Assembly (NCBI GenBank): GCA_036567965.1
Contig: DATCTN010000007.1
Span: forward strand, 49,009-113,008
Source: Candidatus Kryptoniota bacterium
GTDB lineage: Bacteria; Bacteroidota; Ignavibacteria; Kryptoniales; JAKASW01
Direction: 5' to 3'
Length of the DNA: 64,000 bases
Part shown: piece by piece, positions 1-64,000 of the stretch
Numbering within the stretch: position 1 is the first letter of the stretch
Layout of the letters: each line of letters starts with the position of its first letter
The notes under the pieces: generated by a model
What the model was told of the DNA's origin: nothing
The model's input: only the letters and a program-made list of their open reading frames with translations
The model's database searches: none
Position numbers and translations under genes: made by a program

Positions 1-1
1 G

Positions 2-1204
2 TGCGACTACTTCGGAGTATGCGGCGGGTGTAAATGGCAGCATTTGGAATACACCCAGCAACTGAAATACAAACGGCTGCATGTCGTAGACGCACTTGAA
101 CGAACAGGCGGATTGAAAATCGATGTCGCGGACACCGTGGGTGCAGAAGACACTTACGAATATAGGAACAAACTTGAATTCACCTTTTCCGACAGACCGT
201 TCAGAATAAAAGAGATAGACACAACTCAGGCGGCACTCGGGTTTCACGCGCCTGGTCGCTTTGACAAAGTGATAGATATCGATCACTGTCATCTAGCTGA
301 CGGAAAAATCAACGAGATTCTGAACTGGTTCAAGAAGACAATCGACCCCAATTCGGATTATGTAAGTGAGATGGGACTGAGCATTTACAATTCGAATGCC
401 CATTCCGGTCTGCTGAGGTTTCTTACCATCAGGAAGTCCTTTGCAACAAACGAGTATATGGTAAGTCTGATTGTACTCGAAAAGGATGATCGCGTAGAGA
501 GAATCGCGTCTGATTTGAGGCGAGATCTTGCATTTGTTTCGACTTTCGCTTCCATTGTGAATCCGACGCGTGCACAGGTAGCTTCAGGTGATTTCTGTAA
601 GGTCCATTTCGGGAGCGGATTCATCACGGAAAAGATCGGCGGGTACTCGTTCAGAATATCTCCGCTCTCGTTCTTCCAGACAAATTCTGTTCAAGCCGAA
701 AGATTGTACGATGTGACAAAAGAGGAGATCGGCAAGAAGTGTGGAACGATCTTTGACCTTTACAGCGGGACGGGAAGCATTTCGATTTTTCTTTCGAGCC
801 TTGCTGACCGAATTATAGGGTTTGAGCTCGTTGAATCAGCGGTGAAAGATGCCGCGCAAAACGCTGCGCTGAATCGGGTGGGGAATGTTTCGTTTGTGAG
901 AACGGACCTGCTCGATTTATTCAAAGGAAGAAATCCGCTGGAGAACTTCGAGCAGATGAATCTGCCCCGCCCGGACGTCATTGTACTCGATCCTCCGCGA
1001 AGCGGTCTCCATCCGAAGATCTCTTCGAACCTTCATCTTCTGAGTGCCGAAAGAATTGTCTATGTGAGCTGCAACCCCATGACACAGGCGAGGGACCTCA
1101 AAGATATAGTTTCCCATGGCTACCGAGCTCTTCATGCGAGACCGGTTGATATGTTCCCGCACACGTATCACATCGAGAACATAGTAACGCTTGAGAAGAC
1201 CTGA
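2..1204 (+). CDS. rlmD: 23S rRNA (uracil-5-)-methyltransferase, RumA/RlmD family (5' partial, runs off window start)
   Basis: Frame 2 is open from nt 2 and reads CDYFGVCGGCKWQHL, the RumA-type Fe-S Cys cluster. It also has the SAM motif DLYSGTGSISIF and the C-terminal YVSCNPMTQARDL catalytic-Cys motif. The track ORF 44..1204 is the same frame. Confidence 0.85.
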   Translation, partial: CDYFGVCGGCKWQHLEYTQQLKYKRLHVVDALERTGGLKIDVADTVGAEDTYEYRNKLEFTFSDRPFRIKEIDTTQAALGFHAPGRFDKVIDIDHCHLADGKINEILNWFKKTIDPNSDYVSEMGLSIYNSNAHSGLLRFLTIRKSFATNEYMVSLIVLEKDDRVERIASDLRRDLAFVSTFASIVNPTRAQVASGDFCKVHFGSGFITEKIGGYSFRISPLSFFQTNSVQAERLYDVTKEEIGKKCGTIFDLYSGTGSISIFLSSLADRIIGFELVESAVKDAAQNAALNRVGNVSFVRTDLLDLFKGRNPLENFEQMNLPRPDVIVLDPPRSGLHPKISSNLHLLSAERIVYVSCNPMTQARDLKDIVSHGYRALHARPVDMFPHTYHIENIVTLEKT

Positions 1205-1222
1205 CCCGCCCGTGCTTACCGA

Positions 1223-2413
1223 CTAAACGATCGTCGCCTTCTCCGAGCTCCGCTTTTTTGACGTGATCTGACCGGCATACTGCAGCGCGACAGAGAACAT
1301 TTTATCGAGGTCCACCATCTTCATGCACTCCAGGTCGTACGGGCAGGTTTTCTTCCAGCAGGGAGAACAGAAGAGGTCCTCCGGAATGAATTTAGTACCA
1401 CGATCATATAAGTCAATTTCTGCCGGGCAACTAACGCCGAACCAAACAAGGACGATTTTTTTGAGAGCAATTGCCAGGTGCATCCCATAGCTGTCGCCGG
1501 TTATGACGATGTCCGCCGCGTTCTCATACACAATGCCTTTTCTGATCCCTCCGGTGGTGGGTGTCTTGAATAAACGCGTCAGCAATTGGGGGTTGGCTGC
1601 CACCGCGTCAGAATAAATTTGCTCGTTTCTCTCTGTGTCCTCGCGGCCTCCAAGCAGTAGCATCTTTATGGAACCGATGCCGGAAAACTTTTCGACGAGA
1701 TCTGCGTGCTGCCCAAGCGAGAGCTTTTTGTTTGGGAATAAATTCGAACACCCGGTATTGAATCCAACGACTACCTCATCGTCCCGGATACCGAGCGATT
1801 TCCTGTAAGCGACGGTGAGCGCCTTTTCGTCTTCGGTCAGGTTCAGAACGTACTCGTCACGCTCATACGAAAGCTTGAATGTTTCGGAGAGAATATCCTG
1901 TCCAGTTCGCTGGTTCACTCTGAATTTCATATAGTCGTCGAGACCAAGACGGTAGTTGTACTCCGCCTCTTTATTAAGAGGAATGATGTGTCCGAGTTCA
2001 TTCATCCCGAAACCGAGCTTCTCCTTCGCTTTCAATTTCATTGTGAGGGCACCTGATCGTCTCGATTTGTCCGCATTAAGTATCAGGTCGAATTTCAGTC
2101 CCTGTAATATCAACCAGTCTTCTGGGTCCCAAACAAATACCTCATCGATCAGCGGATTCTCCTGCAGAAGGGGGACGGCTGACTCCAGCGTAAGCCAGGC
2201 GATGTAACTGTCCGGGTATTTTCGTTTTATGGGCTCAAGCTGGGCGGTCGTCATCAACACATCGCCCATCGCGTCGAGATTAATGATGAGGATCCTTGTG
2301 CCAAAAGGTTTGTCGGGATAAGAACAACTTTCGTAGCACGTTTTGTAGGGGATGCAGGGCTTATAGCCGCTGAAACGTTGGCAGTCAGGCGTCTTCATTT
2401 TAAATGATGCCAT
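1223..2413 (-). CDS. Glycosyltransferase family 9 (LPS heptosyltransferase-like)
   Basis: 396-aa ORF with INLDAMGDVLMTT near the N-terminus and ITGDSYGMHLAIAL, the GT9 DSGxMHLA-type motif. An alternative start is ATG 2398 (MKTPDC...). Confidence 0.8.
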   Translation of the reverse strand: MASFKMKTPDCQRFSGYKPCIPYKTCYESCSYPDKPFGTRILIINLDAMGDVLMTTAQLEPIKRKYPDSYIAWLTLESAVPLLQENPLIDEVFVWDPEDWLILQGLKFDLILNADKSRRSGALTMKLKAKEKLGFGMNELGHIIPLNKEAEYNYRLGLDDYMKFRVNQRTGQDILSETFKLSYERDEYVLNLTEDEKALTVAYRKSLGIRDDEVVVGFNTGCSNLFPNKKLSLGQHADLVEKFSGIGSIKMLLLGGREDTERNEQIYSDAVAANPQLLTRLFKTPTTGGIRKGIVYENAADIVITGDSYGMHLAIALKKIVLVWFGVSCPAEIDLYDRGTKFIPEDLFCSPCWKKTCPYDLECMKMVDLDKMFSVALQYAGQITSKKRSSEKATIV

Positions 2414-3485
2414 CGGCTCTTCGAACTCCTTGTAGGATTTTCGTTATTAGTTTTTCCACTCTCTCGTATACCGTGCGTGCCTCGAGCTCAGTCATGCACG
2501 GATTACCGATCGGGCACTTTATGAGATTGCATTCGAGGCAATCGAGCGATTCCTTCCGAATGATTTCTGATGTGTTTCCGTACGGTCCCTGGAGGTGCGG
2601 GCTGGTCGGACCGAATATAGCCGCCGTCGGCACGTTAAGCGCGGCGGCAATGTGCATGGGTCCTGAATCGTTTGTGACGAGGAGAAGTGACTGTTCCATG
2701 ATCGCACCCATTTGATGAAGACTCGTTGGAGGTGCAAGAAACGCTCCGGCCAATTTGGAAATCAGTGCGGCTTCAGCACTTTCGGCAGGACCGTACAGAA
2801 CAACCACGGGCAAATTCAGTCCTTTAGCTATGAGTTTACAAAGTTCTACGATCTTGTCCCTTTTCCATCTCTTAATCTCCCAGCCGCCGCCAATGTTAAC
2901 CGTTACGTACCCGCGGAAAGAGAGGGCCTGCGTCCGCAGGAAGTTAGAAGCAAAGTTTTTCGATCTATCGTCGAGGACAAAAATTGGCTTCTTGTGAGTT
3001 GGTTCGATTCCGATTCGACGAAGCGCGTCAAGGTTGAACTCCACATTATGAACTCTGTCTCCGCGGGGAATCACCCTGATGTTGTAAGCGTACTTCCTCC
3101 ACTTGAAGGGGTATCCGACTCGGTATCTCGCTCCGGACGTCATGGTCAAGATTGCCGTTCTTGGATTCGAGAACAGATCAAAAGTTATGTCGTACTTCTC
3201 TTTTCTCAGTCGCATGATAAGCTTGATCGGGGAATCTGTCCTGGCGTCGTATTCGATGACCTTGTTCAGGAACGGGTTATTGTCCAGAACGGGTGAGGCA
3301 AATCTCTCAACAAGAAAGTCGATGGTCGCTCCCGGGAAGGCGTCATGAAGATTCGGGAGGACCGGTGTCGAAAGAAGCACGTCGCCGATGGCGCGTGGCT
3401 TCATCACCAGGATTTTGCTGATTCCGGCTTTCTCGACAATGATTTTCTCCATGAACGCTCTGAAAATATAAGCATACCATCTCAC
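2400..3485 (-). CDS. Glycosyltransferase family 9 (LPS heptosyltransferase-like)
   Basis: 361-aa ORF with KPRAIGDVLLSTPVL and VTNDSGPMHIAAAL, both GT9 hallmarks. An alternative start is ATG 3452 (MEKIIVEK...). Confidence 0.85.
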   Translation of the reverse strand: MRWYAYIFRAFMEKIIVEKAGISKILVMKPRAIGDVLLSTPVLPNLHDAFPGATIDFLVERFASPVLDNNPFLNKVIEYDARTDSPIKLIMRLRKEKYDITFDLFSNPRTAILTMTSGARYRVGYPFKWRKYAYNIRVIPRGDRVHNVEFNLDALRRIGIEPTHKKPIFVLDDRSKNFASNFLRTQALSFRGYVTVNIGGGWEIKRWKRDKIVELCKLIAKGLNLPVVVLYGPAESAEAALISKLAGAFLAPPTSLHQMGAIMEQSLLLVTNDSGPMHIAAALNVPTAAIFGPTSPHLQGPYGNTSEIIRKESLDCLECNLIKCPIGNPCMTELEARTVYERVEKLITKILQGVRRADGII

Positions 3486-3520
3486 TTGAAAAATAATAAA
3501 ATCCCCGATACATTTTAGCG

Positions 3521-4447
3521 ATGAGAATAACTGTTCTTTCTTTGGTGCTATTTCTGACGGGGAATGCGGGCGCTCAAACGGCGTTCGAGTTCTTGAACCT
3601 TGATGTCAGTGCGAGGCAGGCCTCGCTCGCTGGAAGTTTAATGACGGGTTCCGAGGATCCTACCGCGTTCTACTACAACCCAGCCCTCTCCGTTTCCGCA
3701 GCAAACCGTGCCGTGACTTTCGGTTTCCTCAAGCACGTCCTCGACATCAATGCAGGATATGTTTTTTCAACTTTCAGTCTTGCATCGAAAGGTTACTTCG
3801 GGGTCGGCATCGGGTATATCAACTATGGGACTTTCACTTCGACAGACGAGTTCGGGAATGAATACGGCACATTCAGTGCCGGTGACGCGATGATAACTCT
3901 GAATTACGCCAACTTCCTTGGCGACAATTTCAGTTACGGCGTAAATTTGAAAGGGATATACTCATCGATTGCTTCCGCGACCTCCACCGCTTTGGCGGCA
4001 GATGTCGGATTGTACTACGATTTCCCGGACAACCTCTTTGGAGTTGGCTTCTCTGTACGTAACATCGGAAAGCAGTTGAGCGAGTACGGCTCCACAGAGG
4101 AGTCCCTTCCATTTGACGTAAGGTTCGGAATATCGAAGCAACTCGAGCATCTCCCGCTTACTCTGAGCGTTGCATTGCAGAGACTTGGTGATTCCAATTT
4201 AAGCGGGAACGACAAGCTCCGGTCGTTTGTGATCGGAGCGGAAATTGCGCTCTCCGAAACTTTTCATTTGCGTGCTGGTTACGATAACCTGGAGCACAGG
4301 GAGATGAAAGTGGGCCTGAGTTCCGGTATTGAGGGATTGTCGTTCGGTCTCGGCCTGAAACTGTATGGATACGGTTTCGACTACGCGTTCTCATCGTGGG
4401 GAAAGATCGGCGCGCTCAACCGCATAAACGTCACCACGACATTTTGA
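3521..4447 (+). CDS. PorV/PorQ-family outer-membrane beta-barrel protein (T9SS-associated family)
   Basis: Signal peptide MRITVLSLVLFLTGNAGAQ followed by FEFLNLDVSARQASLAG. Alternating aromatic/Gly beta-strand pattern and a C-terminal F. The family assignment is from memory of that N-terminal motif. Confidence 0.6.
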   Translation: MRITVLSLVLFLTGNAGAQTAFEFLNLDVSARQASLAGSLMTGSEDPTAFYYNPALSVSAANRAVTFGFLKHVLDINAGYVFSTFSLASKGYFGVGIGYINYGTFTSTDEFGNEYGTFSAGDAMITLNYANFLGDNFSYGVNLKGIYSSIASATSTALAADVGLYYDFPDNLFGVGFSVRNIGKQLSEYGSTEESLPFDVRFGISKQLEHLPLTLSVALQRLGDSNLSGNDKLRSFVIGAEIALSETFHLRAGYDNLEHREMKVGLSSGIEGLSFGLGLKLYGYGFDYAFSSWGKIGALNRINVTTTF

Positions 4448-4563
4448 CCATATAGAATCGCACTCACGTCACCGTTGTTGTACGCCGGTTTTTATCAGGC
4501 GTCCGTGGGAAGTCAGACACCGGCAGCATCATCCGTTGATATTCCAACGTCAGGGAGATTAGA

Positions 4564-5631
4564 ATGCCGAGAACGCGCGAACATCTTATAGTTGTAGTCA
4601 ATACCGGCTCCACATCCACCAAGCTCGCATTGTATAAGAATGATGCGCTTGTATCCGCCGCGACCATCGTGCACACACCGGCGGAATTGGAGAAGTTTGG
4701 AAGTATTTGGGATCAGTTTGATTTCAGGGCGAAGATCGCAACGGAGTGGGTCAGGGCGCTTAAGAAAACTCCGTCAGCTGTTGTAGGAGTTGGCGGGCTC
4801 CTGAAACCGGTCGCAGGCGGCACCTATCTTGTGAATGACAGCATGGTACAGGACGCGAAGGCTAATCTTCAGGGTGAACACGCTTCAAATCTCGGCTGTG
4901 CGATAGCTCAGCTTGTCGCGCAGAAATTCAGCTGTCACGCTTTCGTCGTTGATCCCGTTTCAGTGGACGAGTTCGAGACTCTTGCCCGTTATTCCGGTCA
5001 TCCGCTGATTAAACGACATAGTCTTTCCCACGCCTTGAACATACACGCTGTCGCCCGGACTGCCGCAGCCAGACTCAGAAAAAATCTTTCGAAGACAAAT
5101 TTCATCGTGGCTCACCTCGGCGGCGGCATATCTGTCGCCACAGTGGTGGGCGGAAGAATTGTCGACTCCAATGACGCGTCGGGCGAAGGTCCTTTTACAC
5201 CAGAGCGCACCGGCAGCCTGCCACTCCAGCAATTCATGGGCGTATGCTTCTCAGGTGACTTTTCCAGCCATGAAGTGAGATCAGTTGTTATGGGCAAGGG
5301 TGGCTTGGTTGCGTATCTCGGCACTAATTCCGGGCGGGAGGTGGAAGAGAAGATCAGGAAGAAAGATCGTGAAGCGGAGACTGTTTATCGTGCGATGGCG
5401 TATCAGATATCCAAAGAAATTGGCGCAATGTCGACCGTGGTAAACGGAAAACTAAATGCGATAATACTGACAGGAGGACTTGCCCATTCCAGATCGCTTG
5501 TCAGGTGGATCAAAAAAAGAATCTCGTTCATTGCGGAGGTCCTGGTTTATCCGGGAGGAGATGAAATGAAAAGCATGGCGATGGGAGCTCTCCGGGTCCT
5601 TCGGGGCCAGCAAGAAGCACTGGAGTACTGA
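4564..5631 (+). CDS. buk: Butyrate kinase
   Basis: VVNTGSTSTKLALY (ASKHA phosphate-1 motif) and AHLGGGISV. Length 355 aa. SD GGAG lies 7 nt upstream of the ATG. Confidence 0.88.
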   Translation: MPRTREHLIVVVNTGSTSTKLALYKNDALVSAATIVHTPAELEKFGSIWDQFDFRAKIATEWVRALKKTPSAVVGVGGLLKPVAGGTYLVNDSMVQDAKANLQGEHASNLGCAIAQLVAQKFSCHAFVVDPVSVDEFETLARYSGHPLIKRHSLSHALNIHAVARTAAARLRKNLSKTNFIVAHLGGGISVATVVGGRIVDSNDASGEGPFTPERTGSLPLQQFMGVCFSGDFSSHEVRSVVMGKGGLVAYLGTNSGREVEEKIRKKDREAETVYRAMAYQISKEIGAMSTVVNGKLNAIILTGGLAHSRSLVRWIKKRISFIAEVLVYPGGDEMKSMAMGALRVLRGQQEALEY

Positions 5632-6563
5632 TGAAAAGAAACGTTATATGGAACTTTGACGATCTTCTGAATGTCGCACGCAGTCTGCCGGCAAAGACAA
5701 TCGCGGTGATTTACCCCAGGAGCGAAGAGACCTACAACAGCATTCGCGACGCGTCCAAATCGTTGAAAGCGAAATTCATTTTGTATTGTGACGAGTCCTC
5801 ATCATCCGGGGCAGCAGGATTGGTGAACAAAGAAGAAATCCAGGCGGAAATCGTTATCGTTCATGACGCAGTCGAGGCCGTCACTAAAGCGGTTGAAAAA
5901 GCCGGAAGCAACCGATACGACATACTCATGAAAGGGGACGTCGACACGGGAACGATGATGAGAGTCGTTCTTCAGGAATCGAGCAGCTTGAGAACGGGAA
6001 AACTCCTGAGCGACATATTCGTTCTCGAATATCAGTCGCGAACCGACAACAAGTTCGTGATGATAACGGACGGCGGGATGACGCTCGCTCCCGACCTCAA
6101 AAATAAAGTGGAGCTCATAGACAACGCAGTTGAGGTGGCCCATGCTTTGGGGAATGAACTTCCTAAAGTCGCCATCCTTTCAGCGACAGAATTTGTTCTC
6201 CCGAACCTTCAATCTACTCTTGACGCCGCGGCATTGTCGAAGATGAATGAGAGAGGTCAGATAAAGGGCTGCGTTGTTGACGGACCGTTGGCTCTCGACA
6301 ACGCGCTGTCGCCGGAAGCGGCCGCCGAAAAATCTATTAACTCGGCTGTTGCGGGAAGAGCTGAAATCCTTGTCGCGGCGAATATCGAATCAGCAAACAG
6401 CCTGGCGAAGAGCACAACTTACTTCGCGGGATTGAGACTGGCGCATGTGATAGTGGGCGCGAGACTGCCAATATTGATCCCCTCACGATCCGACAAGAGC
6501 GATGCAAAACTGCTGTCGATCGCGCTGGGAATCGTCATGAGCGAGCATTTTCAATTTCATTAA
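5631..6563 (+). CDS. ptb: Phosphate butyryltransferase / phosphate acetyltransferase family
   Basis: 310 aa, PTA_PTB-like with GDVDTGTMMR, DGPLALDNALS and IPSRSD. TGATG 1-nt overlap with buk. Confidence 0.8.
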   Translation: MKRNVIWNFDDLLNVARSLPAKTIAVIYPRSEETYNSIRDASKSLKAKFILYCDESSSSGAAGLVNKEEIQAEIVIVHDAVEAVTKAVEKAGSNRYDILMKGDVDTGTMMRVVLQESSSLRTGKLLSDIFVLEYQSRTDNKFVMITDGGMTLAPDLKNKVELIDNAVEVAHALGNELPKVAILSATEFVLPNLQSTLDAAALSKMNERGQIKGCVVDGPLALDNALSPEAAAEKSINSAVAGRAEILVAANIESANSLAKSTTYFAGLRLAHVIVGARLPILIPSRSDKSDAKLLSIALGIVMSEHFQFH

Positions 6564-6629
6564 GTCTATTCCGAATCCACAAAATCGAACTCCTTTGACG
6601 GTTGAAATTCACGATCGTGGTGGATACAT

Positions 6630-7424
6630 TTGAATCGGAGCATGAACAGTAAAGTATCTTTCATATCGCGACTTCTCTGGTCCAACCTGGCGAGAAAATT
6701 CTATCTCGCTCTCGTGATCCTGATCTTTCTATTCTCGTTAATGAACTGGATTGTAATGCCATGGTACGTTAAGGGGAGCGGGATAGTAACGGTACCTGAG
6801 TTGACCGGGCTGACGATGTTTGACGCGAAGACAGCCCTTGATTCGCTCGGTCTCCAGCTCCAGCTGGGAGGAATGAAACCCAGCAAGCTCCCATCGAATA
6901 CCGTGTTGTCTCAAAACCCCGAGTCAGGTACGACTGTGAAACGGGGGAGAAGAGTTTATCTTATCGTAAGTGGTGGGGTCGAGAAATCGAGTGTACCCGA
7001 TCTCCGCGGCCGGTCCGAAAGGGAAGCGCAGTTTATGCTGGAGCGCGGAGGATTTAAACTCGGCGACGTAACGTCCGACACTTCAAGCAACCTTCCTCAG
7101 GACGTGGTGATATCGCAATCGATTCCTCCTAACACCGTCGCGGCAGCCGGGACGCAAGTGTCCCTCCTTGTCTCTGCCGGTGCGCCCGAATCGGGTGAAG
7201 TTTCTGTCCCGAATATTGTGGGAAAACCGCTCTCCGAAGCTCAACGGATAATATCGAACAATAATCTTCAACTCGGCAAGATTACATTTCAACCGAGCAG
7301 GAAACTCGTCCCCAACACAGTTCTTGAGCAATATCCACGCGCCGAGGAATTCGTTCAGAAAGGGACTAAAGTCGACCTGTTCGTCTCATCCATTTCCAAC
7401 CAGAAACAAGGACCTGAGAACTGA
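6630..7424 (+). CDS. Membrane-anchored protein with three PASTA repeats (no kinase or transpeptidase domain)
   Basis: An N-terminal TM (FYLALVILIFLFSLMNWIV) is followed by three ~65-aa repeats, each beginning V-P-(E/D/N)-L/I-x-G (VPELTGLT, VPDLRGRS, VPNIVGKP). The start is TTG 6630 or ATG 6642. Confidence 0.75.
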   Translation: MNRSMNSKVSFISRLLWSNLARKFYLALVILIFLFSLMNWIVMPWYVKGSGIVTVPELTGLTMFDAKTALDSLGLQLQLGGMKPSKLPSNTVLSQNPESGTTVKRGRRVYLIVSGGVEKSSVPDLRGRSEREAQFMLERGGFKLGDVTSDTSSNLPQDVVISQSIPPNTVAAAGTQVSLLVSAGAPESGEVSVPNIVGKPLSEAQRIISNNNLQLGKITFQPSRKLVPNTVLEQYPRAEEFVQKGTKVDLFVSSISNQKQGPEN

Positions 7425-8068
7425 TGGCGTTAGTCGCCCCGTCACTTTTGAATGCCGATTTCTCGGTGCTTGGAGAGCAGATCAAGCTCGCTGAAAGAGG
7501 CGGTGCGGACTGGATCCATCTCGATGTGATGGACGGTCATTTCGTTCCTAACATCACATTCGGACCGATGATCGTGTCGGCGGTCAACGGGATTACGGAT
7601 AAGTTTCTAGATGTTCACCTCATGATTGAGAACGCGGATCTTTACATAGGTGATTTTGTAAAAGCGGGTGCAGATTCGATCACGGTACATTATGAAGCAG
7701 TCGTCCATCTTAACAGGACAGTGAATCTTATCAAGGAACTTGGAGTGAAAGCCGGTGTGGCTCTAAATCCTTCCACACCAGTCAGCGTGCTCAGTGAAAT
7801 AATTCATGATGCGGATCTTATCCTGATCCTCTCAGTAAATCCGGGATTCGGCGGTCAGAAGTTCATCGAGAATTCCTATCGGAAATTGTCGGAAGTGAGA
7901 GCGCTCATACCGAAAGGCAGAAAGATCCAGATTGAAGTTGACGGCGGGGTTTCGCCGGATAATGCGCGAAAGCTTGTGAAGTCAGGTGCAACCGTTCTGG
8001 TCGCGGGAACTTCAATTTTCAAGTCCAACGACGTGCCCGGTACAATCAGGAAACTTAAGTCTGCCTGA
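7424..8068 (+). CDS. rpe: Ribulose-phosphate 3-epimerase
   Basis: APSLLNADF, HLDVMDGHFVPN, VNPGFGGQKF and EVDGG motifs. TGATG overlap with the PASTA gene. Confidence 0.93.
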   Translation: MALVAPSLLNADFSVLGEQIKLAERGGADWIHLDVMDGHFVPNITFGPMIVSAVNGITDKFLDVHLMIENADLYIGDFVKAGADSITVHYEAVVHLNRTVNLIKELGVKAGVALNPSTPVSVLSEIIHDADLILILSVNPGFGGQKFIENSYRKLSEVRALIPKGRKIQIEVDGGVSPDNARKLVKSGATVLVAGTSIFKSNDVPGTIRKLKSA

Positions 8069-8237
8069 TCATTTCAGATTGACCGTTCTCTGACGAAACA
8101 ATTCGGATGCTCCTCGCTTTATAGCCGATTGAAATCCGGAATTCTAATCTAAGAAATTGACAATTATCTGTGTGAATTCTCCAATGATCGATTGTACTTC
8201 GCCGTAATGTGGTGCAAGGTAAAGGACAAAACAACTG

Positions 8238-9602
8238 TTGAATGACAAAAGAATAAGGATCGCCTCTGGTCAAGGATACTGGGGAGACCTCCCTCAAGCG
8301 CCATTCTGGCAAGTGACTAAAGGTCCGGTGGACTATCTGGTGATGGATTATCTGGCTGAAGTGACGATGTCGATCCTGCAGAAGCAAAGGTCCCGAGATC
8401 CGAAGCTTGGATATGCGAAGGACTTGATTCAAGTAATGGAACAAATTCTGCCGATTGCGATGGAAAAGAACATAAAGATCGTGACGAACGGCGGAGGTGT
8501 CAATCCTCAGTCGTGTCGCGACGCGATTTTTGAAATAGCACGAAAGAAATCCATTCGTGGTTTAAAGATCGGTGTCGTTTGCGGAGATGATATCCTGGCA
8601 CAGTTGGATGGGCTCCTGTCGTCGGAAAATGTTCTGCGCAATATGGAGACGGGTCAGAGCATTGCGACTATCCGTCAGCGTGTTCAGAGTGCGAACGTGT
8701 ATTTCGGAGCATTCCCGATCGCTCATGCACTGGCACAGGGCGCCCACGTTGTACTTACCGGGCGCGCTACAGACACCGGGCTAACCCTCGCCCCGATGAT
8801 TCATGAGTTTGGCTGGAAAGAATCCGATTTTGATAAACTCGCGGCGGGAATTGTTGCCGGACACATCCTCGAGTGCGGCGGGCAGTCTTCCGGCGGTAAT
8901 TACCTTAAAGACTGGCGCGCCGTCCCTGATCTTGCCAATATCGGTTTCCCCATAGTCGAAGCGTTTGCTGATGGAACCTTCGTCGTAACTAAACACCAAA
9001 ATACCGGCGGTCTTGTGTCGGTCGATACGATCAAGGAACAACTTCTCTATGAAATAGGAAATCCTGAGGAGTACATCACTCCCGAAGTCGTTGCGGATTT
9101 CACAACAATCAGGCTCGAGTCGGATGGAGCTAACAGGGTAAAGGTATCGGGCGTGAAAGGAAAACCACCTACGGATTTCTATAAGGTCTCACTGGCATAT
9201 TCCGATGGATACTATGCGGCCGGCACCTTGACCTATGGATGGCCTGACGCGATTGAAAAAGCGAAGGCTGCGGACGGAATTATGCGGCGGCGGTTGAGCG
9301 ACCTGGGATTCAAGTACGATGAATTCACGACTGAATTCCTCGGGTACAATTCGTGTCACGGTCCATTGAGCCCCATCCCTCCTGAACAGAACGAAGTAGT
9401 CCTGAGAGTTGCGGTGAGAAGTCACGACTGGGAATCAGTCGATGCCTTCGGACGGCAGCTGGTACCTCTTGTACTGACGGGTCCTCCGACCGTGACCGGT
9501 TTCGGTTTGGGAAGACCGAAGCCGCAGGAAGTTGTGGCTTACTGGCCCGCGTTGATTCAAAAGAAATTAGTTAAGCCGGTCGTAGAGGTTACTGCGGTAT
9601 GA
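8238..9602 (+). CDS. AtuA-family protein (DUF1446), N-terminal/major part of a split AtuA
   Basis: 454 aa with IRIASGQGYWGD and DYLVMDYLAEVTMSIL, matching the AtuA/DUF1446 N-terminal pattern. In-frame TTG start. Confidence 0.7.
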   Translation: MNDKRIRIASGQGYWGDLPQAPFWQVTKGPVDYLVMDYLAEVTMSILQKQRSRDPKLGYAKDLIQVMEQILPIAMEKNIKIVTNGGGVNPQSCRDAIFEIARKKSIRGLKIGVVCGDDILAQLDGLLSSENVLRNMETGQSIATIRQRVQSANVYFGAFPIAHALAQGAHVVLTGRATDTGLTLAPMIHEFGWKESDFDKLAAGIVAGHILECGGQSSGGNYLKDWRAVPDLANIGFPIVEAFADGTFVVTKHQNTGGLVSVDTIKEQLLYEIGNPEEYITPEVVADFTTIRLESDGANRVKVSGVKGKPPTDFYKVSLAYSDGYYAAGTLTYGWPDAIEKAKAADGIMRRRLSDLGFKYDEFTTEFLGYNSCHGPLSPIPPEQNEVVLRVAVRSHDWESVDAFGRQLVPLVLTGPPTVTGFGLGRPKPQEVVAYWPALIQKKLVKPVVEVTAV

Positions 9603-9639
9603 CATCTCTCGCTTGGCTTCAAGCATCGGATTCATCGTT

Positions 9640-9972
9640 ATGAAGAAAGTGCAGCTTCTTAAGCTGGCTCATGCGCGGAGCGGTGATAAGGGCGATGCTT
9701 CAAATATCGGCCTCATCGCGAGAAAGGAAGAGTATTACCCGATATTGAAAGAAAAAGTCACTTCTGACGTTGTGAAAAAACATTTCACAGGAATATGCAA
9801 GGGGAATGTGGAGCGGTTCGAGCTTCCGAACTTGTTCGCTCTGAACTTCCTTCTGCATGAATCACTTGGCGGTGGTGGGACGGTGTCGCTCAGGAACGAT
9901 GCTCAAGGAAAGACCTTGAGTACCGCATTGTTACGGTTGGAAATCGATGTTCCCGACGATCTCGAGATTTAG
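9640..9972 (+). CDS. DUF4387-like protein (equivalent to the C-terminal domain of long AtuA proteins)
   Basis: MKKVQLLKLAHARSGDKGDASNIGLIA. The ARSGDKGD-x-NIG motif is what I recall from the AtuA C-terminal region. An alternative TTG start is at 9613. Confidence 0.6.
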   Translation: MKKVQLLKLAHARSGDKGDASNIGLIARKEEYYPILKEKVTSDVVKKHFTGICKGNVERFELPNLFALNFLLHESLGGGGTVSLRNDAQGKTLSTALLRLEIDVPDDLEI

Positions 9973-10001
9973 TTGCAGCATCTGGGTTCGCTCCGGAGAA
10001 C

Positions 10002-10508
10002 TCAGACCTTTTTCGCCTTCCTATTCTGGATGAATGCGGTAGTAAGCAATGCGCCGAGGATCGTGAAGATTGAGTAGGCCACGACTATTAAGAAGAAGCT
10101 TGTTAGCGATTCAAACAGTCCCGGTCTCTTTGCCGAAGCGACGGCCTGGTTCAGTAGATCCATCGTATCGGAGGGGATTTGCAGGTTTCCGAATAGCCGC
10201 TTAAAAATATTTAGAATCATTCCGAACTTGATGTCAGCGATGAACGGCCCGATAGTAATATTCAACACCGTTTCAAATCCCGCAGCAAAAATACCTGTCC
10301 AGAGGCCGAGGTAAAATCCGTCAATGTTCATTATGGACTCACCCTCATGGAGGTCCATTTTGAAAAACAGGACCGCGAGGATGCCTCCTCCGAGAATTCC
10401 GGCGCAGCAGAGACAGTTTATCAGAAACAGGCCGGGCGCGAAATTTATGATCGACACAATCAATCCGGCGAAGAGAGCCGGCTTCACGTAAACCGATTTA
10501 TTTCTCAT
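10002..10508 (-). CDS. Hypothetical integral membrane protein (about 4 TM)
   Basis: Hydrophobic segments include ALFAGLIVSIINFAPGLFLINCLCCAGILGGGILAVLFF and FFLIVVAYSIFTILGALLTTAF. No family recognised. The start was chosen at Met7 of the track ORF 10002..10526. Confidence 0.55.
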   Translation of the reverse strand: MRNKSVYVKPALFAGLIVSIINFAPGLFLINCLCCAGILGGGILAVLFFKMDLHEGESIMNIDGFYLGLWTGIFAAGFETVLNITIGPFIADIKFGMILNIFKRLFGNLQIPSDTMDLLNQAVASAKRPGLFESLTSFFLIVVAYSIFTILGALLTTAFIQNRKAKKV

Positions 10509-10980
10509 GCTGTGGGCTTCCTTCAAATTTTAATTCCTTCATAAGCGACATCCATGCGGGAACGATGTAGAAAGCCAGCGATATCCCGAAGAGACCACCG
10601 GTCAGCGATCTTGAAACAAATGTATTGTGCCCAACCTCTGTAAAGTTCATTGCAAAATCCGCAATGAGAATCCCGAGCGGGACCGCCAGAAAGAGTAGTC
10701 CGGGTAAGTGCGAGCCTTTCAGCGGCTTGAACAGCGGATAACAAATCATTCCAAATGTCGCACCGTAATAAATTGACGCACAACGCGAGCATACCGCCAG
10801 TTTGTTTCCGAAGATATGAAAGCTCCTTTCGTCGATCTGATGACAAAGGGGTTGAAAGAATCGGTACAGAAGATCAGCGTTCAGGCCGAGATGGGTGAGA
10901 ACAGGAGGAATCGTGAACAAGAAATCATAAAACAAAGCAAGCCCAATCAAGAAAAGATATGATTTGATTTCAGATCTCAA
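10498..10980 (-). CDS. DUF2085-family membrane protein
   Basis: CHQIDERSFHIFGNKLAVCSRCASIYYG, matching the DUF2085 CHQ...C-x-R-C motif. TTG start overlaps the argB stop as TTGA. Confidence 0.7.
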   Translation of the reverse strand: MRSEIKSYLFLIGLALFYDFLFTIPPVLTHLGLNADLLYRFFQPLCHQIDERSFHIFGNKLAVCSRCASIYYGATFGMICYPLFKPLKGSHLPGLLFLAVPLGILIADFAMNFTEVGHNTFVSRSLTGGLFGISLAFYIVPAWMSLMKELKFEGSPQHEK

Positions 10981-11744
10981 ATGTTCACCCTCGTTCCGGC
11001 CTCTCTTCCGGACACCATGGCGTCTGCGCCTTCGACGTCGGTCACGTAGGCTAGCCTCACACCGTTCTTCAGGGCGCTCATCGCCGATTCCACTTTTGGC
11101 ACCATCCCGCCCCCGATTGTGCCGTCCAGTTTGAGACGCTCGAACTCGATCGCGTCGATCGATTGCAGGAGTGTTCCGTTCTTCATCACGCCGGGGACGT
11201 TAGATAGGAAAATCGCGAGATCGGAAGAGATCGCGGATGCGACCGCGGCCGCAGCATAATCTGCATTTACGTTGAGCAGTCCATTCATGTCATGGTCCAT
11301 TGAGATCGGCGATATTACGATGACGAAATTCTCCAGCAGCAAATTGAGTACAGCCGTATTGACCACGGTTATCTCGCCGACAAACCCGACATCTTTGCCG
11401 TTTCGCATTACTCGCTTAGCGGTGAGCATGCCTCCGTCGACACCGCTCAGACCCAACGCGTTCACACCTTCACTTTGCAGGCTTCGCACCAGGCGTTTGT
11501 TGACCGAGCCCGAAAGTACCATCTCGATCACGCCGAGGTCCGTTTCGTCGGTATACCTGAATCCGTCGACGAACTTGGACTCTTTGCCCAAATTCTTGAG
11601 CGCGGCTGTCACCTCTTTACCGCCGCCGTGAACAATGACCAGCCGATGACCGCGCGAATGGATCTTCCTGGCGAGGAGCGTCACTTTCCTGACGAAGGCC
11701 GAATCGTCGATTTCGTTTCCGCCGATCTTCAGGACGATCTTCAA
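10977..11744 (-). CDS. argB: Acetylglutamate kinase
   Basis: VLKIGGNEIDD, LVIVHGGGKEV and NVNADYAAAAVA. TTG start overlaps the argC stop (TTGA). Confidence 0.9.
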   Translation of the reverse strand: MKIVLKIGGNEIDDSAFVRKVTLLARKIHSRGHRLVIVHGGGKEVTAALKNLGKESKFVDGFRYTDETDLGVIEMVLSGSVNKRLVRSLQSEGVNALGLSGVDGGMLTAKRVMRNGKDVGFVGEITVVNTAVLNLLLENFVIVISPISMDHDMNGLLNVNADYAAAAVASAISSDLAIFLSNVPGVMKNGTLLQSIDAIEFERLKLDGTIGGGMVPKVESAMSALKNGVRLAYVTDVEGADAMVSGREAGTRVNI

Positions 11745-12772
11745 AGAAGCCCTTCCGTTTCATTCAAGCCGAACATTAGATTAAAATTTTGTATCGCTTG
11801 TCCCGCTGCGCCTTTGCCGAGATTATCGATCGATGAAACGACTATGGCATAATCGGATTTTTCGACGCGCTTGACGGACATTACGCAAAGATTTGTGTTT
11901 GTAGTGTGCTGCATTGTCGCGGTGGCGTTTACATTCAGAACCTTGATGAATTGCTCGTCTCTATACGCAGCTTGATATAACTCGATCAGTTTTTGGGACG
12001 TCAAGTCTGAGTTGAGTTTTACGTAGATCGTATTCAACATGCCACGAGATATTGGTACAAGATGCGGCGCGAAAATTATGCCGAGGCTCCTGCCGGCTAT
12101 TTTATTGAGCTCCTGCTCGATTTCTCCCGTGTGCCTGTGAACGTAACCGATGCTGTATGGCGAAATATTCTCGTTCGTTTCTGCGAACAGGAGCCGCACC
12201 TCAGCTTTCCTGCCTGCGCCGGTGACTCCGGACTTCGCGTCGATGATTATCGGTGCCGCCGGATCGATCTTGTTATATTTCAGAAGAGGGTACACCCCGA
12301 GAATGGTTGCTGTGGGATAGCATCCGGGATTTGCGACGAATTTAGATTTCTTAATTGCTCTTCGGTTGATCTCGCTCAACCCGTACACAAAATGGTCGAG
12401 AAAATCAGGACTCGTGTGCTTCATTCCGTACCATTTCTCATACTCATCTGCGTCGTCGAATCGATAGTCGGCGCTCAAGTCAATTATCCTGGTCCTTCCG
12501 GATCCTTTTGCGAGTCTCTCGACCACATCTTTAGCGGCACCATGGGGAAGTGACAGGAATACTGCATCGACCTTCCGGGGGTCGACGTCTTCATTCCTGA
12601 CAATTTTCATATCGTCGGTAACCGGGAATATTTCACTGATATATTTCCCCGCCGACGTCTCCGCAGTTATGTACCTGATATCGGCATGCGGATGTTTCCT
12701 TAAAATCCTGTAAAGTTCAAACCCGGCGTAACCCGATACGCCAAAAATCGCGACTCTCTTTTTTCTACTCAT
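11741..12772 (-). CDS. argC: N-acetyl-gamma-glutamyl-phosphate reductase
   Basis: [14 protein letters not shown] (Rossmann) and ANPGCYPTA (catalytic Cys). Start trimmed to MSRKKRV, giving an ATGAGTAG 8-nt overlap with the lysC stop. Confidence 0.9.
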
Positions 12773-13994
12773 GTGCCAACATAAACTCCTTATGAAGAAC
12801 TTCAACTGCCTTCTTCATATCTTTTTCGTTTACCACTACAGAGATTTTAATTTCGCTAGTTGAAATCATCTGGATATTTATTCCCGATTCGGCCAGTACT
12901 TTAAACATTGTGGCCGCGACTCCGGAATGCGTTCTCATGCCGACGCCGACGACCGATACCTTCGCAACCTTGTCGTCTCCGACTACGTACGTCGCTTTCC
13001 TCTGTCTCACGAGATCCTGAAGGATCTCCATCGCGCGCCGGTAGTCATTTCGTGGTACTGTAAAGCTCATATCGGTGTAACCTTCGGAGCTTGCGCTTTG
13101 GATAATCATGTCCACCACGATCTCAGCATCGGCAAGCGGCGCGAACACGCTGTGCGCTATCCCGGGCCTGTCGGAGACGTGGAGCACCGTGATCTTGGCT
13201 TCGTTCTTATCGTGCGAAATCGCTGTCACAACCACGCTCTCCATATCAAGCGTTTCACTCACTACCATGGTTCCCTCGCTGTCATTGAAACTGCTTCTTA
13301 CATGAATTGGAATATCGAACTTCATTCCGAAGAGGACCGACCGGGTCTGAAGGACCTTCGCGCCCGAACTGGCAAGCTCAAACATTTCCTCGAAACTAAT
13401 TCTCTTCAGCTTTCTCGCAGCCGGTACGATGTCCGGATCGGCCGTGTAAACTCCGTCAACGTCCGTATAAATCTCGCAAACCAGCCCATCTTTCACGTGC
13501 GATTTCAAAGCGGCCGCTATCGCTACTGCAGTCGTATCCGAGCCGCCTCTTCCAAGTGTAGTGATGTCTCCCTTCTCATCAATTCCCTGAAAGCCCGCCA
13601 CGATCGCGATCGCACCTTCCTGGATCACGCTCAAGATTTTCTGGGCGTCGATGCTCTTGATGTGCGCCTTCGTGTAAGCCGAATCGGTGACCAACCTGAT
13701 CTGGTGGTTTTGAAGGGAGCGCGCATTGCAACCGGAAGAGATCAGTGCCATGGAGAGAAGGGCCGTCGACACCTGCTCGCCGGTGGACACGAGCACATCG
13801 AGCTCGCGGGGATCCGGCTCGGCGACTGTCGCTCTTGCCAGATCGAGGAGTCGATTGGTTTCGCCCGCCATTGCGCTGACCACGACGACGACATCATGTC
13901 CCTGCGACCTTGTACGCGCGACCCGCTGTGCCACGTTACGGATTCGGTCGATCGTTCCTACGGAAGTCCCGCCGAATTTTTGGACTACCAACAT
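12765..13994 (-). CDS. lysC: Aspartate kinase (with C-terminal ACT domains)
   Basis: [22 protein letters not shown] and [10 protein letters not shown]. 409 aa. Confidence 0.93.
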
Positions 13995-14000
13995 CTCGCG

Positions 14001-15065
14001 TCATCCATTTTGTTTCAAGTCCATGAGTTTCAAGACCTCCGAAAAGATCGGTCGCGACTGGATAGGTTGAGGTATATCGCGCGACGCAGTATCCGGATCC
14101 TTCAACCCGTTACCCGTAAGTGTACAGACAACCACATCCTTTGCAGTGAAGAAATTCCTCTGTACCAGGTTCCTCACTCCGGCCACGGACGAAGCGGAGG
14201 CCGGCTCGCAAAAAATTCCTTCGGTGGATGCGATCAGTTTCTGCGCTGAAAGGATCTCTGCATCACTGACAATATTGATTTGACCTTTGGATTCATCAAG
14301 TGCCTGCACTGCCTGCTTCCAGCTGGCCGGATTTCCTATCCGGATGGCGGTGGCTACAGTTTCCGGATGGTCCACCACCATTCCATGAACGATGGGTGCT
14401 GCTCCCTCGGCCTGGAATCCGAGCATCTTCGGAACCGCGACAGGGAAGTGAGATGCCCACTCCTTATAACCTTTCCAATAAGCAGTGATGTTGCCCGCAT
14501 TGCCGACGGGAAGTGCGTGATGAGTCGGGGCTGAACCGAGCGTCTCCAGAATTTCGAATGAGGCAGTCTTCTGTCCTTCTATCCTGAAAGGGTTGATGGA
14601 ATTGACAATCACCGCCTTTGTCTTGCTGCCGATCTCACGCACGATGCGAAGCGCCTCGTCGAAGTTGCCATCGATCTCGATCACTTGCGCGCCGTAAATG
14701 AGTGCCTGTGCCATCTTGCCAAGCGCGATTTTTCCTTTTGGCAATATGACGAACGCCTTCAATTTTGCCTTAGCGGCGTATGCCGCGGCGGAAGCGGAAG
14801 TGTTACCCGTGGACGCGCAAATTACAACCTCAGCTTTCGATTGAACCGCTTCCGTGATCGCGACAGTCATGCCGCGATCCTTGAACGATCCCGTCGGATT
14901 TGCTCCCTCAAACTTCAGAAATAATTTGCAGGGAGCTTTCAACTCGTGCCTCAAGTTATCGGCCTCGAGGAGCGGGGTGTCTCCTTCGAGAAGTGTCACC
15001 GGCTCAACATCCTCTTTGAAAGGAAGATATTTCGAATATCTCCGAATTACGCCGCCGTAAGACAT
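14001..15065 (-). CDS. thrC: Threonine synthase
   Basis: FEGANPTGSFKDRG (PLP-Lys motif) and CASTGNTSAS. 354 aa. 6-nt gap to lysC. Confidence 0.92.
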   Translation of the reverse strand: MSYGGVIRRYSKYLPFKEDVEPVTLLEGDTPLLEADNLRHELKAPCKLFLKFEGANPTGSFKDRGMTVAITEAVQSKAEVVICASTGNTSASAAAYAAKAKLKAFVILPKGKIALGKMAQALIYGAQVIEIDGNFDEALRIVREIGSKTKAVIVNSINPFRIEGQKTASFEILETLGSAPTHHALPVGNAGNITAYWKGYKEWASHFPVAVPKMLGFQAEGAAPIVHGMVVDHPETVATAIRIGNPASWKQAVQALDESKGQINIVSDAEILSAQKLIASTEGIFCEPASASSVAGVRNLVQRNFFTAKDVVVCTLTGNGLKDPDTASRDIPQPIQSRPIFSEVLKLMDLKQNG

Positions 15066-15080
15066 GATTTGATTTCTTGG

Positions 15081-16112
15081 TTAATTGAAATTCAGTACAA
15101 TTTTGCCAAAGTGTTTTCGATTCTCGATGATTTCCTGAGCACGTCTAACTTCAGTGTATGGAAGAACCGTATCGATAACCGATCTAAATTTCTTTTGTTC
15201 GAGGAAACTTACAAGAGTAAAGAGCCGGGCTTTACTTCCCATGGTGCTGCCGTAAATTGTGAGTTGCCGCGAGAAGACGTATCTCAGGTCTGTAGCCGTG
15301 TCGACGCCGGAAGTCGCGCCGCAGGTTACGATTCTTCCGCCTCTTCGGGTTGAGAGTATGCTGTCGCGCCACGTCGCAGCCCCAATATGTTCGAACACTA
15401 TGTCGACTCCTCGTTTCCCGGTGAGTCGGTTAACTCCTTCCAGAATCTTTTCCTCGTTATAATTGATCGCTTCATCAGCTCCAAGCTTCAATGCCTTTTC
15501 GATCTTCTGCGCCGAGCCGACTACTGCGATTACTCTCGCATCGTAAAGCTTCGCGATTTGAATCGCCGCAGTTCCTACGCCGCTTCCAGCTCCCAAAACG
15601 AGGACCGTCTCCATTGGACGTACCCGCGCCTTATCGACAAGCATCTGGTAAGCGGTTATGAACACAAGGGCGGAGGCCGCCGCGTCATCGAAGGAAACTG
15701 TCTCGGGAAGCTTCAATAAGTTCTCGCGCTTCACGGCGACCAGTTCAGCATCGGTGCCGTCGCAATGCTCGCCCAGGATCTTGAATTCCCGGCATAAATT
15801 ATCTCTTCCGTTCAGACAATCTTCGCATAATCCGCAAGATCTCTGAGGAGAAATCAAAACCCTGTCGCCGGTATTTATATCATCGATATCGTGTCCAATC
15901 TCCTCCACGACACCTGCGCCATCCGATCCCAGAATTATGGGAAGAGGAAGCTTCAAGTTCTTCATTCCGTTTCTGACCCAGATGTCCAGGTGGTTGACGG
16001 ACGTGGCCTTGATGCGGACGATAACTTCGTCTGATTTTGGATGCGGAGTAGGAATTTCGTCGATTAGGACTCTGTCGACCCCGCCGTGCTCATGGACGCG
16101 GATAGCCTTCAC
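15081..16112 (-). CDS. Zinc-type alcohol dehydrogenase / quinone oxidoreductase (MDR superfamily)
   Basis: GSDGAGVVEEIG, a structural-Zn Cys cluster CGLCEDCLNGRDNLC, and LVLGAGSGVGTAAIQIAK. Confidence 0.85.
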   Translation of the reverse strand: MKAIRVHEHGGVDRVLIDEIPTPHPKSDEVIVRIKATSVNHLDIWVRNGMKNLKLPLPIILGSDGAGVVEEIGHDIDDINTGDRVLISPQRSCGLCEDCLNGRDNLCREFKILGEHCDGTDAELVAVKRENLLKLPETVSFDDAAASALVFITAYQMLVDKARVRPMETVLVLGAGSGVGTAAIQIAKLYDARVIAVVGSAQKIEKALKLGADEAINYNEEKILEGVNRLTGKRGVDIVFEHIGAATWRDSILSTRRGGRIVTCGATSGVDTATDLRYVFSRQLTIYGSTMGSKARLFTLVSFLEQKKFRSVIDTVLPYTEVRRAQEIIENRKHFGKIVLNFN

Positions 16113-16113
16113 T

Positions 16114-16899
16114 TCATCCTACGAGGACCGACCCGCCATTTACATTGAGGATTTCACCGGTAATGTGTCTCGCTAGATCGGATGCCAGGAAGAGGATCGG
16201 GCCGGCTATGTCTTCTGCCGTGGGGATTCTTCCAAGCGGAATCGATTTCCTGACCTCTTCTTTGTACGCCTTGTCGCTGAACACGTCGGCGCAAAGTTCC
16301 GTATCGACCCATCCCGGCGCTACACTGTTGACCAGAATATTAAAAGGCGCCAATTCAGTCGAGAGACTTTTCGTGAGCGAAATTACGCCCCCTTTGCTTG
16401 CAGCATAGTGTGAGTGGTGAGCTTCTCCGCGTTGTCCCGCCGTGGATGAGACATTAATAATTCTTCCTCGCTTCTGACGTTTCATGATTGGAGTGACGTA
16501 ATGGCAAAACAAGAATGTTCCCTTCAGATTGAGATCGATGGTTTCATCCCACGACTTTTCATCCAAGGAATCGATCTCTCCTCCGGTCCAAATGCCGGCG
16601 TTGTTTACCAATACATCAATGCGTCTGAAATCTAAGACAACCTCATCGACAATTCTTTTTACGATTACGGAATTGCTGTTGTCTCCCTTGTAAGCCTTCG
16701 CCTTTCCTCCCATTCCGGCAATTGCTGAGACTATTTCATTTGCTCTGGCATCGTTGCCGTGATAGGTGATGGCAACATTTGCCCCAGCTTTCCCAAATAA
16801 CATTGCGGTTGCGGCGCCGATACCTCTTGATCCTCCGGTTATCAACGCGACCTGATCTCTTAATTCGATCATTTCCTTTCCAACATCGTTCTGTTTCAC
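16114..16899 (-). CDS. SDR-family oxidoreductase (3-oxoacyl-ACP reductase-like)
   Basis: ALITGGSRGIGAA, NNAG, and the S...YAASKGG catalytic YxxxK. 1-nt gap to the downstream dehydrogenase. Confidence 0.88.
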   Translation of the reverse strand: MKQNDVGKEMIELRDQVALITGGSRGIGAATAMLFGKAGANVAITYHGNDARANEIVSAIAGMGGKAKAYKGDNSNSVIVKRIVDEVVLDFRRIDVLVNNAGIWTGGEIDSLDEKSWDETIDLNLKGTFLFCHYVTPIMKRQKRGRIINVSSTAGQRGEAHHSHYAASKGGVISLTKSLSTELAPFNILVNSVAPGWVDTELCADVFSDKAYKEEVRKSIPLGRIPTAEDIAGPILFLASDLARHITGEILNVNGGSVLVG

Positions 16900-17041
16900 T
16901 ATTTGAAAATAAATAAGGATCGCTTTTGTTTCAATTATTTCGCGGGATTTGTTTGTCGAACCTTTCGGGATCCTTATCGACCTGAATCCGACGCTAAAAC
17001 AGATTGTAAATCACTCCAGGCGGCGTTAAATTCATTGAAAA

Positions 17042-17941
17042 ATGAAAGCAGATAGATTCCCGTCGACGAGAATCCCTCACAGTCAATTCAAGATTCTTGT
17101 TCAGCAATTCGACAACTCGATGCGCTTTGCAAGCGGCACCACTAGACATGTTTATCGGAAAGCTCTCGATCAACTGTCCTCTTTCGCGAGAGTGACGCAG
17201 TTTAAGTTTACTCCCGGCGACTTTACTCAATTTCGTCTCTGGCTTTTGAACCGCAAGCACCTGTCCGTAAACAGTGTGAACACGTATCTCACCGCCTGCA
17301 GGCGATTCTGTGAATTTCTCGTCGAGCTTGGCGTTCTTGTCAGGAATCCCGCTTGGAACGTTCATGGTACAGCGCAGACTTTTAGCAAGATGTCCATTCC
17401 TCTCCGGGACGTTGAAATGTCCATAGCTTCTATCGGGAGAATAAGTGTACTCGAAAGACGAGACCGCGCATTCCTCCTCGTCATGATGGAGTGCGGCGCG
17501 ACAATATCTCAATTGATCGGCGCGGACATCAGGGACCTTCGGTACGTCGGAAAGAAGTTGGAGATAAGAGTAAACTCCAAAGGCCTTCGTGGGAAAACCG
17601 AGGCCATCAGTTTGACTGATCAAGCGCGCGGAGCTTTGCTGGATTACTTTGATTTGCGCGGGAGGACGGCCCCTGACGATCCGCTATTTACGGCTGTCCA
17701 TATGGGAAAAACTTCCAACGATCGCCTTTCGCCGAGAGGGATCCGGGCAGCAATGAAGAGATACTTGACATTCCGGGACGGAAGCAGCTTGAGGCTCGAC
17801 TCGATCCGCACTTATTGCGGGATCCGGCTAGCGATAATGGGTAAGCGCCCCGAGGAAATTCGTGCGCATATGAGATTTAAGAGCAACATGCCCATGAAGA
17901 AGATTCTGGAAAACTCACAAAATCCGATAAACTCAAGATGA
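17042..17941 (+). CDS. Tyrosine-recombinase-like protein (SAM-like N-domain + degenerate catalytic domain)
   Basis: SVNTYLTACRRFCEFLVELGVLVRNPA is typical of the phage-integrase N-terminal SAM-like domain. RDRAFLLVMMECGATISQL aligns by eye to the xTGLRxSEL box. ATGA overlap with leuS. See the finding on missing catalytic residues. Confidence 0.6.
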   Translation: MKADRFPSTRIPHSQFKILVQQFDNSMRFASGTTRHVYRKALDQLSSFARVTQFKFTPGDFTQFRLWLLNRKHLSVNSVNTYLTACRRFCEFLVELGVLVRNPAWNVHGTAQTFSKMSIPLRDVEMSIASIGRISVLERRDRAFLLVMMECGATISQLIGADIRDLRYVGKKLEIRVNSKGLRGKTEAISLTDQARGALLDYFDLRGRTAPDDPLFTAVHMGKTSNDRLSPRGIRAAMKRYLTFRDGSSLRLDSIRTYCGIRLAIMGKRPEEIRAHMRFKSNMPMKKILENSQNPINSR

Positions 17942-20403
17942 AATACGATTTTACTTCCATTGAAAAGAAATGGCAGAAGATTTGGACAGATAATAAGACC
18001 AATCATATCGACCTCAGATCGGCAACTGAGAAACTATACTGCCTCGTAATGTTCCTCTATCCAAGTGCGGACAAATTGCATATCGGTCACTGGTATAATT
18101 TTGCTCCGACCGACACGTGGGCAAGGTTCAAGAAAATGAATGGGTTCAACGTTTTTGAACCGATGGGCTACGACGCGTTCGGTCTGCCGGCTGAAAATTA
18201 CGCCATCAAGAGTGGCGTGCACCCGCAAGACAGCACACAGAGGAACGTTTTAGTAATCCGTGAACAATTGAAAACGATGGGCGCGCTTTACGATTTTGAC
18301 TACGAAGTCGACACTTCGAAGCCGGAATACTACAGATGGACCCAGTGGGTCTTCCTCGAGCTTTTCAAAAAAGGCTTGGCATACAGAGCTAACGCACCGG
18401 TAAACTGGTGCCCCAAGGACCAGACGGTACTTGCAAACGAACAGGTTGTCGATGGACTCTGCGAACGTTGCAGCACGCCCGTCGTCCGAAAGGCGATGAC
18501 ACAGTGGTTCTTCAGGATAACTGCGTATGCGGACAGACTTCTTGAAGGTTTGAATCGAATCGACTGGCCCGAGCGCACGAAGCTAATGCAGCAGAACTGG
18601 ATCGGCCGAAGCGAAGGGGTAGAAATCAAATTCCCAATTTTGAATTCTCAATTCTCAATCGATGTCTTTACCACTCGTCCCGATACATTGTTTGGTGCGA
18701 CGTATGTCGTTCTCGCTCCCGAACATCCGCTCGTCCAGAAGATTACCGACCATGAATTCAGGAAGAAGGTGGACGAATATGTCGATTTAGTTGCGCATGA
18801 AAATGAAATCGAGAGGACGTCTACTACTAAAGAGAAGACCGGTGTGCCCACCGGTGCTTTCGCGGTGAACCCGATCAACGGGGAGAAGATCCCGATATGG
18901 ATCGCAGACTACGTGCTGGGAACCTACGGCACCGGAGCGGTCATGGCAGTGCCCGCGCATGACGAACGCGATTTTGAATTTGCGAAGAAATATAATTTGC
19001 CGATACGTGTCGTGATTCAGCCAAAAGGGAGCAAACTTCCGGAACCTCCAGATGCAGCTTACATCGAACCTGGTGTGGCCGTGAACAGCGGACGATTTAC
19101 GAATCTGGAAAGCGAAAAAGTCTGGGAAGGGATAGCGGACGAACTTCAGCGCGCCGGGAACGGATCGAGGAAAGTAAACTACAGACTGCGCGACTGGCTC
19201 TTGTCCCGCCAGCGGTACTGGGGCGCGCCGATACCGATCATTCATTGCGACAATTGCGGAGAAGTGCCCGTTCCGGAAAATGAGCTTCCGGTTCTCCTTC
19301 CATACGACGTGGAGTTCAAACCGAGCGGCGAATCTCCGCTCGCCCGCAGCGAGAAATTTGTTAACACCAAATGTCCGAAGTGCGGCAAGCCCGCCAAGCG
19401 GGACGTCGATACAATGGATACCTTTGTCGACTCATCCTGGTATTTCTTGCGATATCTCTCGCCCCACCTCGACAGCGCGCCGTTCGATAAGGAGCTCGTG
19501 AAGAAGTGGCTTCCGGTCGACAAATACGTCGGCGGTGCGGAGCACGCGACGATGCACTTGCTTTACGCGCGGTTCGTGACAAAGGCGCTCCATGATTCGG
19601 GTTGGTTGGAATTCGACGAACCTTTCCAGAGCCTCATCCACCAGGGGACAATCACAAACCAGGGTGCGAAGATGTCGAAGTCGCGCGGCAACGTTGTAAA
19701 CCCCGATCAGTTCGTGGACAACTATGGCGCTGATACGTTCAGGATGTTCCTGATGTTCATGGGCCCGTACAACGAAGGCGGCGACTGGAGCGATAGAGGG
19801 ATCACAGGTGTCTTCAGATTCCTGAGCAAGCTCGTAGATTTATTCGAAGATTCTTCGGATTATCCTTTAAACCCGCGACTCGCGAAGGAAAAACTCGGCG
19901 AGGTCGAGCGTAAGATCTACAGGAGACTAAATCAGGTCACAAGGAAAGTCACGGAGGATATCGAGTCGTTCAGATTCAACACAGCTATCGCTGCGTTAAT
20001 GGAATTCACTAACGAGTATACGCAGGTGATCTCTTCCAGGGAGAACGCGATCCGTGTCGAGCTCAAGGCCCTCGTTCTCAGCACGCTTAACAGGCTGCTC
20101 GCACCGTTTGCGCCTCACCTTAGCGAGGAGTTTTATGAAATGAGAGGCGGGAAGACGTCGATCTTCAATTCGGAAAAGTGGCCGGACTATGATCGCGATG
20201 CAATTGAAGAGGAGAACGTCACTCTTGTTGTGCAGGTTAACGGCAAGGTTCGAGCGCGCCTGATAGTTCCCGTAAATTCCACGGATGAAGCTGTAAAATC
20301 TCTCTCGATGGCAGATACGAATGTTTCAAAATATCTCGCCGGAAAGAAAATCGTGAAGGCGATCGTCGTTCAAAACCGGCTGGTCAACTTCGTTATTGCC
20401 TGA
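17938..20403 (+). CDS. leuS: Leucine--tRNA ligase
   Basis: PSADKLHIGHWYNF (HIGH), GAKMSKSRGN (KMSKS) and an editing-domain insertion. 821 aa. Confidence 0.97.
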   Translation: MKYDFTSIEKKWQKIWTDNKTNHIDLRSATEKLYCLVMFLYPSADKLHIGHWYNFAPTDTWARFKKMNGFNVFEPMGYDAFGLPAENYAIKSGVHPQDSTQRNVLVIREQLKTMGALYDFDYEVDTSKPEYYRWTQWVFLELFKKGLAYRANAPVNWCPKDQTVLANEQVVDGLCERCSTPVVRKAMTQWFFRITAYADRLLEGLNRIDWPERTKLMQQNWIGRSEGVEIKFPILNSQFSIDVFTTRPDTLFGATYVVLAPEHPLVQKITDHEFRKKVDEYVDLVAHENEIERTSTTKEKTGVPTGAFAVNPINGEKIPIWIADYVLGTYGTGAVMAVPAHDERDFEFAKKYNLPIRVVIQPKGSKLPEPPDAAYIEPGVAVNSGRFTNLESEKVWEGIADELQRAGNGSRKVNYRLRDWLLSRQRYWGAPIPIIHCDNCGEVPVPENELPVLLPYDVEFKPSGESPLARSEKFVNTKCPKCGKPAKRDVDTMDTFVDSSWYFLRYLSPHLDSAPFDKELVKKWLPVDKYVGGAEHATMHLLYARFVTKALHDSGWLEFDEPFQSLIHQGTITNQGAKMSKSRGNVVNPDQFVDNYGADTFRMFLMFMGPYNEGGDWSDRGITGVFRFLSKLVDLFEDSSDYPLNPRLAKEKLGEVERKIYRRLNQVTRKVTEDIESFRFNTAIAALMEFTNEYTQVISSRENAIRVELKALVLSTLNRLLAPFAPHLSEEFYEMRGGKTSIFNSEKWPDYDRDAIEEENVTLVVQVNGKVRARLIVPVNSTDEAVKSLSMADTNVSKYLAGKKIVKAIVVQNRLVNFVIA

Positions 20404-21152
20404 TGGAAAAGGTATCTGCGGTCATAATCGCCGGAAATGAAGAAAAAAACATATCGGATTGTATCGCCAGCGTCCGATGGGCGGATGAAATAGTAGTCGT
20501 GGACTCTGAGAGCTCCGATCGCACGGTCGAAATCGCAAAATCATACACGGACAATGTCTTCGTGAGGAAATGGGAGGGCTACGCTTCCCAGAAAGCCTAT
20601 GCGGCGTCGAAAGCGCGGAATGAATGGGTGCTGAGCGTCGATGCAGATGAGCGAGTGTCGGAAGAGCTCAGATCGGAGATCAGCAGCCTCGACTCAAACC
20701 TGGCGGACGGGTTTTTTATCCCGAGGCGGAATTATTTTCTCGATAAGGTAATCCGGTCATGCGGATGGTCGCCGGACTACCAGATGCGGCTATTCAGAAA
20801 ATCCAAAACCCACATGACGGATCGCAAGGTACACGAAGGATTTGTAGTTGACGGAAAAGTAGAGTACCTGAAGGGAGAACTGATACACTATACGCACATG
20901 AGCATTGAAGGTTCGATGCGAAAGTCTAATGAGTTCTCATCACTTAGCGCTGCTGAAAAAGCGGGAAGGCGGCGCGTCGGGGGATTACGAATCTTCTTCT
21001 ATCCCGTGTATGCGTTCTTCCATCATTATATTTTGAGGAAAGGAATAACCGACGGAGTGCACGGGCTGATGGTGTCGCTAATCCATGCCGTGACTAACCT
21101 CCAAACGCAGATGAAAATCTGGGAAATGCAGAACGTTCGAAAACAAAAATGA
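20403..21152 (+). CDS. Glycosyltransferase family 2
   Basis: VSAVIIAGNEEKNISDCIASV, DEIVVVDSESSDRT and SVDADE (DxD). 1-nt overlap with the leuS stop. Confidence 0.85.
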   Translation: MEKVSAVIIAGNEEKNISDCIASVRWADEIVVVDSESSDRTVEIAKSYTDNVFVRKWEGYASQKAYAASKARNEWVLSVDADERVSEELRSEISSLDSNLADGFFIPRRNYFLDKVIRSCGWSPDYQMRLFRKSKTHMTDRKVHEGFVVDGKVEYLKGELIHYTHMSIEGSMRKSNEFSSLSAAEKAGRRRVGGLRIFFYPVYAFFHHYILRKGITDGVHGLMVSLIHAVTNLQTQMKIWEMQNVRKQK

Positions 21153-21246
21153 ACAGAATAAACTTAAGTCTTAAGAACGAGCATGATTTGTTTGCCCTAC
21201 AGGACAGGCGGCCGCTGTTGAAAATCTTAATCAACTGGAGTCAGGC

Positions 21247-23079
21247 TTGAAAACGTTCTGGAGATTCTTCCGTTATCTCAAGCCGTATGTGAGGGCTCTC
21301 ATGCTGGCGAACGCGATGATGATTTTATTTGTCGTCTTCAGCTTGCTGGCCGTCGGACTCATAATGCCTTTCATCGATCTCCTGTTCAATCAGTCGTCAT
21401 CGCTCGCTGCGAACCCGGCTGCCGGTCATCCCGCTGTGAGCGTGTTGAACCTGAGAGAATACCTGACCTACCAGCTAACGGAATTTGCATCACGGTACAG
21501 CAAGTTCGACCTCATAGTCTACCTTTGTGTACTGATGATTGTTGTGTTTCTTCTCAAGAATCTCTTTTCATACCTTCAAACTTATTTCATGTCCACAGTC
21601 GAACAGGGCATGATAAAAGATATCCGTTTCGATCTCTATTCGCATTTTCATAAACTCTCTCTAAGCTTTTTTACGGAGGAGAAAAAGGGGATCCTGATTT
21701 CCCGGATTATAAATGATGTTCAAATAATCAAAGACTCGATGATCGCTGTAATTAACAGCATCTTTCGTGATCCGGTGTTGATATTGGTATTCTCCGTGGT
21801 GCTATTCATCTTTAACTGGAAGCTGACTCTCCTCATCTATTTCCTTTTTCCGCTTACTGGTTTCATACTTGCGCGGATTGGAAATTCCCTCAAGAAGAGA
21901 AGCATCAGATCGCAGGAACGAATCGCCGACATCACTTCGATACTCGACGAGACGTTCGGTGCGATGCGGATCGTGAAAGCTTTCGGGATGGAGGAGTACG
22001 AAATAAACAGATTCAAGAAAGAAGAGGACGGTTATTTCGCATTGCTCACGAGCCTGGCACGCCGACGCGCCCTGGCGGGCCCTATTACAGAATTCATCGG
22101 TGTAGTGACCGTGACCGTTGTACTTTACTTCATCGGGACGGAAATCGTGACGGGCAGAAGCGACATGTCACCCGGCGCCTTCTTCGTATATCTCGCCATC
22201 TTTTTCCAAATGATGCCCTCCCTGAAATTGTTCGGGCAGGTGTTCAATAGCATCAAAGAGGGAACCGCGGCTTCGGAAAGGGTCTTCGCGATTCTCGATA
22301 CACAACCGAAGATCAGCGACGCCCCGGAAGCAATCGCGGTCGATTCATTCCGCAAAAGCATCGAGTTCAAAGATGTTGTTTTCAAGTACGAAACATCCGA
22401 TATCGTCCTAAACCACGTTAGCCTTTGTGTTGAAAGGGGTGAAGTGCTCGCTCTCGTTGGTCCCAGCGGTGCGGGGAAGTCGACCATCGCCGATCTCATA
22501 CCGAGATTTTACGATCCTGACGAAGGAGCCATCCTGCTCGACGGTGTGGATATCAGGAAACTGACCACGAGGTCGCTCCGCGGTCTCATGGGTATCGTCA
22601 CACAAGACACGATACTGTTCAACGACACGATCAGGAATAACATCGCCTACGGACTCAGGGAGACGCCTCTAGAGAATATTGAGGCAGTGGCGAAGGCGGC
22701 CAATGCCCATAATTTCATCCTGGCCCTGCCGTTCGGCTATGACACGTTCATCGGTGATCGCGGGTTGAAACTTTCCGGAGGAGAAAGGCAGAGGATCTCG
22801 ATTGCGAGAGCTCTCCTGAAAAATCCTCCGATCCTGATCCTCGACGAAGCTACGTCATCGCTCGATACTGAATCTGAAGTTCTGGTTCAACAGGCGATTG
22901 AAACTCTCATGAAAGGAAGGACTTCCGTCGTGATCGCTCACCGTCTTTCTACGGTCCAGAATGCAACTAAGATCATTGTCGTTGACGACGGCAGGATAGT
23001 TGAGCGGGGGAACCATGCGGAGCTGATGAAAGGGGGAGGACTTTACTTCAAGCTGTACAATATGCAGTTCAAGGTCTGA
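21247..23079 (+). CDS. ABC transporter, fused permease/ATPase (MsbA-like lipid exporter)
   Basis: Six N-terminal TMs, Walker A GPSGAGKST, signature LSGGERQR, Walker B ILILDEATS. TTG start. Confidence 0.9.
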   Translation: MKTFWRFFRYLKPYVRALMLANAMMILFVVFSLLAVGLIMPFIDLLFNQSSSLAANPAAGHPAVSVLNLREYLTYQLTEFASRYSKFDLIVYLCVLMIVVFLLKNLFSYLQTYFMSTVEQGMIKDIRFDLYSHFHKLSLSFFTEEKKGILISRIINDVQIIKDSMIAVINSIFRDPVLILVFSVVLFIFNWKLTLLIYFLFPLTGFILARIGNSLKKRSIRSQERIADITSILDETFGAMRIVKAFGMEEYEINRFKKEEDGYFALLTSLARRRALAGPITEFIGVVTVTVVLYFIGTEIVTGRSDMSPGAFFVYLAIFFQMMPSLKLFGQVFNSIKEGTAASERVFAILDTQPKISDAPEAIAVDSFRKSIEFKDVVFKYETSDIVLNHVSLCVERGEVLALVGPSGAGKSTIADLIPRFYDPDEGAILLDGVDIRKLTTRSLRGLMGIVTQDTILFNDTIRNNIAYGLRETPLENIEAVAKAANAHNFILALPFGYDTFIGDRGLKLSGGERQRISIARALLKNPPILILDEATSSLDTESEVLVQQAIETLMKGRTSVVIAHRLSTVQNATKIIVVDDGRIVERGNHAELMKGGGLYFKLYNMQFKV

Positions 23080-23082
23080 CTT

Positions 23083-23955
23083 TTGACCGTTTCAGGATTT
23101 ACAATCATAAGGAACGGCGTCAAGTACTCCTATCCATTCAAAGAAGCAATCCTGTCGATTCTCCCAATGTGTGACGAGTTTGTCGTAAATGTCGGCGATT
23201 CGGAAGACGGCACGCTCGATGAGATTCAGTCGATCAAGAGCGGGAAATTGAAAATCATAAACCGGAAATGGGATATGTCTCAAAGGGAGAACGGGCTCTT
23301 GTTGTCGACCGAAACCAATTATGCTCTCAAGGAATGCTCCGGCGATTGGTGTTTTTACATACAATCCGATGAAGTGCTTCACGAGAAATACATTCCAACA
23401 GTCCGGGCAGCGATGGAAGAATATGTCAACGACGTTCGAGTCGAAGGGCTCCGGTTCCGGTACAAGCATTTTTATGGCAGCTATGATTATTTCCAGGATA
23501 ACTACAGGAAGTGGTACGTTCGCGAAGTGAGAGTGATCAAGAATCGCCGCAGCATTGTGTCGTGGGCAGATGCAATGGGATTCATGCACGCTGATGGAAG
23601 AATGATTGCAGCCGTCAATATCAAAGCCGAGATTTATCATTATGGCTACGTTCGTCCTCCGGAAACTCTCGCACAAAAACGAGTCGATTTCCACAAACTC
23701 TACCACGACGATGACGAAGTGAAGAGGTTTGCGGAGTCAATGACGACGTACGATGATCTGGGCAATCTCAAGAAGTTCCATGACACACATCCCGCGGTGA
23801 TGCAAGAGAGAGTGCGAATCAGCAACTGGAATTTTGATGCGAAGCTAGGCGATCAGCCGCCCGACTGGGTCAGGGCAATCATGATCTTTTTAAATCCCGT
23901 CACAAAACGGTTGAAAAAGTTTCTTCGCGTGTCACCAGCCAAAAGGAAGTCTTGA
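23083..23955 (+). CDS. Glycosyltransferase-like protein (GT2-like fold)
   Basis: GFTIIRNGVKYSYPFKEAILSILPMCDEFVVNVGDSEDGT resembles a family commonly annotated as glycosyltransferase. It follows the MsbA-like gene by 3 nt. Confidence 0.6.
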   Translation: MTVSGFTIIRNGVKYSYPFKEAILSILPMCDEFVVNVGDSEDGTLDEIQSIKSGKLKIINRKWDMSQRENGLLLSTETNYALKECSGDWCFYIQSDEVLHEKYIPTVRAAMEEYVNDVRVEGLRFRYKHFYGSYDYFQDNYRKWYVREVRVIKNRRSIVSWADAMGFMHADGRMIAAVNIKAEIYHYGYVRPPETLAQKRVDFHKLYHDDDEVKRFAESMTTYDDLGNLKKFHDTHPAVMQERVRISNWNFDAKLGDQPPDWVRAIMIFLNPVTKRLKKFLRVSPAKRKS

Positions 23956-25338
23956 GTGGTTGAGCTTGTCAGAGCATTGAAGGTGCGGGACATCGTCCTG
24001 TTCAACATTGTCGCGATTGTTGGACCTCGATGGATTTCGCTCGCGGCGGCAACCGGTCCAAGTTCCGTGTCCCTCTGGCTCCTTGCGCTGATTCTTTTCT
24101 TTATACCGCAGGGATTGGCAGTGGTACATTTAACCCGCAAGTACCCGTTGGAAGGGGGAATCTATGAGTGGGCGAAGGCGGAGTTCGGGAACTTCCACGG
24201 CTTTGTTGCAGGATGGTGTTACTGGGCAAACAATCTTGTCTACTATCCGTCTCTGCTCATATCCGTGGCGGCGATGGCCGCGTTCATTCTCCCCGGGACG
24301 TCATATCTTTCGACCGACAAGACATTCATTGCAATAGTCTGTCTCCTGATTCTCTGGATCGCGATCGGGTTCAACGTCGTCGGTGTTCGCATCGGGAAGT
24401 GGGTCCAGAACGCTGGGGCGATAGGGACATTCGGCCCGATCATAATTATTGCCGCGTTGGCGGGTGTACTCCTCTACTACGGGAAGTCGCAAACGAGTTT
24501 TTCATTTACAAATATGCTGCCAAGTAAAATTGATTTTGGAACTATCTCGTTCTGGTCGTCCATGTGTTTCGGCCTGGCGGGACTCGAGCTTGCGTCGGTG
24601 ATGTCAGGGGAGATCGTCGAAGCGGAGAAGACAATCCCAAGGGCAACCTATCTATCAGGCATTGGAATAGTCTGTATTTACTTAGTCGGCACGGTTGCTC
24701 TTCTGATCGGACTTTCCTCCAAGGACGTAAATATTGTGACAGGACTTGTCCAATCTATCCAGCAGCTTGAGACGAAGATTGGAATCAGAGGTCTCACAAA
24801 CATCAGCGCCTTCTTGGTGACTCTCGCAGGAATCGGTGGAGCCGGTGCGTGGCTCGCCGGATCGGCGAGGATACTTTTTGTCACAGGAATCGACAATTAT
24901 CTCCCGGCGCGTTTCGGGGAAATTCATCCGGTCTGGAAGACTCCGCATGTCGCGATAATTTTTCAGGGCGTGATCGCGACTCTTTTTCTGTTCATGAGCT
25001 TCATCGGCTCGGGAACTGAACAGGCTTACCTGGTGCTAGTCGATGCAACGATCGTGGTTTACTTCATTCCATACATTTACATTTTTCTTGCGGCTGCACG
25101 GAGCTTCTGGAAGGCATCAAGTCACGGCTCGAGGGCGACAAACTTTGTGAAATCCTTCACGAGCATTATCGGCGGGCTTACCACCTTGGTGGCGATCGTT
25201 CTTGCTATGATTCCGCCGGCTGCGGGCGGCGATGCAATCCAATTCTTCCTGAAGACGCTCGGCGGCTCACTCGCGTTTGTCGTTGCGGGAGTGCTTATCT
25301 ACTGGAACACCGAACGGAAACGGGCTGCAAGGGCGTAG
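23956..25338 (+). CDS. APC-superfamily amino acid permease
   Basis: 460 aa with about 12 predicted TM segments. GTG start directly abuts the upstream stop. Confidence 0.75.
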   Translation: MVELVRALKVRDIVLFNIVAIVGPRWISLAAATGPSSVSLWLLALILFFIPQGLAVVHLTRKYPLEGGIYEWAKAEFGNFHGFVAGWCYWANNLVYYPSLLISVAAMAAFILPGTSYLSTDKTFIAIVCLLILWIAIGFNVVGVRIGKWVQNAGAIGTFGPIIIIAALAGVLLYYGKSQTSFSFTNMLPSKIDFGTISFWSSMCFGLAGLELASVMSGEIVEAEKTIPRATYLSGIGIVCIYLVGTVALLIGLSSKDVNIVTGLVQSIQQLETKIGIRGLTNISAFLVTLAGIGGAGAWLAGSARILFVTGIDNYLPARFGEIHPVWKTPHVAIIFQGVIATLFLFMSFIGSGTEQAYLVLVDATIVVYFIPYIYIFLAAARSFWKASSHGSRATNFVKSFTSIIGGLTTLVAIVLAMIPPAAGGDAIQFFLKTLGGSLAFVVAGVLIYWNTERKRAARA

Positions 25339-25379
25339 ACTTTGTTTCACCGCGAATCCTCAACTTAAGGGATATCCAG

Positions 25380-27221
25380 ATGCAGCTTGAGAATAAATTG
25401 AAAAACAGTTCAAGTCCTTACCTCAAGGAAGCCGCCGATCAGCCGGTACATTGGCAGGAATACTCGGACGATGTCCTAAAGCTGGCGAGTGAACTTGACC
25501 GACCGATTTTACTCGACATCGGTGCAGTTTGGTGTCACTGGTGCCACGTGATGGATCATGAGTCGTACAGCGATCCGCAGCTGGCCGAGCTTATCAACAG
25601 ACTTTTTGTTCCGGTGAAAGTGGACCGCGACCAGATGCCGGATCTAGATTCGCGATATCAGACCGCGATCGGTGCGCTGACCGGAACCGGAGGCTGGCCC
25701 CTGACTGCATTCCTGACTCCGGACGGAAGTGTCTTCTACGGCGGCACTTATTTTCCGAGAACCGATACGCAGGGAAGGCCGGGCCTTCTTTCTCTTCTCC
25801 CACAAATCGCAGAAGTTTTTTCGAAACGCCGGGACGACATCACAAAAAGTGCTCAAGAAGTTTATGACCAGCTCAAGGAATATGAAGTGCGATCTTCCGT
25901 GGCTGGTGAGTTAAGCGAAAACATCGTCAAAAGCATAATTTCAGACGCCAAGTCAAGGTACGACGACAAGTTCGGCGGTTTTGGAACAGCGCCTAAGTTT
26001 TTCAACGCGACTACACTCCAGCTCCTGTCGGAAGTGGCTGTGGCTGAAGGTGATCAGGAACTCGACGCGATAGTGAAGAACACTCTCGAAAACATTTCGC
26101 GCGGCGGCGTCTACGACCAGATAGGCGGCGGATTCCATAGGTATTCTGTAGACAGGTACTGGCACGTCCCTCATTTTGAAAAAATGTTATACGACAATGC
26201 TCTGATGCTGAAGCTCTATCTCCGCCCGCTACTGACCGGAAACTCGATGGACCGCCGGAGGATCGCGAGAGAAACCGCCGATTGGATTTCCAAATCGATG
26301 GCCTCGGCAGCAGGGCCATTCTATGCTCATCAGGATGCGGACATCGGAGCGGATGATGACGGAAGTTACTGGACATGGACCCGGGAGGAGTTTCAACGTT
26401 CTCTGACGCCGGAGGAGTTTCGAGTAATGGAACAGCATTTCGATGTTCGCAAAGAGCCTGCGGACATAGCCGGCGCACCCTCGCGAAACGTGCTTAGAAT
26501 TGCGCTGAGTGTCGAGGATATTGCCGGATTGATCGGCAAATCAGCGAAGGATGTTGGCGACATGGTCGAGCAGGGACGTCGCAAGCTGATAGAAGAAAGA
26601 TCCCGGCGAATGTCTCCACTTATCGATACAAGTATTTTCGCTGACAGAAATGGACTTGCAATTTCGGCATTGGTCGAAGCGTCACTGGAACTGAAAACGA
26701 AATCATATCTTGACGCGGCTTCTCGGTCAGCGGATTTCATACTTGCCAACATGACTTCCAGGAAGGGAAAGGTCGCGCACGCGTATTCCGAAGGTAAAGT
26801 CACATATGATGGTCTTCTCGATGACGAAATAATGTTCGGGACCGCGCTGCTCGATCTGTTCGATGTGATGAGAAGCGACAACTATATCGACTCGGCTCAG
26901 CGAATTGCTGAGGTTCTCCTGGACGAATTTGAAGACAAGCAGCTTGGCGGATTTTTTGACAGACCTGTCGGCGGCGACGCGGGAGGACTGTTAGCTAACC
27001 GGAAGAAACCCATAGAGGATATCCCCACGCCATCCGGAAACTCGGCCGCAGCAATGTTGTTTGACAGGCTCTTCACAATTACAGATAACCGAAAGTATTA
27101 TGAAGTTGCTGAGAAAACATTGAAGGCCTTTGCGGGTTCCGCCCCGAAGCTCGGAATATTTGCGGCGAACTATGCGCGTGCGCTGCTTCTACACTTCAGA
27201 CTTCAAAAGGCTGTCAGATAA
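25380..27221 (+). CDS. Thioredoxin-domain protein (DUF255/YyaL-like, with six-hairpin glycosidase-like C-terminal region)
   Basis: PILLDIGAVWCHWCHVMDHESY (DUF255 thioredoxin-like motif) and GGFHRYSVDRYWHVPHFEKMLYDNA. Confidence 0.8.
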   Translation: MQLENKLKNSSSPYLKEAADQPVHWQEYSDDVLKLASELDRPILLDIGAVWCHWCHVMDHESYSDPQLAELINRLFVPVKVDRDQMPDLDSRYQTAIGALTGTGGWPLTAFLTPDGSVFYGGTYFPRTDTQGRPGLLSLLPQIAEVFSKRRDDITKSAQEVYDQLKEYEVRSSVAGELSENIVKSIISDAKSRYDDKFGGFGTAPKFFNATTLQLLSEVAVAEGDQELDAIVKNTLENISRGGVYDQIGGGFHRYSVDRYWHVPHFEKMLYDNALMLKLYLRPLLTGNSMDRRRIARETADWISKSMASAAGPFYAHQDADIGADDDGSYWTWTREEFQRSLTPEEFRVMEQHFDVRKEPADIAGAPSRNVLRIALSVEDIAGLIGKSAKDVGDMVEQGRRKLIEERSRRMSPLIDTSIFADRNGLAISALVEASLELKTKSYLDAASRSADFILANMTSRKGKVAHAYSEGKVTYDGLLDDEIMFGTALLDLFDVMRSDNYIDSAQRIAEVLLDEFEDKQLGGFFDRPVGGDAGGLLANRKKPIEDIPTPSGNSAAAMLFDRLFTITDNRKYYEVAEKTLKAFAGSAPKLGIFAANYARALLLHFRLQKAVR

Positions 27222-27236
27222 ACTGTCGCAGGGGAA

Positions 27237-27485
27237 TCAGTGATTCCCTTCGATGAGATCCTTCAGCACTTTTTTGGCGTCGGATACGTCCTCATCTTTT
27301 ACGAGGAAGTCCACTGTGGCCATCCCGTCAGCTCCGGGATATACGCCGGCCCACGTCTCGCCACGGGTGAAATACTCGATACCTTCGCGGTCCAATATCA
27401 TTTTGGCTAGCATGATGTTTGCAGGCACAAATGTGTAATAGACACGGACAAAACCTGGCGGGATATTGCTGGAGTTTGCTTTCAT
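27237..27485 (-). CDS. Small hypothetical protein (possibly DUF2007-like)
   Basis: 82-aa ORF with no contradicting overlap. The fold guess rests only on size and an alpha/beta pattern (NIMLAKMILDREGIEY...). Confidence 0.4.
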   Translation of the reverse strand: MKANSSNIPPGFVRVYYTFVPANIMLAKMILDREGIEYFTRGETWAGVYPGADGMATVDFLVKDEDVSDAKKVLKDLIEGNH

Positions 27486-27559
27486 GTCAGTTGAGATCTC
27501 CTGAAGCCGACTGGAGGGATCTGCGGACGCCGCAGTTGAGTCAAGTCAGCCAGTAAGAA

Positions 27560-28720
27560 TCAAATCTTCGAAAGAGCGTTTTTGAAATCCTGAATGAGAT
27601 CGTCGACGTCCTCCAAACCGATAGAGACCCTCACCATACCTTCACTGACGTTGGCGGCTGCCAGTTCCTCAGGGCCCATCTTGATGTGACTTGTAAGGAC
27701 GGGGATGCTCACAAGAGTTTCCACACCCCCGAGACTCGTCGCGTTCAGTGCCAGCCCGAGTGAATCGCAGAATATCTTGGCCACATCGAGATTATCCAGT
27801 TCGATGCAGAGAACTCCGCCGAACCCGCTCATCTGTTTGCGGGCGATCTTATAACTTTTAGAAGAGGGAAGCCCCGGATAGTACACCTTTTTGACCTTCT
27901 TCTGCCTGTTAAAGAATTCTGCAATCCTTTGGGCTGATCGATTCTGTTTCTCGACTCTCGGCTGGAGCGTTTTCAAGCTTCGATCGATCATGTATGCGTC
28001 GATCGGGTTCACGCATCCGCCGAACATTTTCATCGCGTCCCGAATCCTGGAAATCAGTTCCTTCGACCCGATTGCCGCGCCCGCCATTACATCGCTGTGG
28101 CCGCCGATGTATTTTGTGGCGCTGTGTATGACAACATCTACTCCGAAGTCTATTGGATTTTGGTTGATGGGAGACGCGAATGTATTATCTATCATGGTTA
28201 TGGCTTCCGATTTACGCGCCATCTTTACTGTCCGTTCAATAGATACACATTCGGAGGTGGGGTTGATGGGCGTTTCAAAGTAGATGATCTTTGTCCGGCT
28301 GTCCAAGTTCTTAGGGTCGTATAGTCCGGCTTCATCGACGAACTTCACATTGATTCCGAATTTCGGGGCGACATCGCGTAGAAATCTGTAGGCGGTACCG
28401 TAGAGTCGCCTGAAAGCGACAATGTTGTCTCCCTTCTCCACAAACGCAAGGATCGCAGTGGTTATCGCTGCCATGCCGCTAGAGAACAATATCGAGTCTT
28501 CACCATTCTCCAGGAGCGCGAGTTTTTCCTCCACGTTTCGAATCGTCGGATTTGAATATCGCGTGTACATGAAGAACTCTTCTTCGCCACGGATATACTT
28601 GTAGTAGTCATCACTTTTCTCCACGGCGAATGTTGTGCTCTGGTAAATCGGAAAATTTGCTCCCCGGTAAGAAATATCGGGTCTTCCATGGATCGATATT
28701 GTCGATTTGCCTTTCTTCAA
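27560..28720 (-). CDS. PLP-dependent trans-sulfuration enzyme (cystathionine gamma-synthase / methionine gamma-lyase family)
   Basis: HSATKYIGGHSDVMAG (PLP-Lys) and YTRYSNPT. 386 aa. Confidence 0.88.
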   Translation of the reverse strand: MKKGKSTISIHGRPDISYRGANFPIYQSTTFAVEKSDDYYKYIRGEEEFFMYTRYSNPTIRNVEEKLALLENGEDSILFSSGMAAITTAILAFVEKGDNIVAFRRLYGTAYRFLRDVAPKFGINVKFVDEAGLYDPKNLDSRTKIIYFETPINPTSECVSIERTVKMARKSEAITMIDNTFASPINQNPIDFGVDVVIHSATKYIGGHSDVMAGAAIGSKELISRIRDAMKMFGGCVNPIDAYMIDRSLKTLQPRVEKQNRSAQRIAEFFNRQKKVKKVYYPGLPSSKSYKIARKQMSGFGGVLCIELDNLDVAKIFCDSLGLALNATSLGGVETLVSIPVLTSHIKMGPEELAAANVSEGMVRVSIGLEDVDDLIQDFKNALSKI

Positions 28721-29439
28721 CGTTCACTCTCCCGTAGTATCTGCATCATTTCCTTTACCGCTCGCTCCATACCGACTAGAAGAGCACGACAGATGAGCGC
28801 GTGCCCGATGCTGAATTCCTCGATTTCCTCGACCGAGGCAACTTCCGCGAGGTTCTTGTAATCGAGCCCGTGTCCCGCATTGACCATTAATCCTTTCTTT
28901 CGCGCGGACTTGGCTGCCTTCTTTAGGCGTTCGAGCTGATCTCTTTTTCTCGGGCCTTTTGAATTAGCGTACTCGCCGGTGTGGAGCTCAACGAAATCGG
29001 CGCCGGCCTTCCTCGACGCGGTCACCTGCGCCTCGTCTGGCGCAATGAATAGACTGACCAGAATATCCTTGGCGTGGAATCGCGTGATCACGTTTTTCAG
29101 ATGAGAATATTGCGAGACCACATCGAGGCCGCCTTCGGTGGTCAGCTCTGCGCGCCGCTCGGGCACAAGTGTGACCAGATCTGGGATGACATTCAGGGCG
29201 ACCCCGACGATCTCATCAGTTGCGGCCATCTCCAGATCAAGTTTCGTGGTAAGAACTTTGCGTAACAGATAGACATCGTTATCCTGAATATGCCGCCTGT
29301 CTTCACGTAAATGGCAGACTATCCCGTCCGCGCCCGCAACTTCAGCGATAAGTGCTGCACTTACCGGATCGGGAGAGCGTTCTCCCCGAGCCTGCCGCAG
29401 AGTCGCGACATGGTCAATGTTTACTGAAAGTCTCTTCAT
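28717..29439 (-). CDS. pdxJ: Pyridoxine 5'-phosphate synthase
   Basis: LSVNIDHVATLRQARG, VELHTGEYA and NAGHGL. Confidence 0.93.
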   Translation of the reverse strand: MKRLSVNIDHVATLRQARGERSPDPVSAALIAEVAGADGIVCHLREDRRHIQDNDVYLLRKVLTTKLDLEMAATDEIVGVALNVIPDLVTLVPERRAELTTEGGLDVVSQYSHLKNVITRFHAKDILVSLFIAPDEAQVTASRKAGADFVELHTGEYANSKGPRKRDQLERLKKAAKSARKKGLMVNAGHGLDYKNLAEVASVEEIEEFSIGHALICRALLVGMERAVKEMMQILRESER

Positions 29440-30188
29440 ACCTGACCTCCTCTTTGGCGCATGATCTCGTAGCAGATGATACCAGTGGCTACCGACACAT
29501 TCAACGAATCCATTCTCCCGGCTTGCGGAATCGAAAATGTAAAATCAGATTTGTCCCGTAGCAGCTTTCGAACTCCGCTCCCTTCATTTCCCAGGAGGAC
29601 GGCGAGCGGTAGCTTTAGATCAAGTTCCCGGATCGTCACCGGCGACTTCACAACGCTCGTCGCGATCCAGAAGCCTTTTTCTTTGAGATAAGTCATCGTT
29701 TGGTGCAGGTTGCTTTCGCGGGCGATCTTGATATGAAATGCTCCGCCTGCCGACGCTTTGACTGCGGTTTCGTTCAAAGGGGCCTGGCCTTCTCTTGAAA
29801 TCACGACTCCGTCGATTCCGAAGAAGGAGGCGGTTCTCAAAATCGCACCGAAATTTTGAGGGTCCTGGATCCGGTCGAGCAACAGCAGAAATGGGTATTT
29901 CTTCTTAAGACTTACTTCGACAATTTCAGACAGATCGAAGTATTTGATCTGGCTTACCGAAGCTACTATTCCCTGGGGCGATTCGTTTACCTGGAGGCCG
30001 GATGTCAGCTCTGCAAATTGTTTTGAATCGACTTTTGAAATCGGGACGCCGGCCCGTTTTGCCATTGAGTAAATCTCGTTGAGACTGCCTCCATGCGCGG
30101 AATAAAGTATATAAATCTTTGAAATGTTTGATCCCGACCGGAGCGCCTCTGCTACGGCATTCCTTCCTACAATTCTCTCGTCAGCCAC
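29436..30188 (-). CDS. rlmB: 23S rRNA (guanosine-2'-O)-methyltransferase, SpoU/TrmH family (RlmB-like)
   Basis: An N-terminal GRNAVAEAL substrate-binding domain, then DRIQDPQNFGAILRTA, LLGNEGSGV and SLNVSVATGI. Confidence 0.85.
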   Translation of the reverse strand: MADERIVGRNAVAEALRSGSNISKIYILYSAHGGSLNEIYSMAKRAGVPISKVDSKQFAELTSGLQVNESPQGIVASVSQIKYFDLSEIVEVSLKKKYPFLLLLDRIQDPQNFGAILRTASFFGIDGVVISREGQAPLNETAVKASAGGAFHIKIARESNLHQTMTYLKEKGFWIATSVVKSPVTIRELDLKLPLAVLLGNEGSGVRKLLRDKSDFTFSIPQAGRMDSLNVSVATGIICYEIMRQRGGQV

Positions 30189-30273
30189 TTCGGATTCTCA
30201 ATTTCTGATTTTTGATGAAAACGTTCGGGATGTCACCTAATGTGACAGGCTCGGGTCACGCGAAGGGATCTTC

Positions 30274-30516
30274 TCATTGATATTCGGAAAGCTTCTTCAG
30301 GAATGCGGCCTCATCCAGTTTGAACTCAAATACGATTCTGTCGTTTATGAAGACCACAGGGACTTTGTGACCAAACCGTTCGAACAAATCTGTATTATTT
30401 TCCAGAGTTATTCTCTCCAGGAAAAATTTCTTCTCTTTTTTCAGACGCTCCAGAATGATTTCAGCTTCGTCACAAAGACTGCATTCTTCCTTCTTGTAAA
30501 GGAGCACTTTTGTCAT
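30274..30516 (-). CDS. Glutaredoxin-like small protein (DUF836-like)
   Basis: 80 aa. KVLLYKKEECSLCDEA has a CxxC in a thioredoxin-fold context. Confidence 0.7.
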   Translation of the reverse strand: MTKVLLYKKEECSLCDEAEIILERLKKEKKFFLERITLENNTDLFERFGHKVPVVFINDRIVFEFKLDEAAFLKKLSEYQ

Positions 30517-31334
30517 CGAGCAGCGGGCTGTGACTTATGATTGTAGTGAACCATCCCGGCGATGCCGAAAAGTATCATGACTATCGAACCGATCTGCGCC
30601 TCGCTGAGCCCCAGAAGCAGCCGCGGATTGATGCGGATAAACTCTACCAGAAACCGCTCAATGCCCGCAAGAAAAAGATATATCATGAACAGCATGCCAT
30701 TGGGCCTGGCATTCTTCCTCAGCTTCCAGAGCACAAAGAATATCAGAACGCATGCAAGGAATTCATAAACAGGAGTCGGATGAAGCGGCGTATTGTCGGG
30801 TACGATCCCGTGAGGATATTTGGACGCGATCTCCGGAAAATCGCGGAAGGCCACCGAGGGAGGGACTATTCCTTTTGAGTAGTCTACTCCCCACGGAAGA
30901 TTTGTCGGAATTCCGTAGTCCCCGTCGCCGGAGAAGTGACACCCGAGTCGCGCGATACCGTAACCAAGCGTGAGGGCGGGAACAAGACCGTCGGCAACCT
31001 TCATGAAAGAATACTTCTTCCTCCGTACGTCCAGGTAAATCGCCAGAGTCGCAAGAACAAACCCGCCGTACCATGTCAGTCCGCCCGGCGAGAAAGCCAT
31101 GCCGACCGGGTCACGCAGAAAGTCCCCCCAGTTTTCAACAAGCGACAGGATCTTCGAGCCGGCAATACCGAATAGAACGCAGAGTATAGTTATCTCATTT
31201 GCAAAATTCGGATCGAGACCTTTGCGCGTGAATTCCTTGACAGCTACATAATTCGCGGCAAGGAAACCGATGCCCATCATGAGCCCGTAGCTGTAAACGT
31301 TGAAAGGACCGAGCTTGAAAAGTATCGGACACAT
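30513..31334 (-). CDS. lgt: Prolipoprotein diacylglyceryl transferase
   Basis: SYGLMMGIGFL, GGLTWYGG and ARLGCHFSGDG. Multi-TM, 273 aa. Confidence 0.9.
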   Translation of the reverse strand: MCPILFKLGPFNVYSYGLMMGIGFLAANYVAVKEFTRKGLDPNFANEITILCVLFGIAGSKILSLVENWGDFLRDPVGMAFSPGGLTWYGGFVLATLAIYLDVRRKKYSFMKVADGLVPALTLGYGIARLGCHFSGDGDYGIPTNLPWGVDYSKGIVPPSVAFRDFPEIASKYPHGIVPDNTPLHPTPVYEFLACVLIFFVLWKLRKNARPNGMLFMIYLFLAGIERFLVEFIRINPRLLLGLSEAQIGSIVMILFGIAGMVHYNHKSQPAAR

Positions 31335-31338
31335 TAAG

Positions 31339-31779
31339 TCAGTTCTCCGCCACTGCCGCCCACTCGATCGGGTTTGTCAAAATTTCGATGAACTTGCCCT
31401 GTCGCGTTCCCCGCAGTACCTTTATGTTTTTCTTTATCGAGAGTTTGAATTGATTAACTTGTTTTCCTCGTCTATCGATGAATAGTGTGTACTCTCCCGG
31501 CTCGAGATCCTCCATGTCGCATCTGCAGACAGCCGGCCCCGGGCGGGGGAAGTCTGTCAACGGGGTTCTCAGGCCGACGATTTTGAAATAGATCTTGTCG
31601 GCCTCCCTTCGGCTTTCGACGACCAGGTCATACACAAAATTACGGAATTCCTCCGAAGTCCTGAAATGAAACGCCACGCCGGAGCGCTTTGCTATAGGGT
31701 TGCTGAAATGCTCCACGAGAAGCCGGTACTCGATACCTGCATTTGCCTGATATGGCTTCGGCGACTTTTTCTTTGCCAT
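31339..31779 (-). CDS. Hypothetical protein (146 aa, no family recognised)
   Basis: Clean ORF wedged 3-4 nt from both neighbours (ptsN-like upstream, lgt downstream). Basic N-terminus MAKKKSPKPY. Confidence 0.6.
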   Translation of the reverse strand: MAKKKSPKPYQANAGIEYRLLVEHFSNPIAKRSGVAFHFRTSEEFRNFVYDLVVESRREADKIYFKIVGLRTPLTDFPRPGPAVCRCDMEDLEPGEYTLFIDRRGKQVNQFKLSIKKNIKVLRGTRQGKFIEILTNPIEWAAVAEN

Positions 31780-31782
31780 CGG

Positions 31783-32253
31783 TCAGATATCGAAGTAGCT
31801 TGTCTCTTCCTCTTTGAAGAGTTGAACTATTTCCACGGGGTTTTTTGCGCTCAGTAGTTTCTTCCTGAAATCGTCTTTGTTCATAAGCCTGGAGATACGG
31901 CTGAGAAGTTTTATGTGTGGCCCGACCATGTTATCCCTCCCCACGAGAAGGAAGAGCAGTCGGACCGGCTCACCGTCAAGGGACTGAAAGTCGACAGGCT
32001 CACTTGTTACCGCAAACGCAGCGACTATATCGTTTACTGCATCGGTCTTGCCATGCGGAATCGCGAATCCCTTCCCGACGCCTGTCGACATGATTTTCTC
32101 GCGCTCGAAAATTGCGTCGCGCACTTTATCGAGGTCTTTTATCTTTTTCGAACCCCTGAGAAGATCTATGATCGAATTAAGTACTTCTTCCTTGGACTTG
32201 CCGGGCAGTCTAGTCGAGACAAACTCTTCCTGTAATATGTCGCTAATTTTCAT
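31783..32253 (-). CDS. ptsN: PTS EIIA type-2 domain protein (PtsN / EIIA-Ntr-like)
   Basis: VGKGFAIPHGK (phospho-His motif) and LLFLLVG. 156 aa. Confidence 0.82.
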   Translation of the reverse strand: MKISDILQEEFVSTRLPGKSKEEVLNSIIDLLRGSKKIKDLDKVRDAIFEREKIMSTGVGKGFAIPHGKTDAVNDIVAAFAVTSEPVDFQSLDGEPVRLLFLLVGRDNMVGPHIKLLSRISRLMNKDDFRKKLLSAKNPVEIVQLFKEEETSYFDI

Positions 32254-32356
32254 TTCCGGGTTACGTTCCTTTCATTGTACAAACCTTGGTGGAATCTCAG
32301 AAACATTTACCATGCCGGCGGGAGCGCGGTGCAGCAATCTGCCGCTGATCGAAGTC

Positions 32357-34909
32357 TCACTTAGACTCCTCCTTGCCGCCCTCAGCCCAACCTGAAAGCC
32401 ATTTCAGAATCTTTGATTCGAAGCTATCCAGCACTGTTTGTGCGGTTTCTATGTTCTCCGACTCGGCATTTATGTGGAACAGAGCCCGCTCCTTGTCAGG
32501 AAGGAGATGGATCCATGTTCCGTCGTCGAAGTGAACCTTGATGCCGTCGAGAGTCTCTCGATTTTCGTTCTTGGTAATGTCGATGAGTTTCCGCATGATG
32601 CTCCCTTTTGCACTCCACGGGCAATCGACGTTCTTCTTGATCATGTGTAGTCTGGGCACCATCGCGTCGAGCTGAGAGAGACTCAAGCCCGACTTTGCGC
32701 TCATCTCCATGATCTTCGCCACTGAAAACATTGCATCGCTGGCAAACATGAACTTTGGGAAAATGAATCCACCCTTAGTACCTCCTACGAAATCAAATCC
32801 TCCTTCGTAGGCGGCGTTCATGAGCGCCTGGTGTGAGGCCTTCGTGCGGACAACTTCGACGCCGCATTCCTCCGCGATGAGGTCAATTTCACGCGAAGCG
32901 GAGAAGGGAACCGCGATGCGCTTTGCGGTAGGCTCAACTATAGTGAAGAGCTTCGTAATGAGCGAAAGGAGCCGATCCTCTTCGATGAAGCTCCCGTGTT
33001 CGTCCACGGCGAACAATTTTTCAGAGCCCGCATCGAACATGAATCCATAATCGTAATTGAGAGACCTGACGATGTCTCCTAACTGCTTCAAATCACTGTC
33101 TAGCTGCTTTTGAGATCTCGTAAGCCTCTTCGGATCGAGATAAGCGTTCAGCGCCACGACCCGTGCATTGAGCGAGCCGACGATGGTAGGAAACAAAGTA
33201 GAAGCAACGCCATGCGCGTAGTCGATGACAACGTTGAACTTTCTTGCTCTGATCTTCTCGATCTCGAGTGATTTTATGAAGTCTTCCCTATAACTTTCAT
33301 TCGTCCTTTCAGGGAAAAAGATGTCTCCAACCTGATCGTGAGGTGCTCTTGCAAATTCCTCACCATAAAACAATCTCTCAACTGCCTTCACCTTGCTGAT
33401 GGAGAGATCGCGCCCGTCACCGTCGAAGAATATTATGTCCGTGAGATCGGAATCGAACGGGCTCTTCCTCACATGAATTCCGCCGGCAGAGCGGCCGCTC
33501 CTGAGTTCGTGACGGACTATCGGGATCGGCTCGCTTCTCAGGTCGTACACATTCGCACCGGCCGACATGAATCCGACTATCATGGCACGATTTATCATTC
33601 GACTGACTGTATCTGAGTCCCTGCTGCAGACGACATACTTGCCTGGGCCTAACAGGGAACCGAAGGCGGCACCGAGCTTCGACGCAAATTCTGGATGCAT
33701 CTCTATGTTCGATGTCCCGGTCACGCGAGCGTCGCTGAATATTGCAGAGAGCCATTTGTCTTCCCAGACAAGACTCCTCGACAGGGTCGCGCCTGCATCT
33801 ACAACCTTCTTCGGCCACAATTTCACATTGGGACGGATATGAGCGCGTCGTCCGATAATACAGTCGTCGCTAATGAAAACATTCTCTTCTATCGTCACGC
33901 GCTCACCGATGATGGTGTTGCTCCCGATTACATCGCCTGTAATTCTCGACCTCTCGCCGACTGTCACACCGTTCCAAAGAATACTTTTTTGAATCACGGA
34001 ATGAGAATCTATGGTCGAATCGTCTCCTATGACCGTGTCCGAAAGTTCAACCGATTCTCCTATCGTCACGTTTTTCCCGATGACAACTGTGCCCCTGACC
34101 ACGAGACTTTCGGGGAGCTCGCTTCCTTCGGGCGCCACGATTTTCGATCCGTCTAACGGTATGGACCTTCCTTCGAGCTTAACGGAGACTTTATCGTCGA
34201 GGCAGTCGAGATGCGCCTCGACGTACTCGTTCAGGTTTCCGACATCCCTCCAATATCCCTCCGCGGCATATCCGAAGAGAGGCATCTTCTGTTTCAACAT
34301 TAATGGAAAGAGATCTTTGCTGAAGTCGTACTCTTCCCGGTAAGGTATCATTTCGATTACGTCGGGCTCGACAACGTAGATTCCCGTGTTAACGGTATCG
34401 CTGAATACCTCTCCCCAGGTCGGCTTTTCGAGGAAGCGAGCAATCCTTCCCGATTCTTCCGTTATTACCACACCATATTGAAGCGGGTCGCTCACTCTTG
34501 TGAGCACCAGGGTAGCCTTCGACTTCTTTGTCTCATGGAACTTCACGGCCGCTGTGAGATCGCAATCCGTCAGAACGTCTCCGCTTATTACGAGAGTTCG
34601 CGATCCACGAAACAGATCGTAAGCGTTTCGGACACTACCTGCCGTACCGTAGTCCGCTTCGGCTTTCATGTACTGGATTGACGCCCCGAATTGGCTGCCG
34701 TCTTTGAGAAAATTTCTGATGACGTTTGGATGATAAAAAACCAGAACGACGATGTCCTTTATTCCGTGTTTGACGAGCAAGTGCACGATGTGTTCAATCA
34801 TAGGTTTATTCATGATCGGTACCATCGGTTTCGGGATCTTGCTCGTCAGCGGGCGGAGACGCGTACCGAATCCGCCTGCCATGATCACGCCTTTTAACAT
34901 TCGACTCAT
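32357..34909 (-). CDS. Fusion protein: sugar-1-phosphate nucleotidyltransferase + left-handed beta-helix + PGM/PMM-like domain
   Basis: GVIMAGGFGTRLRPLT (NTP-transferase G-loop), hexapeptide repeats in the middle, and a C-terminal alpha-D-phosphohexomutase-like region. Start trimmed to MSRMLKG (ATG 34909); the track ORF extends to 35020. Confidence 0.82.
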   Translation of the reverse strand: MSRMLKGVIMAGGFGTRLRPLTSKIPKPMVPIMNKPMIEHIVHLLVKHGIKDIVVLVFYHPNVIRNFLKDGSQFGASIQYMKAEADYGTAGSVRNAYDLFRGSRTLVISGDVLTDCDLTAAVKFHETKKSKATLVLTRVSDPLQYGVVITEESGRIARFLEKPTWGEVFSDTVNTGIYVVEPDVIEMIPYREEYDFSKDLFPLMLKQKMPLFGYAAEGYWRDVGNLNEYVEAHLDCLDDKVSVKLEGRSIPLDGSKIVAPEGSELPESLVVRGTVVIGKNVTIGESVELSDTVIGDDSTIDSHSVIQKSILWNGVTVGERSRITGDVIGSNTIIGERVTIEENVFISDDCIIGRRAHIRPNVKLWPKKVVDAGATLSRSLVWEDKWLSAIFSDARVTGTSNIEMHPEFASKLGAAFGSLLGPGKYVVCSRDSDTVSRMINRAMIVGFMSAGANVYDLRSEPIPIVRHELRSGRSAGGIHVRKSPFDSDLTDIIFFDGDGRDLSISKVKAVERLFYGEEFARAPHDQVGDIFFPERTNESYREDFIKSLEIEKIRARKFNVVIDYAHGVASTLFPTIVGSLNARVVALNAYLDPKRLTRSQKQLDSDLKQLGDIVRSLNYDYGFMFDAGSEKLFAVDEHGSFIEEDRLLSLITKLFTIVEPTAKRIAVPFSASREIDLIAEECGVEVVRTKASHQALMNAAYEGGFDFVGGTKGGFIFPKFMFASDAMFSVAKIMEMSAKSGLSLSQLDAMVPRLHMIKKNVDCPWSAKGSIMRKLIDITKNENRETLDGIKVHFDDGTWIHLLPDKERALFHINAESENIETAQTVLDSFESKILKWLSGWAEGGKEESK

Positions 34910-35055
34910 CGCTCCATGATGAAAAATCTGTGAAATATAAACGTCGTAGCGCGCAAAATCAAGGAAACAGCGGCAGGTGAACCGCCTAACATGAAGTCCT
35001 GCCGTGCCTTGCGTCTGCATTTGTATAATGATCGCGATTCTGTTAAGTTCTTTCA

Positions 35056-35122
35056 GCCTTTAATTCCATCCAGTGAGGTGGATAAGGCCCTGCCACAATT
35101 CCATCACCTCACGCTTAAAGGC
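35056..35122 (+). promoter_or_regulatory. PyrR-binding leader RNA (binding hairpin 35056-35088 plus competing long-range helix to 35122)
   Basis: GCCUUUAAUUCCAUCCAGUGAGGUGGAUAAGGC contains UCCAGUGAGG, against the remembered PyrR loop consensus UCCAGAGAGG, flanked by a GCCUU/AAGGC stem. It lies directly upstream of pyrR. A TATAAT hexamer at 35024-35029 may be the -10. Confidence 0.6.
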
Positions 35123-35140
35123 CCTTCGTTCAACTCATAA

Positions 35141-36625
<1,485 letters not shown>

Positions 36626-36629
<4 letters not shown>

Positions 36630-37912
36630 AAATTCTGCTGAAGAATGCCAGGGTAATCGATCCCTCGAGCAACATGGACGGAGTATTCGATATCTTCATC
36701 GTCGACGGGACCATTCAGGAAATCGGAGCTTCGCTTGGCGGTAATCCTGTGAACTATGATATCAATCTCAAAGGAAAATTCGTGACTCCGGGTTTGTTCG
36801 ATATGCACACTCATCTGAGAGAACCGGGATTCGAGTATAAAGAGGACATAATGTCCGGAACTGCCGCCGCTGCCGAAGGAGGGTTCACCGCGATTGCGGC
36901 CATGGCGAACACCGATCCAGTGGTCGACTCGGCTGATGTAGTCAAATACGTAATCGAGAGCTCGAAGCGATTCGGGTTAGTCAACGTTTACCAGATTGCC
37001 GCGATCACCGAAGGAAGAAAGGGACAGCGGCTTTCGGAAATGAAAGATCTCAAGGAAGCGGGAGCGATCGCATTCAGCGACGATGGGTCCGCGGTTGCGA
37101 ATTCCCACGTCATGAGACTCGCGCTTGAATACACTTCGATGCTTGGGATGACATTGATTCAACATTGCGAGGACCACGATCTCACCGGGTCAGGTTCGGC
37201 AAATGAGAGTGCAGAGACGATAAGTTACGGTCTCAAAACACAGCACCGGCTGGCTGAAGAACTTATTCTTCAGCGGGATATCAAGCTCCTTGAAGCCTTC
37301 GGAGGGAAATACCACGCCACACATCTTTCGACTGCAGGCTCCGTGAAGGCGGTGGCTGACGCGAAGAAAAAGGGATTACCTATTACCTGCGACGTCACGC
37401 CTCATCATCTTTTTCTGGACGATTCGGTTCTTTCTACATACGATTCGGACTACAAAGTAAATCCGCCATTGAGAACCGTGGAAGACAGGGATGCCCTCGT
37501 GGCCGCTCTGAAAGATGGAACGGTCGACGCGATCGCCAGCGATCACGCACCGCATGGTCTCCATGAGAAAGAAGTAGAATTTGACACCGCGCCGTACGGC
37601 ATGATCGGACTTGAGACTACCCTCGGCGCGGTTATGACAAAACTGTACCACGAAAAAATTCTTCGTATGGAGGAAATAGTACGACTCCTTTCGAGTCAGC
37701 CGAGAAAAATACTCGGCTTACCAATACCGGGGTTTTCTCGCGGTAGCAGGGCTGACATGACAATAATCGATCCGGAGTATGAGTGGGTCGTTGATCCTGA
37801 GAAGTTCAAGTCAAAGAGCAGGAACACCGGATTTAAAGGCTGGCACTTCAAAGGCAGCGCCGTCGGCATCATAAACGGCGACAAGTTTTATCTCTCAGAC
37901 AGGTTGACGTAG
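36626..37912 (+). CDS. pyrC: Dihydroorotase
   Basis: [11 protein letters not shown] and ASDHAPH. 428 aa. ATGA overlap with pyrB. Confidence 0.92.
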
Positions 37913-38014
37913 TGTGCCGCAGATGCCATTGAGTGACTGAAGAAGCCGCAGCTTTTGTCCCCCAATCAAGTCGGGCTGCCTACTGATTTGAATCTCTAGT
38001 TCCATCTACCTGAC

Positions 38015-38587
38015 TCAGTCAACAAATTTAGCCACATGTCTCATCGCACTACTAAGAAGGCCCAGATACTCTTTCCTTGGTATCTCAACTGAACCGAAAG
38101 TACGCAAATGGGGTGTGGTATACTGGACGTCAAGCAGAGTGAATCCTCTTTCTACAAGATGTTTGATGAGGAAGGCGAGAGCCACTTTCGAGCCGCCGGT
38201 CTTTAGGCTAAACATCGATTCGCCGAAGAAAGCAGAGCCAAGTGCGACACCGTACAGTCCGCCTACGACTCCAGATGAGTCAACGCTTTCAACACTGTGT
38301 GCGAGACCAAGTCGTCGCAGCTCAAGGTAGCTTTCAATGATCTCGTCAGTGATCCAGGTTTCACTTCTCCTTGCACAGCTTCTGATGACAGTCTCAAACG
38401 CTGAGTCGATTCTTATCTCGAATTGATTCGTTCGGATGATCTGTTTTGTGGATCGAGGAATGTTGTACTTATCCAACGGAATGATAGTCCTTGGATCGGG
38501 TGAGTGCCAGGATATGACATTGCCCTCCTCGCCCATCGGAAAGTAGCCCGTAGAATAAGCCTTGATGAGGACAGAAGAAGGGATCAT
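38015..38587 (-). CDS. aat: Leucyl/phenylalanyl-tRNA--protein transferase
   Basis: AYSTGYFPMGE, WHSPDPR and GGLYGVALGSAFFGESMFS. Confidence 0.9.
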   Translation of the reverse strand: MIPSSVLIKAYSTGYFPMGEEGNVISWHSPDPRTIIPLDKYNIPRSTKQIIRTNQFEIRIDSAFETVIRSCARRSETWITDEIIESYLELRRLGLAHSVESVDSSGVVGGLYGVALGSAFFGESMFSLKTGGSKVALAFLIKHLVERGFTLLDVQYTTPHLRTFGSVEIPRKEYLGLLSSAMRHVAKFVD

Positions 38588-38800
38588 CTCAGTTGGGCCG
38601 CAGATAATCTGACGACCAATTCACTTCTGTAGATTCTGTTTGCTCCGTACAGGAACCGTTGCGGGACTTGGCAGCATTTTCCGTATCGGCGAATGTTGGA
38701 TGGAACGCTAGATTCATCACGACATGAATTTTATTCTGAAATGATTCAAAATGCAAAGGTTTTGGAATCGGCTTCCAGGAAAACGGCCACCGCGCGAATC

Positions 38801-38829
38801 TTGCATTTGTTGCGGGTGTTAGATATATT
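38801..38829 (+). promoter_or_regulatory. Sigma-70-type promoter candidate (TTGCAT-17 nt-TATATT)
   Basis: -35 TTGCAT at 38801-38806, a 17-nt spacer, -10 TATATT at 38824-38829. Predicted TSS is about 38836. Confidence 0.5.
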
Positions 38830-38851
38830 TTTTTACAGATAATTCGGACAA

Positions 38852-38926
38852 ATGTTGAAGAGAAGAAACGAGATTCTGATCAGGAAGTTTTTGAAACTAA
38901 ATCAGAGCTTCGGTAAGAATAAATGA
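38852..38926 (+). CDS. Candidate 24-aa leader peptide / sORF (MLKRRNEILIRKFLKLNQSFGKNK)
   Basis: ATG 38852 to TGA 38924-38926, lying between the candidate promoter and the intrinsic terminator. There is no SD, so translation is uncertain. Confidence 0.25.
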   Translation: MLKRRNEILIRKFLKLNQSFGKNK

Positions 38927-38960
38927 AGTGTTCCAATGAGAAGCGGAACACTTTTTTTTT
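38927..38960 (+). terminator. Rho-independent terminator
   Basis: AGTGTTCC (38927-38934), a 10-nt loop, GGAACACT (38945-38952), then a run of 9 T (38952-38960). Confidence 0.8.
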
Positions 38961-38972
38961 GCTTTATTTTAG

Positions 38973-40073
38973 ATGAACCTGCGCGACGTCATTAAAACGA
39001 TTAGTGAAAAGTTTCCGATAGAGTTGGTCAGCGAGAATGACAATGTTGGACTGATATGTGGGGATTATGAAGATGAATGCAGCAAGATGACGGTAGCGTA
39101 CGAGCTGAATGACAGAACACTCAAGGAGGCCGGGGACCTTGGTTCCAACCTCGTGGTTACCTACCACACACCGATTTTCAAGCCTGTCAGGAATCTAACA
39201 TCATCGCGAGAGAACTTTAATCCGGTTCTTCGAGCGGCTCGGATGAGTATCAATGTCTTCACAATCCACACTGCACTCGATGTGATGCACGGCGGCATCA
39301 ATTGGGACTTTGCGGAAAGATTTGGATTCAAAGACACCAAATTTCTTTCTCCGTTGAGGTCGACGCTATACAAACTTGTCGTTTTCGTTCCAGCTTCCCA
39401 TCTGGAAAGCGTTCGTAAAGCGATTTCGTTGAGCGGTGGCGGTAGAATTGGTGACTATTCTGAGTGCTCGTTCGACGTGGCGGGTAATGGAACATTTATT
39501 CCTGGTTCAGCTTCTAATCCGTTTGTCGGCACGCGCGGCAAGAGAGAAAGTGTTGAAGAGGAGCGCGTCGAGGTGGTTGTTGAGAAGCAATTCCTTGGAC
39601 GCGTGATAAAAGGGATGGTGGACGCACATCCGTACGAAGAAGTCGCGTACGATGTGTATCCGCTTGTCAACGAATCGCCAAATTACGGCTACGGCATCGT
39701 GGGCAATCTCGAGCACCCTATGGATGTGAATTTGTTCCTGGGGACGGTGAAACGAATCTTATCGCAACCCTTTGTAAGGGTCTCGCATATGAGTGAGACT
39801 GAAGTTACGAGAGTTGCGTTTTGTGCCGGCTCCGGTATGGGATTCTATGGCGACGCGGTAGGAGAAGGCGCCGACATATTTGTTACCGGTGATGTCAGGC
39901 ACCACGATTTTCGGACTGCGCGGTCAGGCAAGATGGTCCTTGTCGACGCCTCTCATTCAGGTACCGAGAGATACGCGCCTGCATTAATTCAAAAGGCCTT
40001 AAAGGAGTTGTTTACAGATAAAGTCGATGTAACGCTGGCACGGAGCCAGGAAGATAACGCTGTAATTGTATAA
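38973..40073 (+). CDS. Nif3-family dinuclear metal centre protein (with PII-like insertion)
   Basis: ENDNVGLICGD, HTALD and VTGDVRHHD. 366 aa. Confidence 0.88.
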   Translation: MNLRDVIKTISEKFPIELVSENDNVGLICGDYEDECSKMTVAYELNDRTLKEAGDLGSNLVVTYHTPIFKPVRNLTSSRENFNPVLRAARMSINVFTIHTALDVMHGGINWDFAERFGFKDTKFLSPLRSTLYKLVVFVPASHLESVRKAISLSGGGRIGDYSECSFDVAGNGTFIPGSASNPFVGTRGKRESVEEERVEVVVEKQFLGRVIKGMVDAHPYEEVAYDVYPLVNESPNYGYGIVGNLEHPMDVNLFLGTVKRILSQPFVRVSHMSETEVTRVAFCAGSGMGFYGDAVGEGADIFVTGDVRHHDFRTARSGKMVLVDASHSGTERYAPALIQKALKELFTDKVDVTLARSQEDNAVIV

Positions 40074-40091
40074 CACATCCAGGAGAATAAG

Positions 40092-40832
40092 GTGGTAGTC
40101 AAGGATAAGCTGAAGACACTCTACCAACTTCAACAGGTTGACCTCAAGCTTGATGGGTTGCTCGAAGAACGAGGGGACCTGCCCGCCGAGGTTGACGAGC
40201 TCGACAGAAAGATCTCGACGTTGACGAGTCAGATCAAGGAAAATGAAGATTATCTTAAGAAGGCCGTTGTCAGAAAAAAGGAAATTGACAAAGAACTTGA
40301 CGAGGTGAGGAAGAGGATTGATAGATACACCGATATGCGGATAAAGGTCAAGACGAACCGCGAATACGATGCTCTGAGCAAGCAGATCGACAACGCGAAA
40401 GAGAAGTTGCAGGGCCTTCATAAGGAGTTGGAGGAAATTCAGTCGAAGGAAACCACGTCCGCCCGTGACGTGGAGAAATTGAAACAGGAATTTGATGAAG
40501 AGGACAAAGTATACTCGTCAAAAAAAGTAGAGCTCGAAGAGCTCGTGTCATTGACTCACGACGAAGAAAAGAAGTACGTGAAGGAAAGGGAAAAGTTCTT
40601 TCAAAAGATAGACAAGCAGACGATCTCCAGGTACGAAATAATAAGGAAGGCCACAAAGGGAAAAGCCATCGTCCCGGTCGTGCGCCGTAACGCATGCGGT
40701 GGGTGCTACAATGTTCTGCCTCCGCAGAGGCTCCTCGATTTGCGGCAAATGGAGAAGATTTTTATTTGCGACCACTGCGGCCGGATACTGGTTCCTAACG
40801 AGATAGTCGAGGAAACGGCGCGCGATGTATGA
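40092..40832 (+). CDS. Coiled-coil protein with C-terminal C4 zinc ribbon (COG1579/DUF164-like)
   Basis: Long heptad-rich K/E region, then CGGCYNVLPPQ...CDHCGRIL. GTG start with GGAG 6 nt upstream. Confidence 0.8.
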   Translation: MVVKDKLKTLYQLQQVDLKLDGLLEERGDLPAEVDELDRKISTLTSQIKENEDYLKKAVVRKKEIDKELDEVRKRIDRYTDMRIKVKTNREYDALSKQIDNAKEKLQGLHKELEEIQSKETTSARDVEKLKQEFDEEDKVYSSKKVELEELVSLTHDEEKKYVKEREKFFQKIDKQTISRYEIIRKATKGKAIVPVVRRNACGGCYNVLPPQRLLDLRQMEKIFICDHCGRILVPNEIVEETARDV

Positions 40833-41239
40833 AGCTGACCGCAAATATTGACGGAGCGTCGTTCGGTAATCCCGGCAAAAGCGGAATCGGCGTTGTAATT
40901 CGGGATCACGCGGGGAAAGTCCTTGTAGAGCATCACGAGCATCTTGGAGAAGGGACGAATAACCGCGCGGAGTATTTTGCGCTCCTGCGTTGCATCGAGA
41001 TGGCCGAGAAATTTGAAGCCGACGAGTTGGAGATCAGATCGGACAGCCAGCTTGTTGTGTCACAGATGAACGGTCTCTACAAAATTAAGAACCGGGACCT
41101 TAAAACGCTGGCAATCAAAATCAGAGAAAAGATCAGGAATTCCAGATTGAAAATAAGATTGACTCATATTCCGAGAGAATTAAACAAAGACGCGGACAAA
41201 TTGGCGAAGAAAGGTGCCGGACTCGATGTTCAAGAGTGA
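40829..41239 (+). CDS. Ribonuclease HI-family protein (RNase H fold, RVT_3-like)
   Basis: NIDGASFGNPG (Asp1), NNRAEYFAL (Glu), IRSDSQLVV (Asp) and NKDADKLA (Asp). ATGA overlap with the upstream gene. Confidence 0.85.
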   Translation: MKLTANIDGASFGNPGKSGIGVVIRDHAGKVLVEHHEHLGEGTNNRAEYFALLRCIEMAEKFEADELEIRSDSQLVVSQMNGLYKIKNRDLKTLAIKIREKIRNSRLKIRLTHIPRELNKDADKLAKKGAGLDVQE

Positions 41240-41630
41240 GCCAGGCAGCCGTTCCGGCTTCGGCCGGAGAGGAAAGTCCGAACTCCGTATGGCAGCAGGC
41301 TGGGTAACGCCCAGGCGGGGTGACCCGACGGAAAGTGCAACAGAAAACATACCGCCGATTCCGCCTATGGCGGAAGGTAAGGGTGAAATGGTGGGGCAAG
41401 AGCCCACCGTTCCCGGTGGTGACATCGGGATGCACGGCAAACCCCCTGTGGAGCAAGACCAAGTAAGGGAGAATCCCCGGCTCACGCCGGGGGCGAGACG
41501 GCCAGCCTCGCTCGACTCCCGGGTAGGTCGCTTAAGTCGCACAGCAATGCGCGACGTAGATAAATGGCTGCCTCTTCCTTCCGCTTCCTGCGGCAGGGAA
41601 AAGACAGAATTCGGCTTACCGGCTCACTCT
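41233..41630 (+). ncRNA. rnpB: RNase P RNA, bacterial type A
   Basis: GAGGAAAGUCCG, GGUAACGCC, AGUGCAACAGAAAACAUACCGCC, GGUAAGGGUGAAA, GGCAAGAGC, CCCGGGUAGGUCGCUUAAG and ACAGAAUUCGGCUUACCGG line up with E. coli M1 RNA. P1 is AGAGUGAGCC (41233-41242) paired with GGCUCACUCU (41621-41630). P2 is GGCAGCC paired with GGCUGCC. Confidence 0.95.
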
Positions 41631-41662
41631 CATTCTATTTCCTCCGGACCGGGAGGAAACTG

Positions 41663-43351
41663 ATGAATTATAACTGGAAACTCCTGGGGCAATCGGACCC
41701 GGCAGCGATCTCGGTCCTCGCGAAAGTGTTGGAGGTAAAACCCATCGTAGCCCAGCTCCTCTTGCAGCGCGGCCTCGACACTCCCGAAAAGGCGAGGATG
41801 TTCTTCTCTTCTTCATTGAAGGACCAGCATGATTCGTTTCTGATCGACGGAATGGAAAAGGCTGTCCAGCGGGTACTGAACGCGCTTGAACGCAACGAGA
41901 AGATACTGATATACGGAGACTACGATGTGGACGGCACCACCGGCGCCGCGCTGCTGTACATGTTCTTCACGAAACTCGGAGCCGATGCGGATTATTACAT
42001 ACCTGATCGGATCAAGGAAGGATATGGAGTAAGCTCCGTAGGAATTGATTTCGCTGTCGCGAACGGTTTCAGCCTCCTCATAACCGTCGACTGTGGAGTA
42101 GCTGCGTCGAAGGAAATCGCTTTTGCTTCGTCGAAGGGGATCGACACGATTGTCTGCGACCATCATGAAGTGGAGTCGACACCTCAGGCCCTTGCTGTGC
42201 TGGATCCTATCAAGCCCGGATGCAATTATCCGTTCAAGTATCTTTCCGGATGCGGGGTAGCTTACAAGTTTGCCAAAGCTGTTTCAACGAAGCTGGGAAA
42301 GAGTGAACTGCCGGATGAGTACCTCGACCTTGTGGCGATAGCCGCGGCGGCAGATGTCGTTCCTCTCGTTGGTGAAAATCGGATATTCGTTCAAGCGGGA
42401 TTCGAGGGGATCGCCCGCCATCCTCGGGCCGGCATTAAGGCGCTGTTCCAGAGTTCGCGCGTCGATCATAGTAAGCTCACGACTGGCCAGGTTTCTTTCA
42501 ACATCGCGCCAAGAATAAACGCCGTGGGTAGACTGGGAGATGCCAAGCGGGCAGTTGAGCTTTTAATCACGGATAACGAAGAGGTAGCCGCCGAGTTTGC
42601 TCAGGTCCTTGAAAGCGAAAACTCCCACAGGCGCATCATAGACGAGAAGACTTTTGAAGAAGCGAATGAACTTGCGCTCATGCTGATGGCAGGGAGTGAC
42701 AGGAATTCACTTGTGCTGCACAAGAGCACGTGGCATCCCGGTGTGTTGGGAATTGTCGCATCGAGAATTGTGGAGACATATTACAAGCCCACCGTGATGT
42801 TGACTTCAATCGATCAAGAGATCAGGGGAAGCGCGAGGAGCGTGGTCGGTTACGACATGTTTGCGGCACTAAAGGAGTGTTCGGGACTCCTCCTTCAGTT
42901 TGGCGGACACAAGTTCGCTGCGGGCCTTGCGATGGCGCCCGAAAATGTTGAAAAGTTCACATCATTGTTCGAGGAGGTGGTGTCGAGAACAATCACTGAG
43001 GAGATGAAGACCCCCGTGATTTCCATCGACGCTGATCTCAATCTTAACGATGTCGACGGCAGTTTCATGCGGGCGCTCAAGCTTTTCGAGCCGTTCGGCC
43101 CTCACAACTCTAAGCCCGTGTTTCGGACCTCCAACGTGTATCTCAGCGATGCGCGTATAGTCGGGAATTCTCATCTCCGCATGAAGTTGAAATCTGACGG
43201 CACGACGTTCGACGCGATAAGGTTCAGAAATGGCACTAACACTCTCAAGCCGGGCACCAGACTCGATGTCGTGTATTCGGTGGATGAAAATCACTATGCG
43301 GGCGACGTATATTATCAGTTGCAACTCAAGGATTATAAGAAGTCGGAATAA
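41663..43351 (+). CDS. recJ: Single-stranded-DNA-specific exonuclease RecJ
   Basis: ILIYGDYDVDGTTG, TVDCG, VCDHHE (DHH) and GGHKFAAG (DHHA1). Start trimmed to MNYNWKLL, preceded by GGAGG. The track ORF's 5' extension overlaps rnpB. Confidence 0.92.
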   Translation: MNYNWKLLGQSDPAAISVLAKVLEVKPIVAQLLLQRGLDTPEKARMFFSSSLKDQHDSFLIDGMEKAVQRVLNALERNEKILIYGDYDVDGTTGAALLYMFFTKLGADADYYIPDRIKEGYGVSSVGIDFAVANGFSLLITVDCGVAASKEIAFASSKGIDTIVCDHHEVESTPQALAVLDPIKPGCNYPFKYLSGCGVAYKFAKAVSTKLGKSELPDEYLDLVAIAAAADVVPLVGENRIFVQAGFEGIARHPRAGIKALFQSSRVDHSKLTTGQVSFNIAPRINAVGRLGDAKRAVELLITDNEEVAAEFAQVLESENSHRRIIDEKTFEEANELALMLMAGSDRNSLVLHKSTWHPGVLGIVASRIVETYYKPTVMLTSIDQEIRGSARSVVGYDMFAALKECSGLLLQFGGHKFAAGLAMAPENVEKFTSLFEEVVSRTITEEMKTPVISIDADLNLNDVDGSFMRALKLFEPFGPHNSKPVFRTSNVYLSDARIVGNSHLRMKLKSDGTTFDAIRFRNGTNTLKPGTRLDVVYSVDENHYAGDVYYQLQLKDYKKSE

Positions 43352-43370
43352 AGTTTTAGGAGGTTGAATT

Positions 43371-44120
43371 ATGTCCGGTCATAACAAATGGGCGAAGATC
43401 AAACACAAGAAGGCTGGAACCGACGCGCAGCGGGGAAAGCTCTTCAGTCGCATCATCAAAGAAATCACGATCGCGGCTCGCAACGGAGGCGGAGACCTAA
43501 ACGGAAATCCGAGACTGCGGCTCGCGGTTCAAAACGCGAAGAACGCGAATATGCCTGCCGACAATATCAAGCGGGCGATCCAGAGAGGGACAGGTGAGTT
43601 GCCGGGAACTGTCTACGAAGAGATTACTTATGAATGTTACGGTCCGGCCGGAGTGGCACTCATGATCGAACTTGTCACGGACAACAAGAACCGTACTGTC
43701 GCGGAGCTCCGCCACATACTCGACCGCAACAACGGCAAACTCGCCGAGGCAGGCTCGGTCGCGTGGATGTTCCAGAAGAAAGGAAGCCTGGAAATTCCAA
43801 AGAGCACGATCAAGGAAGATGACCTCCTCGCAATCATTCTCGATGCCGGCGCGGATGATATGAAGACAGAGGACGATTATTACGAGGTCACTACTTCTGC
43901 CGAGACATTCGATGCGGTTAAAAAGGCGATTGAAGACAAGAGCCTGACCATCTCCAACGCCTCACTACAGCTCCAGCCCCAGAACACTGTGCGCGTCGAG
44001 GGTAAGGAAGCCGAGCAGGTACTCAAATTGATGGAAGCGCTTGAAGAACACGAAGATGTCCAGAACGTGTATGCTAATTTCGACATCGACGACAGTGTTC
44101 TTGCCCAACTCAATCAATGA
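43371..44120 (+). CDS. yebC: YebC/PmpR-family DNA-binding transcriptional regulator
   Basis: MSGHNKWAKIKHKKAGTDAQRGKLFSR is the canonical N-terminus. 249 aa. Confidence 0.93.
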   Translation: MSGHNKWAKIKHKKAGTDAQRGKLFSRIIKEITIAARNGGGDLNGNPRLRLAVQNAKNANMPADNIKRAIQRGTGELPGTVYEEITYECYGPAGVALMIELVTDNKNRTVAELRHILDRNNGKLAEAGSVAWMFQKKGSLEIPKSTIKEDDLLAIILDAGADDMKTEDDYYEVTTSAETFDAVKKAIEDKSLTISNASLQLQPQNTVRVEGKEAEQVLKLMEALEEHEDVQNVYANFDIDDSVLAQLNQ

Positions 44121-44671
44121 TCGTCCTGGGCATCGATCCCGGCTCGCGCAAGACCGGATATGCGGTGCTCGATACCGGGCGCAAAATCGGATCGGCTCTT
44201 GAGTATGGCACGATCAAACTTACCGATCTAAAGTCTATGCCCGAAAAGCTCGTGAGGATCTTTGAGAGGGTGACCGGTCTCCTGGCGAAATACAGGATCG
44301 AATCGGTGGCGGTCGAGGCAGGATTTTACGGCAAGAACGCTCAGAGCGCCTACAAATTGGGATACGCCCGAAGTGCGGCTGTTCTCGCGGCAGCGCTCGG
44401 AAGAATTGAGGTCGTGGAGTACTCCCCCCGCAAAGTGAAACAAGCCGTGACCGGAAATGGTGAGGCAAGCAAAACCCAGGTGAAGTTTATGGTGAAAAAA
44501 CTCCTTGGCTTGAAGAATGACGCACAGATCAAGGAAGACGAAGCCGACGCGTGCGCAGTAGCTATTTGTCATTCGCACACCAGGCGGTCATTGAAACGCG
44601 GATACAGGAACTGGAAAGAGTTCGTTGAAGCCAATAAAGACCGAGTCATTCGCACATCAGGACAACGTTAA
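44117..44671 (+). CDS. ruvC: Crossover junction endodeoxyribonuclease RuvC
   Basis: IVLGIDPGSRKTGYAV and EDEADACAVAICH. ATGA overlap with yebC. Confidence 0.92.
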   Translation: MIVLGIDPGSRKTGYAVLDTGRKIGSALEYGTIKLTDLKSMPEKLVRIFERVTGLLAKYRIESVAVEAGFYGKNAQSAYKLGYARSAAVLAAALGRIEVVEYSPRKVKQAVTGNGEASKTQVKFMVKKLLGLKNDAQIKEDEADACAVAICHSHTRRSLKRGYRNWKEFVEANKDRVIRTSGQR

Positions 44672-45268
44672 ATGATATATCGACTTACCGGGAAACTTCT
44701 TGAAAAAAATCCAACGACGTTTGTCATCGACGTAAACGGGGTAGCTTATGAAGTCAGCGTGCCGATCTCGACGTTTGACAGCTCGGGAAAAGTAAACGAA
44801 TCCATTTCACTTTATACTGTTCTCGTGCTTAGAGAGAATGACCTCCAGTTGTACGGATTCGCGACCGCAGAAGAACAGACTTTGTTTAAGCTTCTTATAA
44901 GCGTGAGCGGTATTGGTCCCAAGACCGGGTTGAGTCTTCTTTCGTCGGCATCTGTCAATGATATCTATGGATTCATATCGACATCCAACACTGCGGCGCT
45001 GATGTCTTTGCCGGGAGTTGGAAGGAAGACGGCCGAACGTGTAATACTCGAGTTACGCGATAAGGTCGCTCGGTTGGACGCTGGCCGGCAGGCGGTCGGG
45101 ATCCCGGGAAATGAGGATGTGCGATCAAGAGCAGCCGATGCCCTCGTAGCACTCGGCTATACCAGGATTCAATGCGAACGCGCTATCAGGGAGGTTCTGA
45201 AAAGAGATTCGTCAGCGGGGAACTCGGTGGAAGACCTCGTGCGGGCAGCGCTGAGAGAAGTCAAGTAG
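44672..45268 (+). CDS. ruvA: Holliday junction branch migration complex subunit RuvA
   Basis: MIYRLTGKL, LISVSGIGPKTGLSLLS and LPGVGRKTAERV (HhH motifs). Confidence 0.92.
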   Translation: MIYRLTGKLLEKNPTTFVIDVNGVAYEVSVPISTFDSSGKVNESISLYTVLVLRENDLQLYGFATAEEQTLFKLLISVSGIGPKTGLSLLSSASVNDIYGFISTSNTAALMSLPGVGRKTAERVILELRDKVARLDAGRQAVGIPGNEDVRSRAADALVALGYTRIQCERAIREVLKRDSSAGNSVEDLVRAALREVK

Positions 45269-45478
45269 CCTGGCTCCCTTCGTTATCCATTAATGACAAT
45301 CCGTGCCCACTATCTTTTGTATCATTCACCGGAAATCTTGCACGTTACAATGAGGTGATTGTATGCATCTTGATCACTTCTTGAATTTATTTTTCTTCAG
45401 CTGACAATTCGATTTCGACAAAATGGTACATGCCGAAAGAAGGCGTAACAGAAGTGGAACACGACGGCACGTTTCATT

Positions 45479-45507
45479 TTGAAAATTTTTGATCATCAAA
45501 CTATATT
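45479..45507 (+). promoter_or_regulatory. Sigma-70-type promoter candidate (TTGAAA-17 nt-TATATT) predicting a leaderless alr mRNA
   Basis: -35 at 45479-45484, a 17-nt spacer, -10 at 45502-45507. The position 7 nt after the -10 is the A of the alr ATG (45514). Confidence 0.4.
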
Positions 45508-45513
45508 GAATCA

Positions 45514-46656
45514 ATGAGGATGACAAGAGCCGAAGTAGATCTTTCGGCGATCAGTTATAACATAAAGCAGGTTGCCCATCGAGTGGGTGCGAACACGCGA
45601 ATTTTAGGGGTTATGAAGGCTAACGCGTATGGACACGGATTAGCAGCGGCCTCCCAGGCGGTGCTTGAATCAGGAGCAAGCTATCTCGGCGTCGCGTTCG
45701 ACGAGGAAGGCATCGACCTGAGAAAACACACTCAAGTACCCATCCTCGTCTTCTCGCCTCCCATTGAGGATTCATTCGAAAGTTATATCCGCTTTGATCT
45801 TGATTCGACTTTGACTTCTGTCGTAACTGCGTATTCATTAAACGCGGTAGCCCGGGCGAGCGGGCGCAAGGCGAGAGTCCAGATTAAAGTCGACACGGGA
45901 ATGGGAAGACTGGGCTTCTTTCCGAAAGAGGCACTCGATGCGGTGCGCGTAATCTCCAGTCTCGATTCGTTGACTCTTGTCGGCGTGTACTCGCATTTCG
46001 CAACTTCGGACGAAGCGAACAAGGAGTTCGCCCTGAGACAGCTCACCGCTTTCAGGGGAGTGGTCGCGGGGGTAAAGGACATGGGCCTTGACTCTCTCAT
46101 CTTTCATATGGCGAACAGCGGGGCAATTCTTGACATGCACGACACCTCCTTCGATATGGTTCGACCGGGGATAATGTCGTACGGATATTACCCGTCGATT
46201 GAAACTTCAGAGTCTGTCGACATCAAACCCGCTCTCTCATTGAAGTCGGCGGTTGCGCAGGTGAAGAATTTCCCTGCGGGCGCGAGTGTGAGCTACGGCA
46301 GAAGATATTTCACAAAGAAGAACTGCAGAATCGCCGTGATTCCTGTAGGATACGGCGATGGCTTCACTCGGCTTCTTACCGGCAAGGCGAACGTCATTAT
46401 TAAAGGCAAGAAGTTTCCGGTCGTAGGAACCATTACGATGGACCACGTGATGGTGGACGTAGGTGCAGAGTATGACATACAACCAGGTGACGAAGTAACG
46501 CTAATCGGCAGAGATGGAGAAGAGTCGATAACGGCCTGGGACCTTGCGGCCAGCATCGGCACCATTCCGTATGAGATTCTCTGCATGATAAACGGACGTG
46601 TGCCTAGAGTATACAATGGCATCGAACCCTCCCATGGCGAGCGTGAGAATCCATGA
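45514..46656 (+). CDS. alr: Alanine racemase
   Basis: GVMKANAYGHG (PLP-Lys), MANSGAIL and SYGRRY. Confidence 0.93.
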   Translation: MRMTRAEVDLSAISYNIKQVAHRVGANTRILGVMKANAYGHGLAAASQAVLESGASYLGVAFDEEGIDLRKHTQVPILVFSPPIEDSFESYIRFDLDSTLTSVVTAYSLNAVARASGRKARVQIKVDTGMGRLGFFPKEALDAVRVISSLDSLTLVGVYSHFATSDEANKEFALRQLTAFRGVVAGVKDMGLDSLIFHMANSGAILDMHDTSFDMVRPGIMSYGYYPSIETSESVDIKPALSLKSAVAQVKNFPAGASVSYGRRYFTKKNCRIAVIPVGYGDGFTRLLTGKANVIIKGKKFPVVGTITMDHVMVDVGAEYDIQPGDEVTLIGRDGEESITAWDLAASIGTIPYEILCMINGRVPRVYNGIEPSHGERENP

Positions 46657-47732
46657 GGGTTTTTGGAGTGATAATGGCGGGCGGCGTCGGCTCAAGACTG
46701 TGGCCGCAAAGCAGACAGGGAAGACCGAAGCAGTTCCAGGTATTATTCGGAGACCGCACGCTGTACCAGCGGACATTCGACAGGTTGACGAGGATTGTCA
46801 GTCCCGATAACATTTTCGTCGTGACCAACAAGGCACAGGAAGCCAACGCGGCGGAACAGCTCCCGAACCTTCCGAAGAAGAACCTTATTGTTGAACCTGT
46901 CGGGCGGAGCACTGCGCCTTGCATCGCCCTGGCGGCATGCGCGATCTCCTCAGTTACTGAAGACGCGGTAATGATGGTCTTTCCGGCGGATCATCTGATC
47001 TCTGGCGAAGATAACTTCGTGGCACAATTGAAGGATGCTGTCCGTCTCGCCCAAAAGCGGCGCGCCCTGGTTACTATCGGCATAAGACCCACATACCCGG
47101 AAACAGGATTCGGATACATCCACTATGACGAAAACCGCGATGAAGAGTTGTATCTCCATGGTGGACATTCGGTGATCGCGTTTAAAGAAAAGCCGGACCA
47201 TGACACGGCGGTGAAATTCCTATCGGAAGGGAATTACCTCTGGAACAGCGGGATGTTTGTCTGGCGTGTCGATGTTATACTCGAAGAGCTCCGCAAGAAT
47301 CTGGAGGGCTTCTCCGAATTTTTCGAACCTCTCAGGAGAAGTTTCGGCGGACCAGAATTCGGCAAACAGATAGAGAACTTTTATGCGAAGATCAGCTCGA
47401 TTTCTATCGATTATGCCGTCATGGAGAAAGCGGAAGGTGTCCTTACTCTTCCCGGCAAATTCGGCTGGAGCGACGTCGGTTCATGGGACGAAGTATATAA
47501 GTTGAGTAACAAGGATGAAGATGGAAACAGTCTTCATGGTCCGATCCTCAAGATCGGAAGCAGCAACAATCTTGTTTGGGCACAGGAAAAGACATTCGTC
47601 CTCGCAGATATTAAAGACTTGATAATCATCGAAACAAAGGATTCCGTACTGATTTGTAAAAGAGGAAGTTCACAGAGCGTCAAGGAAATAGTTGAGATAT
47701 TGAGGAAGCAGGACAGACAGGATCTGATTTGA
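46653..47732 (+). CDS. manC: Mannose-1-phosphate guanylyltransferase (no isomerase domain)
   Basis: FGVIMAGGVGSRLWPQSR, GYIHY and FKEKPD. 359 aa. Confidence 0.85.
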   Translation: MRVFGVIMAGGVGSRLWPQSRQGRPKQFQVLFGDRTLYQRTFDRLTRIVSPDNIFVVTNKAQEANAAEQLPNLPKKNLIVEPVGRSTAPCIALAACAISSVTEDAVMMVFPADHLISGEDNFVAQLKDAVRLAQKRRALVTIGIRPTYPETGFGYIHYDENRDEELYLHGGHSVIAFKEKPDHDTAVKFLSEGNYLWNSGMFVWRVDVILEELRKNLEGFSEFFEPLRRSFGGPEFGKQIENFYAKISSISIDYAVMEKAEGVLTLPGKFGWSDVGSWDEVYKLSNKDEDGNSLHGPILKIGSSNNLVWAQEKTFVLADIKDLIIIETKDSVLICKRGSSQSVKEIVEILRKQDRQDLI

Positions 47733-48172
47733 AGAAACTGACCGTCGTGACGTCGGTTCTTGTGGCGCTTTCATTGGCAGGGTGCTCTGCCGCGGCAAGG
47801 TTTGGCCAACCTTCGGGTCAAACCGAAGTCACCATGTCATCTCCTAGTTCTCCGTCGGGCAGGGCTCTCCTTAGCATCGAGGGTATCGCCTCCTACTATG
47901 CCGACGAGTTTAACGCCAGAAAGACGGCAAGTGGAGAAATCTTCGACAAGAATGCTCTCACCGCCGCGCACAGGGAGTTCCCGTTTGGTACGGTGTTGCG
48001 TGTGACCAACCTGAGCAACGGTAAGTCTGTCGAGGTTACTGTCAACGACCGCGGTCCGGTTGACAAAACCAGAATCATAGATCTTTCGGAGGGGGCCGCC
48101 CGTGCGTTAGATATGATTCAGACCGGAACGACTAAGGTTAGACTCGACGTCCTCAAGTGGGGAGAGAAATAG
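47729..48172 (+). CDS. rlpA: RlpA-family septal ring lytic transglycosylase-like lipoprotein (DPBB domain)
   Basis: Lipobox LSLAGC, GIASYYADEFNARKTASGEIFD and VTVNDRGP. Confidence 0.88.
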   Translation: MKKLTVVTSVLVALSLAGCSAAARFGQPSGQTEVTMSSPSSPSGRALLSIEGIASYYADEFNARKTASGEIFDKNALTAAHREFPFGTVLRVTNLSNGKSVEVTVNDRGPVDKTRIIDLSEGAARALDMIQTGTTKVRLDVLKWGEK

Positions 48173-48175
48173 GTC

Positions 48176-48694
48176 GTGCAGGAATACTCGTCCGAAGACA
48201 TACGGAGTATTTTTCGCACGAGTGGGGATTTCAACGAACTGTTCGAGGCGTTCAGATCTGCAATCGAAAAAGGTTTGAATGACCTCGATGCATATCGGGA
48301 ATTATTCTGGAACCAGACCCTCAAACCGGAAGAGCTTCTTTTCTTCGCGAAGAAACTTGGAGAGGTCTTTCCTGAAATCGGATATGATACATATATCTGG
48401 TTGTCTGAGGTGATGAACACGCGCTTCGATACAGAAGACACGCTTGAGCTGGCGTTTCTCTGTTTGAAGAAAGCTTCTGAGTTTAATCCCAAGTCGACCG
48501 ACCCTTACTTGCTTGCGTGTGAACTATACGATGAGGATCTGAGGATCCCAACACTTCAAAGCATCATGTCGTTTCTCAAAGGAGGTGTCGGGATCGTCGA
48601 GAATTCAAAGGTGCTCTGCGGGAGGCTCGCCACTATGTACAAGTCGCTCGGCAACGACGAGATGTTCAGGTATTACAGCGATATGGCTGGCTAG
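48176..48694 (+). CDS. Hypothetical protein (172 aa, helical, no family recognised)
   Basis: GTG-initiated ORF 3 nt after rlpA, within a co-directional array. Confidence 0.5.
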   Translation: MQEYSSEDIRSIFRTSGDFNELFEAFRSAIEKGLNDLDAYRELFWNQTLKPEELLFFAKKLGEVFPEIGYDTYIWLSEVMNTRFDTEDTLELAFLCLKKASEFNPKSTDPYLLACELYDEDLRIPTLQSIMSFLKGGVGIVENSKVLCGRLATMYKSLGNDEMFRYYSDMAG

Positions 48695-48705
48695 TCACCG
48701 ATAAG

Positions 48706-49575
48706 ATGCGGCTGCGCGGTTACATCTTTATTTTTCTGGCGGCATTCTTCTGGGGGACTTCAGGGACCGTCGCCAAATTCCTGTTTGAACATGACGTACC
48801 GACATTGCTTGTGGTAGAATCGAGAGTAATTATCTCTGCGGTTGTTCTATTCCTGACGCTGCTCGTCACGGATCCGGCTTCGCTCACGATACGTCTTCGA
48901 GATATTTGGGATTTCATATTGCTTGGCGTCATCGGCGTGGCGGGAGCGAACTACACTTATTATATGGCCATAAACGAGACGAGCGTCGGAATTGCAATTC
49001 TTATGCAGTACACAGCCCCAGTGATCGTCGCGGGATATATGCTCGTCTCTAAGAAAGAAAAGATAAGCCACTCAAAGACCGTCGCAATTGTCGTGTCTCT
49101 CATAGGATGCGTAATCATGCTCGGTGCACTCAATCCTGACGTGCACATAACCACAGCGGGAGCCGTATTAGGCGCGCTCTCAGCTTTTTCATTTGCATTC
49201 TTTAATATCTACAATCGGGTTGCATCCAAACGTTACTCAGTTTGGGCGGCGATTTGCTACACATTGATGAGTGCGTCTGCATTCTGGCTTGTTGTCAACA
49301 TGATAATTCGCCCGGGCTTCGTGATATCAGGCGCAAGAGAAGTGACAACCCTTGCTTTGTTTTCAGGCGCGTCAGTGCTCATCCCGTATTTTTTCTACTT
49401 TACCGGTCTCAAGTATCTTGTCCCGTCTACCGCAGTGATCGTCTCGACCCTTGAACCGGTGGTCGCGATCCTCACGGCTTTCATTTTGCTGGGGGAGAAA
49501 CTCCACCCTATGCAAATCGGCGGTGGCCTGCTGATAATATCTTCCGTGTTGCTGCTGGAAATAAGGCACGAATGA
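48706..49575 (+). CDS. EamA/DMT-family transporter
   Basis: 289 aa with 10 TM segments in two halves. N-terminal FWGTSGTVAKFL. Confidence 0.8.
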   Translation: MRLRGYIFIFLAAFFWGTSGTVAKFLFEHDVPTLLVVESRVIISAVVLFLTLLVTDPASLTIRLRDIWDFILLGVIGVAGANYTYYMAINETSVGIAILMQYTAPVIVAGYMLVSKKEKISHSKTVAIVVSLIGCVIMLGALNPDVHITTAGAVLGALSAFSFAFFNIYNRVASKRYSVWAAICYTLMSASAFWLVVNMIIRPGFVISGAREVTTLALFSGASVLIPYFFYFTGLKYLVPSTAVIVSTLEPVVAILTAFILLGEKLHPMQIGGGLLIISSVLLLEIRHE

Positions 49576-50153
49576 AGTCACAACGACGTATTGAGAGATT
49601 ATCTCAGACGATCAGGTATTCTCAGACGGATCTCACACTCGTCCTCGAGAACATACATGATCCGCATAATGTAAGTGCGATTCTCAGGACTTGCGATGCA
49701 GTCGGCGTAAGAAGTATTAATCTACTATACAATCTTGAGCCCTTTCCGAAAATCGGGAAGAAGAGCTCCGCTAGCGCCAACAAGTGGGTAGAGAAGAGAC
49801 TCTTCAGATCTCCTGATGACTGTTTCAATGTTTTGAAGCAAGAAGGGTTCGTGATTGCAGCCAGCGTCGTGGATGAAAGCTCTGTGTCTCTGTTCGAAAT
49901 GGATCTGCGGAATAAAACTGCGTTGATATTTGGCAACGAGCATCGGGGGGTGACCGATAAATCGGCGGCTATGGCTGATGTCAGATTTAGAATACCCATG
50001 TTCGGAATGGTACGGAGCTTAAACGTTTCAGTCGCTTGTGCTATTACTCTTTACGAAGCATTGCGCCAACGATTGGCAGAACCCGACAAATTTCCCCCGA
50101 AGATAAACGCCGACAAATTCCACGAAAAGCTTCAGGAATGGATGAAGAAATAA
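49572..50153 (+). CDS. trmH: SpoU/TrmH-family RNA 2'-O-methyltransferase (tRNA Gm18-type)
   Basis: LVLENIHDPHNVSAILRTCDAVG, IFGNEHRGV and SLNVSVACAI. Confidence 0.82.
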   Translation: MKSQRRIERLSQTIRYSQTDLTLVLENIHDPHNVSAILRTCDAVGVRSINLLYNLEPFPKIGKKSSASANKWVEKRLFRSPDDCFNVLKQEGFVIAASVVDESSVSLFEMDLRNKTALIFGNEHRGVTDKSAAMADVRFRIPMFGMVRSLNVSVACAITLYEALRQRLAEPDKFPPKINADKFHEKLQEWMKK

Positions 50154-50209
50154 AGATAAGTTGACTTTGTCTGGGGCAAAGAGTAAAATCTTTTGAGTCG
50201 GAAGAGGTC

Positions 50210-51265
50210 ATGGCCGAAATAGTAACCGTCAAGAACATTCTCCACGAGCACACCGTCGAAGGTGAACTGTATAAGAAACTTGACAACGACTGGGTGCTGT
50301 GTTACAGCTGCGGGCACAGGTGCAAGATTAAACCGGGAAGAGAAGGAATCTGCCGGGTCCGGTTCAATAGCAACGGTAAACTTATGGTTCCCTCCGGTTA
50401 TGCGGCCGGTGTCCAGCTGGACCCGATCGAGAAAAAACCTTTCTTCCACGCCTTCCCGGGATCGAATGCGCTTAGTTTTGGAATGCTGGGTTGTGATTAT
50501 CATTGCTCATATTGCCAGAATTGGCTCACGAGTCAAACGCTAAGAGATCCGTCCGCTATTCAACATCCGGAGGTAATCGAAGCGGAACGAATCGTTGAAC
50601 TCGCACTCATATACAAATCACCGGTCATTGTCTCAACTTACAATGAGCCGCTCATCACCAGTGAGTGGGCAGTTGAAATAATGAAACTTGCTAAGGCTTA
50701 TGGAATCAGGGGAGCGTATGTGTCAAATGGAAACGCGACTCCTGAAGTTATTGAATACATCAAGCCGTATGTTAACCTTTACAAGGTCGACTTGAAAGGG
50801 TTCGACGATCGGAGATACAGACAGCTTGGCGGAAGGCTGCAGGTTGTCCTCGATGCGATTCGCCTTCTCAAAGAAAAGAATTTCTGGGTCGAGGTAGTAA
50901 CTCTTGTGGTTCCAGGATTCAACGACAGTGAAACAGAGTTGCGAAGCATTGCATCTTTCATTGCATCAGTCTCAGTCGACATTCCGTGGCATGTCACTGC
51001 GTTCCACCAGGATTATAAGATGCTCGACCGGAACAGCACGAGCGTGAGATCGCTGGTGAGGGCAGCGGAAATCGGGAAAGAAGCGGGACTTCATTTCGTC
51101 TACGCGGGCAATCTTCATGGAATGGTAGACGATCTTGAAAACACATACTGTCCGAAGTGTGGAAGTCTCGCGATCGAACGAGAAGGTTATAGGGTACTTA
51201 AGAATCTTTTGAAGAAAGGAGCGTGTCCACAATGCTCCACGATGATTCCGGGCATATGGGATTGA
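50210..51265 (+). CDS. AmmeMemoRadiSam system radical SAM enzyme
   Basis: GCDYHCSYCQNW (CxxxCxxC), an N-terminal extra Cys cluster CYSCGHRC...C, and C-terminal CPKC...CPQC. PFL-activase-like length. Followed by AMMECR1 and Memo genes. Confidence 0.85.
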   Translation: MAEIVTVKNILHEHTVEGELYKKLDNDWVLCYSCGHRCKIKPGREGICRVRFNSNGKLMVPSGYAAGVQLDPIEKKPFFHAFPGSNALSFGMLGCDYHCSYCQNWLTSQTLRDPSAIQHPEVIEAERIVELALIYKSPVIVSTYNEPLITSEWAVEIMKLAKAYGIRGAYVSNGNATPEVIEYIKPYVNLYKVDLKGFDDRRYRQLGGRLQVVLDAIRLLKEKNFWVEVVTLVVPGFNDSETELRSIASFIASVSVDIPWHVTAFHQDYKMLDRNSTSVRSLVRAAEIGKEAGLHFVYAGNLHGMVDDLENTYCPKCGSLAIEREGYRVLKNLLKKGACPQCSTMIPGIWD

Positions 51266-51855
51266 GCTCAGGGCTTTCGGCGGAAGCCAAGGTTGAGCTT
51301 TTGAAAATCGCGAGAAGAGGGCTGGAAGCGGTCGTGAAAAGGGAGAAATTGAAGCTTGATACTCCGGTTCTCCCCGAGCTTCAAAGGGAGTCGGGGGCGT
51401 TTGTCACTTTGAGAGAGAAGGGTGAGCTACGCGGATGTATCGGGTATATCGAGCCCAGGCTCCCGATGTACAAGGCGGTGGCCGAGACGGCCAGCAAGGC
51501 CGCAACAAGTGACCCAAGATTTGAACCGGTGACTGAACCGGAGCTTGAAAAAATCGATCTGGAGGTTTCAATCCTCTCTGCGCTCAACAAAGTGACAAAT
51601 GTCGAAGAAATTGTTGTCGGGCGACATGGCCTGGTGATTGAGCGCGGGTACTACAGAGGCCTTCTTCTTCCGCAGGTCGCGGGCGAGAATAATTGGGACC
51701 GCAACGAGTTTCTCCGGTATACTTGTTTCAAGGCCGGTCTGGACGACGACAGCTGGCGGGATCCCGATACAAAAATATACAGCTTCACTGCAGAAGTGTT
51801 TGGTGAAAGTGAGTTCGGAAGGATTTCCGAGGAGAATATTGCAGAAAGAGCATGA
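51256..51855 (+). CDS. AmmeMemoRadiSam system protein A (AMMECR1 domain)
   Basis: GAFVTLREKGELRGCIGY (AMMECR1 RGCIG motif) and GLLLPQV. Start trimmed to MGLSSGL, a 10-nt overlap with the radical SAM gene. Confidence 0.85.
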   Translation: MGLSSGLSAEAKVELLKIARRGLEAVVKREKLKLDTPVLPELQRESGAFVTLREKGELRGCIGYIEPRLPMYKAVAETASKAATSDPRFEPVTEPELEKIDLEVSILSALNKVTNVEEIVVGRHGLVIERGYYRGLLLPQVAGENNWDRNEFLRYTCFKAGLDDDSWRDPDTKIYSFTAEVFGESEFGRISEENIAERA

Positions 51856-51859
51856 CTAC

Positions 51860-52681
51860 GTGCGTCCCCCGGCAGTAGCCGGGATGTTCTATCCGCTGGA
51901 GAAGGTGGAGCTCGAGAAGACAGTGCTCGACTTCCTCAAGAAGGCAGGGAAGGATATCGGATCGGCGGCGCCCACGAACCCGTTCGGAATAATATCGCCT
52001 CACGCCGGTTACCCCTACAGTGGATTCACTGCGGCTCATGGCTATTCGGTTCTGCGCGAAACAAACTTTGATACCGTCGTTTTGATTTCACCAAGTCACC
52101 GGGAGTACTTCGACGGCATTTCTGTTTTTTCCGGTAAAGCTTATTCTACTCCGCTGGGAACAATAGAAGTTGATACGGCTCTCCGCGAAACTTTTCTGCT
52201 AAGCGCCGGAGATATTGCGATCGAATCGCGCGCCGGCCACAAGTCGGAACACGCCCTTGAGGTCCAGCTACCATTTCTGCAACTCACTTTGAAGAGATTC
52301 GCCATACTTCCCCTTGTTATGGGAGACCAGCGACCCGAATACTGCGCAGCACTCGGCGGCGTTCTTGCAAAGATTGCGAACACGACCAAAATACTAGTCG
52401 TGGCAAGTTCCGACCTGTCGCACTATTACGACTACGATACGGCAAATGAAATTGACAAGATCTGCATCAACGATCTGACGGAGATGGACCCCGACAGATT
52501 TACGCGGGATCTCGAAGCACATAAGTGCGAGGCGTGTGGTGGAGGACCGATAGCCGCGCTTCTTTACGCTGCGCGGGACCTGAACCGCCGAAAGATAACG
52601 ATTCTCCATCACTGTAATTCCGGGGATACGACAGGTGATAAGTCCGGAGTTGTCGGATACTTGTCAGCCGTCGTCTCGTGA
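51860..52681 (+). CDS. AmmeMemoRadiSam system protein B (Memo-like)
   Basis: In-frame GTG start giving (M)RPPAVAGMFYP, then ISPHAGYPYSG, SSDLSHYY and CEACGGGP. 4-nt gap after protein A. Confidence 0.85.
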   Translation: MRPPAVAGMFYPLEKVELEKTVLDFLKKAGKDIGSAAPTNPFGIISPHAGYPYSGFTAAHGYSVLRETNFDTVVLISPSHREYFDGISVFSGKAYSTPLGTIEVDTALRETFLLSAGDIAIESRAGHKSEHALEVQLPFLQLTLKRFAILPLVMGDQRPEYCAALGGVLAKIANTTKILVVASSDLSHYYDYDTANEIDKICINDLTEMDPDRFTRDLEAHKCEACGGGPIAALLYAARDLNRRKITILHHCNSGDTTGDKSGVVGYLSAVVS

Positions 52682-53568
52682 CCACCGACGTGGTTTCATT
52701 TTCGATTATCGGACCTGGCCGGGTGGGCTCAAGCCTTGCGTCTGCTCTGATAAACAGGCGATGGGTTTGTAAGGACATAGTATACGACGAGAGAGCTTTG
52801 CGAATGAAAGCTCAAGTGGTTCGGTCTCTGCCAGGGGCGAAGCTCGTGAAAAGCACCGGTTTGCTCAGAGATAATTTTGAAATACTATTTGTCACAGTGA
52901 ATGATGACGCGATAGCCGGAGTTGCGGCTCAACTCATGAGGAATTCCAGCGTTAACTGGAGGGGAAAAACCGTCTTCCATATGAGCGGCATCGTGGGAGT
53001 GAACGTGTTGGAACCCCTTGCGAAGAGAGGAGCCGCAGTCGGTGCGCTCCACCCGCTCGCTGCGTTCCCAAGACCTCTGCATCCTGAAGGGGCGATGAAT
53101 ATCCGGTTCGACTTTCTTGGTTCGCGGAAAGCCCTGACCGGCGCGAGAAAAGTGTCGACGGTCTTGAACTCGAAGCTGATTGTGCTGAAATCTGAGTTTG
53201 AAAAAGTGAATCTCCACCTAGCAAGTGTGATCGCAACCAATTTCGTGACAATCGCGGCGCAGGCCGCAGCAGGACTTGCTAATAGCTCGATAGGGAAGCG
53301 AGAGACAAAGCTGATAATCGATGGCTTGCTTGCCAGCGCTGTTTCCAACATATCCTCGCTCGATGGTCTTTCGGCCTTGAGCGGGCCGCTGATTCGCGGC
53401 GACGTGGAAGTAATATCCAAACATTTGAGCGCGCTCAAGGATAGCGAAACTCTGCTTGCTTTTTACAAAGCGGCATCGCGCCTCGGCGTCGAATCGCTTC
53501 TGAGGGAGAAGAAATTGAAAACGCTCGCTCCGAAATATCGGAGAATCAGAGACATTCTCTCGAAATAG
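52678..53568 (+). CDS. Rossmann-fold + DUF2520-like oxidoreductase
   Basis: FSIIGPGRVGSSLASAL (dinucleotide-binding loop), FHMSG and GALHPLAAF. GTGA overlap with the Memo-like gene. Confidence 0.7.
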   Translation: MTTDVVSFSIIGPGRVGSSLASALINRRWVCKDIVYDERALRMKAQVVRSLPGAKLVKSTGLLRDNFEILFVTVNDDAIAGVAAQLMRNSSVNWRGKTVFHMSGIVGVNVLEPLAKRGAAVGALHPLAAFPRPLHPEGAMNIRFDFLGSRKALTGARKVSTVLNSKLIVLKSEFEKVNLHLASVIATNFVTIAAQAAAGLANSSIGKRETKLIIDGLLASAVSNISSLDGLSALSGPLIRGDVEVISKHLSALKDSETLLAFYKAASRLGVESLLREKKLKTLAPKYRRIRDILSK

Positions 53569-53604
53569 CCGAAACGTTTCTGGTATTTATGAAGGAGGTA
53601 ATGT

Positions 53605-54387
53605 ATGGACTATCAGACTATTAAGATTGTGAAAGAGAAACATGCCGCAATAATCACAATTAACCGGCCCGAAAAGTTGAACGCGTTGAACGCCAATGTA
53701 CTGAAAGAGATCGGTTCAGCCCTGAGCAACATAGAGTCTGAAAAGTCAGTCGCCGGAGTGATCATTACCGGCGCGGGAGAAAAAGCTTTTGCTGCGGGCG
53801 CGGACATAAGCGAGCTGAGCAAACTCAGTGTTATAAACGCTAAGGACTATTCGGAACGCGGACAGACTCTCCTCAACACGATTGAGAAGTTTCGCAAGCC
53901 TGTCATTGCAGCTGTCAACGGTTACGCGCTGGGCGGCGGCAGCGAGCTGGCATGGGCGTGCCATATCAGAATCGCCTCGACCAACGCGCGATTCGGACAA
54001 CCGGAAGTGAACCTCGGAATGATACCGGGATTCGGCGGCACTCAACGACTCGTAAGACTTGCCGGTCGCGGGATCGCTACCGAACTCATCGTATCGGGTA
54101 ACCAGATCGATGCCGAGACGGCTTTCAAGCATGGTTTGGTGAACAAGGTCGTCGAACTGGCATACTTGATCCCGACGGCGCTTCAACTTGTCCATGATAT
54201 TTCAGAACGTGGTCCGGTAGCCGTGAAATTGGCCCTGCAGGCGATCGACGCTGCCGTTCAACTTCCGCAGGACGAGGGAATGAAACTTGAGAGTCAACTC
54301 TTCGCGCTTACGTGCGGGACCGCCGATCAAAAGGAAGGAACAGCGGCTTTCCTGGAAAAACGCAAGCCAAACTGGACCGGCTCCTGA
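53605..54387 (+). CDS. Enoyl-CoA hydratase (crotonase family)
   Basis: ITGAGEKAFAAGADI and AAVNGYALGGGSELA. 260 aa. AGGAGG SD. Confidence 0.9.
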   Translation: MDYQTIKIVKEKHAAIITINRPEKLNALNANVLKEIGSALSNIESEKSVAGVIITGAGEKAFAAGADISELSKLSVINAKDYSERGQTLLNTIEKFRKPVIAAVNGYALGGGSELAWACHIRIASTNARFGQPEVNLGMIPGFGGTQRLVRLAGRGIATELIVSGNQIDAETAFKHGLVNKVVELAYLIPTALQLVHDISERGPVAVKLALQAIDAAVQLPQDEGMKLESQLFALTCGTADQKEGTAAFLEKRKPNWTGS

Positions 54388-54448
54388 GCAGAATGCCGAT
54401 CGAATTCTCCTTTCATAAACTCCCATCATTTTGTAAATTGAGAGAAGT

Positions 54449-55561
54449 ATGATGGATCCCGAAAGAAGATATAGAGTCCTCGTCGCGATGAGTGGTGGTG
54501 TCGATTCGTCACTGGCAGCTGCCTTGATGATGGAACAGGGATTTGATGTTATCGGCGCGACCATCAAGACCTACGAATACGAGGATGTGGGTGGCAATTC
54601 CGCCCAGGACTCAACCTGCTGCTCGATCGACGGCATAAACATGGCTCGAAGCGTGGCCAGCAGGTTTGGATTTCCTCATTATGTTTTCGACTTCAGCGAA
54701 CGTTTCAGAAATGATGTCATAGATCAATTTGTATCGGAGTATCTTGCCGGACGCACACCCAATCCGTGCGTCATCTGCAACAGGAAAATAAAATGGGAGT
54801 ACCTTCTCGAAAAGGCCGATAGTCTGGGAGTGGATTATATCGCGACCGGACATTACGCCCATGTGAAGCGGGACGATCGGTCGGGAAGATATGTCCTTTC
54901 AAGAGGCAAGGACTCTTCAAAAGACCAGTCTTACGCGCTTTACGGCCTGACACAGGAAAGTCTCTCACGAACTCTCTTCCCGCTCACAGACCTGACAAAA
55001 CAGGAAGTCCGCGAAATGGCACGCCGTTACCGACTGGCCAGTGCGGACAAGCCGGAGAGTTATGAAATTTGTTTCATACCTGATAACAACTATTCGAGGT
55101 TTCTCCGTGACATAGTTCCTGGATTGAAATCGAGACTTGCCGACGGTGAGATACGATTCAACGGAACTAAGGTCGGGATTCATCAGGGATACGCATTCTA
55201 TACGATCGGTCAGCGAAGAGGGCTCGGCATCAGTCATGAATCCCCGCTCTACGTCAAGGGGATCGATCCGTCTACAAATGTTGTAGAGGTTGATGTCGAA
55301 GAGAATCTCTATGCCAAGAGGCTCATCGCGGAACAGGTAAATCTCGTAAAATACTCCGAGGTGCCTGAAGGAATACCCCTTCGCGGAAAGATCCGATACA
55401 AGGACGCGGGCGCTGAATGCGTTGTGCGAAATCTCGATAACAGGAAAATTGAAGTCGAGTTCCTCAGCCCGCGAAGGGCAATAACGCCCGGCCAGAGTGT
55501 GGTCTTATACGAGGGCGACGATGTCGTGGCAGGTGGAATTATTTCAAATATTTTGGGTTGA
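54449..55561 (+). CDS. mnmA: tRNA 2-thiouridine(34) synthase
   Basis: VLVAMSGGVDSS (PP-loop), TPNPCVICNRKIKW and DQSY. Confidence 0.93.
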   Translation: MMDPERRYRVLVAMSGGVDSSLAAALMMEQGFDVIGATIKTYEYEDVGGNSAQDSTCCSIDGINMARSVASRFGFPHYVFDFSERFRNDVIDQFVSEYLAGRTPNPCVICNRKIKWEYLLEKADSLGVDYIATGHYAHVKRDDRSGRYVLSRGKDSSKDQSYALYGLTQESLSRTLFPLTDLTKQEVREMARRYRLASADKPESYEICFIPDNNYSRFLRDIVPGLKSRLADGEIRFNGTKVGIHQGYAFYTIGQRRGLGISHESPLYVKGIDPSTNVVEVDVEENLYAKRLIAEQVNLVKYSEVPEGIPLRGKIRYKDAGAECVVRNLDNRKIEVEFLSPRRAITPGQSVVLYEGDDVVAGGIISNILG

Positions 55562-55562
55562 T

Positions 55563-55970
55563 ATGGCGACTTACTCGGTATTGATTGCTGACGACGATGA
55601 ATCACAGAGAAACGTGCAGAAACTGGTTCTGAGCGAGGTGGCAAAGAGTCTGAATGCAGAATTGAAAATCGATGAGGCGATCGACAGCGTTGAAACGAGA
55701 AAATTCCTTTCGGCGAAGGTATTCGATCTGATTATTCTCGATAATGAATTCAAAGATGATTTGAAGCAGGGGCATCTTCCGGGTATCGCACTACTTCAAC
55801 TTATGCGCAAGGGCGGACCGAACATGGCGGCCCCTACGGTTTTCTGCAGCGGCGACCCATACAACACTCTTCGTCCCATGGTGGAAAAATTCGGAGCGGT
55901 GTACTATCCCAAGGCTAAAGCAGATGCCGAGGAGATGACCAAGATGTTTTCTAAGATGCTTCAGGATTGA
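55563..55970 (+). CDS. Stand-alone response regulator receiver domain
   Basis: VLIADDDESQ (acidic pocket), DLIILDNEF (phospho-acceptor Asp), VFCSG and YYPKAK. Start trimmed to MATYSV, 1 nt after the mnmA stop. Confidence 0.75.
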   Translation: MATYSVLIADDDESQRNVQKLVLSEVAKSLNAELKIDEAIDSVETRKFLSAKVFDLIILDNEFKDDLKQGHLPGIALLQLMRKGGPNMAAPTVFCSGDPYNTLRPMVEKFGAVYYPKAKADAEEMTKMFSKMLQD

Positions 55971-56662
55971 CTTGTCTTTCGCAGCTCAAGAACGATGTGC
56001 TGCGCCTTGTCGACAAGCTTTATGAGGGGATAATTTACTAGCCTCCAAATCCAAAGAGGGAGATTTTCAAAAAGAACGGCAGCTCGAAGGAGCGTCATCA
56101 CTTTGCTTCCGAAAATGTAAGCCTTGACGTTGCATCCAGGAAAGAGGCTCACAAGACCTCCCTTGTCGAAGCTGGTCAAATGAGCGTTCAAGGGGGTCGG
56201 CTGGTTGCAATGGATGCACAGCGTGTAACGAATCTTCTCTCTGTATGGAGTCGAGACCACGGCTTTTCCGTCGGGTTTCATGACTCGCAAGATCTCGCGT
56301 GCCGCAGCATCGGGAGAGTTCAAGTGTTCCATGATTTCGGAAGCGACAATCAGATTCATGGACTCGTCTTTGAACGGAAGATGAACAGCATCTGCGAGAA
56401 CCGGGGAGGATGTATCGGTCTTAAGACTTTGAAGATTCCTCAGCGATAGGTCTACGTAGTATAAATTCTCATGAGGAACAACTGAGATCCATCCGCTTCC
56501 GCTCCCGATGTCGAGCGTTCTCCCGGCTCCTCCCGCAAGGCGGACGATGAATTTCCGGAAAAGTTTTTCATATGCCCGGTCCGTGCGGTCCTCGTTCGTG
56601 AAATAATCGAAGTGTTCGGCATCAAGACTGTAGTGCCTGATGTAATTCTCGCAGCGACTCAT
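55961..56662 (-). CDS. Class I SAM-dependent methyltransferase
   Basis: TLDIGSGSGW (motif I) and a Methyltransf_11-like ADAVHLPFKDESMNLIVASEIMEHL. ATGA overlap with the macro gene. Confidence 0.8.
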   Translation of the reverse strand: MSRCENYIRHYSLDAEHFDYFTNEDRTDRAYEKLFRKFIVRLAGGAGRTLDIGSGSGWISVVPHENLYYVDLSLRNLQSLKTDTSSPVLADAVHLPFKDESMNLIVASEIMEHLNSPDAAAREILRVMKPDGKAVVSTPYREKIRYTLCIHCNQPTPLNAHLTSFDKGGLVSLFPGCNVKAYIFGSKVMTLLRAAVLFENLPLWIWRLVNYPLIKLVDKAQHIVLELRKTSQS

Positions 56663-57186
56663 GATTTGATATTCTTCAGTTCGTTTTCAAACGCCTGATA
56701 AGCTGCCGCGTCATAGAGTATAAATGTGACCCGCCGCAGAGAATGCGGTCGCGAGAAGACGCCGACGACTTCCTTCATCATCACCCGAGCCGCCTCGCCG
56801 AGAGGGAATCCACCGACTCCCGTTCCCAGCGCCGGTAATGCTATCGAACTGAGCTTCCTGGATTCCGCAAGTGTGAGTGCCGAACGCGTGGCCTCAGCGA
56901 TCTTGCCTCCATCTGTTTGCAGGTCTTGGTCCATTACGGCGGCGTGAATCACAAATCTTGCCTTTAACGTTCCGCCGGAGGTGATTACAGCAGAACCGAC
57001 AGGCATGGGACCCTGCGACATCGCCTCTTGTTCGATGGCGGTTCCACCCTTTCGCTTTATTGCCCCGGCTACTCCGCTCCCCATCCAGAAGTGATTGTTC
57101 GCCGCGTTTACGACAGCATCACCGCCATACTCGGCAATATCACCTTTTGCAAGCTCCAGGATACTTCCTTTAAAGTCCTTTTTCAT
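56659..57186 (-). CDS. Macro domain protein (ADP-ribose / O-acetyl-ADP-ribose binding or hydrolysing)
   Basis: GDIAEYGGDAVVNAANNHFWMGSGVAGAIKRKGG and ALPALGTGVGGFP. Confidence 0.85.
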   Translation of the reverse strand: MKKDFKGSILELAKGDIAEYGGDAVVNAANNHFWMGSGVAGAIKRKGGTAIEQEAMSQGPMPVGSAVITSGGTLKARFVIHAAVMDQDLQTDGGKIAEATRSALTLAESRKLSSIALPALGTGVGGFPLGEAARVMMKEVVGVFSRPHSLRRVTFILYDAAAYQAFENELKNIKS

Positions 57187-58790
57187 TTCGCTCGAGACTG
57201 GATCAACGGAAGCTTAACTGTCATCTTTGTCCCTTTGCCTAATTCGCTCTGGATCTGAATTTCACCGCCATGATCATCGACAATCTTCTTAACGATTGAC
57301 ATCCCGAGACCGGTGCCGTGTTTTTTTCCGTAGGTTACGAACGGCTCGAAGATTCTTCTCCTTATTTCTTCGGGCATGCCGGTACCGGTATCTTCGAGCT
57401 CGATCATAAGAGACGTGCCGCTTTGCCTTGAGCGGACAAAAAATTTGCCGCCGTCGGGCATTGCATCCGCCGAATTACCGGCTATGTTCATTAACATCCG
57501 AGTAATCTTGTCGGCATCGATCTCGATTTCACTTTCAAATGAATTCTCGTTCAATAAACTTATGTTACGTTTTTCGAAATCTCGCTGAAGGAACACTAGC
57601 ACTTCCTGGAGAAAATCTCCATAAGCGACTTTCTGAAAATTCAGCTGGGAGACTCCCCGTGAGAAATCGAGTACCTCCTGCGCCATGTTCACGAGTCGGT
57701 CGATCTGTTTATCGATCTCGTCGACAAGGCCCGAAGCTTCCTCGTTCCCGGCTTTCTTCCTCAATACCTGGGCGTAGAGTCGGATTGTCGCCATCGGGTT
57801 CTTGATATCATGGATGATCGTCGCTGCCATCTGACCTACAGCCGAAAGCCGCTCGCTTTTCACCATCTCAGCTGCCAAACGAGAATTCTCAATGGCAATG
57901 GAGGCATTTATAGAAAATGCACGGAGAAAGGTTTCGTCTTCTGTATCGAACTTGCCGATTCGTTTATTTATTAATTGGAAAACTCCTATGATTTTATTGT
58001 CCCTGTTATTCATCGGCATACAAAGTATGTTCTTGGTTTTAAACCCGCTTTTCAGATCAAATTCGGGATTGAACCTCGGGTCATGATAAGCGTCCTCGAT
58101 ATTAACCGTCTCGCCAGTCTGGGCCACATATCCTGAGATGCCTTTGCCGATGGACTGCCTGATCTCATTCATCTCGTTTCCAACGAGTATCCTCGACCAG
58201 ATCTCGTGTGTGTTTTCATCTATGAGATAAATTGTCCCGCGCTCCGCGTCTGTTATACGCATGGCCTCGTTTAATATGAGCTCGAGGACACGAGTAATTT
58301 CCAGCGACGTGTTTACGGTTTGAGTGGCTTCAATTAGAGCGTGGAGGCGGCTGATTTCCTTGTCGGTCTTCTGTCCCTGTGTCTCCATCTGAGTTTTAAG
58401 CGCATCCGCGGAAGCCTGCAGTCGACTGTAAAGAGTTCTTGCAATGTTCCATGAAATGACAGGGAATTGCTTTATCAGATCAGGGAGTGTCTCCCGATTG
58501 ATCTTCAACAATATGGAATCGCGGGTAGTAACCACGGTAGCCGAATTTCTCACTCCATCCACCATTGCCATCTCGCCGAAGAAATCGCCAGCCGAAAGAG
58601 TCCCGAGTTTCTCCTGTCTGTCGCCGATACGCTTTCTGATTTCTATTTCGCCCGACTTGATTATATAAAGTGCCTGAACCGGTCCCTTCTCCTCCATGAT
58701 GATCGTGCCAGCCGCGGCCTTCTCCTTGTGAAGCGGTTTGCACGCCTCGGCAACGTCTCTTTCGCTCATTCCTTCGAATAATGAATACAT
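57183..58790 (-). CDS. Cytoplasmic sensor histidine kinase: cNMP-binding + GAF + HisKA + HATPase_c
   Basis: An N-terminal CAP-type cNMP domain (GDFFGEMAMV...ATVV), a GAF region (ERGTIYLIDENTHEIW...GISGYVAQTGE), the H-box ATIIHDIKNPMATI, and DTGTGMPEE / GTGLGMSIV. No TM segments seen. Confidence 0.85.
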   Translation of the reverse strand: MYSLFEGMSERDVAEACKPLHKEKAAAGTIIMEEKGPVQALYIIKSGEIEIRKRIGDRQEKLGTLSAGDFFGEMAMVDGVRNSATVVTTRDSILLKINRETLPDLIKQFPVISWNIARTLYSRLQASADALKTQMETQGQKTDKEISRLHALIEATQTVNTSLEITRVLELILNEAMRITDAERGTIYLIDENTHEIWSRILVGNEMNEIRQSIGKGISGYVAQTGETVNIEDAYHDPRFNPEFDLKSGFKTKNILCMPMNNRDNKIIGVFQLINKRIGKFDTEDETFLRAFSINASIAIENSRLAAEMVKSERLSAVGQMAATIIHDIKNPMATIRLYAQVLRKKAGNEEASGLVDEIDKQIDRLVNMAQEVLDFSRGVSQLNFQKVAYGDFLQEVLVFLQRDFEKRNISLLNENSFESEIEIDADKITRMLMNIAGNSADAMPDGGKFFVRSRQSGTSLMIELEDTGTGMPEEIRRRIFEPFVTYGKKHGTGLGMSIVKKIVDDHGGEIQIQSELGKGTKMTVKLPLIQSRAK

Positions 58791-58952
58791 ATCCTGTCTC
58801 TAGATTGGCCACGAAAGTTAATTTAAGCCCAACAACAATCGCAAGAACCGAGTGTTGTTCACGTCACAACTTTGACGAACTTGTTATCGCCCCGCGTCTC
58901 AATCTGGCTTGATTTTGAACTATCTGTAGGGCTATTTTAAATCATCAATCAA

Positions 58953-60968
58953 GTGTTCAAAATACCTAAGTCATTCCTGATTGTGCTCGTAGCGGCGTCC
59001 GCAACACTCTCTGGTTGCCTCGTATGGAATTCCGTGAAAGGCGGCTATCAGGACTTCACAGCGTACTTCAACACCTACTACAACGCGCAAGACGCGTTCG
59101 ATAAAGGTGTGAAGGACGTCCAGAGCGCGATGAAAGACAGAGAAATATCAATCATCTCCGGCTCTCAACCGACTCCATTCGTCATCAGCGGAACAGCGAA
59201 GCAAGATTTTGACGTTGCGATCGAGAAGGCCTCCAAGGTTCTCCAGTATTATCCTACTTCCGCTTACACTCAGGATTGTCTGTTCATGATTGGAATCAGT
59301 TACTACTACGAGGGAGATGACCTTAAAGGTGGGAGAAAGTTTATCGAGATCGAGTCAACTTTTCCTCACACGGACAGGTACGATGAAGCACTCCTTTATC
59401 AGGGTGGGATGCTCCTCAGCCAGCGGGATTACAACCGGGCGTTCGATACTCTGAGCAAAGCGCTGAATGTCTCGAGAGCAAACAGGAACTGGGAAATTGC
59501 CGCCAGGGCTTCGGAGACTCTCTCCGACTATTATCTTTCGCAGAACGATACGCTTAACGCCGCCGCATATCTCGACACAGCGTCCACACTCTCAAGCGGG
59601 GACAACGCGGCAATTTATGCGTGCGAGGCGGGCGACATGTTCAGTGACCTTCACCAATATAAGCGCGCCTACCTCACCTATGCGCTTGGTTTGAGCGTTG
59701 CACGCGATATCAAGCTCCGATTCTATTCCGCGTATTACGTGGCGTCCGTTCAAAGACTCCAGAAACGATATTACCAGGCGCTGAACACGCTCGCTGACAT
59801 TCGTGACGACGACAAATACTATTTATACTTTCCGCTGATCGACTACCAGACAGCGCAGGTTCTCTACGACTCAGGTGCCGTTTCGTCCGCCGTCTTGACA
59901 TTTACTCGAATCGATACTGAGTTCACATCGAGCGAGGCCGCTACCCGGGCGGCATTTGAGTTGGGAAATACTTATCTCTACCAGGTCGGAGATTTCACAA
60001 CGGCATTAAAATATTTTCAACGATGTGCCTCACATCCCCTGGTATATGGATTGTCTCAGAAAGCTCAGGCGCTTGCGGCACTCCTTCAGGAATACCTCAT
60101 GGATTCCTATAGGGTGGTGATCGCAGACAGTCTCTACGCCCATGCGATCGAGGCGGCTGACAAAGGCGATTCGGCGCTTGCAAAGAGCGCGGTTCCGATT
60201 GACACATTATTTGAGCGCACGGCCGATGCGCAACAAGGGCTCGCAGGTTTCTTCATGTTCAAATTGAAATTGCCCGATTCGGCCATAGTCCATTACAAGA
60301 TGATTGTCCGCCATTTCAAGAAATCCAGGGCATACCCGTCAGCGTTATACACACTTGGCGAGCACTACTTCTCGGAAGGGGACACAGCCGCTGCAAGGAC
60401 TTATCTTGGCCTCCTTCTTGCAGAAGACCCCGAGTCGGAATATGCCGCACCCACAAGCACCATGCTCGGTGTGAACTATGTTAAGGACACAGACTCCTCA
60501 CAGAGTAACTACGACTCTGCGATTGAGCTCGTTAACAAAGGGAGTTACCATTCGGCTATCAGGTTGTTGGATACGCTGGCATTGAGTTCTAAATCGCGAT
60601 TTGCTGCTCAATCGCTGTACGCTATCGGATGGATCTATGAGCACAAGCTCCAGGCATACGATTCAGCCGCGGTGTATTACAGGTTAGTTGTTCAGAAATA
60701 CCCGGCAAGCGATTTCAGCTCCGAAATTAGGCTCGCACTGAACGGTTTCGATCAGGCTCGGCGCGACAGCGCGGCGAGCCACGTAATTCCAAATGCCCCG
60801 GCGGTGCCGACTGAGCAGAAGCCGGCTGTAACGGACTCAAGCAATGCCGGTTTTCGGATGCTTCAAGAGCGCGATCGGATGCTTGACTCGTTGAAATCTG
60901 TCCGCAAAATGTCGGAGCGGCCCGGACTCGATAGTGCGGCGACTCGCCGCGAACGTATTATCAGGTAA
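58953..60968 (+). CDS. Tetratricopeptide-repeat lipoprotein
   Basis: Lipobox ATLSGC. There are many TPR-like A/Y-rich helical repeats such as YDEALLYQGGMLLSQRDYNRAFDTLSKAL. GTG start. Confidence 0.7.
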   Translation: MFKIPKSFLIVLVAASATLSGCLVWNSVKGGYQDFTAYFNTYYNAQDAFDKGVKDVQSAMKDREISIISGSQPTPFVISGTAKQDFDVAIEKASKVLQYYPTSAYTQDCLFMIGISYYYEGDDLKGGRKFIEIESTFPHTDRYDEALLYQGGMLLSQRDYNRAFDTLSKALNVSRANRNWEIAARASETLSDYYLSQNDTLNAAAYLDTASTLSSGDNAAIYACEAGDMFSDLHQYKRAYLTYALGLSVARDIKLRFYSAYYVASVQRLQKRYYQALNTLADIRDDDKYYLYFPLIDYQTAQVLYDSGAVSSAVLTFTRIDTEFTSSEAATRAAFELGNTYLYQVGDFTTALKYFQRCASHPLVYGLSQKAQALAALLQEYLMDSYRVVIADSLYAHAIEAADKGDSALAKSAVPIDTLFERTADAQQGLAGFFMFKLKLPDSAIVHYKMIVRHFKKSRAYPSALYTLGEHYFSEGDTAAARTYLGLLLAEDPESEYAAPTSTMLGVNYVKDTDSSQSNYDSAIELVNKGSYHSAIRLLDTLALSSKSRFAAQSLYAIGWIYEHKLQAYDSAAVYYRLVVQKYPASDFSSEIRLALNGFDQARRDSAASHVIPNAPAVPTEQKPAVTDSSNAGFRMLQERDRMLDSLKSVRKMSERPGLDSAATRRERIIR

Positions 60969-60992
60969 TCTTTCATCACGAACCGACTGCCC

Positions 60993-61769
60993 TTGCACTT
61001 CATCGAACAAGCCCGCGTGTTAGAAACGCGCCAGGTCGCGAAGGAAACTTTCATAACTAAATTCAGCTCCCCAACCATCGCGCGTGCGATGGCTCCAGGT
61101 CAATTCGTGATGGTGTCGTTCCCGGGATCGATGGACCCGCTATTGCCGAGAGCTTATTCGGTGTGTGATGCAGACGGCGAATGGCTTTCGCTCCTTTACT
61201 TCCGAGTCGGAAAAGGGACTACCCGGCTATCTCAGGTCCGGACCGGAGAAACAGTTACAATGAACGGACCCCTCGGAAGAGGCTTTCCACAATTCCGCCC
61301 CCGGGAAAATGTGTGGTGTCTCGTTGGCGGCTCCGGAGCGGCAGTCGCACCAATCCTAGATCGGGAAAGCCGGAAGGAAAAAGCTGCGCTGCGCCTCTTC
61401 TATGGAGCGAGGACGGCGGACCAGATTGTGGATTTCGGAATTGAAAGAACAGATTATTCGACTGACGACGGATCGAAGGGATATCATGGCACAGTTGTGG
61501 AAATGGTCAAGCACGAAGTTGCTGAGACTAAACCGGACAGAATATTGGCCTGCGGACCAATGGCGATGCTCAAGCAAGTATGCGACGAATTCATGGCTGT
61601 TGTACCGACATTCATTTCCGTGGAGACGCCGATGGCCTGTGGCAACGGTTTGTGCCAGGGATGTCCCGTGAAGATGGCGAACAGCAACGACTACATGCTT
61701 GCCTGCAAGGACGGACCGGTGTTTGAAGCAGCCAGTCTCGATCTCGGTCAGTGGGGTGTCAGCCGATGA
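60993..61769 (+). CDS. pyrK: Dihydroorotate dehydrogenase electron-transfer subunit
   Basis: PGQFVMV, RAYSV (FAD) and GGSGAAVAPI, plus the 2Fe-2S cluster CGNGLCQGC...C. TTG start; a later GTG is also possible. Confidence 0.85.
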   Translation: MHFIEQARVLETRQVAKETFITKFSSPTIARAMAPGQFVMVSFPGSMDPLLPRAYSVCDADGEWLSLLYFRVGKGTTRLSQVRTGETVTMNGPLGRGFPQFRPRENVWCLVGGSGAAVAPILDRESRKEKAALRLFYGARTADQIVDFGIERTDYSTDDGSKGYHGTVVEMVKHEVAETKPDRILACGPMAMLKQVCDEFMAVVPTFISVETPMACGNGLCQGCPVKMANSNDYMLACKDGPVFEAASLDLGQWGVSR

Positions 61770-62707
61770 CGCCCGACCTGAAAGTGAAAATCGGTAATCT
61801 AACTCTGAAAAATCCTATCATGACCGCGTCTGGTACGGCAGGATACGGTGATGACATGTCGGATTACTTCGACATCTCGACCATCGGGGCGATAGTGACG
61901 AAGTCGTTGACCCTCAAACCGAAAGTGGGAAATGAACCGCAGCGCATCGCCGAGGTGGCATGCGGAATGTTAAATTCGATCGGCTTGGCGAACATAGGCG
62001 TCCAGAGATTCATTTCAGACAGACTCCCGCATCTCCGGAGCTTCCATGGGGTTGTGATTGCGAATATTGCTGCGAAGAGAGTAGAGGATTATGTCTCACT
62101 TGCCGAAATTCTGGGGGAACAACAGGGCATCAGCGGTCTTGAAGTGAATCTCTCGTGTCCCAACGTGAAAGAAGGAGGACTCGAATTCGGAAGCGATTTA
62201 AAAACGCTCAGCAGAATCGTCAAGCTGGTCCGACGCGCGTTCAAAGACAGCTTGATTATCAAGCTGACGCCGAACGTGACCAGGATTAGCGAGTTCGCAA
62301 AGGCATCTGAGGCAGAGGGCGCTGATGCGGTGACCGTGGCGAACACTTACGTGGGTATGGCAGTCGATATTCGCACCCGCAAACCTAAACTCCACACGAT
62401 TACAGGCGGACTTTCGGGACCAGCGATCAAGCCGTTGACGCTTGCCAAAGTGTTTCAGGTCCGGAATGCGGTCGAAATCCCGATCGTCGCGAGCGGGGGG
62501 GTATTCACGTGGGAAGACATTATTGAATATCTGGTGGCCGGGGCCGCCGCCGTTGAAATCGGAACCGTCCTTTTCGCGAAACCAAACGCACCTGTAGATA
62601 TGTTAAGGAGAATTGAGGACTTCCTTTCAAATGAGAAAATCAAAAGCATTACCGAACTTATCGGAAGTCTGAACGTCAATCTTACTGACGCACCTCACAG
62701 CGGGTGA
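61766..62707 (+). CDS. pyrD: Dihydroorotate dehydrogenase (class 1B) catalytic subunit
   Basis: MTASGTAGYG, NLSCPNV, GGLSGPAIKP and ASGGV. Start trimmed to MTPDLKV, an ATGA overlap with pyrK. Confidence 0.92.
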   Translation: MTPDLKVKIGNLTLKNPIMTASGTAGYGDDMSDYFDISTIGAIVTKSLTLKPKVGNEPQRIAEVACGMLNSIGLANIGVQRFISDRLPHLRSFHGVVIANIAAKRVEDYVSLAEILGEQQGISGLEVNLSCPNVKEGGLEFGSDLKTLSRIVKLVRRAFKDSLIIKLTPNVTRISEFAKASEAEGADAVTVANTYVGMAVDIRTRKPKLHTITGGLSGPAIKPLTLAKVFQVRNAVEIPIVASGGVFTWEDIIEYLVAGAAAVEIGTVLFAKPNAPVDMLRRIEDFLSNEKIKSITELIGSLNVNLTDAPHSG

Positions 62708-62792
62708 GCTAGCACGAGTTTTAATAGTATCACGATGAAGTGGTAAATGGAAAATTCAAGGTCAGGGAAGCTACCTCAGGAGTGAAAAGTTC

Positions 62793-64000
62793 TTGCACGA
62801 CGCGGTAACCGCAACTGGTCCACTTTCGGAATCGATCGAGTTTCTCTTTAGTCTCGAGAAATTTGGAATGAAGATGGACCTGGATAACATCACCGCCTTG
62901 ATGGAATTCGCGGGAAGACCTGACCGCAAGCTGAAAGTCATCCATGTTGCCGGTACGAATGGCAAGGGTAGTACATGCGCGATGATTGCCAGTGTACTCA
63001 CTTCCTCGGGGTACAAAGTGGGCCTTTATACTTCGCCGCATATTGAACGGTTTACGGAACGGATCAGGATTGATGGCGTTGAAATATCGACGGAAGAAGT
63101 CGCGAGGTTGACGGAATATTTTAGACCGGAAGTCGAGAGATGCCGCGCGACTTTTTTCGAAGCTACAACGGCGATAATGTTCAAATATTTCAGCGATAGC
63201 AACGTTGACTACGCGGTAGTTGAGACAGGTTTGGGCGGACGTTTGGATTCAACCAACATTGTCGATCCGTTAATCTCCGTGGTCACCGGGATAGGATACG
63301 ACCACACAGAAATTCTCGGAAACACTCTCGAGCAGATCGCCGCCGAAAAAGCCGGCATAATAAAGAGTGGCCGGCCTGCAGTGGTGAATGCTCGCGATCC
63401 CTCATTAAAGTCGGTGTTCCGGGAAGCGGCCTCCCGCCGGGGAGCTCAGGTTGTTTTCGTCGATGAATCTGCTTCAGCTATAGAGATCAAAGAGGGAATT
63501 GGTTCGACCGTGATCGACGCCGAAGTCTCAGGCAGCGAGTACCGTCAGCTGGAGATCAACCTTGGTGGGAAGCATCAAGTGTCCAATGCTCTGACGGCTC
63601 TGTTGGCTCTGCGTGTCCTCGTTTCGGGCGGAATAGCAATAAAACCGGATGCATTGCGTCTCGGCTTGACGAACATCAGGGTAAATACCGGACACTCCGG
63701 AAGGCTCGATATACTTAAGCAACAACCGCTTGTCATCCTCGACGTCGCGCACAATCCTGCGGGAGTCGAAGCCCTTGTCGCGAGTCTGGGTCCCCTCCGA
63801 GGAAAGGCCGGAGTATTGCTCTACGGGGCCATGAGAGATAAGGACTCGCGATCGATGCTGAATATCTTGCGGAAAAGGTTCGATGTCGTTATCTTAACCC
63901 AGCTTCGAACAGACCGTTCCTTAACCGGGGCGGAGTTGAACCGGTTGTGCGGCGATATTAAATTAGATGCACAGGTATTCGGCAATTCCAACGAGGCTTT
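62793..64000 (+). CDS. folC: Folylpolyglutamate synthase / dihydrofolate synthase (3' partial, runs off window end)
   Basis: This frame is not in the ORF track and looks open to the window end where I checked it. It reads SIEFLFSLEKFG, VIHVAGTNGKGST (P-loop), ETGLGGRLDSTN and AAEKAGIIK. The start is uncertain: TTG 62793, GTG 62739 or ATG 62868. Confidence 0.85.
   Translation, partial: MHDAVTATGPLSESIEFLFSLEKFGMKMDLDNITALMEFAGRPDRKLKVIHVAGTNGKGSTCAMIASVLTSSGYKVGLYTSPHIERFTERIRIDGVEISTEEVARLTEYFRPEVERCRATFFEATTAIMFKYFSDSNVDYAVVETGLGGRLDSTNIVDPLISVVTGIGYDHTEILGNTLEQIAAEKAGIIKSGRPAVVNARDPSLKSVFREAASRRGAQVVFVDESASAIEIKEGIGSTVIDAEVSGSEYRQLEINLGGKHQVSNALTALLALRVLVSGGIAIKPDALRLGLTNIRVNTGHSGRLDILKQQPLVILDVAHNPAGVEALVASLGPLRGKAGVLLYGAMRDKDSRSMLNILRKRFDVVILTQLRTDRSLTGAELNRLCGDIKLDAQVFGNSNEA

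Follow-up and report, generated by a model that had tools for sequence, protein, structure and literature searches.

In a 64,000-nucleotide stretch of a Candidatus Kryptoniota genome, referred to here as the window, genes for a radical SAM enzyme (rSAM), an AMMECR1-domain protein and a Memo-family protein are followed by genes for a DUF2520 oxidoreductase and a crotonase. Do these five genes encode one pathway? AMMECR1 and MEMO1 are human homologues with links to disease, and to our knowledge the eukaryotic proteins function without a partner radical SAM enzyme of the AmmeMemoRadiSam family. No chemistry has been assigned to the prokaryotic triad, as the original prediction had stated; neither the literature we surveyed nor the names of PDB entries offered a functional assignment or biochemical characterization. 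Given this gap and the disease links of the human homologues, a reliable extra pathway member would be a useful handle. The original prediction proposed a four- or five-enzyme pathway from the tight packing of the genes, and an RNA-related role from the tRNA-modification genes around them.

Results

The window carries a complete AmmeMemoRadiSam system

The three triad genes, arranged as rSAM, then AMMECR1, then Memo, make up an ordinary, complete AmmeMemoRadiSam system (Table 1). They are contiguous and co-directional, to the base as predicted, and in HMM searches all three products exceed the curated cut-offs of the system-specific models: rSAM scores 276.8 bits against TIGR04337 (cut-off 220), AMMECR1 187.3 bits against TIGR04335 (cut-off 99) and Memo 285.8 bits against TIGR04336 (cut-off 26). 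AMMECR1 and Memo also match PF01871 (188.9 bits) and PF01875 (217.6 bits), the domains in which they are homologous to human AMMECR1 and MEMO1. The closest PDB entry to Memo is human MEMO1; for AMMECR1 the closest are PH0010 and MM0484, both hypothetical proteins.

Table 1. Features of the triad locus and its neighbours, in window coordinates
Feature	Position	Strand	Details
SpoU-family RNA 2'-O-methyltransferase (TrmH-like), upstream neighbour	49572..50153	+	Pfam SpoU_methylase 117 bits
Sigma-70-like promoter match	50161..50189	+	TTGACT-17-TAAAAT; consensus match 10/12
Radical SAM (rSAM) gene, AmmeMemoRadiSam system radical SAM enzyme	50210..51265	+	351 aa; TGA stop 51263-51265
AMMECR1-domain gene, AmmeMemoRadiSam system protein A	51256..51855	+	199 aa; ATG 51256; TGA stop 51853-51855
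Memo-family gene, AmmeMemoRadiSam system protein B	51860..52681	+	273 aa from GTG 51860; TGA stop 52679-52681
Rossmann-like and DUF2520 NAD(P)H oxidoreductase, putative PanG family	52678..53568	+	GTG start 52678; TAG stop 53566-53568
Crotonase-family enoyl-CoA hydratase/isomerase, neighbour	53605..54387	+	ATG 53605; ECH_1 240 bits
tRNA 2-thiouridine(34) synthase MnmA, downstream neighbour	54449..55561	+	NF001138 413.3 vs cut-off 284
Single-domain receiver-like protein	55563..55970	+	Response_reg E 1.9e-5, 25.2 bits; gathering score 30.2

Every motif quoted beforehand is present in the translations: CYSCGHRC...C, GCDYHCSYCQNW and CPKC...CPQC in rSAM, LRGCIGY in AMMECR1, and SPHAGY, DLSHYY and CEACGGGP in Memo. 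Across 122 AMMECR1 sequences, the Leu, first Gly, Cys and last Gly of LRGCIG are 100% conserved and the Arg 97%; in 142 Memo sequences, the His of PHAGY, DLSH, two more His, H..EH and a conserved Cys-Gly are conserved at 99-100%. No conserved Cys, His or Asp position of the known system is missing here, and nothing essential differs. Its gene order does differ from the 80 loci of a second lineage, which are arranged B-A-rSAM or rSAM<>B-A.

The four quoted junctions are likewise present in the open reading frames and junction sequences: a 10-nt overlap of rSAM and AMMECR1, a 4-nt gap between AMMECR1 and Memo, a GTGA overlap of Memo and DUF2520, and a 36-nt gap before the crotonase. The Memo start is ambiguous, as the public gene call of an identical protein has 292 aa (P0101), a length that implies an alternative start codon (GTG, 51803) lying 53 nt inside the AMMECR1 gene. 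The AMMECR1 reading frame has a further GTG upstream, at 51223. Transcription of the unit may begin at the putative promoter in the 56-nt gap preceding rSAM. It comes from a scan that returned 15 sites versus 9.7 +/- 3.0 in shuffled sequence, with a sigma-70 consensus that may not be the host's.

The AmmeMemoRadiSam copy in this genome is already known and annotated, and is a textbook example. Public records name the identical rSAM protein "AmmeMemoRadiSam system radical SAM enzyme" (NCBI; P0221) and give close Memo relatives AmmeMemoRadiSam names.

Family resemblance suggests PflA-like chemistry

Among characterised proteins, PflA and other glycyl-radical activases score best as relatives of the rSAM core (TIGR02493, E 7e-17), and a weak PflA match is found in the PDB (3c8f, E 1e-4). 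From this resemblance we infer a PflA-like enzyme that would hold its [4Fe-4S] cluster on C95, C99 and C102; this C95-x3-C99-x2-C102 (CX3CX2C) motif is 100% conserved in 59 homologues. The same set shows 98-100% conservation of two more four-Cys sites: C31/C34/C38/C48 near the N-terminus and C314/C317/C339/C342 within a zinc-ribbon-like C-terminal stretch. The enzyme would cleave SAM to yield a 5'-deoxyadenosyl radical and then abstract hydrogen, either from AMMECR1 or Memo itself or from a substrate that a complex of the two would hold. Three other lineages encode A and B as a single fused protein (L061, 560 aa; L065, 506 aa; L066, 522 aa), which leads us to propose that the two may work in physical association.

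Assignment of the window rSAM as a glycyl-radical-enzyme activase was considered and rejected. Although its core resembles PflA, NrdG and their relatives, it scores far under the family cut-offs (TIGR02493, 61.6 vs 231.75; TIGR02494, 57.0 vs 174.35). Unlike PflA-type activases, it has the additional conserved N-terminal four-Cys cluster and the C-terminal CxxC...CxxC pair, and no glycyl-radical enzyme is encoded near the rSAM locus.

The fourth gene resembles PanG

Pfam supports the original description of the gene behind Memo, with PF10727 at 49.1 bits (gathering score 23) and PF10728 at 62.8 bits (gathering score 25); among NCBIfam models we found no match to the protein. Its identity to members beyond its own clade is only 22-35%, and it nonetheless keeps all 12 family-invariant positions, including G12, G14, H101, H125-P126, H180 and R240-G-D242, in an alignment that took in the panBC-linked members P0059 and P0033. 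An AF2 model (pLDDT 94) places it nearest to BF3122 and TM1727, followed by imine and P5C reductases. Homologues in JGI carry a COG5495-type label.

Several lines in the literature connect this family to pantothenate synthesis. A DUF2520 protein is described as a homologue of Francisella PanG, FTT1388 (PMC4572677); the pan operon contains Rv3603c/COG5495 (PMC3317503), and Rv3603c of M. tuberculosis is panG (10.1101/2024.03.29.587195; see also PMC11626117). These proteins have the two-domain Pfam architecture of the window protein, for which the NAD(P)H-reductase fold of PanG is also predicted, and panBC-linked members have the same invariant residues. None of seven DUF2520 genes from other phyla lies beside Memo or AMMECR1, and two of the seven (Bryobacteraceae and Phototrophicaceae) lie directly upstream of panB-panC, an arrangement that is consistent with the PanG ketopantoate-reductase family. 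Unlike the pan-operon members, the window gene sits behind Memo, and neither panB nor panC is found within the 64-kb window. Kryptoniota do encode PanC, and in two related loci panC lies upstream in the same co-directional string, roughly 4 kb away in L002 and roughly 7 kb away in L006. On these sequence comparisons, the fourth gene appears to encode an NAD(P)H ketopantoate reductase of the PanG type, acting in pantothenate (vitamin B5) and CoA synthesis.

DUF2520 follows Memo in one lineage

Could this protein nevertheless serve the AMMECR1-Memo(-rSAM) pathway of Kryptoniota and Ignavibacteria as its dedicated reductase, co-transcribed, translationally coupled and reducing a keto or imine intermediate? 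In favour of such a role, the predicted fold is that of NAD(P)H-dependent C=O and C=N reductases. DUF2520 follows AMMECR1-Memo on the same strand in 52 of 61 loci of Kryptoniota/Ignavibacteria type. The median distance is 8 nt, and in 13 loci the genes overlap by 4 nt. The adjacency is therefore old and no coincidence of one genome. Spacing usually stays between -4 and +21 nt in two classes despite DUF2520 identity down to 25-44%, and DUF2520 was kept by AMMECR1-Memo while nearly every other neighbour changed from one class to the other. In Ignavibacteria the gene is more tightly linked to AMMECR1-Memo than rSAM is; the rSAM gene, clustered in the window, stands alone elsewhere in the genome of this sister group (L028 and L158, from the same MAG).

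Beyond this lineage the association fails. Among the 80 second-lineage metagenome loci, in which the triad is nearly always present where flanks permit, DUF2520, ECH (crotonase) and NTP-transferase genes occur in none, and L061b, L065 and L066, three distant triads, likewise lack them. Together with the positions of DUF2520 genes in other phyla, away from Memo and in two cases beside panBC, this speaks against the reading of adjacency as a four- or five-enzyme pathway. Even within the lineage, at least six loci lack DUF2520 but retain AMMECR1-Memo, the NTP_transferase gene and the remainder of the block. The unrelated NTP_transferase is almost equally conserved: of 50 complete blocks, 44 contain DUF2520, 41 NTP_transferase and 28 ECH. 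The family-invariant residues, all unchanged, also speak against a specialised reductase. We consider a dedicated fourth enzyme unlikely, although it is the most probable of the rival readings; DUF2520 is probably a conserved neighbour of AMMECR1-Memo in the Kryptoniota-Ignavibacteria lineage and not a component of the system.

Tight retention of DUF2520 behind Memo is a pattern also expected of a true operon partner.

Translational coupling had been offered as evidence for a pathway. The triad is embedded in a string of 13 genes that all run in one direction, the others being unrelated housekeeping genes. Within this string, 4-nt overlaps also join Ala racemase (alr) to the gene of a ManC-type NTP transferase (manC), manC to a DPBB lipoprotein gene and EamA to SpoU. 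Because these overlaps link clearly unrelated genes, coupling is uninformative here.

The crotonase junction reflects a missing gene

A wider version of the pathway would add the crotonase, and perhaps the NTP_transferase of relatives, acting on a CoA-thioester or nucleotide-activated intermediate. This part of the predicted neighbourhood does recur: 28 of 68 loci, from both classes, have a crotonase gene 1-4 kb downstream. The order AMMECR1-Memo-DUF2520-NTP_transferase-ECH is common to Kryptoniota and Ignavibacteria, and one DUF2520 protein (P0077) is fused to a PF01467 nucleotidyltransferase domain. The direct DUF2520-crotonase junction is another matter. In 14 of the 14 Kryptoniota relatives with sequence at that point, a 358-aa NTP_transferase gene follows DUF2520 in the place held by the crotonase in the window, and the two genes adjoin here because the window genome is without it. 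Moreover, the crotonase has its own strong Shine-Dalgarno sequence (GAAGGAGG) upstream of its ATG, after the 36-nt gap. About half of the complete blocks lack ECH, 6 of the 14 Kryptoniota relatives among them, as do all 80 loci of the second lineage. The protein itself falls under every cut-off of the NCBIfam equivalogs and resembles a generic short-chain enoyl-CoA hydratase. Membership of the crotonase in a five-enzyme pathway is thus very improbable.

The tRNA-modification flanks are local

The predicted flanks held in part. MnmA is secure, also by TIGR00420 (326, cut-off 236.95), and the receiver-like gene that follows it is kept after mnmA in Kryptoniota loci, with a Response_reg score that falls short of the gathering score. 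Assignment of the upstream gene as TrmH (tRNA Gm18 2'-O-methyltransferase) was rejected (NF008295, 154.9 against a cut-off of 227), leaving membership in the SpoU_methylase family.

These flanks raise the question of whether the triad modifies tRNA or another RNA, a role that its neighbours would mirror. A SpoU-family methyltransferase on one side and MnmA on the other fit such a role, as do TsaE and a TsaB/TsaD-family gene in the L002 string, and modification of nucleotide bases or isoprenoids has reportedly been proposed for Memo systems. However, these tRNA-modification genes flank the triad block in Kryptoniota loci only, where they are interleaved with genes for Ala racemase, a sugar nucleotidyltransferase, a DPBB lipoprotein, an EamA transporter, AccD, agmatinase and PanC. 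Beyond the triad genes, no neighbour recurs in more than 12 of the 80 second-lineage loci, and no tRNA gene is found in the window. We regard an RNA substrate as quite improbable on present evidence; the SpoU-type methyltransferase and MnmA would be local neighbours.

Discussion

Our analysis makes it likely that the locus comprises an ordinary three-gene AmmeMemoRadiSam system, with the PflA-like chemistry proposed above, and housekeeping neighbours that include a PanG-type reductase. The place of DUF2520 behind Memo would then be an old feature of Kryptoniota-Ignavibacteria gene order and not a requirement of the system. In this picture the gene identities, residue conservation, gene orders and fusions are observations, and the triad chemistry, the A-B complex and the PanG activity are predictions. 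The extra members suggested by adjacency fail beyond one lineage, and the best candidate among them, DUF2520, belongs to a family already known to serve a housekeeping function, the synthesis of vitamin B5. As a well-formed example of a known, annotated system, the window provides no new lead, and the chemistry of the triad is no more testable through it.

What remains is the lineage-specific gene order AMMECR1-Memo-DUF2520. One could envision that these genes, perhaps with NTP_transferase and ECH, form a functional module of the lineage, with a PanG-like reductase recruited to, or always serving, AMMECR1/Memo chemistry and the rSAM partner of Ignavibacteria encoded elsewhere. We hold this to be rather unlikely. 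If true, it would tie the function of AMMECR1 and Memo to 2-keto-acid, pantoate or CoA-type metabolites, a concrete substrate class.

Identity of the triad and its gene string

All three proteins of the AmmeMemoRadiSam triad score above the curated cut-offs of the system-specific HMMs. The radical SAM (rSAM) enzyme reaches 276.8 bits against TIGR04337 (cut-off 220), the AMMECR1 protein (protein A) 187.3 bits against TIGR04335 (cut-off 99), and the Memo protein (protein B) 285.8 bits against TIGR04336 (cut-off 26), so a challenge to the identity of the triad on the ground of sub-threshold scores fails. We aligned homologues from two lineages (59 rSAM, 122 AMMECR1 and 142 Memo sequences). In rSAM, the CX3CX2C cysteines (C95, C99, C102), an N-terminal four-cysteine set (C31, C34, C38, C48) and a C-terminal CxxC...CxxC set (C314, C317, C339, C342) are 98-100% conserved; the AMMECR1 LRGCIG motif is 97-100% conserved and the Memo His, Asp and Cys positions 99-100%. 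The window proteins have every one of these residues, and all peptide motifs originally quoted for them were found in the translations. Glycyl-radical activases are the nearest characterised relatives of rSAM, although the window enzyme falls far below their cut-offs. The nearest solved structures to protein A are structural-genomics 'hypothetical proteins', and human MEMO1 is nearest to protein B. The triad is a known system, defined by comparative genomics, and this copy is already so annotated: the identical rSAM in NCBI is named 'AmmeMemoRadiSam system radical SAM enzyme [Candidatus Kryptonia bacterium]', and close Memo relatives carry the public name 'AmmeMemoRadiSam system protein B'.

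By ORF calls, the triad lies within a single co-directional string of 13 genes (see table). The junction sequences agree exactly with the original prediction: a 10-nt overlap of rSAM and AMMECR1, a 4-nt gap between AMMECR1 and Memo, a GTGA overlap of Memo with the Rossmann-like + DUF2520 gene (hereafter DUF2520), and a 36-nt gap before the crotonase gene (ECH), which contains the Shine-Dalgarno sequence GAAGGAGG. The Memo start is ambiguous because an identical public protein, P0101, is called at 292 aa, with a start at 51803, 19 codons 5' of 51860, so that the AMMECR1 and Memo genes would share 53 nt; gene calls of close Memo relatives range from 278 to 292 aa. The gene upstream of rSAM that had been labelled 'trmH' is listed here as a SpoU-family member only, because its score is below the TrmH equivalog cut-off. 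Three minus-strand genes, joined by 4-nt overlaps, converge on the string, and this set is kept in Kryptoniota loci.

Coordinates of features in the window and in the loci compared
Sequence	Feature	Coordinates	Strand
Window	Co-directional string	45514-55970	+
Window	1, alanine racemase		+
Window	2, ManC-type NTP transferase		+
Window	3, DPBB lipoprotein		+
Window	4, 172-aa protein, no Pfam match		+
Window	5, EamA transporter		+
Window	6, SpoU-family methyltransferase		+
Window	7, rSAM	stop 51263-51265	+
Window	8, AMMECR1	ATG 51256, stop 51853-51855	+
Window	9, Memo	GTG 51860, stop 52679-52681	+
Window	10, Rossmann-like + DUF2520	GTG 52678, stop 53566-53568	+
Window	11, crotonase	ATG 53605	+
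Window	12, MnmA		+
Window	13, small receiver-like protein		+
Window	Converging three-gene set	55961-58790	-
Window	Class I SAM methyltransferase	55961-56662	-
Window	Macro-domain protein	56659-57186	-
Window	cNMP-binding + GAF + HisKA + HATPase sensor kinase	57183-58790	-
Window	NTP_transferase paralogue	33902-34897	-
L001	NTP_transferase + LbH gene	11709-12785	
L002	String upstream of DUF2520	2740-6783	
L006	PanC gene region	3199-4113	
L037	Two halves of the inverted duplication	120-5596; 5891-11372	
L061	Memo-AMMECR1 fusion, 560 aa	5485-7167	-
L065	Memo-AMMECR1 fusion, 506 aa	9229-10749	+
L066	Memo-AMMECR1 fusion, 522 aa	9689-11257	+
L158	Lone rSAM orthologue	5001-6056	
L159	Lone rSAM orthologue	5001-6107	
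L160	Acyl-CoA dehydrogenase gene	3623-4876	

The tight junctions had been read as translational coupling and as a sign of a four- or five-enzyme pathway that takes in DUF2520 and perhaps the crotonase. That argument is not borne out. Functionally unrelated genes of the same string are likewise joined by 4-nt overlaps of the ATGA/GTGA type (alanine racemase/ManC, 46653-46656; ManC/DPBB lipoprotein, 47729-47732; EamA/SpoU, 49572-49575), and overlap is therefore a property of this compact genome and does not argue for a shared pathway. The 56-nt gap 5' of the rSAM gene contains a sigma-70-like match (10/12). Co-transcription from rSAM through DUF2520 is plausible. A terminator scan found 9 sites against 11.0 +/- 3.1 in shuffles, no excess over expectation; both sites that fall within the block (at 51868-51883 and at 52680-52695) are weak matches inside coding sequence, so that this prediction is evidence neither for nor against an internal terminator.

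Gene neighbourhoods within and beyond the lineage

A lineage scan with one genome per species, tabulated by tblastn and ORF clustering, yielded 68 loci, mostly from Candidatus Kryptoniota and Ignavibacteria-type MAGs (Memo 44-70% identical). AMMECR1 and Memo stand side by side almost everywhere. DUF2520, at 25-44% identity among loci, directly follows Memo in 52 of the 61 lineage loci with sequence there, at an estimated spacing of -17 to +21 nt in 50 of these (median 8 nt). The adjacency is kept in related genomes and so is not a one-genome accident. The common order is AMMECR1-Memo-DUF2520-(PHP)-NTP_transferase-(ECH), where NTP_transferase is a nucleotidyltransferase gene. Its members are lost independently of one another: among 50 complete blocks, DUF2520 occurs in 44, NTP_transferase in 41 and ECH in 28, and six loci retain AMMECR1-Memo-NTP without DUF2520.

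On the 3' side, the block is followed in Ignavibacteria by genes for a class II aminoacyl-tRNA synthetase, a TPR protein and a ZIP transporter, and in Kryptoniota by MnmA and the receiver. An RNA-modification role for Memo systems has reportedly been raised by Burroughs et al. 2019 (cited in PMC7159879). The tRNA-modification neighbourhood, from which an RNA- or cofactor-modification hypothesis had been drawn, lends the RNA-modification idea no independent support: only in Kryptoniota is the block flanked by the SpoU gene, MnmA and the receiver. On one Kryptoniota-type contig, L160, the SpoU and rSAM genes are separated by an inserted acyl-CoA dehydrogenase gene.

According to the lineage tables, rSAM adjoins AMMECR1-Memo in Kryptoniota-type loci only. 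The Ignavibacteria orthologue (64-67% identical) stands alone elsewhere; in MAG JAPUKJ01 it is found on contig L158 and the AMMECR1-Memo-DUF2520-NTP block on another, L028. Its neighbours on L158 are a DinB_2 gene on one side and a glycosyltransferase gene on the other, and on L159 a lone orthologue is followed by a zf-CDGSH gene.

Of the Kryptoniota relatives, 14 have sequence 3' of DUF2520, and in every one of them (for example L001) the next gene is a 358-aa NTP_transferase + LbH gene. The window has no orthologue at 53568-53605, only a 27% paralogue on the opposite strand, so the 36-nt gap between DUF2520 and the crotonase marks the place of a gene that is missing. The same junction occurs in five Ignavibacteria-type loci (L024, L034, L050, L058 and L062). 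We set aside an apparent second AMMECR1-(Memo)-DUF2520 cassette on L037, a nanopore-derived contig. The contig is palindromic, its 5.5-kb inverted duplication being 95% identical and containing frameshifts, and this assembly artefact looks like a fold-back; a real second cassette would have pointed to a mobile three-gene module.

The best 120 matches in protein searches were close relatives only, and distant triad contexts were taken from a metagenome scan. Its query, a Memo alignment with a Dechloromonas-type sequence at its head, gave 80 loci (Memo 45-72% identical to that type), whose ORFs we searched by HMM. Nearly everywhere that flanks allowed, the triad was present, either in the order Memo-AMMECR1-rSAM or with rSAM next to Memo-AMMECR1 in divergent orientation. 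None of the 80 loci had a match to DUF2520, ECH or NTP_transferase at E <= 1e-5, and in neighbour clustering nothing outside the triad recurred in more than 12 loci or gave a functional hint. Natural Memo-AMMECR1 fusions occur in an Ignavibacteriota MAG (L061), a Falkowbacteria MAG (L065) and a Dechloromonas MAG (L066), abutted by rSAM in L061 and L066. These distant triads (in L061 a second copy) are without DUF2520; L061 has a separate Memo-DUF2520 pair on the strand opposite the fusion. From the other side, we took DUF2520 genes of other phyla, seven in all (Aminicenantes, Legionellaceae, Bryobacteraceae, Phototrophicaceae, two further contigs of Acidobacteria type and one other): none has Memo or AMMECR1 nearby, and two lie directly upstream of panB-panC. 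The pairing retained across 52 lineage loci could mean that DUF2520 is a real lineage-specific partner; we regard this as unlikely.

The DUF2520 gene as a PanG candidate

In the literature, the Rossmann-like + DUF2520 (COG5495) family is assigned to PanG, a ketopantoate reductase of pantothenate synthesis. One DUF2520 protein has been described as a homologue of Francisella PanG (FTT1388) (PMC4572677), and PMC4684696 gives a summary of what Miller et al. 2013 found in Francisella. Rv3603c (COG5495) lies within the pan operon (PMC3317503) and has been named panG (10.1101/2024.03.29.587195); PanG is taken to be the M. tuberculosis ketopantoate reductase in PMC11626117.

An alignment that includes panBC-linked DUF2520 members has 12 invariant positions, and the window protein matches at every one. 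In a fold search with its AlphaFold model (pLDDT 94), two DUF2520 entries from structural genomics, BF3122 and TM1727, came out nearest, followed by imine reductases and P5C reductases. The predicted fold is that of the NAD(P)H C=O/C=N reductase class, a general class that does not fix the substrate. Sequence and modelled structure fit placement in the PanG family. Neither panB nor panC lies within the 64-kb window. PanC (Pantoate_ligase, 350 bits) is encoded in Kryptoniota: in two species the 5' extension of this co-directional string holds TsaE, a TsaB/TsaD-family gene, AccD, agmatinase and PanC, the last of these upstream of DUF2520 by ~4 kb in L002 and ~7 kb in L006. A 425-aa DUF2520 protein, P0077, is fused to a PF01467 cytidylyltransferase-like domain. 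PF01467 includes phosphopantetheine adenylyltransferase, and the fusion may thus point once more to the CoA pathway as the place where the DUF2520 family acts.

Discussion

We think it probable that the window holds a three-gene system among housekeeping neighbours, with the DUF2520 gene being PanG. The triad is complete, with all conserved metal- and cluster-binding residues present, and Memo and AMMECR1 are naturally fused in three other lineages. We infer that proteins A and B would act as one complex and that the PflA-like rSAM would generate a 5'-deoxyadenosyl radical, which would take hydrogen from a substrate bound by the A-B complex, or from A or B. The lineage-wide AMMECR1-Memo-DUF2520(-NTP-ECH) order, with rSAM dispersed in Ignavibacteria, may be new and is a modest lead.

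Follow-up and report, generated by a model that had tools for sequence, protein, structure and literature searches.

A kinase-macro-methyltransferase operon in a Candidatus Kryptoniota genome and the partial conservation of its kinase-macro adjacency

Known bacterial operons that contain macro domain genes include the DarT/DarG toxin-antitoxin pair and the SirTM/macro/GcvH-L/LplA2 operon. We know of no described link from two-component or cyclic-nucleotide signaling to ADP-ribose chemistry. Among cyclic-nucleotide-sensing domains, most characterized cNMP-binding GAF domains keep the NKFDE motif, which alone is no proof of binding. The motif of these GAF domains has been defined (PMC4411481). 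For orphan kinases, Myxococcus SgmT is a reported example of a GAF-containing kinase that is paired with the orphan regulator DigR (PMC3509222). Among macro proteins, TTHA0132 of Thermus is taken to form a single transcription unit (PMC7662524), and a macrodomain subgroup with a natural Asp to Ala change has been described, in which Af1521 is active (PMC5413906).

Here, we analyzed a locus within a 64,000-nucleotide stretch of Candidatus Kryptoniota DNA (the window), for which a preliminary description had proposed a signaling module consisting of a cyclic-nucleotide-sensing kinase, a macro domain protein, and a methyltransferase, convergent with an orphan receiver. With moderate confidence, we instead read the locus as a lineage-specific operon of a Kryptoniota (FCB-group) genome, and not as a dedicated three-part signaling system.

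Layout of the locus

The minus strand encodes, in this order, a 535-aa kinase, a 175-aa macro protein, and a 233-aa class I methyltransferase, and the genes are joined by ATGA overlaps. The features of the locus are as follows.

54449-55561, plus strand: mnmA, tRNA 2-thiouridine synthase (NCBIfam NF001138, 413 bits against a cut-off of 284)
55563-55970, plus strand: single-domain CheY-like receiver (ORF of 135 aa counted from ATG)
55961-56662, minus strand: class I SAM-dependent methyltransferase (ORF of 233 aa; Pfam Methyltransf_11)
56659-57186, minus strand: macro protein (ORF of 175 aa; Pfam Macro)
57183-58790, minus strand: kinase (ORF of 535 aa; Pfam and invariant motifs)
57204-57839, minus strand: transmitter module of the kinase, HisKA at aa 318-379 and HATPase_c at aa 425-529 (Pfam)
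57885-58304, minus strand: GAF domain of the kinase, PDE/CyaB2 cNMP-binding type, aa ~163-302 (Pfam GAF at aa 166-300, 74 bits)
58467-58721, minus strand: CAP-type cyclic-nucleotide-binding domain of the kinase, aa 24-108 (Pfam PF00027, 67 bits against 27.5)
58791-58952, no strand: divergent intergenic region of 162 nt between the kinase gene and a TPR lipoprotein gene (ORF map and sequence)

The gene junctions had been described correctly. Both ATGA overlaps (57183-57186 and 56659-56662) were read in the sequence, the receiver TGA (55968-55970) and the methyltransferase stop (55961-55963) enclose the 10-bp convergent overlap, and the mnmA stop lies 1 nt before the receiver ATG. The receiver is the final gene of a plus-strand mnmA gene string. 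The ORF map and Pfam likewise agree that no DNA-binding response regulator is among the operon genes.

In the clade of the window, the gap between the macro and methyltransferase genes is -4 nt in eight of nine relatives, and that between the kinase and macro genes ranges from -11 to +2 nt. The clade-wide 4-bp overlaps make it very probable that the three genes are transcribed together and coupled in translation. The operon promoter probably lies in the 162-nt region 58791-58952. A sigma-70 scan, whose model does not include Bacteroidota-type promoters, detected no promoter-like site there, and across 54300-59100 it gave promoter-like or terminator-like sites no more often than shuffled sequence. 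The retention of -4 overlaps across the clade is an observation that sits uneasily with a reading of the operon as lineage-specific only.

Domain content of the encoded proteins

All Pfam matches of the kinase (cNMP_binding, GAF, HisKA, and HATPase_c) exceeded the gathering score, and none of the four proteins contains a hydrophobic segment of transmembrane strength (maximum Kyte-Doolittle 19-mer value 0.6-1.3), so the kinase, with its cyclic-nucleotide, GAF, H-box, and ATPase domains, was correctly called soluble. Its transmitter (HisKA, 52.8 bits against a cut-off of 26.9; HATPase_c, 88.5 bits) has the H-box IHDIKNP with His327 as the predicted phosphorylation site. The residues H327-D-I-K-x-P, N435/N439, D467-x-G469-x-G471 (DxGxG), and G492-T-G-L-G496 (GxGxG) are invariant in 20 orthologues. 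By NCBIfam, the transmitter is nearest to the AtoS/ZraS types, far below their cut-offs. No response regulator adjoins the kinase in the window or in the recurring neighbor clusters of 80 orthologue loci, and the kinase is therefore considered an orphan. No studied member of this ~535-aa kinase family was found in the literature.

The nearest solved relatives of the GAF domain are those of CyaB2 (1YKD, 7e-46), PDE5A (3.5e-34), PDE2A (2.8e-29), and PDE10A (2.8e-26). Its NKFDE motif consists of N275-K276...F281...D285-E286, of which N275, K276, F281, and D285 are invariant in the kinase orthologue alignment and E286 is at least 90% conserved. With a GAF domain that is PDE/CyaB2-like, the kinase is a plausible cyclic-nucleotide sensor. 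In the CAP-type domain, the motif GDFFGEMAMV was present as first described, and Gly72-Glu73 of the phosphate-binding cassette are kept and invariant in the kinase orthologue alignment, but the motif is followed by V-R-N-S-A rather than the canonical P-R-S-A. In HMMER alignments, Asn83 lies opposite the phosphate-binding Arg of PKG/PKA domains, with Arg82-Asn83 replacing the canonical Pro-Arg, and an Arg at the canonical position (..P-R-[ST]-A..) is thus absent from the window protein (V-R82-N83-S-A). The cassette of distant kinase orthologues reads P-R-S-A, while that of the clade of the window reads [RK]-N-S-A or x-A-[ST]-A.

The macro protein matched Pfam Macro at 112 bits against 22. Both motifs noted previously, NAANNHFWMGSGVAGAI and GTGVGGFP, are present and invariant in 14 orthologues, as are the ADP-ribose-binding loops N27-A-A-N30, G36-x-G38-V-A-G41, and G121-T-G-V-G125. 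The closest structure is 2DX6 of TTHA0132 (E 4e-33; ~50% identity over 131 residues), and by sequence the protein is a stand-alone MacroD-like protein of the TTHA0132/Af1521 subgroup. The proposed catalytic Asp (GGG-V-D-G) is absent, with Ala40 in its place as in TTHA0132 and Af1521. Af1521 is active despite the same change, so hydrolase activity is compatible with Ala40, though not implied by it. DarG was considered as an identity for this protein and set aside (28.4 bits against an NCBIfam cut-off of 250, 30.8 bits in PADLOC, and no DarT-like neighbor).

The methyltransferase (Pfam Methyltransf_11, 60 bits, over the gathering score) contains the LDIGSGSG motif on which its class I designation was based, and 28 family members all keep L-D51-I-G53-S-G55-S-G and D71. 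Its family is small, with 67 relatives at E<=1e-10, and shares an invariant knuckle, L-C-x-H-C-N...H-L-H (C149, H151, C152, and H161 in the family alignment), and the C-terminal region is hydrophobic. PDB matches were weak and generic (E>=2e-5). No named substrate family (BioC, UbiE/UbiG, ArsM, and others) could be assigned, as NCBIfam equivalogs scored far below cut-off (best, BioC, 45 against 185 bits).

The receiver scored 25.2 bits with Pfam Response_reg, under the 30.2 cut-off, and PF00072 is precomputed in most members of its family. Across eight sequences, seven of them orthologues, the conserved residues are D10/D11/D12, D60 (ILDNEF), S96 (Ser or Thr in the orthologues), and K117. The 247 members of the family come from the lineages that also carry the kinase.

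Conservation of the neighborhood

Gene neighborhoods were compared at 71 scoreable kinase-orthologue loci, one per GTDB species. The methyltransferase was present in seven and the receiver in eight of these loci, all in the Kryptoniota-like clade of the window, where a ~12-gene synteny is maintained (PyrD-PyrK-TPR, then HK-macro-MT, then REC-MnmA-ECH-DUF2520). The kinase of the remaining ~63 scoreable species is flanked by genes for trigger factor/ClpP/ClpX, RdgB/RadA, HflX, LarA/LarC, KdtA, squalene synthases, or ABC-F; outside this clade its neighbors are otherwise housekeeping genes, and a response regulator is never adjacent. As a conserved module, then, the triad was not upheld, since it was recovered only from syntenic loci (7/71), and its confinement to a wholly syntenic neighborhood means that shared ancestry suffices for its conservation. 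It is not restricted to a single genome, being kept in close relatives, but this depth is too shallow for functional inference.

These distributions bear directly on the fullest version of the proposal, in which kinase, macro protein, methyltransferase, and receiver would form one system leading from cyclic nucleotides to reversible ADP-ribosylation and/or methylation, with the convergent overlap as antisense control. The four genes are adjacent in the window genome and seven to eight related species, ATGA overlaps link the three operon genes, and the receiver and kinase families span the same lineages with similar identities (47-52% and 45-50%, respectively, in Ignavibacteria-like MAGs). Against this, the four-gene arrangement is limited to the clade of wholesale synteny, the small methyltransferase family is located elsewhere in other lineages, and receiver orthologues of other lineages sit after an amidohydrolase gene, distant from both the kinase and mnmA. 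The 10-bp overlap is unique to the window genome, the 3' ends of relatives being 1 to 123 nt apart, and one relative (L006) is without the methyltransferase. We regard this version as very improbable. Another relative (L004) has a broken macro reading frame, and second-tier loci of the methyltransferase (n=6) and receiver (n=3) have unrelated contexts with no other partners nearby.

The kinase-macro adjacency has a wider distribution. The macro gene follows the kinase gene in 16 of 71 scoreable kinase loci, and the kinase gene is upstream in 11 of 65 scoreable macro loci, in the same order and strand. No other adjacency links the Kryptoniota-like clade with Ignavibacteria-like clades (at least two), where the remaining flanking genes are completely different; kinase-macro is the only co-localization that survives reshuffled surroundings, and it does so only partly. 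The persistence of two genes amid different flanks classically marks a functionally coupled pair, and is a counterpoint to our preferred reading. The remaining macro orthologues adjoin XRE-HTH/DUF2851/GroESL, GT9, NTPase, MiaA, or CPBP genes. The methyltransferase is downstream of the macro gene in five of 60 scoreable macro loci. This pair also occurs in three metagenomic loci (38-43% methyltransferase identity), of which at least one (L096) has no kinase gene, a recurrence that is a further counterpoint.

One interpretation is that kinase and macro protein are a functional pair to which the methyltransferase is a clade-specific addition; the macro protein would, for example, reverse ADP-ribosylation of the kinase or its target, or alternatively clear or bind an ADP-ribose-derived metabolite whose level is coupled to the nucleotide signal sensed by the kinase. 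The counts given above are consistent with this, as are an adjacency spread over three or more parts of the kinase tree amid otherwise unrelated flanks, the lack of a terminator-like hairpin in 11 of 12 Ignavibacteria-like kinase-macro gaps (48-84 nt), and the extreme conservation of the macro motifs, with 53 invariant columns in the 14 orthologues. On the other hand, a macro gene is missing beside roughly three quarters of kinase orthologues, including those of sister lineages that share the upstream KdtA/LarC, most macro orthologues are in housekeeping contexts without the kinase, and no ADP-ribosyltransferase or sirtuin was found in the neighborhood of the window operon. An ancestral adjacency that was retained neutrally accounts for the same data. 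Kinase-linked macro proteins are confined to one half of the macro tree, as expected under inheritance plus loss. We consider a functional pair unlikely. Still less likely is that the adjacency is an undescribed Ignavibacteriota/Kryptoniota unit coupling a cAMP/cGMP-sensing kinase to ADP-ribose processing, with the Cys/His-knuckle methyltransferase added in Kryptoniota; the role of the macro protein in such a unit might be to undo an ADP-ribosylation, either of the kinase or of its target, or to eliminate an ADP-ribose-derived signal.

A further suggestion, compatible with the other readings, is that the receiver family is the cognate partner of the kinase, mostly encoded apart and near it only in Kryptoniota. 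The two families are both orphans, extend over the same taxa, and have diverged to a similar degree, all phosphorylation residues are kept in the receiver, and the kinase is never beside any other response regulator. Co-occurrence was judged from source names and identity tiers, however, genomes of the group encode many receivers, and the usual partners of AtoS/ZraS-type transmitters, the nearest types here, are NtrC-type regulators. We therefore put this forward tentatively, as possible but doubtful.

Our preferred reading remains that of an ordinary, lineage-specific orphan kinase operon. The idea of a dedicated signaling module draws on the operon itself, a plausible nucleotide sensor, and the missing regulator, but is weakened by a triad that occurs only in the syntenic clade. 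In the lineage-specific reading, the kinase most likely senses cAMP or cGMP, mainly through its PDE/CyaB2-type GAF domain; the phosphate-binding cassette of the CAP-type domain is non-canonical in this clade. It would autophosphorylate on His327 and pass the phosphate to a regulator which, because the operon has no cognate one, must be encoded elsewhere. The macro protein is predicted from its family to bind ADP-ribose, and it probably removes ADP-ribose or deacetylates O-acetyl-ADP-ribose. As the sole cross-lineage adjacency, kinase-macro fits old synteny with many losses, and it would be an old arrangement of the Ignavibacteriota-Kryptoniota lineage that was kept in about one fifth of species and lost elsewhere. 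The methyltransferase would have joined only in the Kryptoniota-like clade, and the receiver belongs to the mnmA gene string, its closeness to the kinase being clade-specific.

On present evidence, the analysis defines two protein families. The first, widespread in Ignavibacteriota/Kryptoniota, consists of soluble orphan kinases with both a CAP-type and a PDE/CyaB2-type GAF domain, and in one of its clades the phosphate-binding Arg of the CAP domain has drifted. The second is a small group of methyltransferases that share a conserved Cys/His knuckle. If the kinase-macro link were functional, two-component signaling and cyclic-nucleotide sensing would be tied to bacterial ADP-ribose chemistry. 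The locus also illustrates that overlaps and domain content alone, when conservation is unchecked past syntenic relatives, overstate functional coupling.

Comparison with described systems

The view that this arrangement is not a described system held, as no description of the module was found in the literature or PADLOC. Its parts have counterparts in several known systems. Like orphan cytoplasmic kinases such as SgmT, the kinase is a soluble HisKA/HATPase_c protein with a GAF sensor, encoded in an operon without a cognate regulator; unlike kinases of the SgmT type, it has an N-terminal CAP-type domain and a PDE/CyaB2-type (NKFDE) GAF domain, and lacks a built-in receiver domain. The GAF domain shares the NKFDE motif with those of Anabaena CyaB2 and mammalian PDE2/5/10 (1YKD, 3LFV, 1MC0, and 2ZMF; E 7e-46 to 3e-26), but here it is single rather than tandem and is joined to a kinase output, not to a cyclase or phosphodiesterase.

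The macro protein resembles TTHA0132 of Thermus thermophilus (2DX6) in its NAANN...G-x-G-V-A-G-A-I and LGTGVGG motifs and in the Ala at the Asp position, whereas its gene, unlike that of TTHA0132, overlaps an upstream kinase gene and a downstream methyltransferase gene. In the DarT/DarG and SirTM operons, a stand-alone or fused macro domain likewise sits with the enzyme or target with which it works. No DarT, sirtuin, GcvH-L, or lipoate ligase was found near the window operon, where the partners of the macro protein are instead a kinase and a methyltransferase.

Gene layout and predicted functions at the kinase locus

Three minus-strand genes, encoding a histidine kinase, a macro domain protein and a methyltransferase, converge on a plus-strand gene encoding a stand-alone receiver domain.

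Genes of the locus, from the ORF map (window positions)
57183-58790, minus strand, kinase, 535 aa
56659-57186, minus strand, macro protein, 175 aa
55961-56662, minus strand, methyltransferase, 233 aa
55563-55970, plus strand, receiver, 135 aa

The ORF map, the window sequence and Pfam searches bear out the layout, overlaps and domains given in the preliminary description. ATGA start/stop overlaps are present at both minus-strand junctions, and the receiver ATG follows the mnmA stop after 1 nt. Where the receiver and methyltransferase genes converge, their 3' ends share 10 bp. The kinase matches cNMP_binding, GAF, HisKA and HATPase_c, the second protein Macro and the third Methyltransf_11, all well over the curated cut-offs. 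The receiver scored 25.2 bits against Response_reg, below the cut-off of 30.2. Its acidic pocket, the acceptor Asp60, Ser96 and Lys117 are nonetheless retained, as they are in orthologues. No membrane-spanning segment was found in any of the four proteins, and the kinase is soluble as had been described. Judged by layout, the three minus-strand genes (the triad) are an operon in the Kryptoniota-like clade.

The neighbours in the window are housekeeping genes: pyrD/pyrK, a TPR lipoprotein gene, mnmA, an enoyl-CoA hydratase gene and a Memo/AMMECR1/radical-SAM trio. The radical SAM, AMMECR1 and Memo genes, arranged in tandem and slightly overlapping (50210-52681, plus strand), look like the 'AmmeMemoRadiSam' trio and sit just upstream of a DUF2520-ECH-mnmA-receiver string (coordinates converted from gene calls on the relative locus L001). 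The TPR lipoprotein gene (58953-60968, plus strand) is divergent from the kinase gene. Its product partially matches PorW/SprE, a type IX secretion lipoprotein, with 138 bits, under the cut-off of 250, and the gene is a conserved neighbour, lying upstream of the kinase gene in 7 of 8 Kryptoniota-like GTDB loci as well as in two metagenomic ones (L085 and L127).

Aligned kinase orthologues show no variation at His327 (IHDIKNP) or in the ATP-lid boxes. The GAF domain is far closer to cyclic-nucleotide-binding GAF domains than to any other solved GAF, with matches to Anabaena CyaB2 (1YKD, E 7e-46), PDE5A (3.5e-34), PDE2A (2.8e-29) and PDE10A (2.8e-26). The NKFDE motif, kept in most characterised cyclic-nucleotide-binding GAF domains (PMC4411481), is represented by N275, K276, F281 and D285, invariant in the family, and E286, conserved in at least 90%. 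The CAP-type domain retains Gly72-Glu73, and the phosphate-binding Arg of PKG domains stands opposite Asn83 in the HMMER alignment. Its cassette is the canonical P-R-S-A in distant Ignavibacteria-like orthologues and [R/K]-N-S-A or x-A-[S/T]-A in the window's clade, where binding by this domain may be altered or lost. Across the stretch holding both domains (aa 24-302, window 57885-58721), the GAF motif is invariant throughout while the CAP Arg is replaced in the window's clade, and one of two tandem nucleotide sensors may be drifting. The kinase probably senses cyclic nucleotides. The earlier view of it as second-messenger-sensing is therefore reasonable, resting mainly on a cyclic-nucleotide-type GAF domain with its NKFDE motif, which that description had not singled out, and less on a CAP domain in which the Arg is replaced.

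The solved structure closest to the macro protein is Thermus TTHA0132 (2DX6, E 4e-33), at about 50% identity, followed by PARP14 macro 1, macroH2A1.1 and bacterial MacroD/YmdB. The macro protein very likely binds ADP-ribose. At the proposed catalytic Asp position it has Ala, as do TTHA0132 and Af1521; Af1521 is an active hydrolase despite this Ala (PMC5413906), and by analogy hydrolase activity of the macro protein is plausible. The methyltransferase has intact SAM motifs and a hydrophobic C-terminal part. A C-x-H-C...H-x-H cluster, inserted after the Rossmann core, suggests a metal site; L-C149-x-H151-C152-N...H161-L-H163 is an invariant knuckle of the family, with Thr in place of H163 in the window protein itself. 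NCBIfam and PDB sequence searches named no substrate for it and returned generic sub-threshold matches.

Conservation of the neighbourhood among relatives

Over 100 clusters make up the kinase family; their members measure 530-585 aa (most 535-545), share the four domains and show 48-71% identity, and their sources are labelled as Kryptoniota, Ignavibacteria or 'Bacteroidota' MAGs. We sampled 80 orthologue loci, one per GTDB species and reaching up to 8 kb to either side, compared them with ten proteins encoded around the operon in the window, and grouped every neighbouring ORF into clusters. Loci with 700 nt or more downstream of the kinase, 71 in all, were scoreable. The macro gene lay directly downstream of the kinase in 16 of these 71. 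The methyltransferase (7/71) and the receiver (8/71) occurred near the kinase exclusively in the syntenic clade, so the triad, with or without the receiver, is not a conserved module. This clade consists of eight Kryptoniota-like species (kinase identity 54-67%) in which the whole neighbourhood is syntenic, in the order PyrD-PyrK-TPR / kinase-macro-methyltransferase / receiver-MnmA-ECH-...-DUF2520. The triad is thus present outside this genome, but only where the surroundings are shared wholesale. Even within the clade, one species (L006) is without the methyltransferase. In another (L004, the complete chromosome OY969815.1) the macro frame breaks after about 115 residues (L004:9611-10140), leaving 112 nt before the methyltransferase, with kinase and methyltransferase intact; either a genuine frameshift (a pseudogene) or an error of long-read sequencing or assembly, such as an indel, would explain this.

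Outside the clade, the genes beside the kinase are trigger factor-ClpP-ClpX, RdgB/RadA, HflX, LarA or LarC/KdtA, and elsewhere HpnE and squalene-synthase-like genes, ABC-F or a small membrane protein. The statement that no DNA-binding regulator accompanies the kinase holds in the window and beyond: no response regulator recurred beside it among the neighbour clusters of the 80 orthologue loci, and it is therefore a true orphan across its family.

The receiver family (247 members) comes from the same lineages as the kinase with parallel identity tiers. In each of three Ignavibacteria-like loci (L169:6168-8405, L170:6152-8411, L171:6151-8408) the receiver orthologue follows an Amidohydro_3 gene and precedes prmC, a long way from mnmA and from the kinase gene, which is a second conserved context of this single-domain family. 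D-Tyr-tRNA deacylase and comEC genes also lie downstream in these loci. The methyltransferase family is small: 67 proteins pass E<=1e-10, some 46 of them Kryptoniota-like with 55-66% identity, and others form a second tier at 34-41%. Neither macro nor kinase was found near the second-tier genes in six of six loci. In five second-tier proteins (P0167, P0169, P0171, P0175, P0181) the N-terminus is longer by about 50 residues, and the added stretch ends in G-[IV]-P-[IV]-[LM]-[LI]. That kinase, macro protein and methyltransferase, possibly with the receiver, form one dedicated signalling system is very improbable, given the confinement of methyltransferase and receiver to the syntenic clade, the amidohydrolase context of the receiver and the second-tier methyltransferases that stand apart from both partners.

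From the macro side (80 metagenomic loci with orthologues of 51-67% identity), 11 of 65 scoreable loci have the kinase upstream, and 5 of 60 have the methyltransferase downstream. Three further macro-methyltransferase pairs (L088, L096, L125), of which at least L096 has no kinase upstream, hint that these two genes are the 'real' conserved unit, but this is a weak lead, as the six relatives picked from the methyltransferase side have no macro neighbour.

Other recurring macro contexts are an XRE-type HTH gene with DUF2851 by groESL (13 loci), a family 9 glycosyltransferase (GT9), a THEP1-like NTPase, miaA and a CPBP protease. In the XRE/groESL setting the same macro subfamily recurs in different surroundings. 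In these loci (L101, L103, L107, L113, L123, L124, L132, L140, L143, L144, L149, L153, L161), from another lineage, an HTH gene of about 80 aa precedes the macro gene on the same strand; groES/groEL are divergent beyond it in the nine that reach far enough upstream, and DUF2851 is close behind the macro gene in five and further downstream in two more (L140, L161). A kinase-macro-GT9 order (GT9 being heptosyltransferase-like) was seen in four metagenomic loci (L090, L095, L099, L152). In L108 and L120 macro-GT9 is intact behind another gene, so the macro gene can part from the kinase yet keep its downstream neighbour; the upstream flank of L091 is too short to tell.

Junctions and the history of the kinase-macro adjacency

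In the window's clade the kinase-macro gap is -11 to +2 nt, apart from one locus (L087) whose -53 nt is likely a start-codon mis-pick, and the macro-methyltransferase junction is -4 nt in 8 of 9 loci, so that the clade conserves translational coupling. Ignavibacteria-like loci have kinase-macro gaps of 48-84 nt, a terminator-like hairpin in 1 of 12, and no methyltransferase. The convergent 10-bp overlap is real in the window, but relatives' methyltransferase and receiver ends lie +1 to +123 nt apart and -10 is unique to the window. Antisense control as a conserved feature was rejected on these gaps, and an antisense role is without comparative support.

A sigma-70 promoter and intrinsic-terminator scan of 54300-59100 gave no excess over shuffles and is uninformative here because the phylum may not use that promoter type. 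Within the unit it marked two promoter-like sites, fewer than the shuffled-sequence mean of 4.5 and defined by a consensus that may not be the host's: 56690-56661 (minus strand), just upstream of the methyltransferase ATG, and 56007-56034 (plus strand).

In a neighbour-joining kinase tree, linkage to macro marks the Kryptoniota-like clade and its two sister loci (kinase-macro-GT9), a single isolated locus, and an Ignavibacteria-like clade that has KdtA/LarC upstream; large macro-less clades lie between these groups. In the macro tree all kinase-linked macros fall in one half amid few unlinked ones, and macros of other contexts fill the other half. The simplest account is an ancestral kinase-macro adjacency in the Ignavibacteriota-Kryptoniota lineage that was then passed down vertically and lost repeatedly. 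As the sole adjacency common to lineages whose other flanks are completely different, it is some evidence for functional coupling of kinase and macro protein. About three quarters of the species have lost it, even close sisters that share the genes upstream, so the kinase is independent of an adjacent macro gene, and a genuine functional pair appears unlikely. We lean instead towards a lineage-specific operon joining an orphan kinase to two loosely related or unrelated enzymes. What stands of the initial interpretation is the operon by layout and the probable cyclic-nucleotide sensor, without the conserved module.

Relation to known systems

Membership in a defence system was rejected, since PADLOC gave domain-level similarities alone (CAP domain to Pycsar effector sensors; macro protein to DarG, 31 bits; methyltransferase to mad2, 28 bits). 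A DarTG or sirtuin-macro operon was likewise rejected for want of partner genes, with no DarT, sirtuin, GcvH-L or ADP-ribosyltransferase found in the neighbourhood. Literature searches for operons combining a macrodomain with a histidine kinase or with a methyltransferase returned no description of such a module. The closest known counterparts are orphan cytoplasmic sensor kinases for the kinase, cyclic-nucleotide-binding GAF domains for its GAF domain, and the TTHA0132/Af1521 subgroup of MacroD-like macrodomains for the macro protein.
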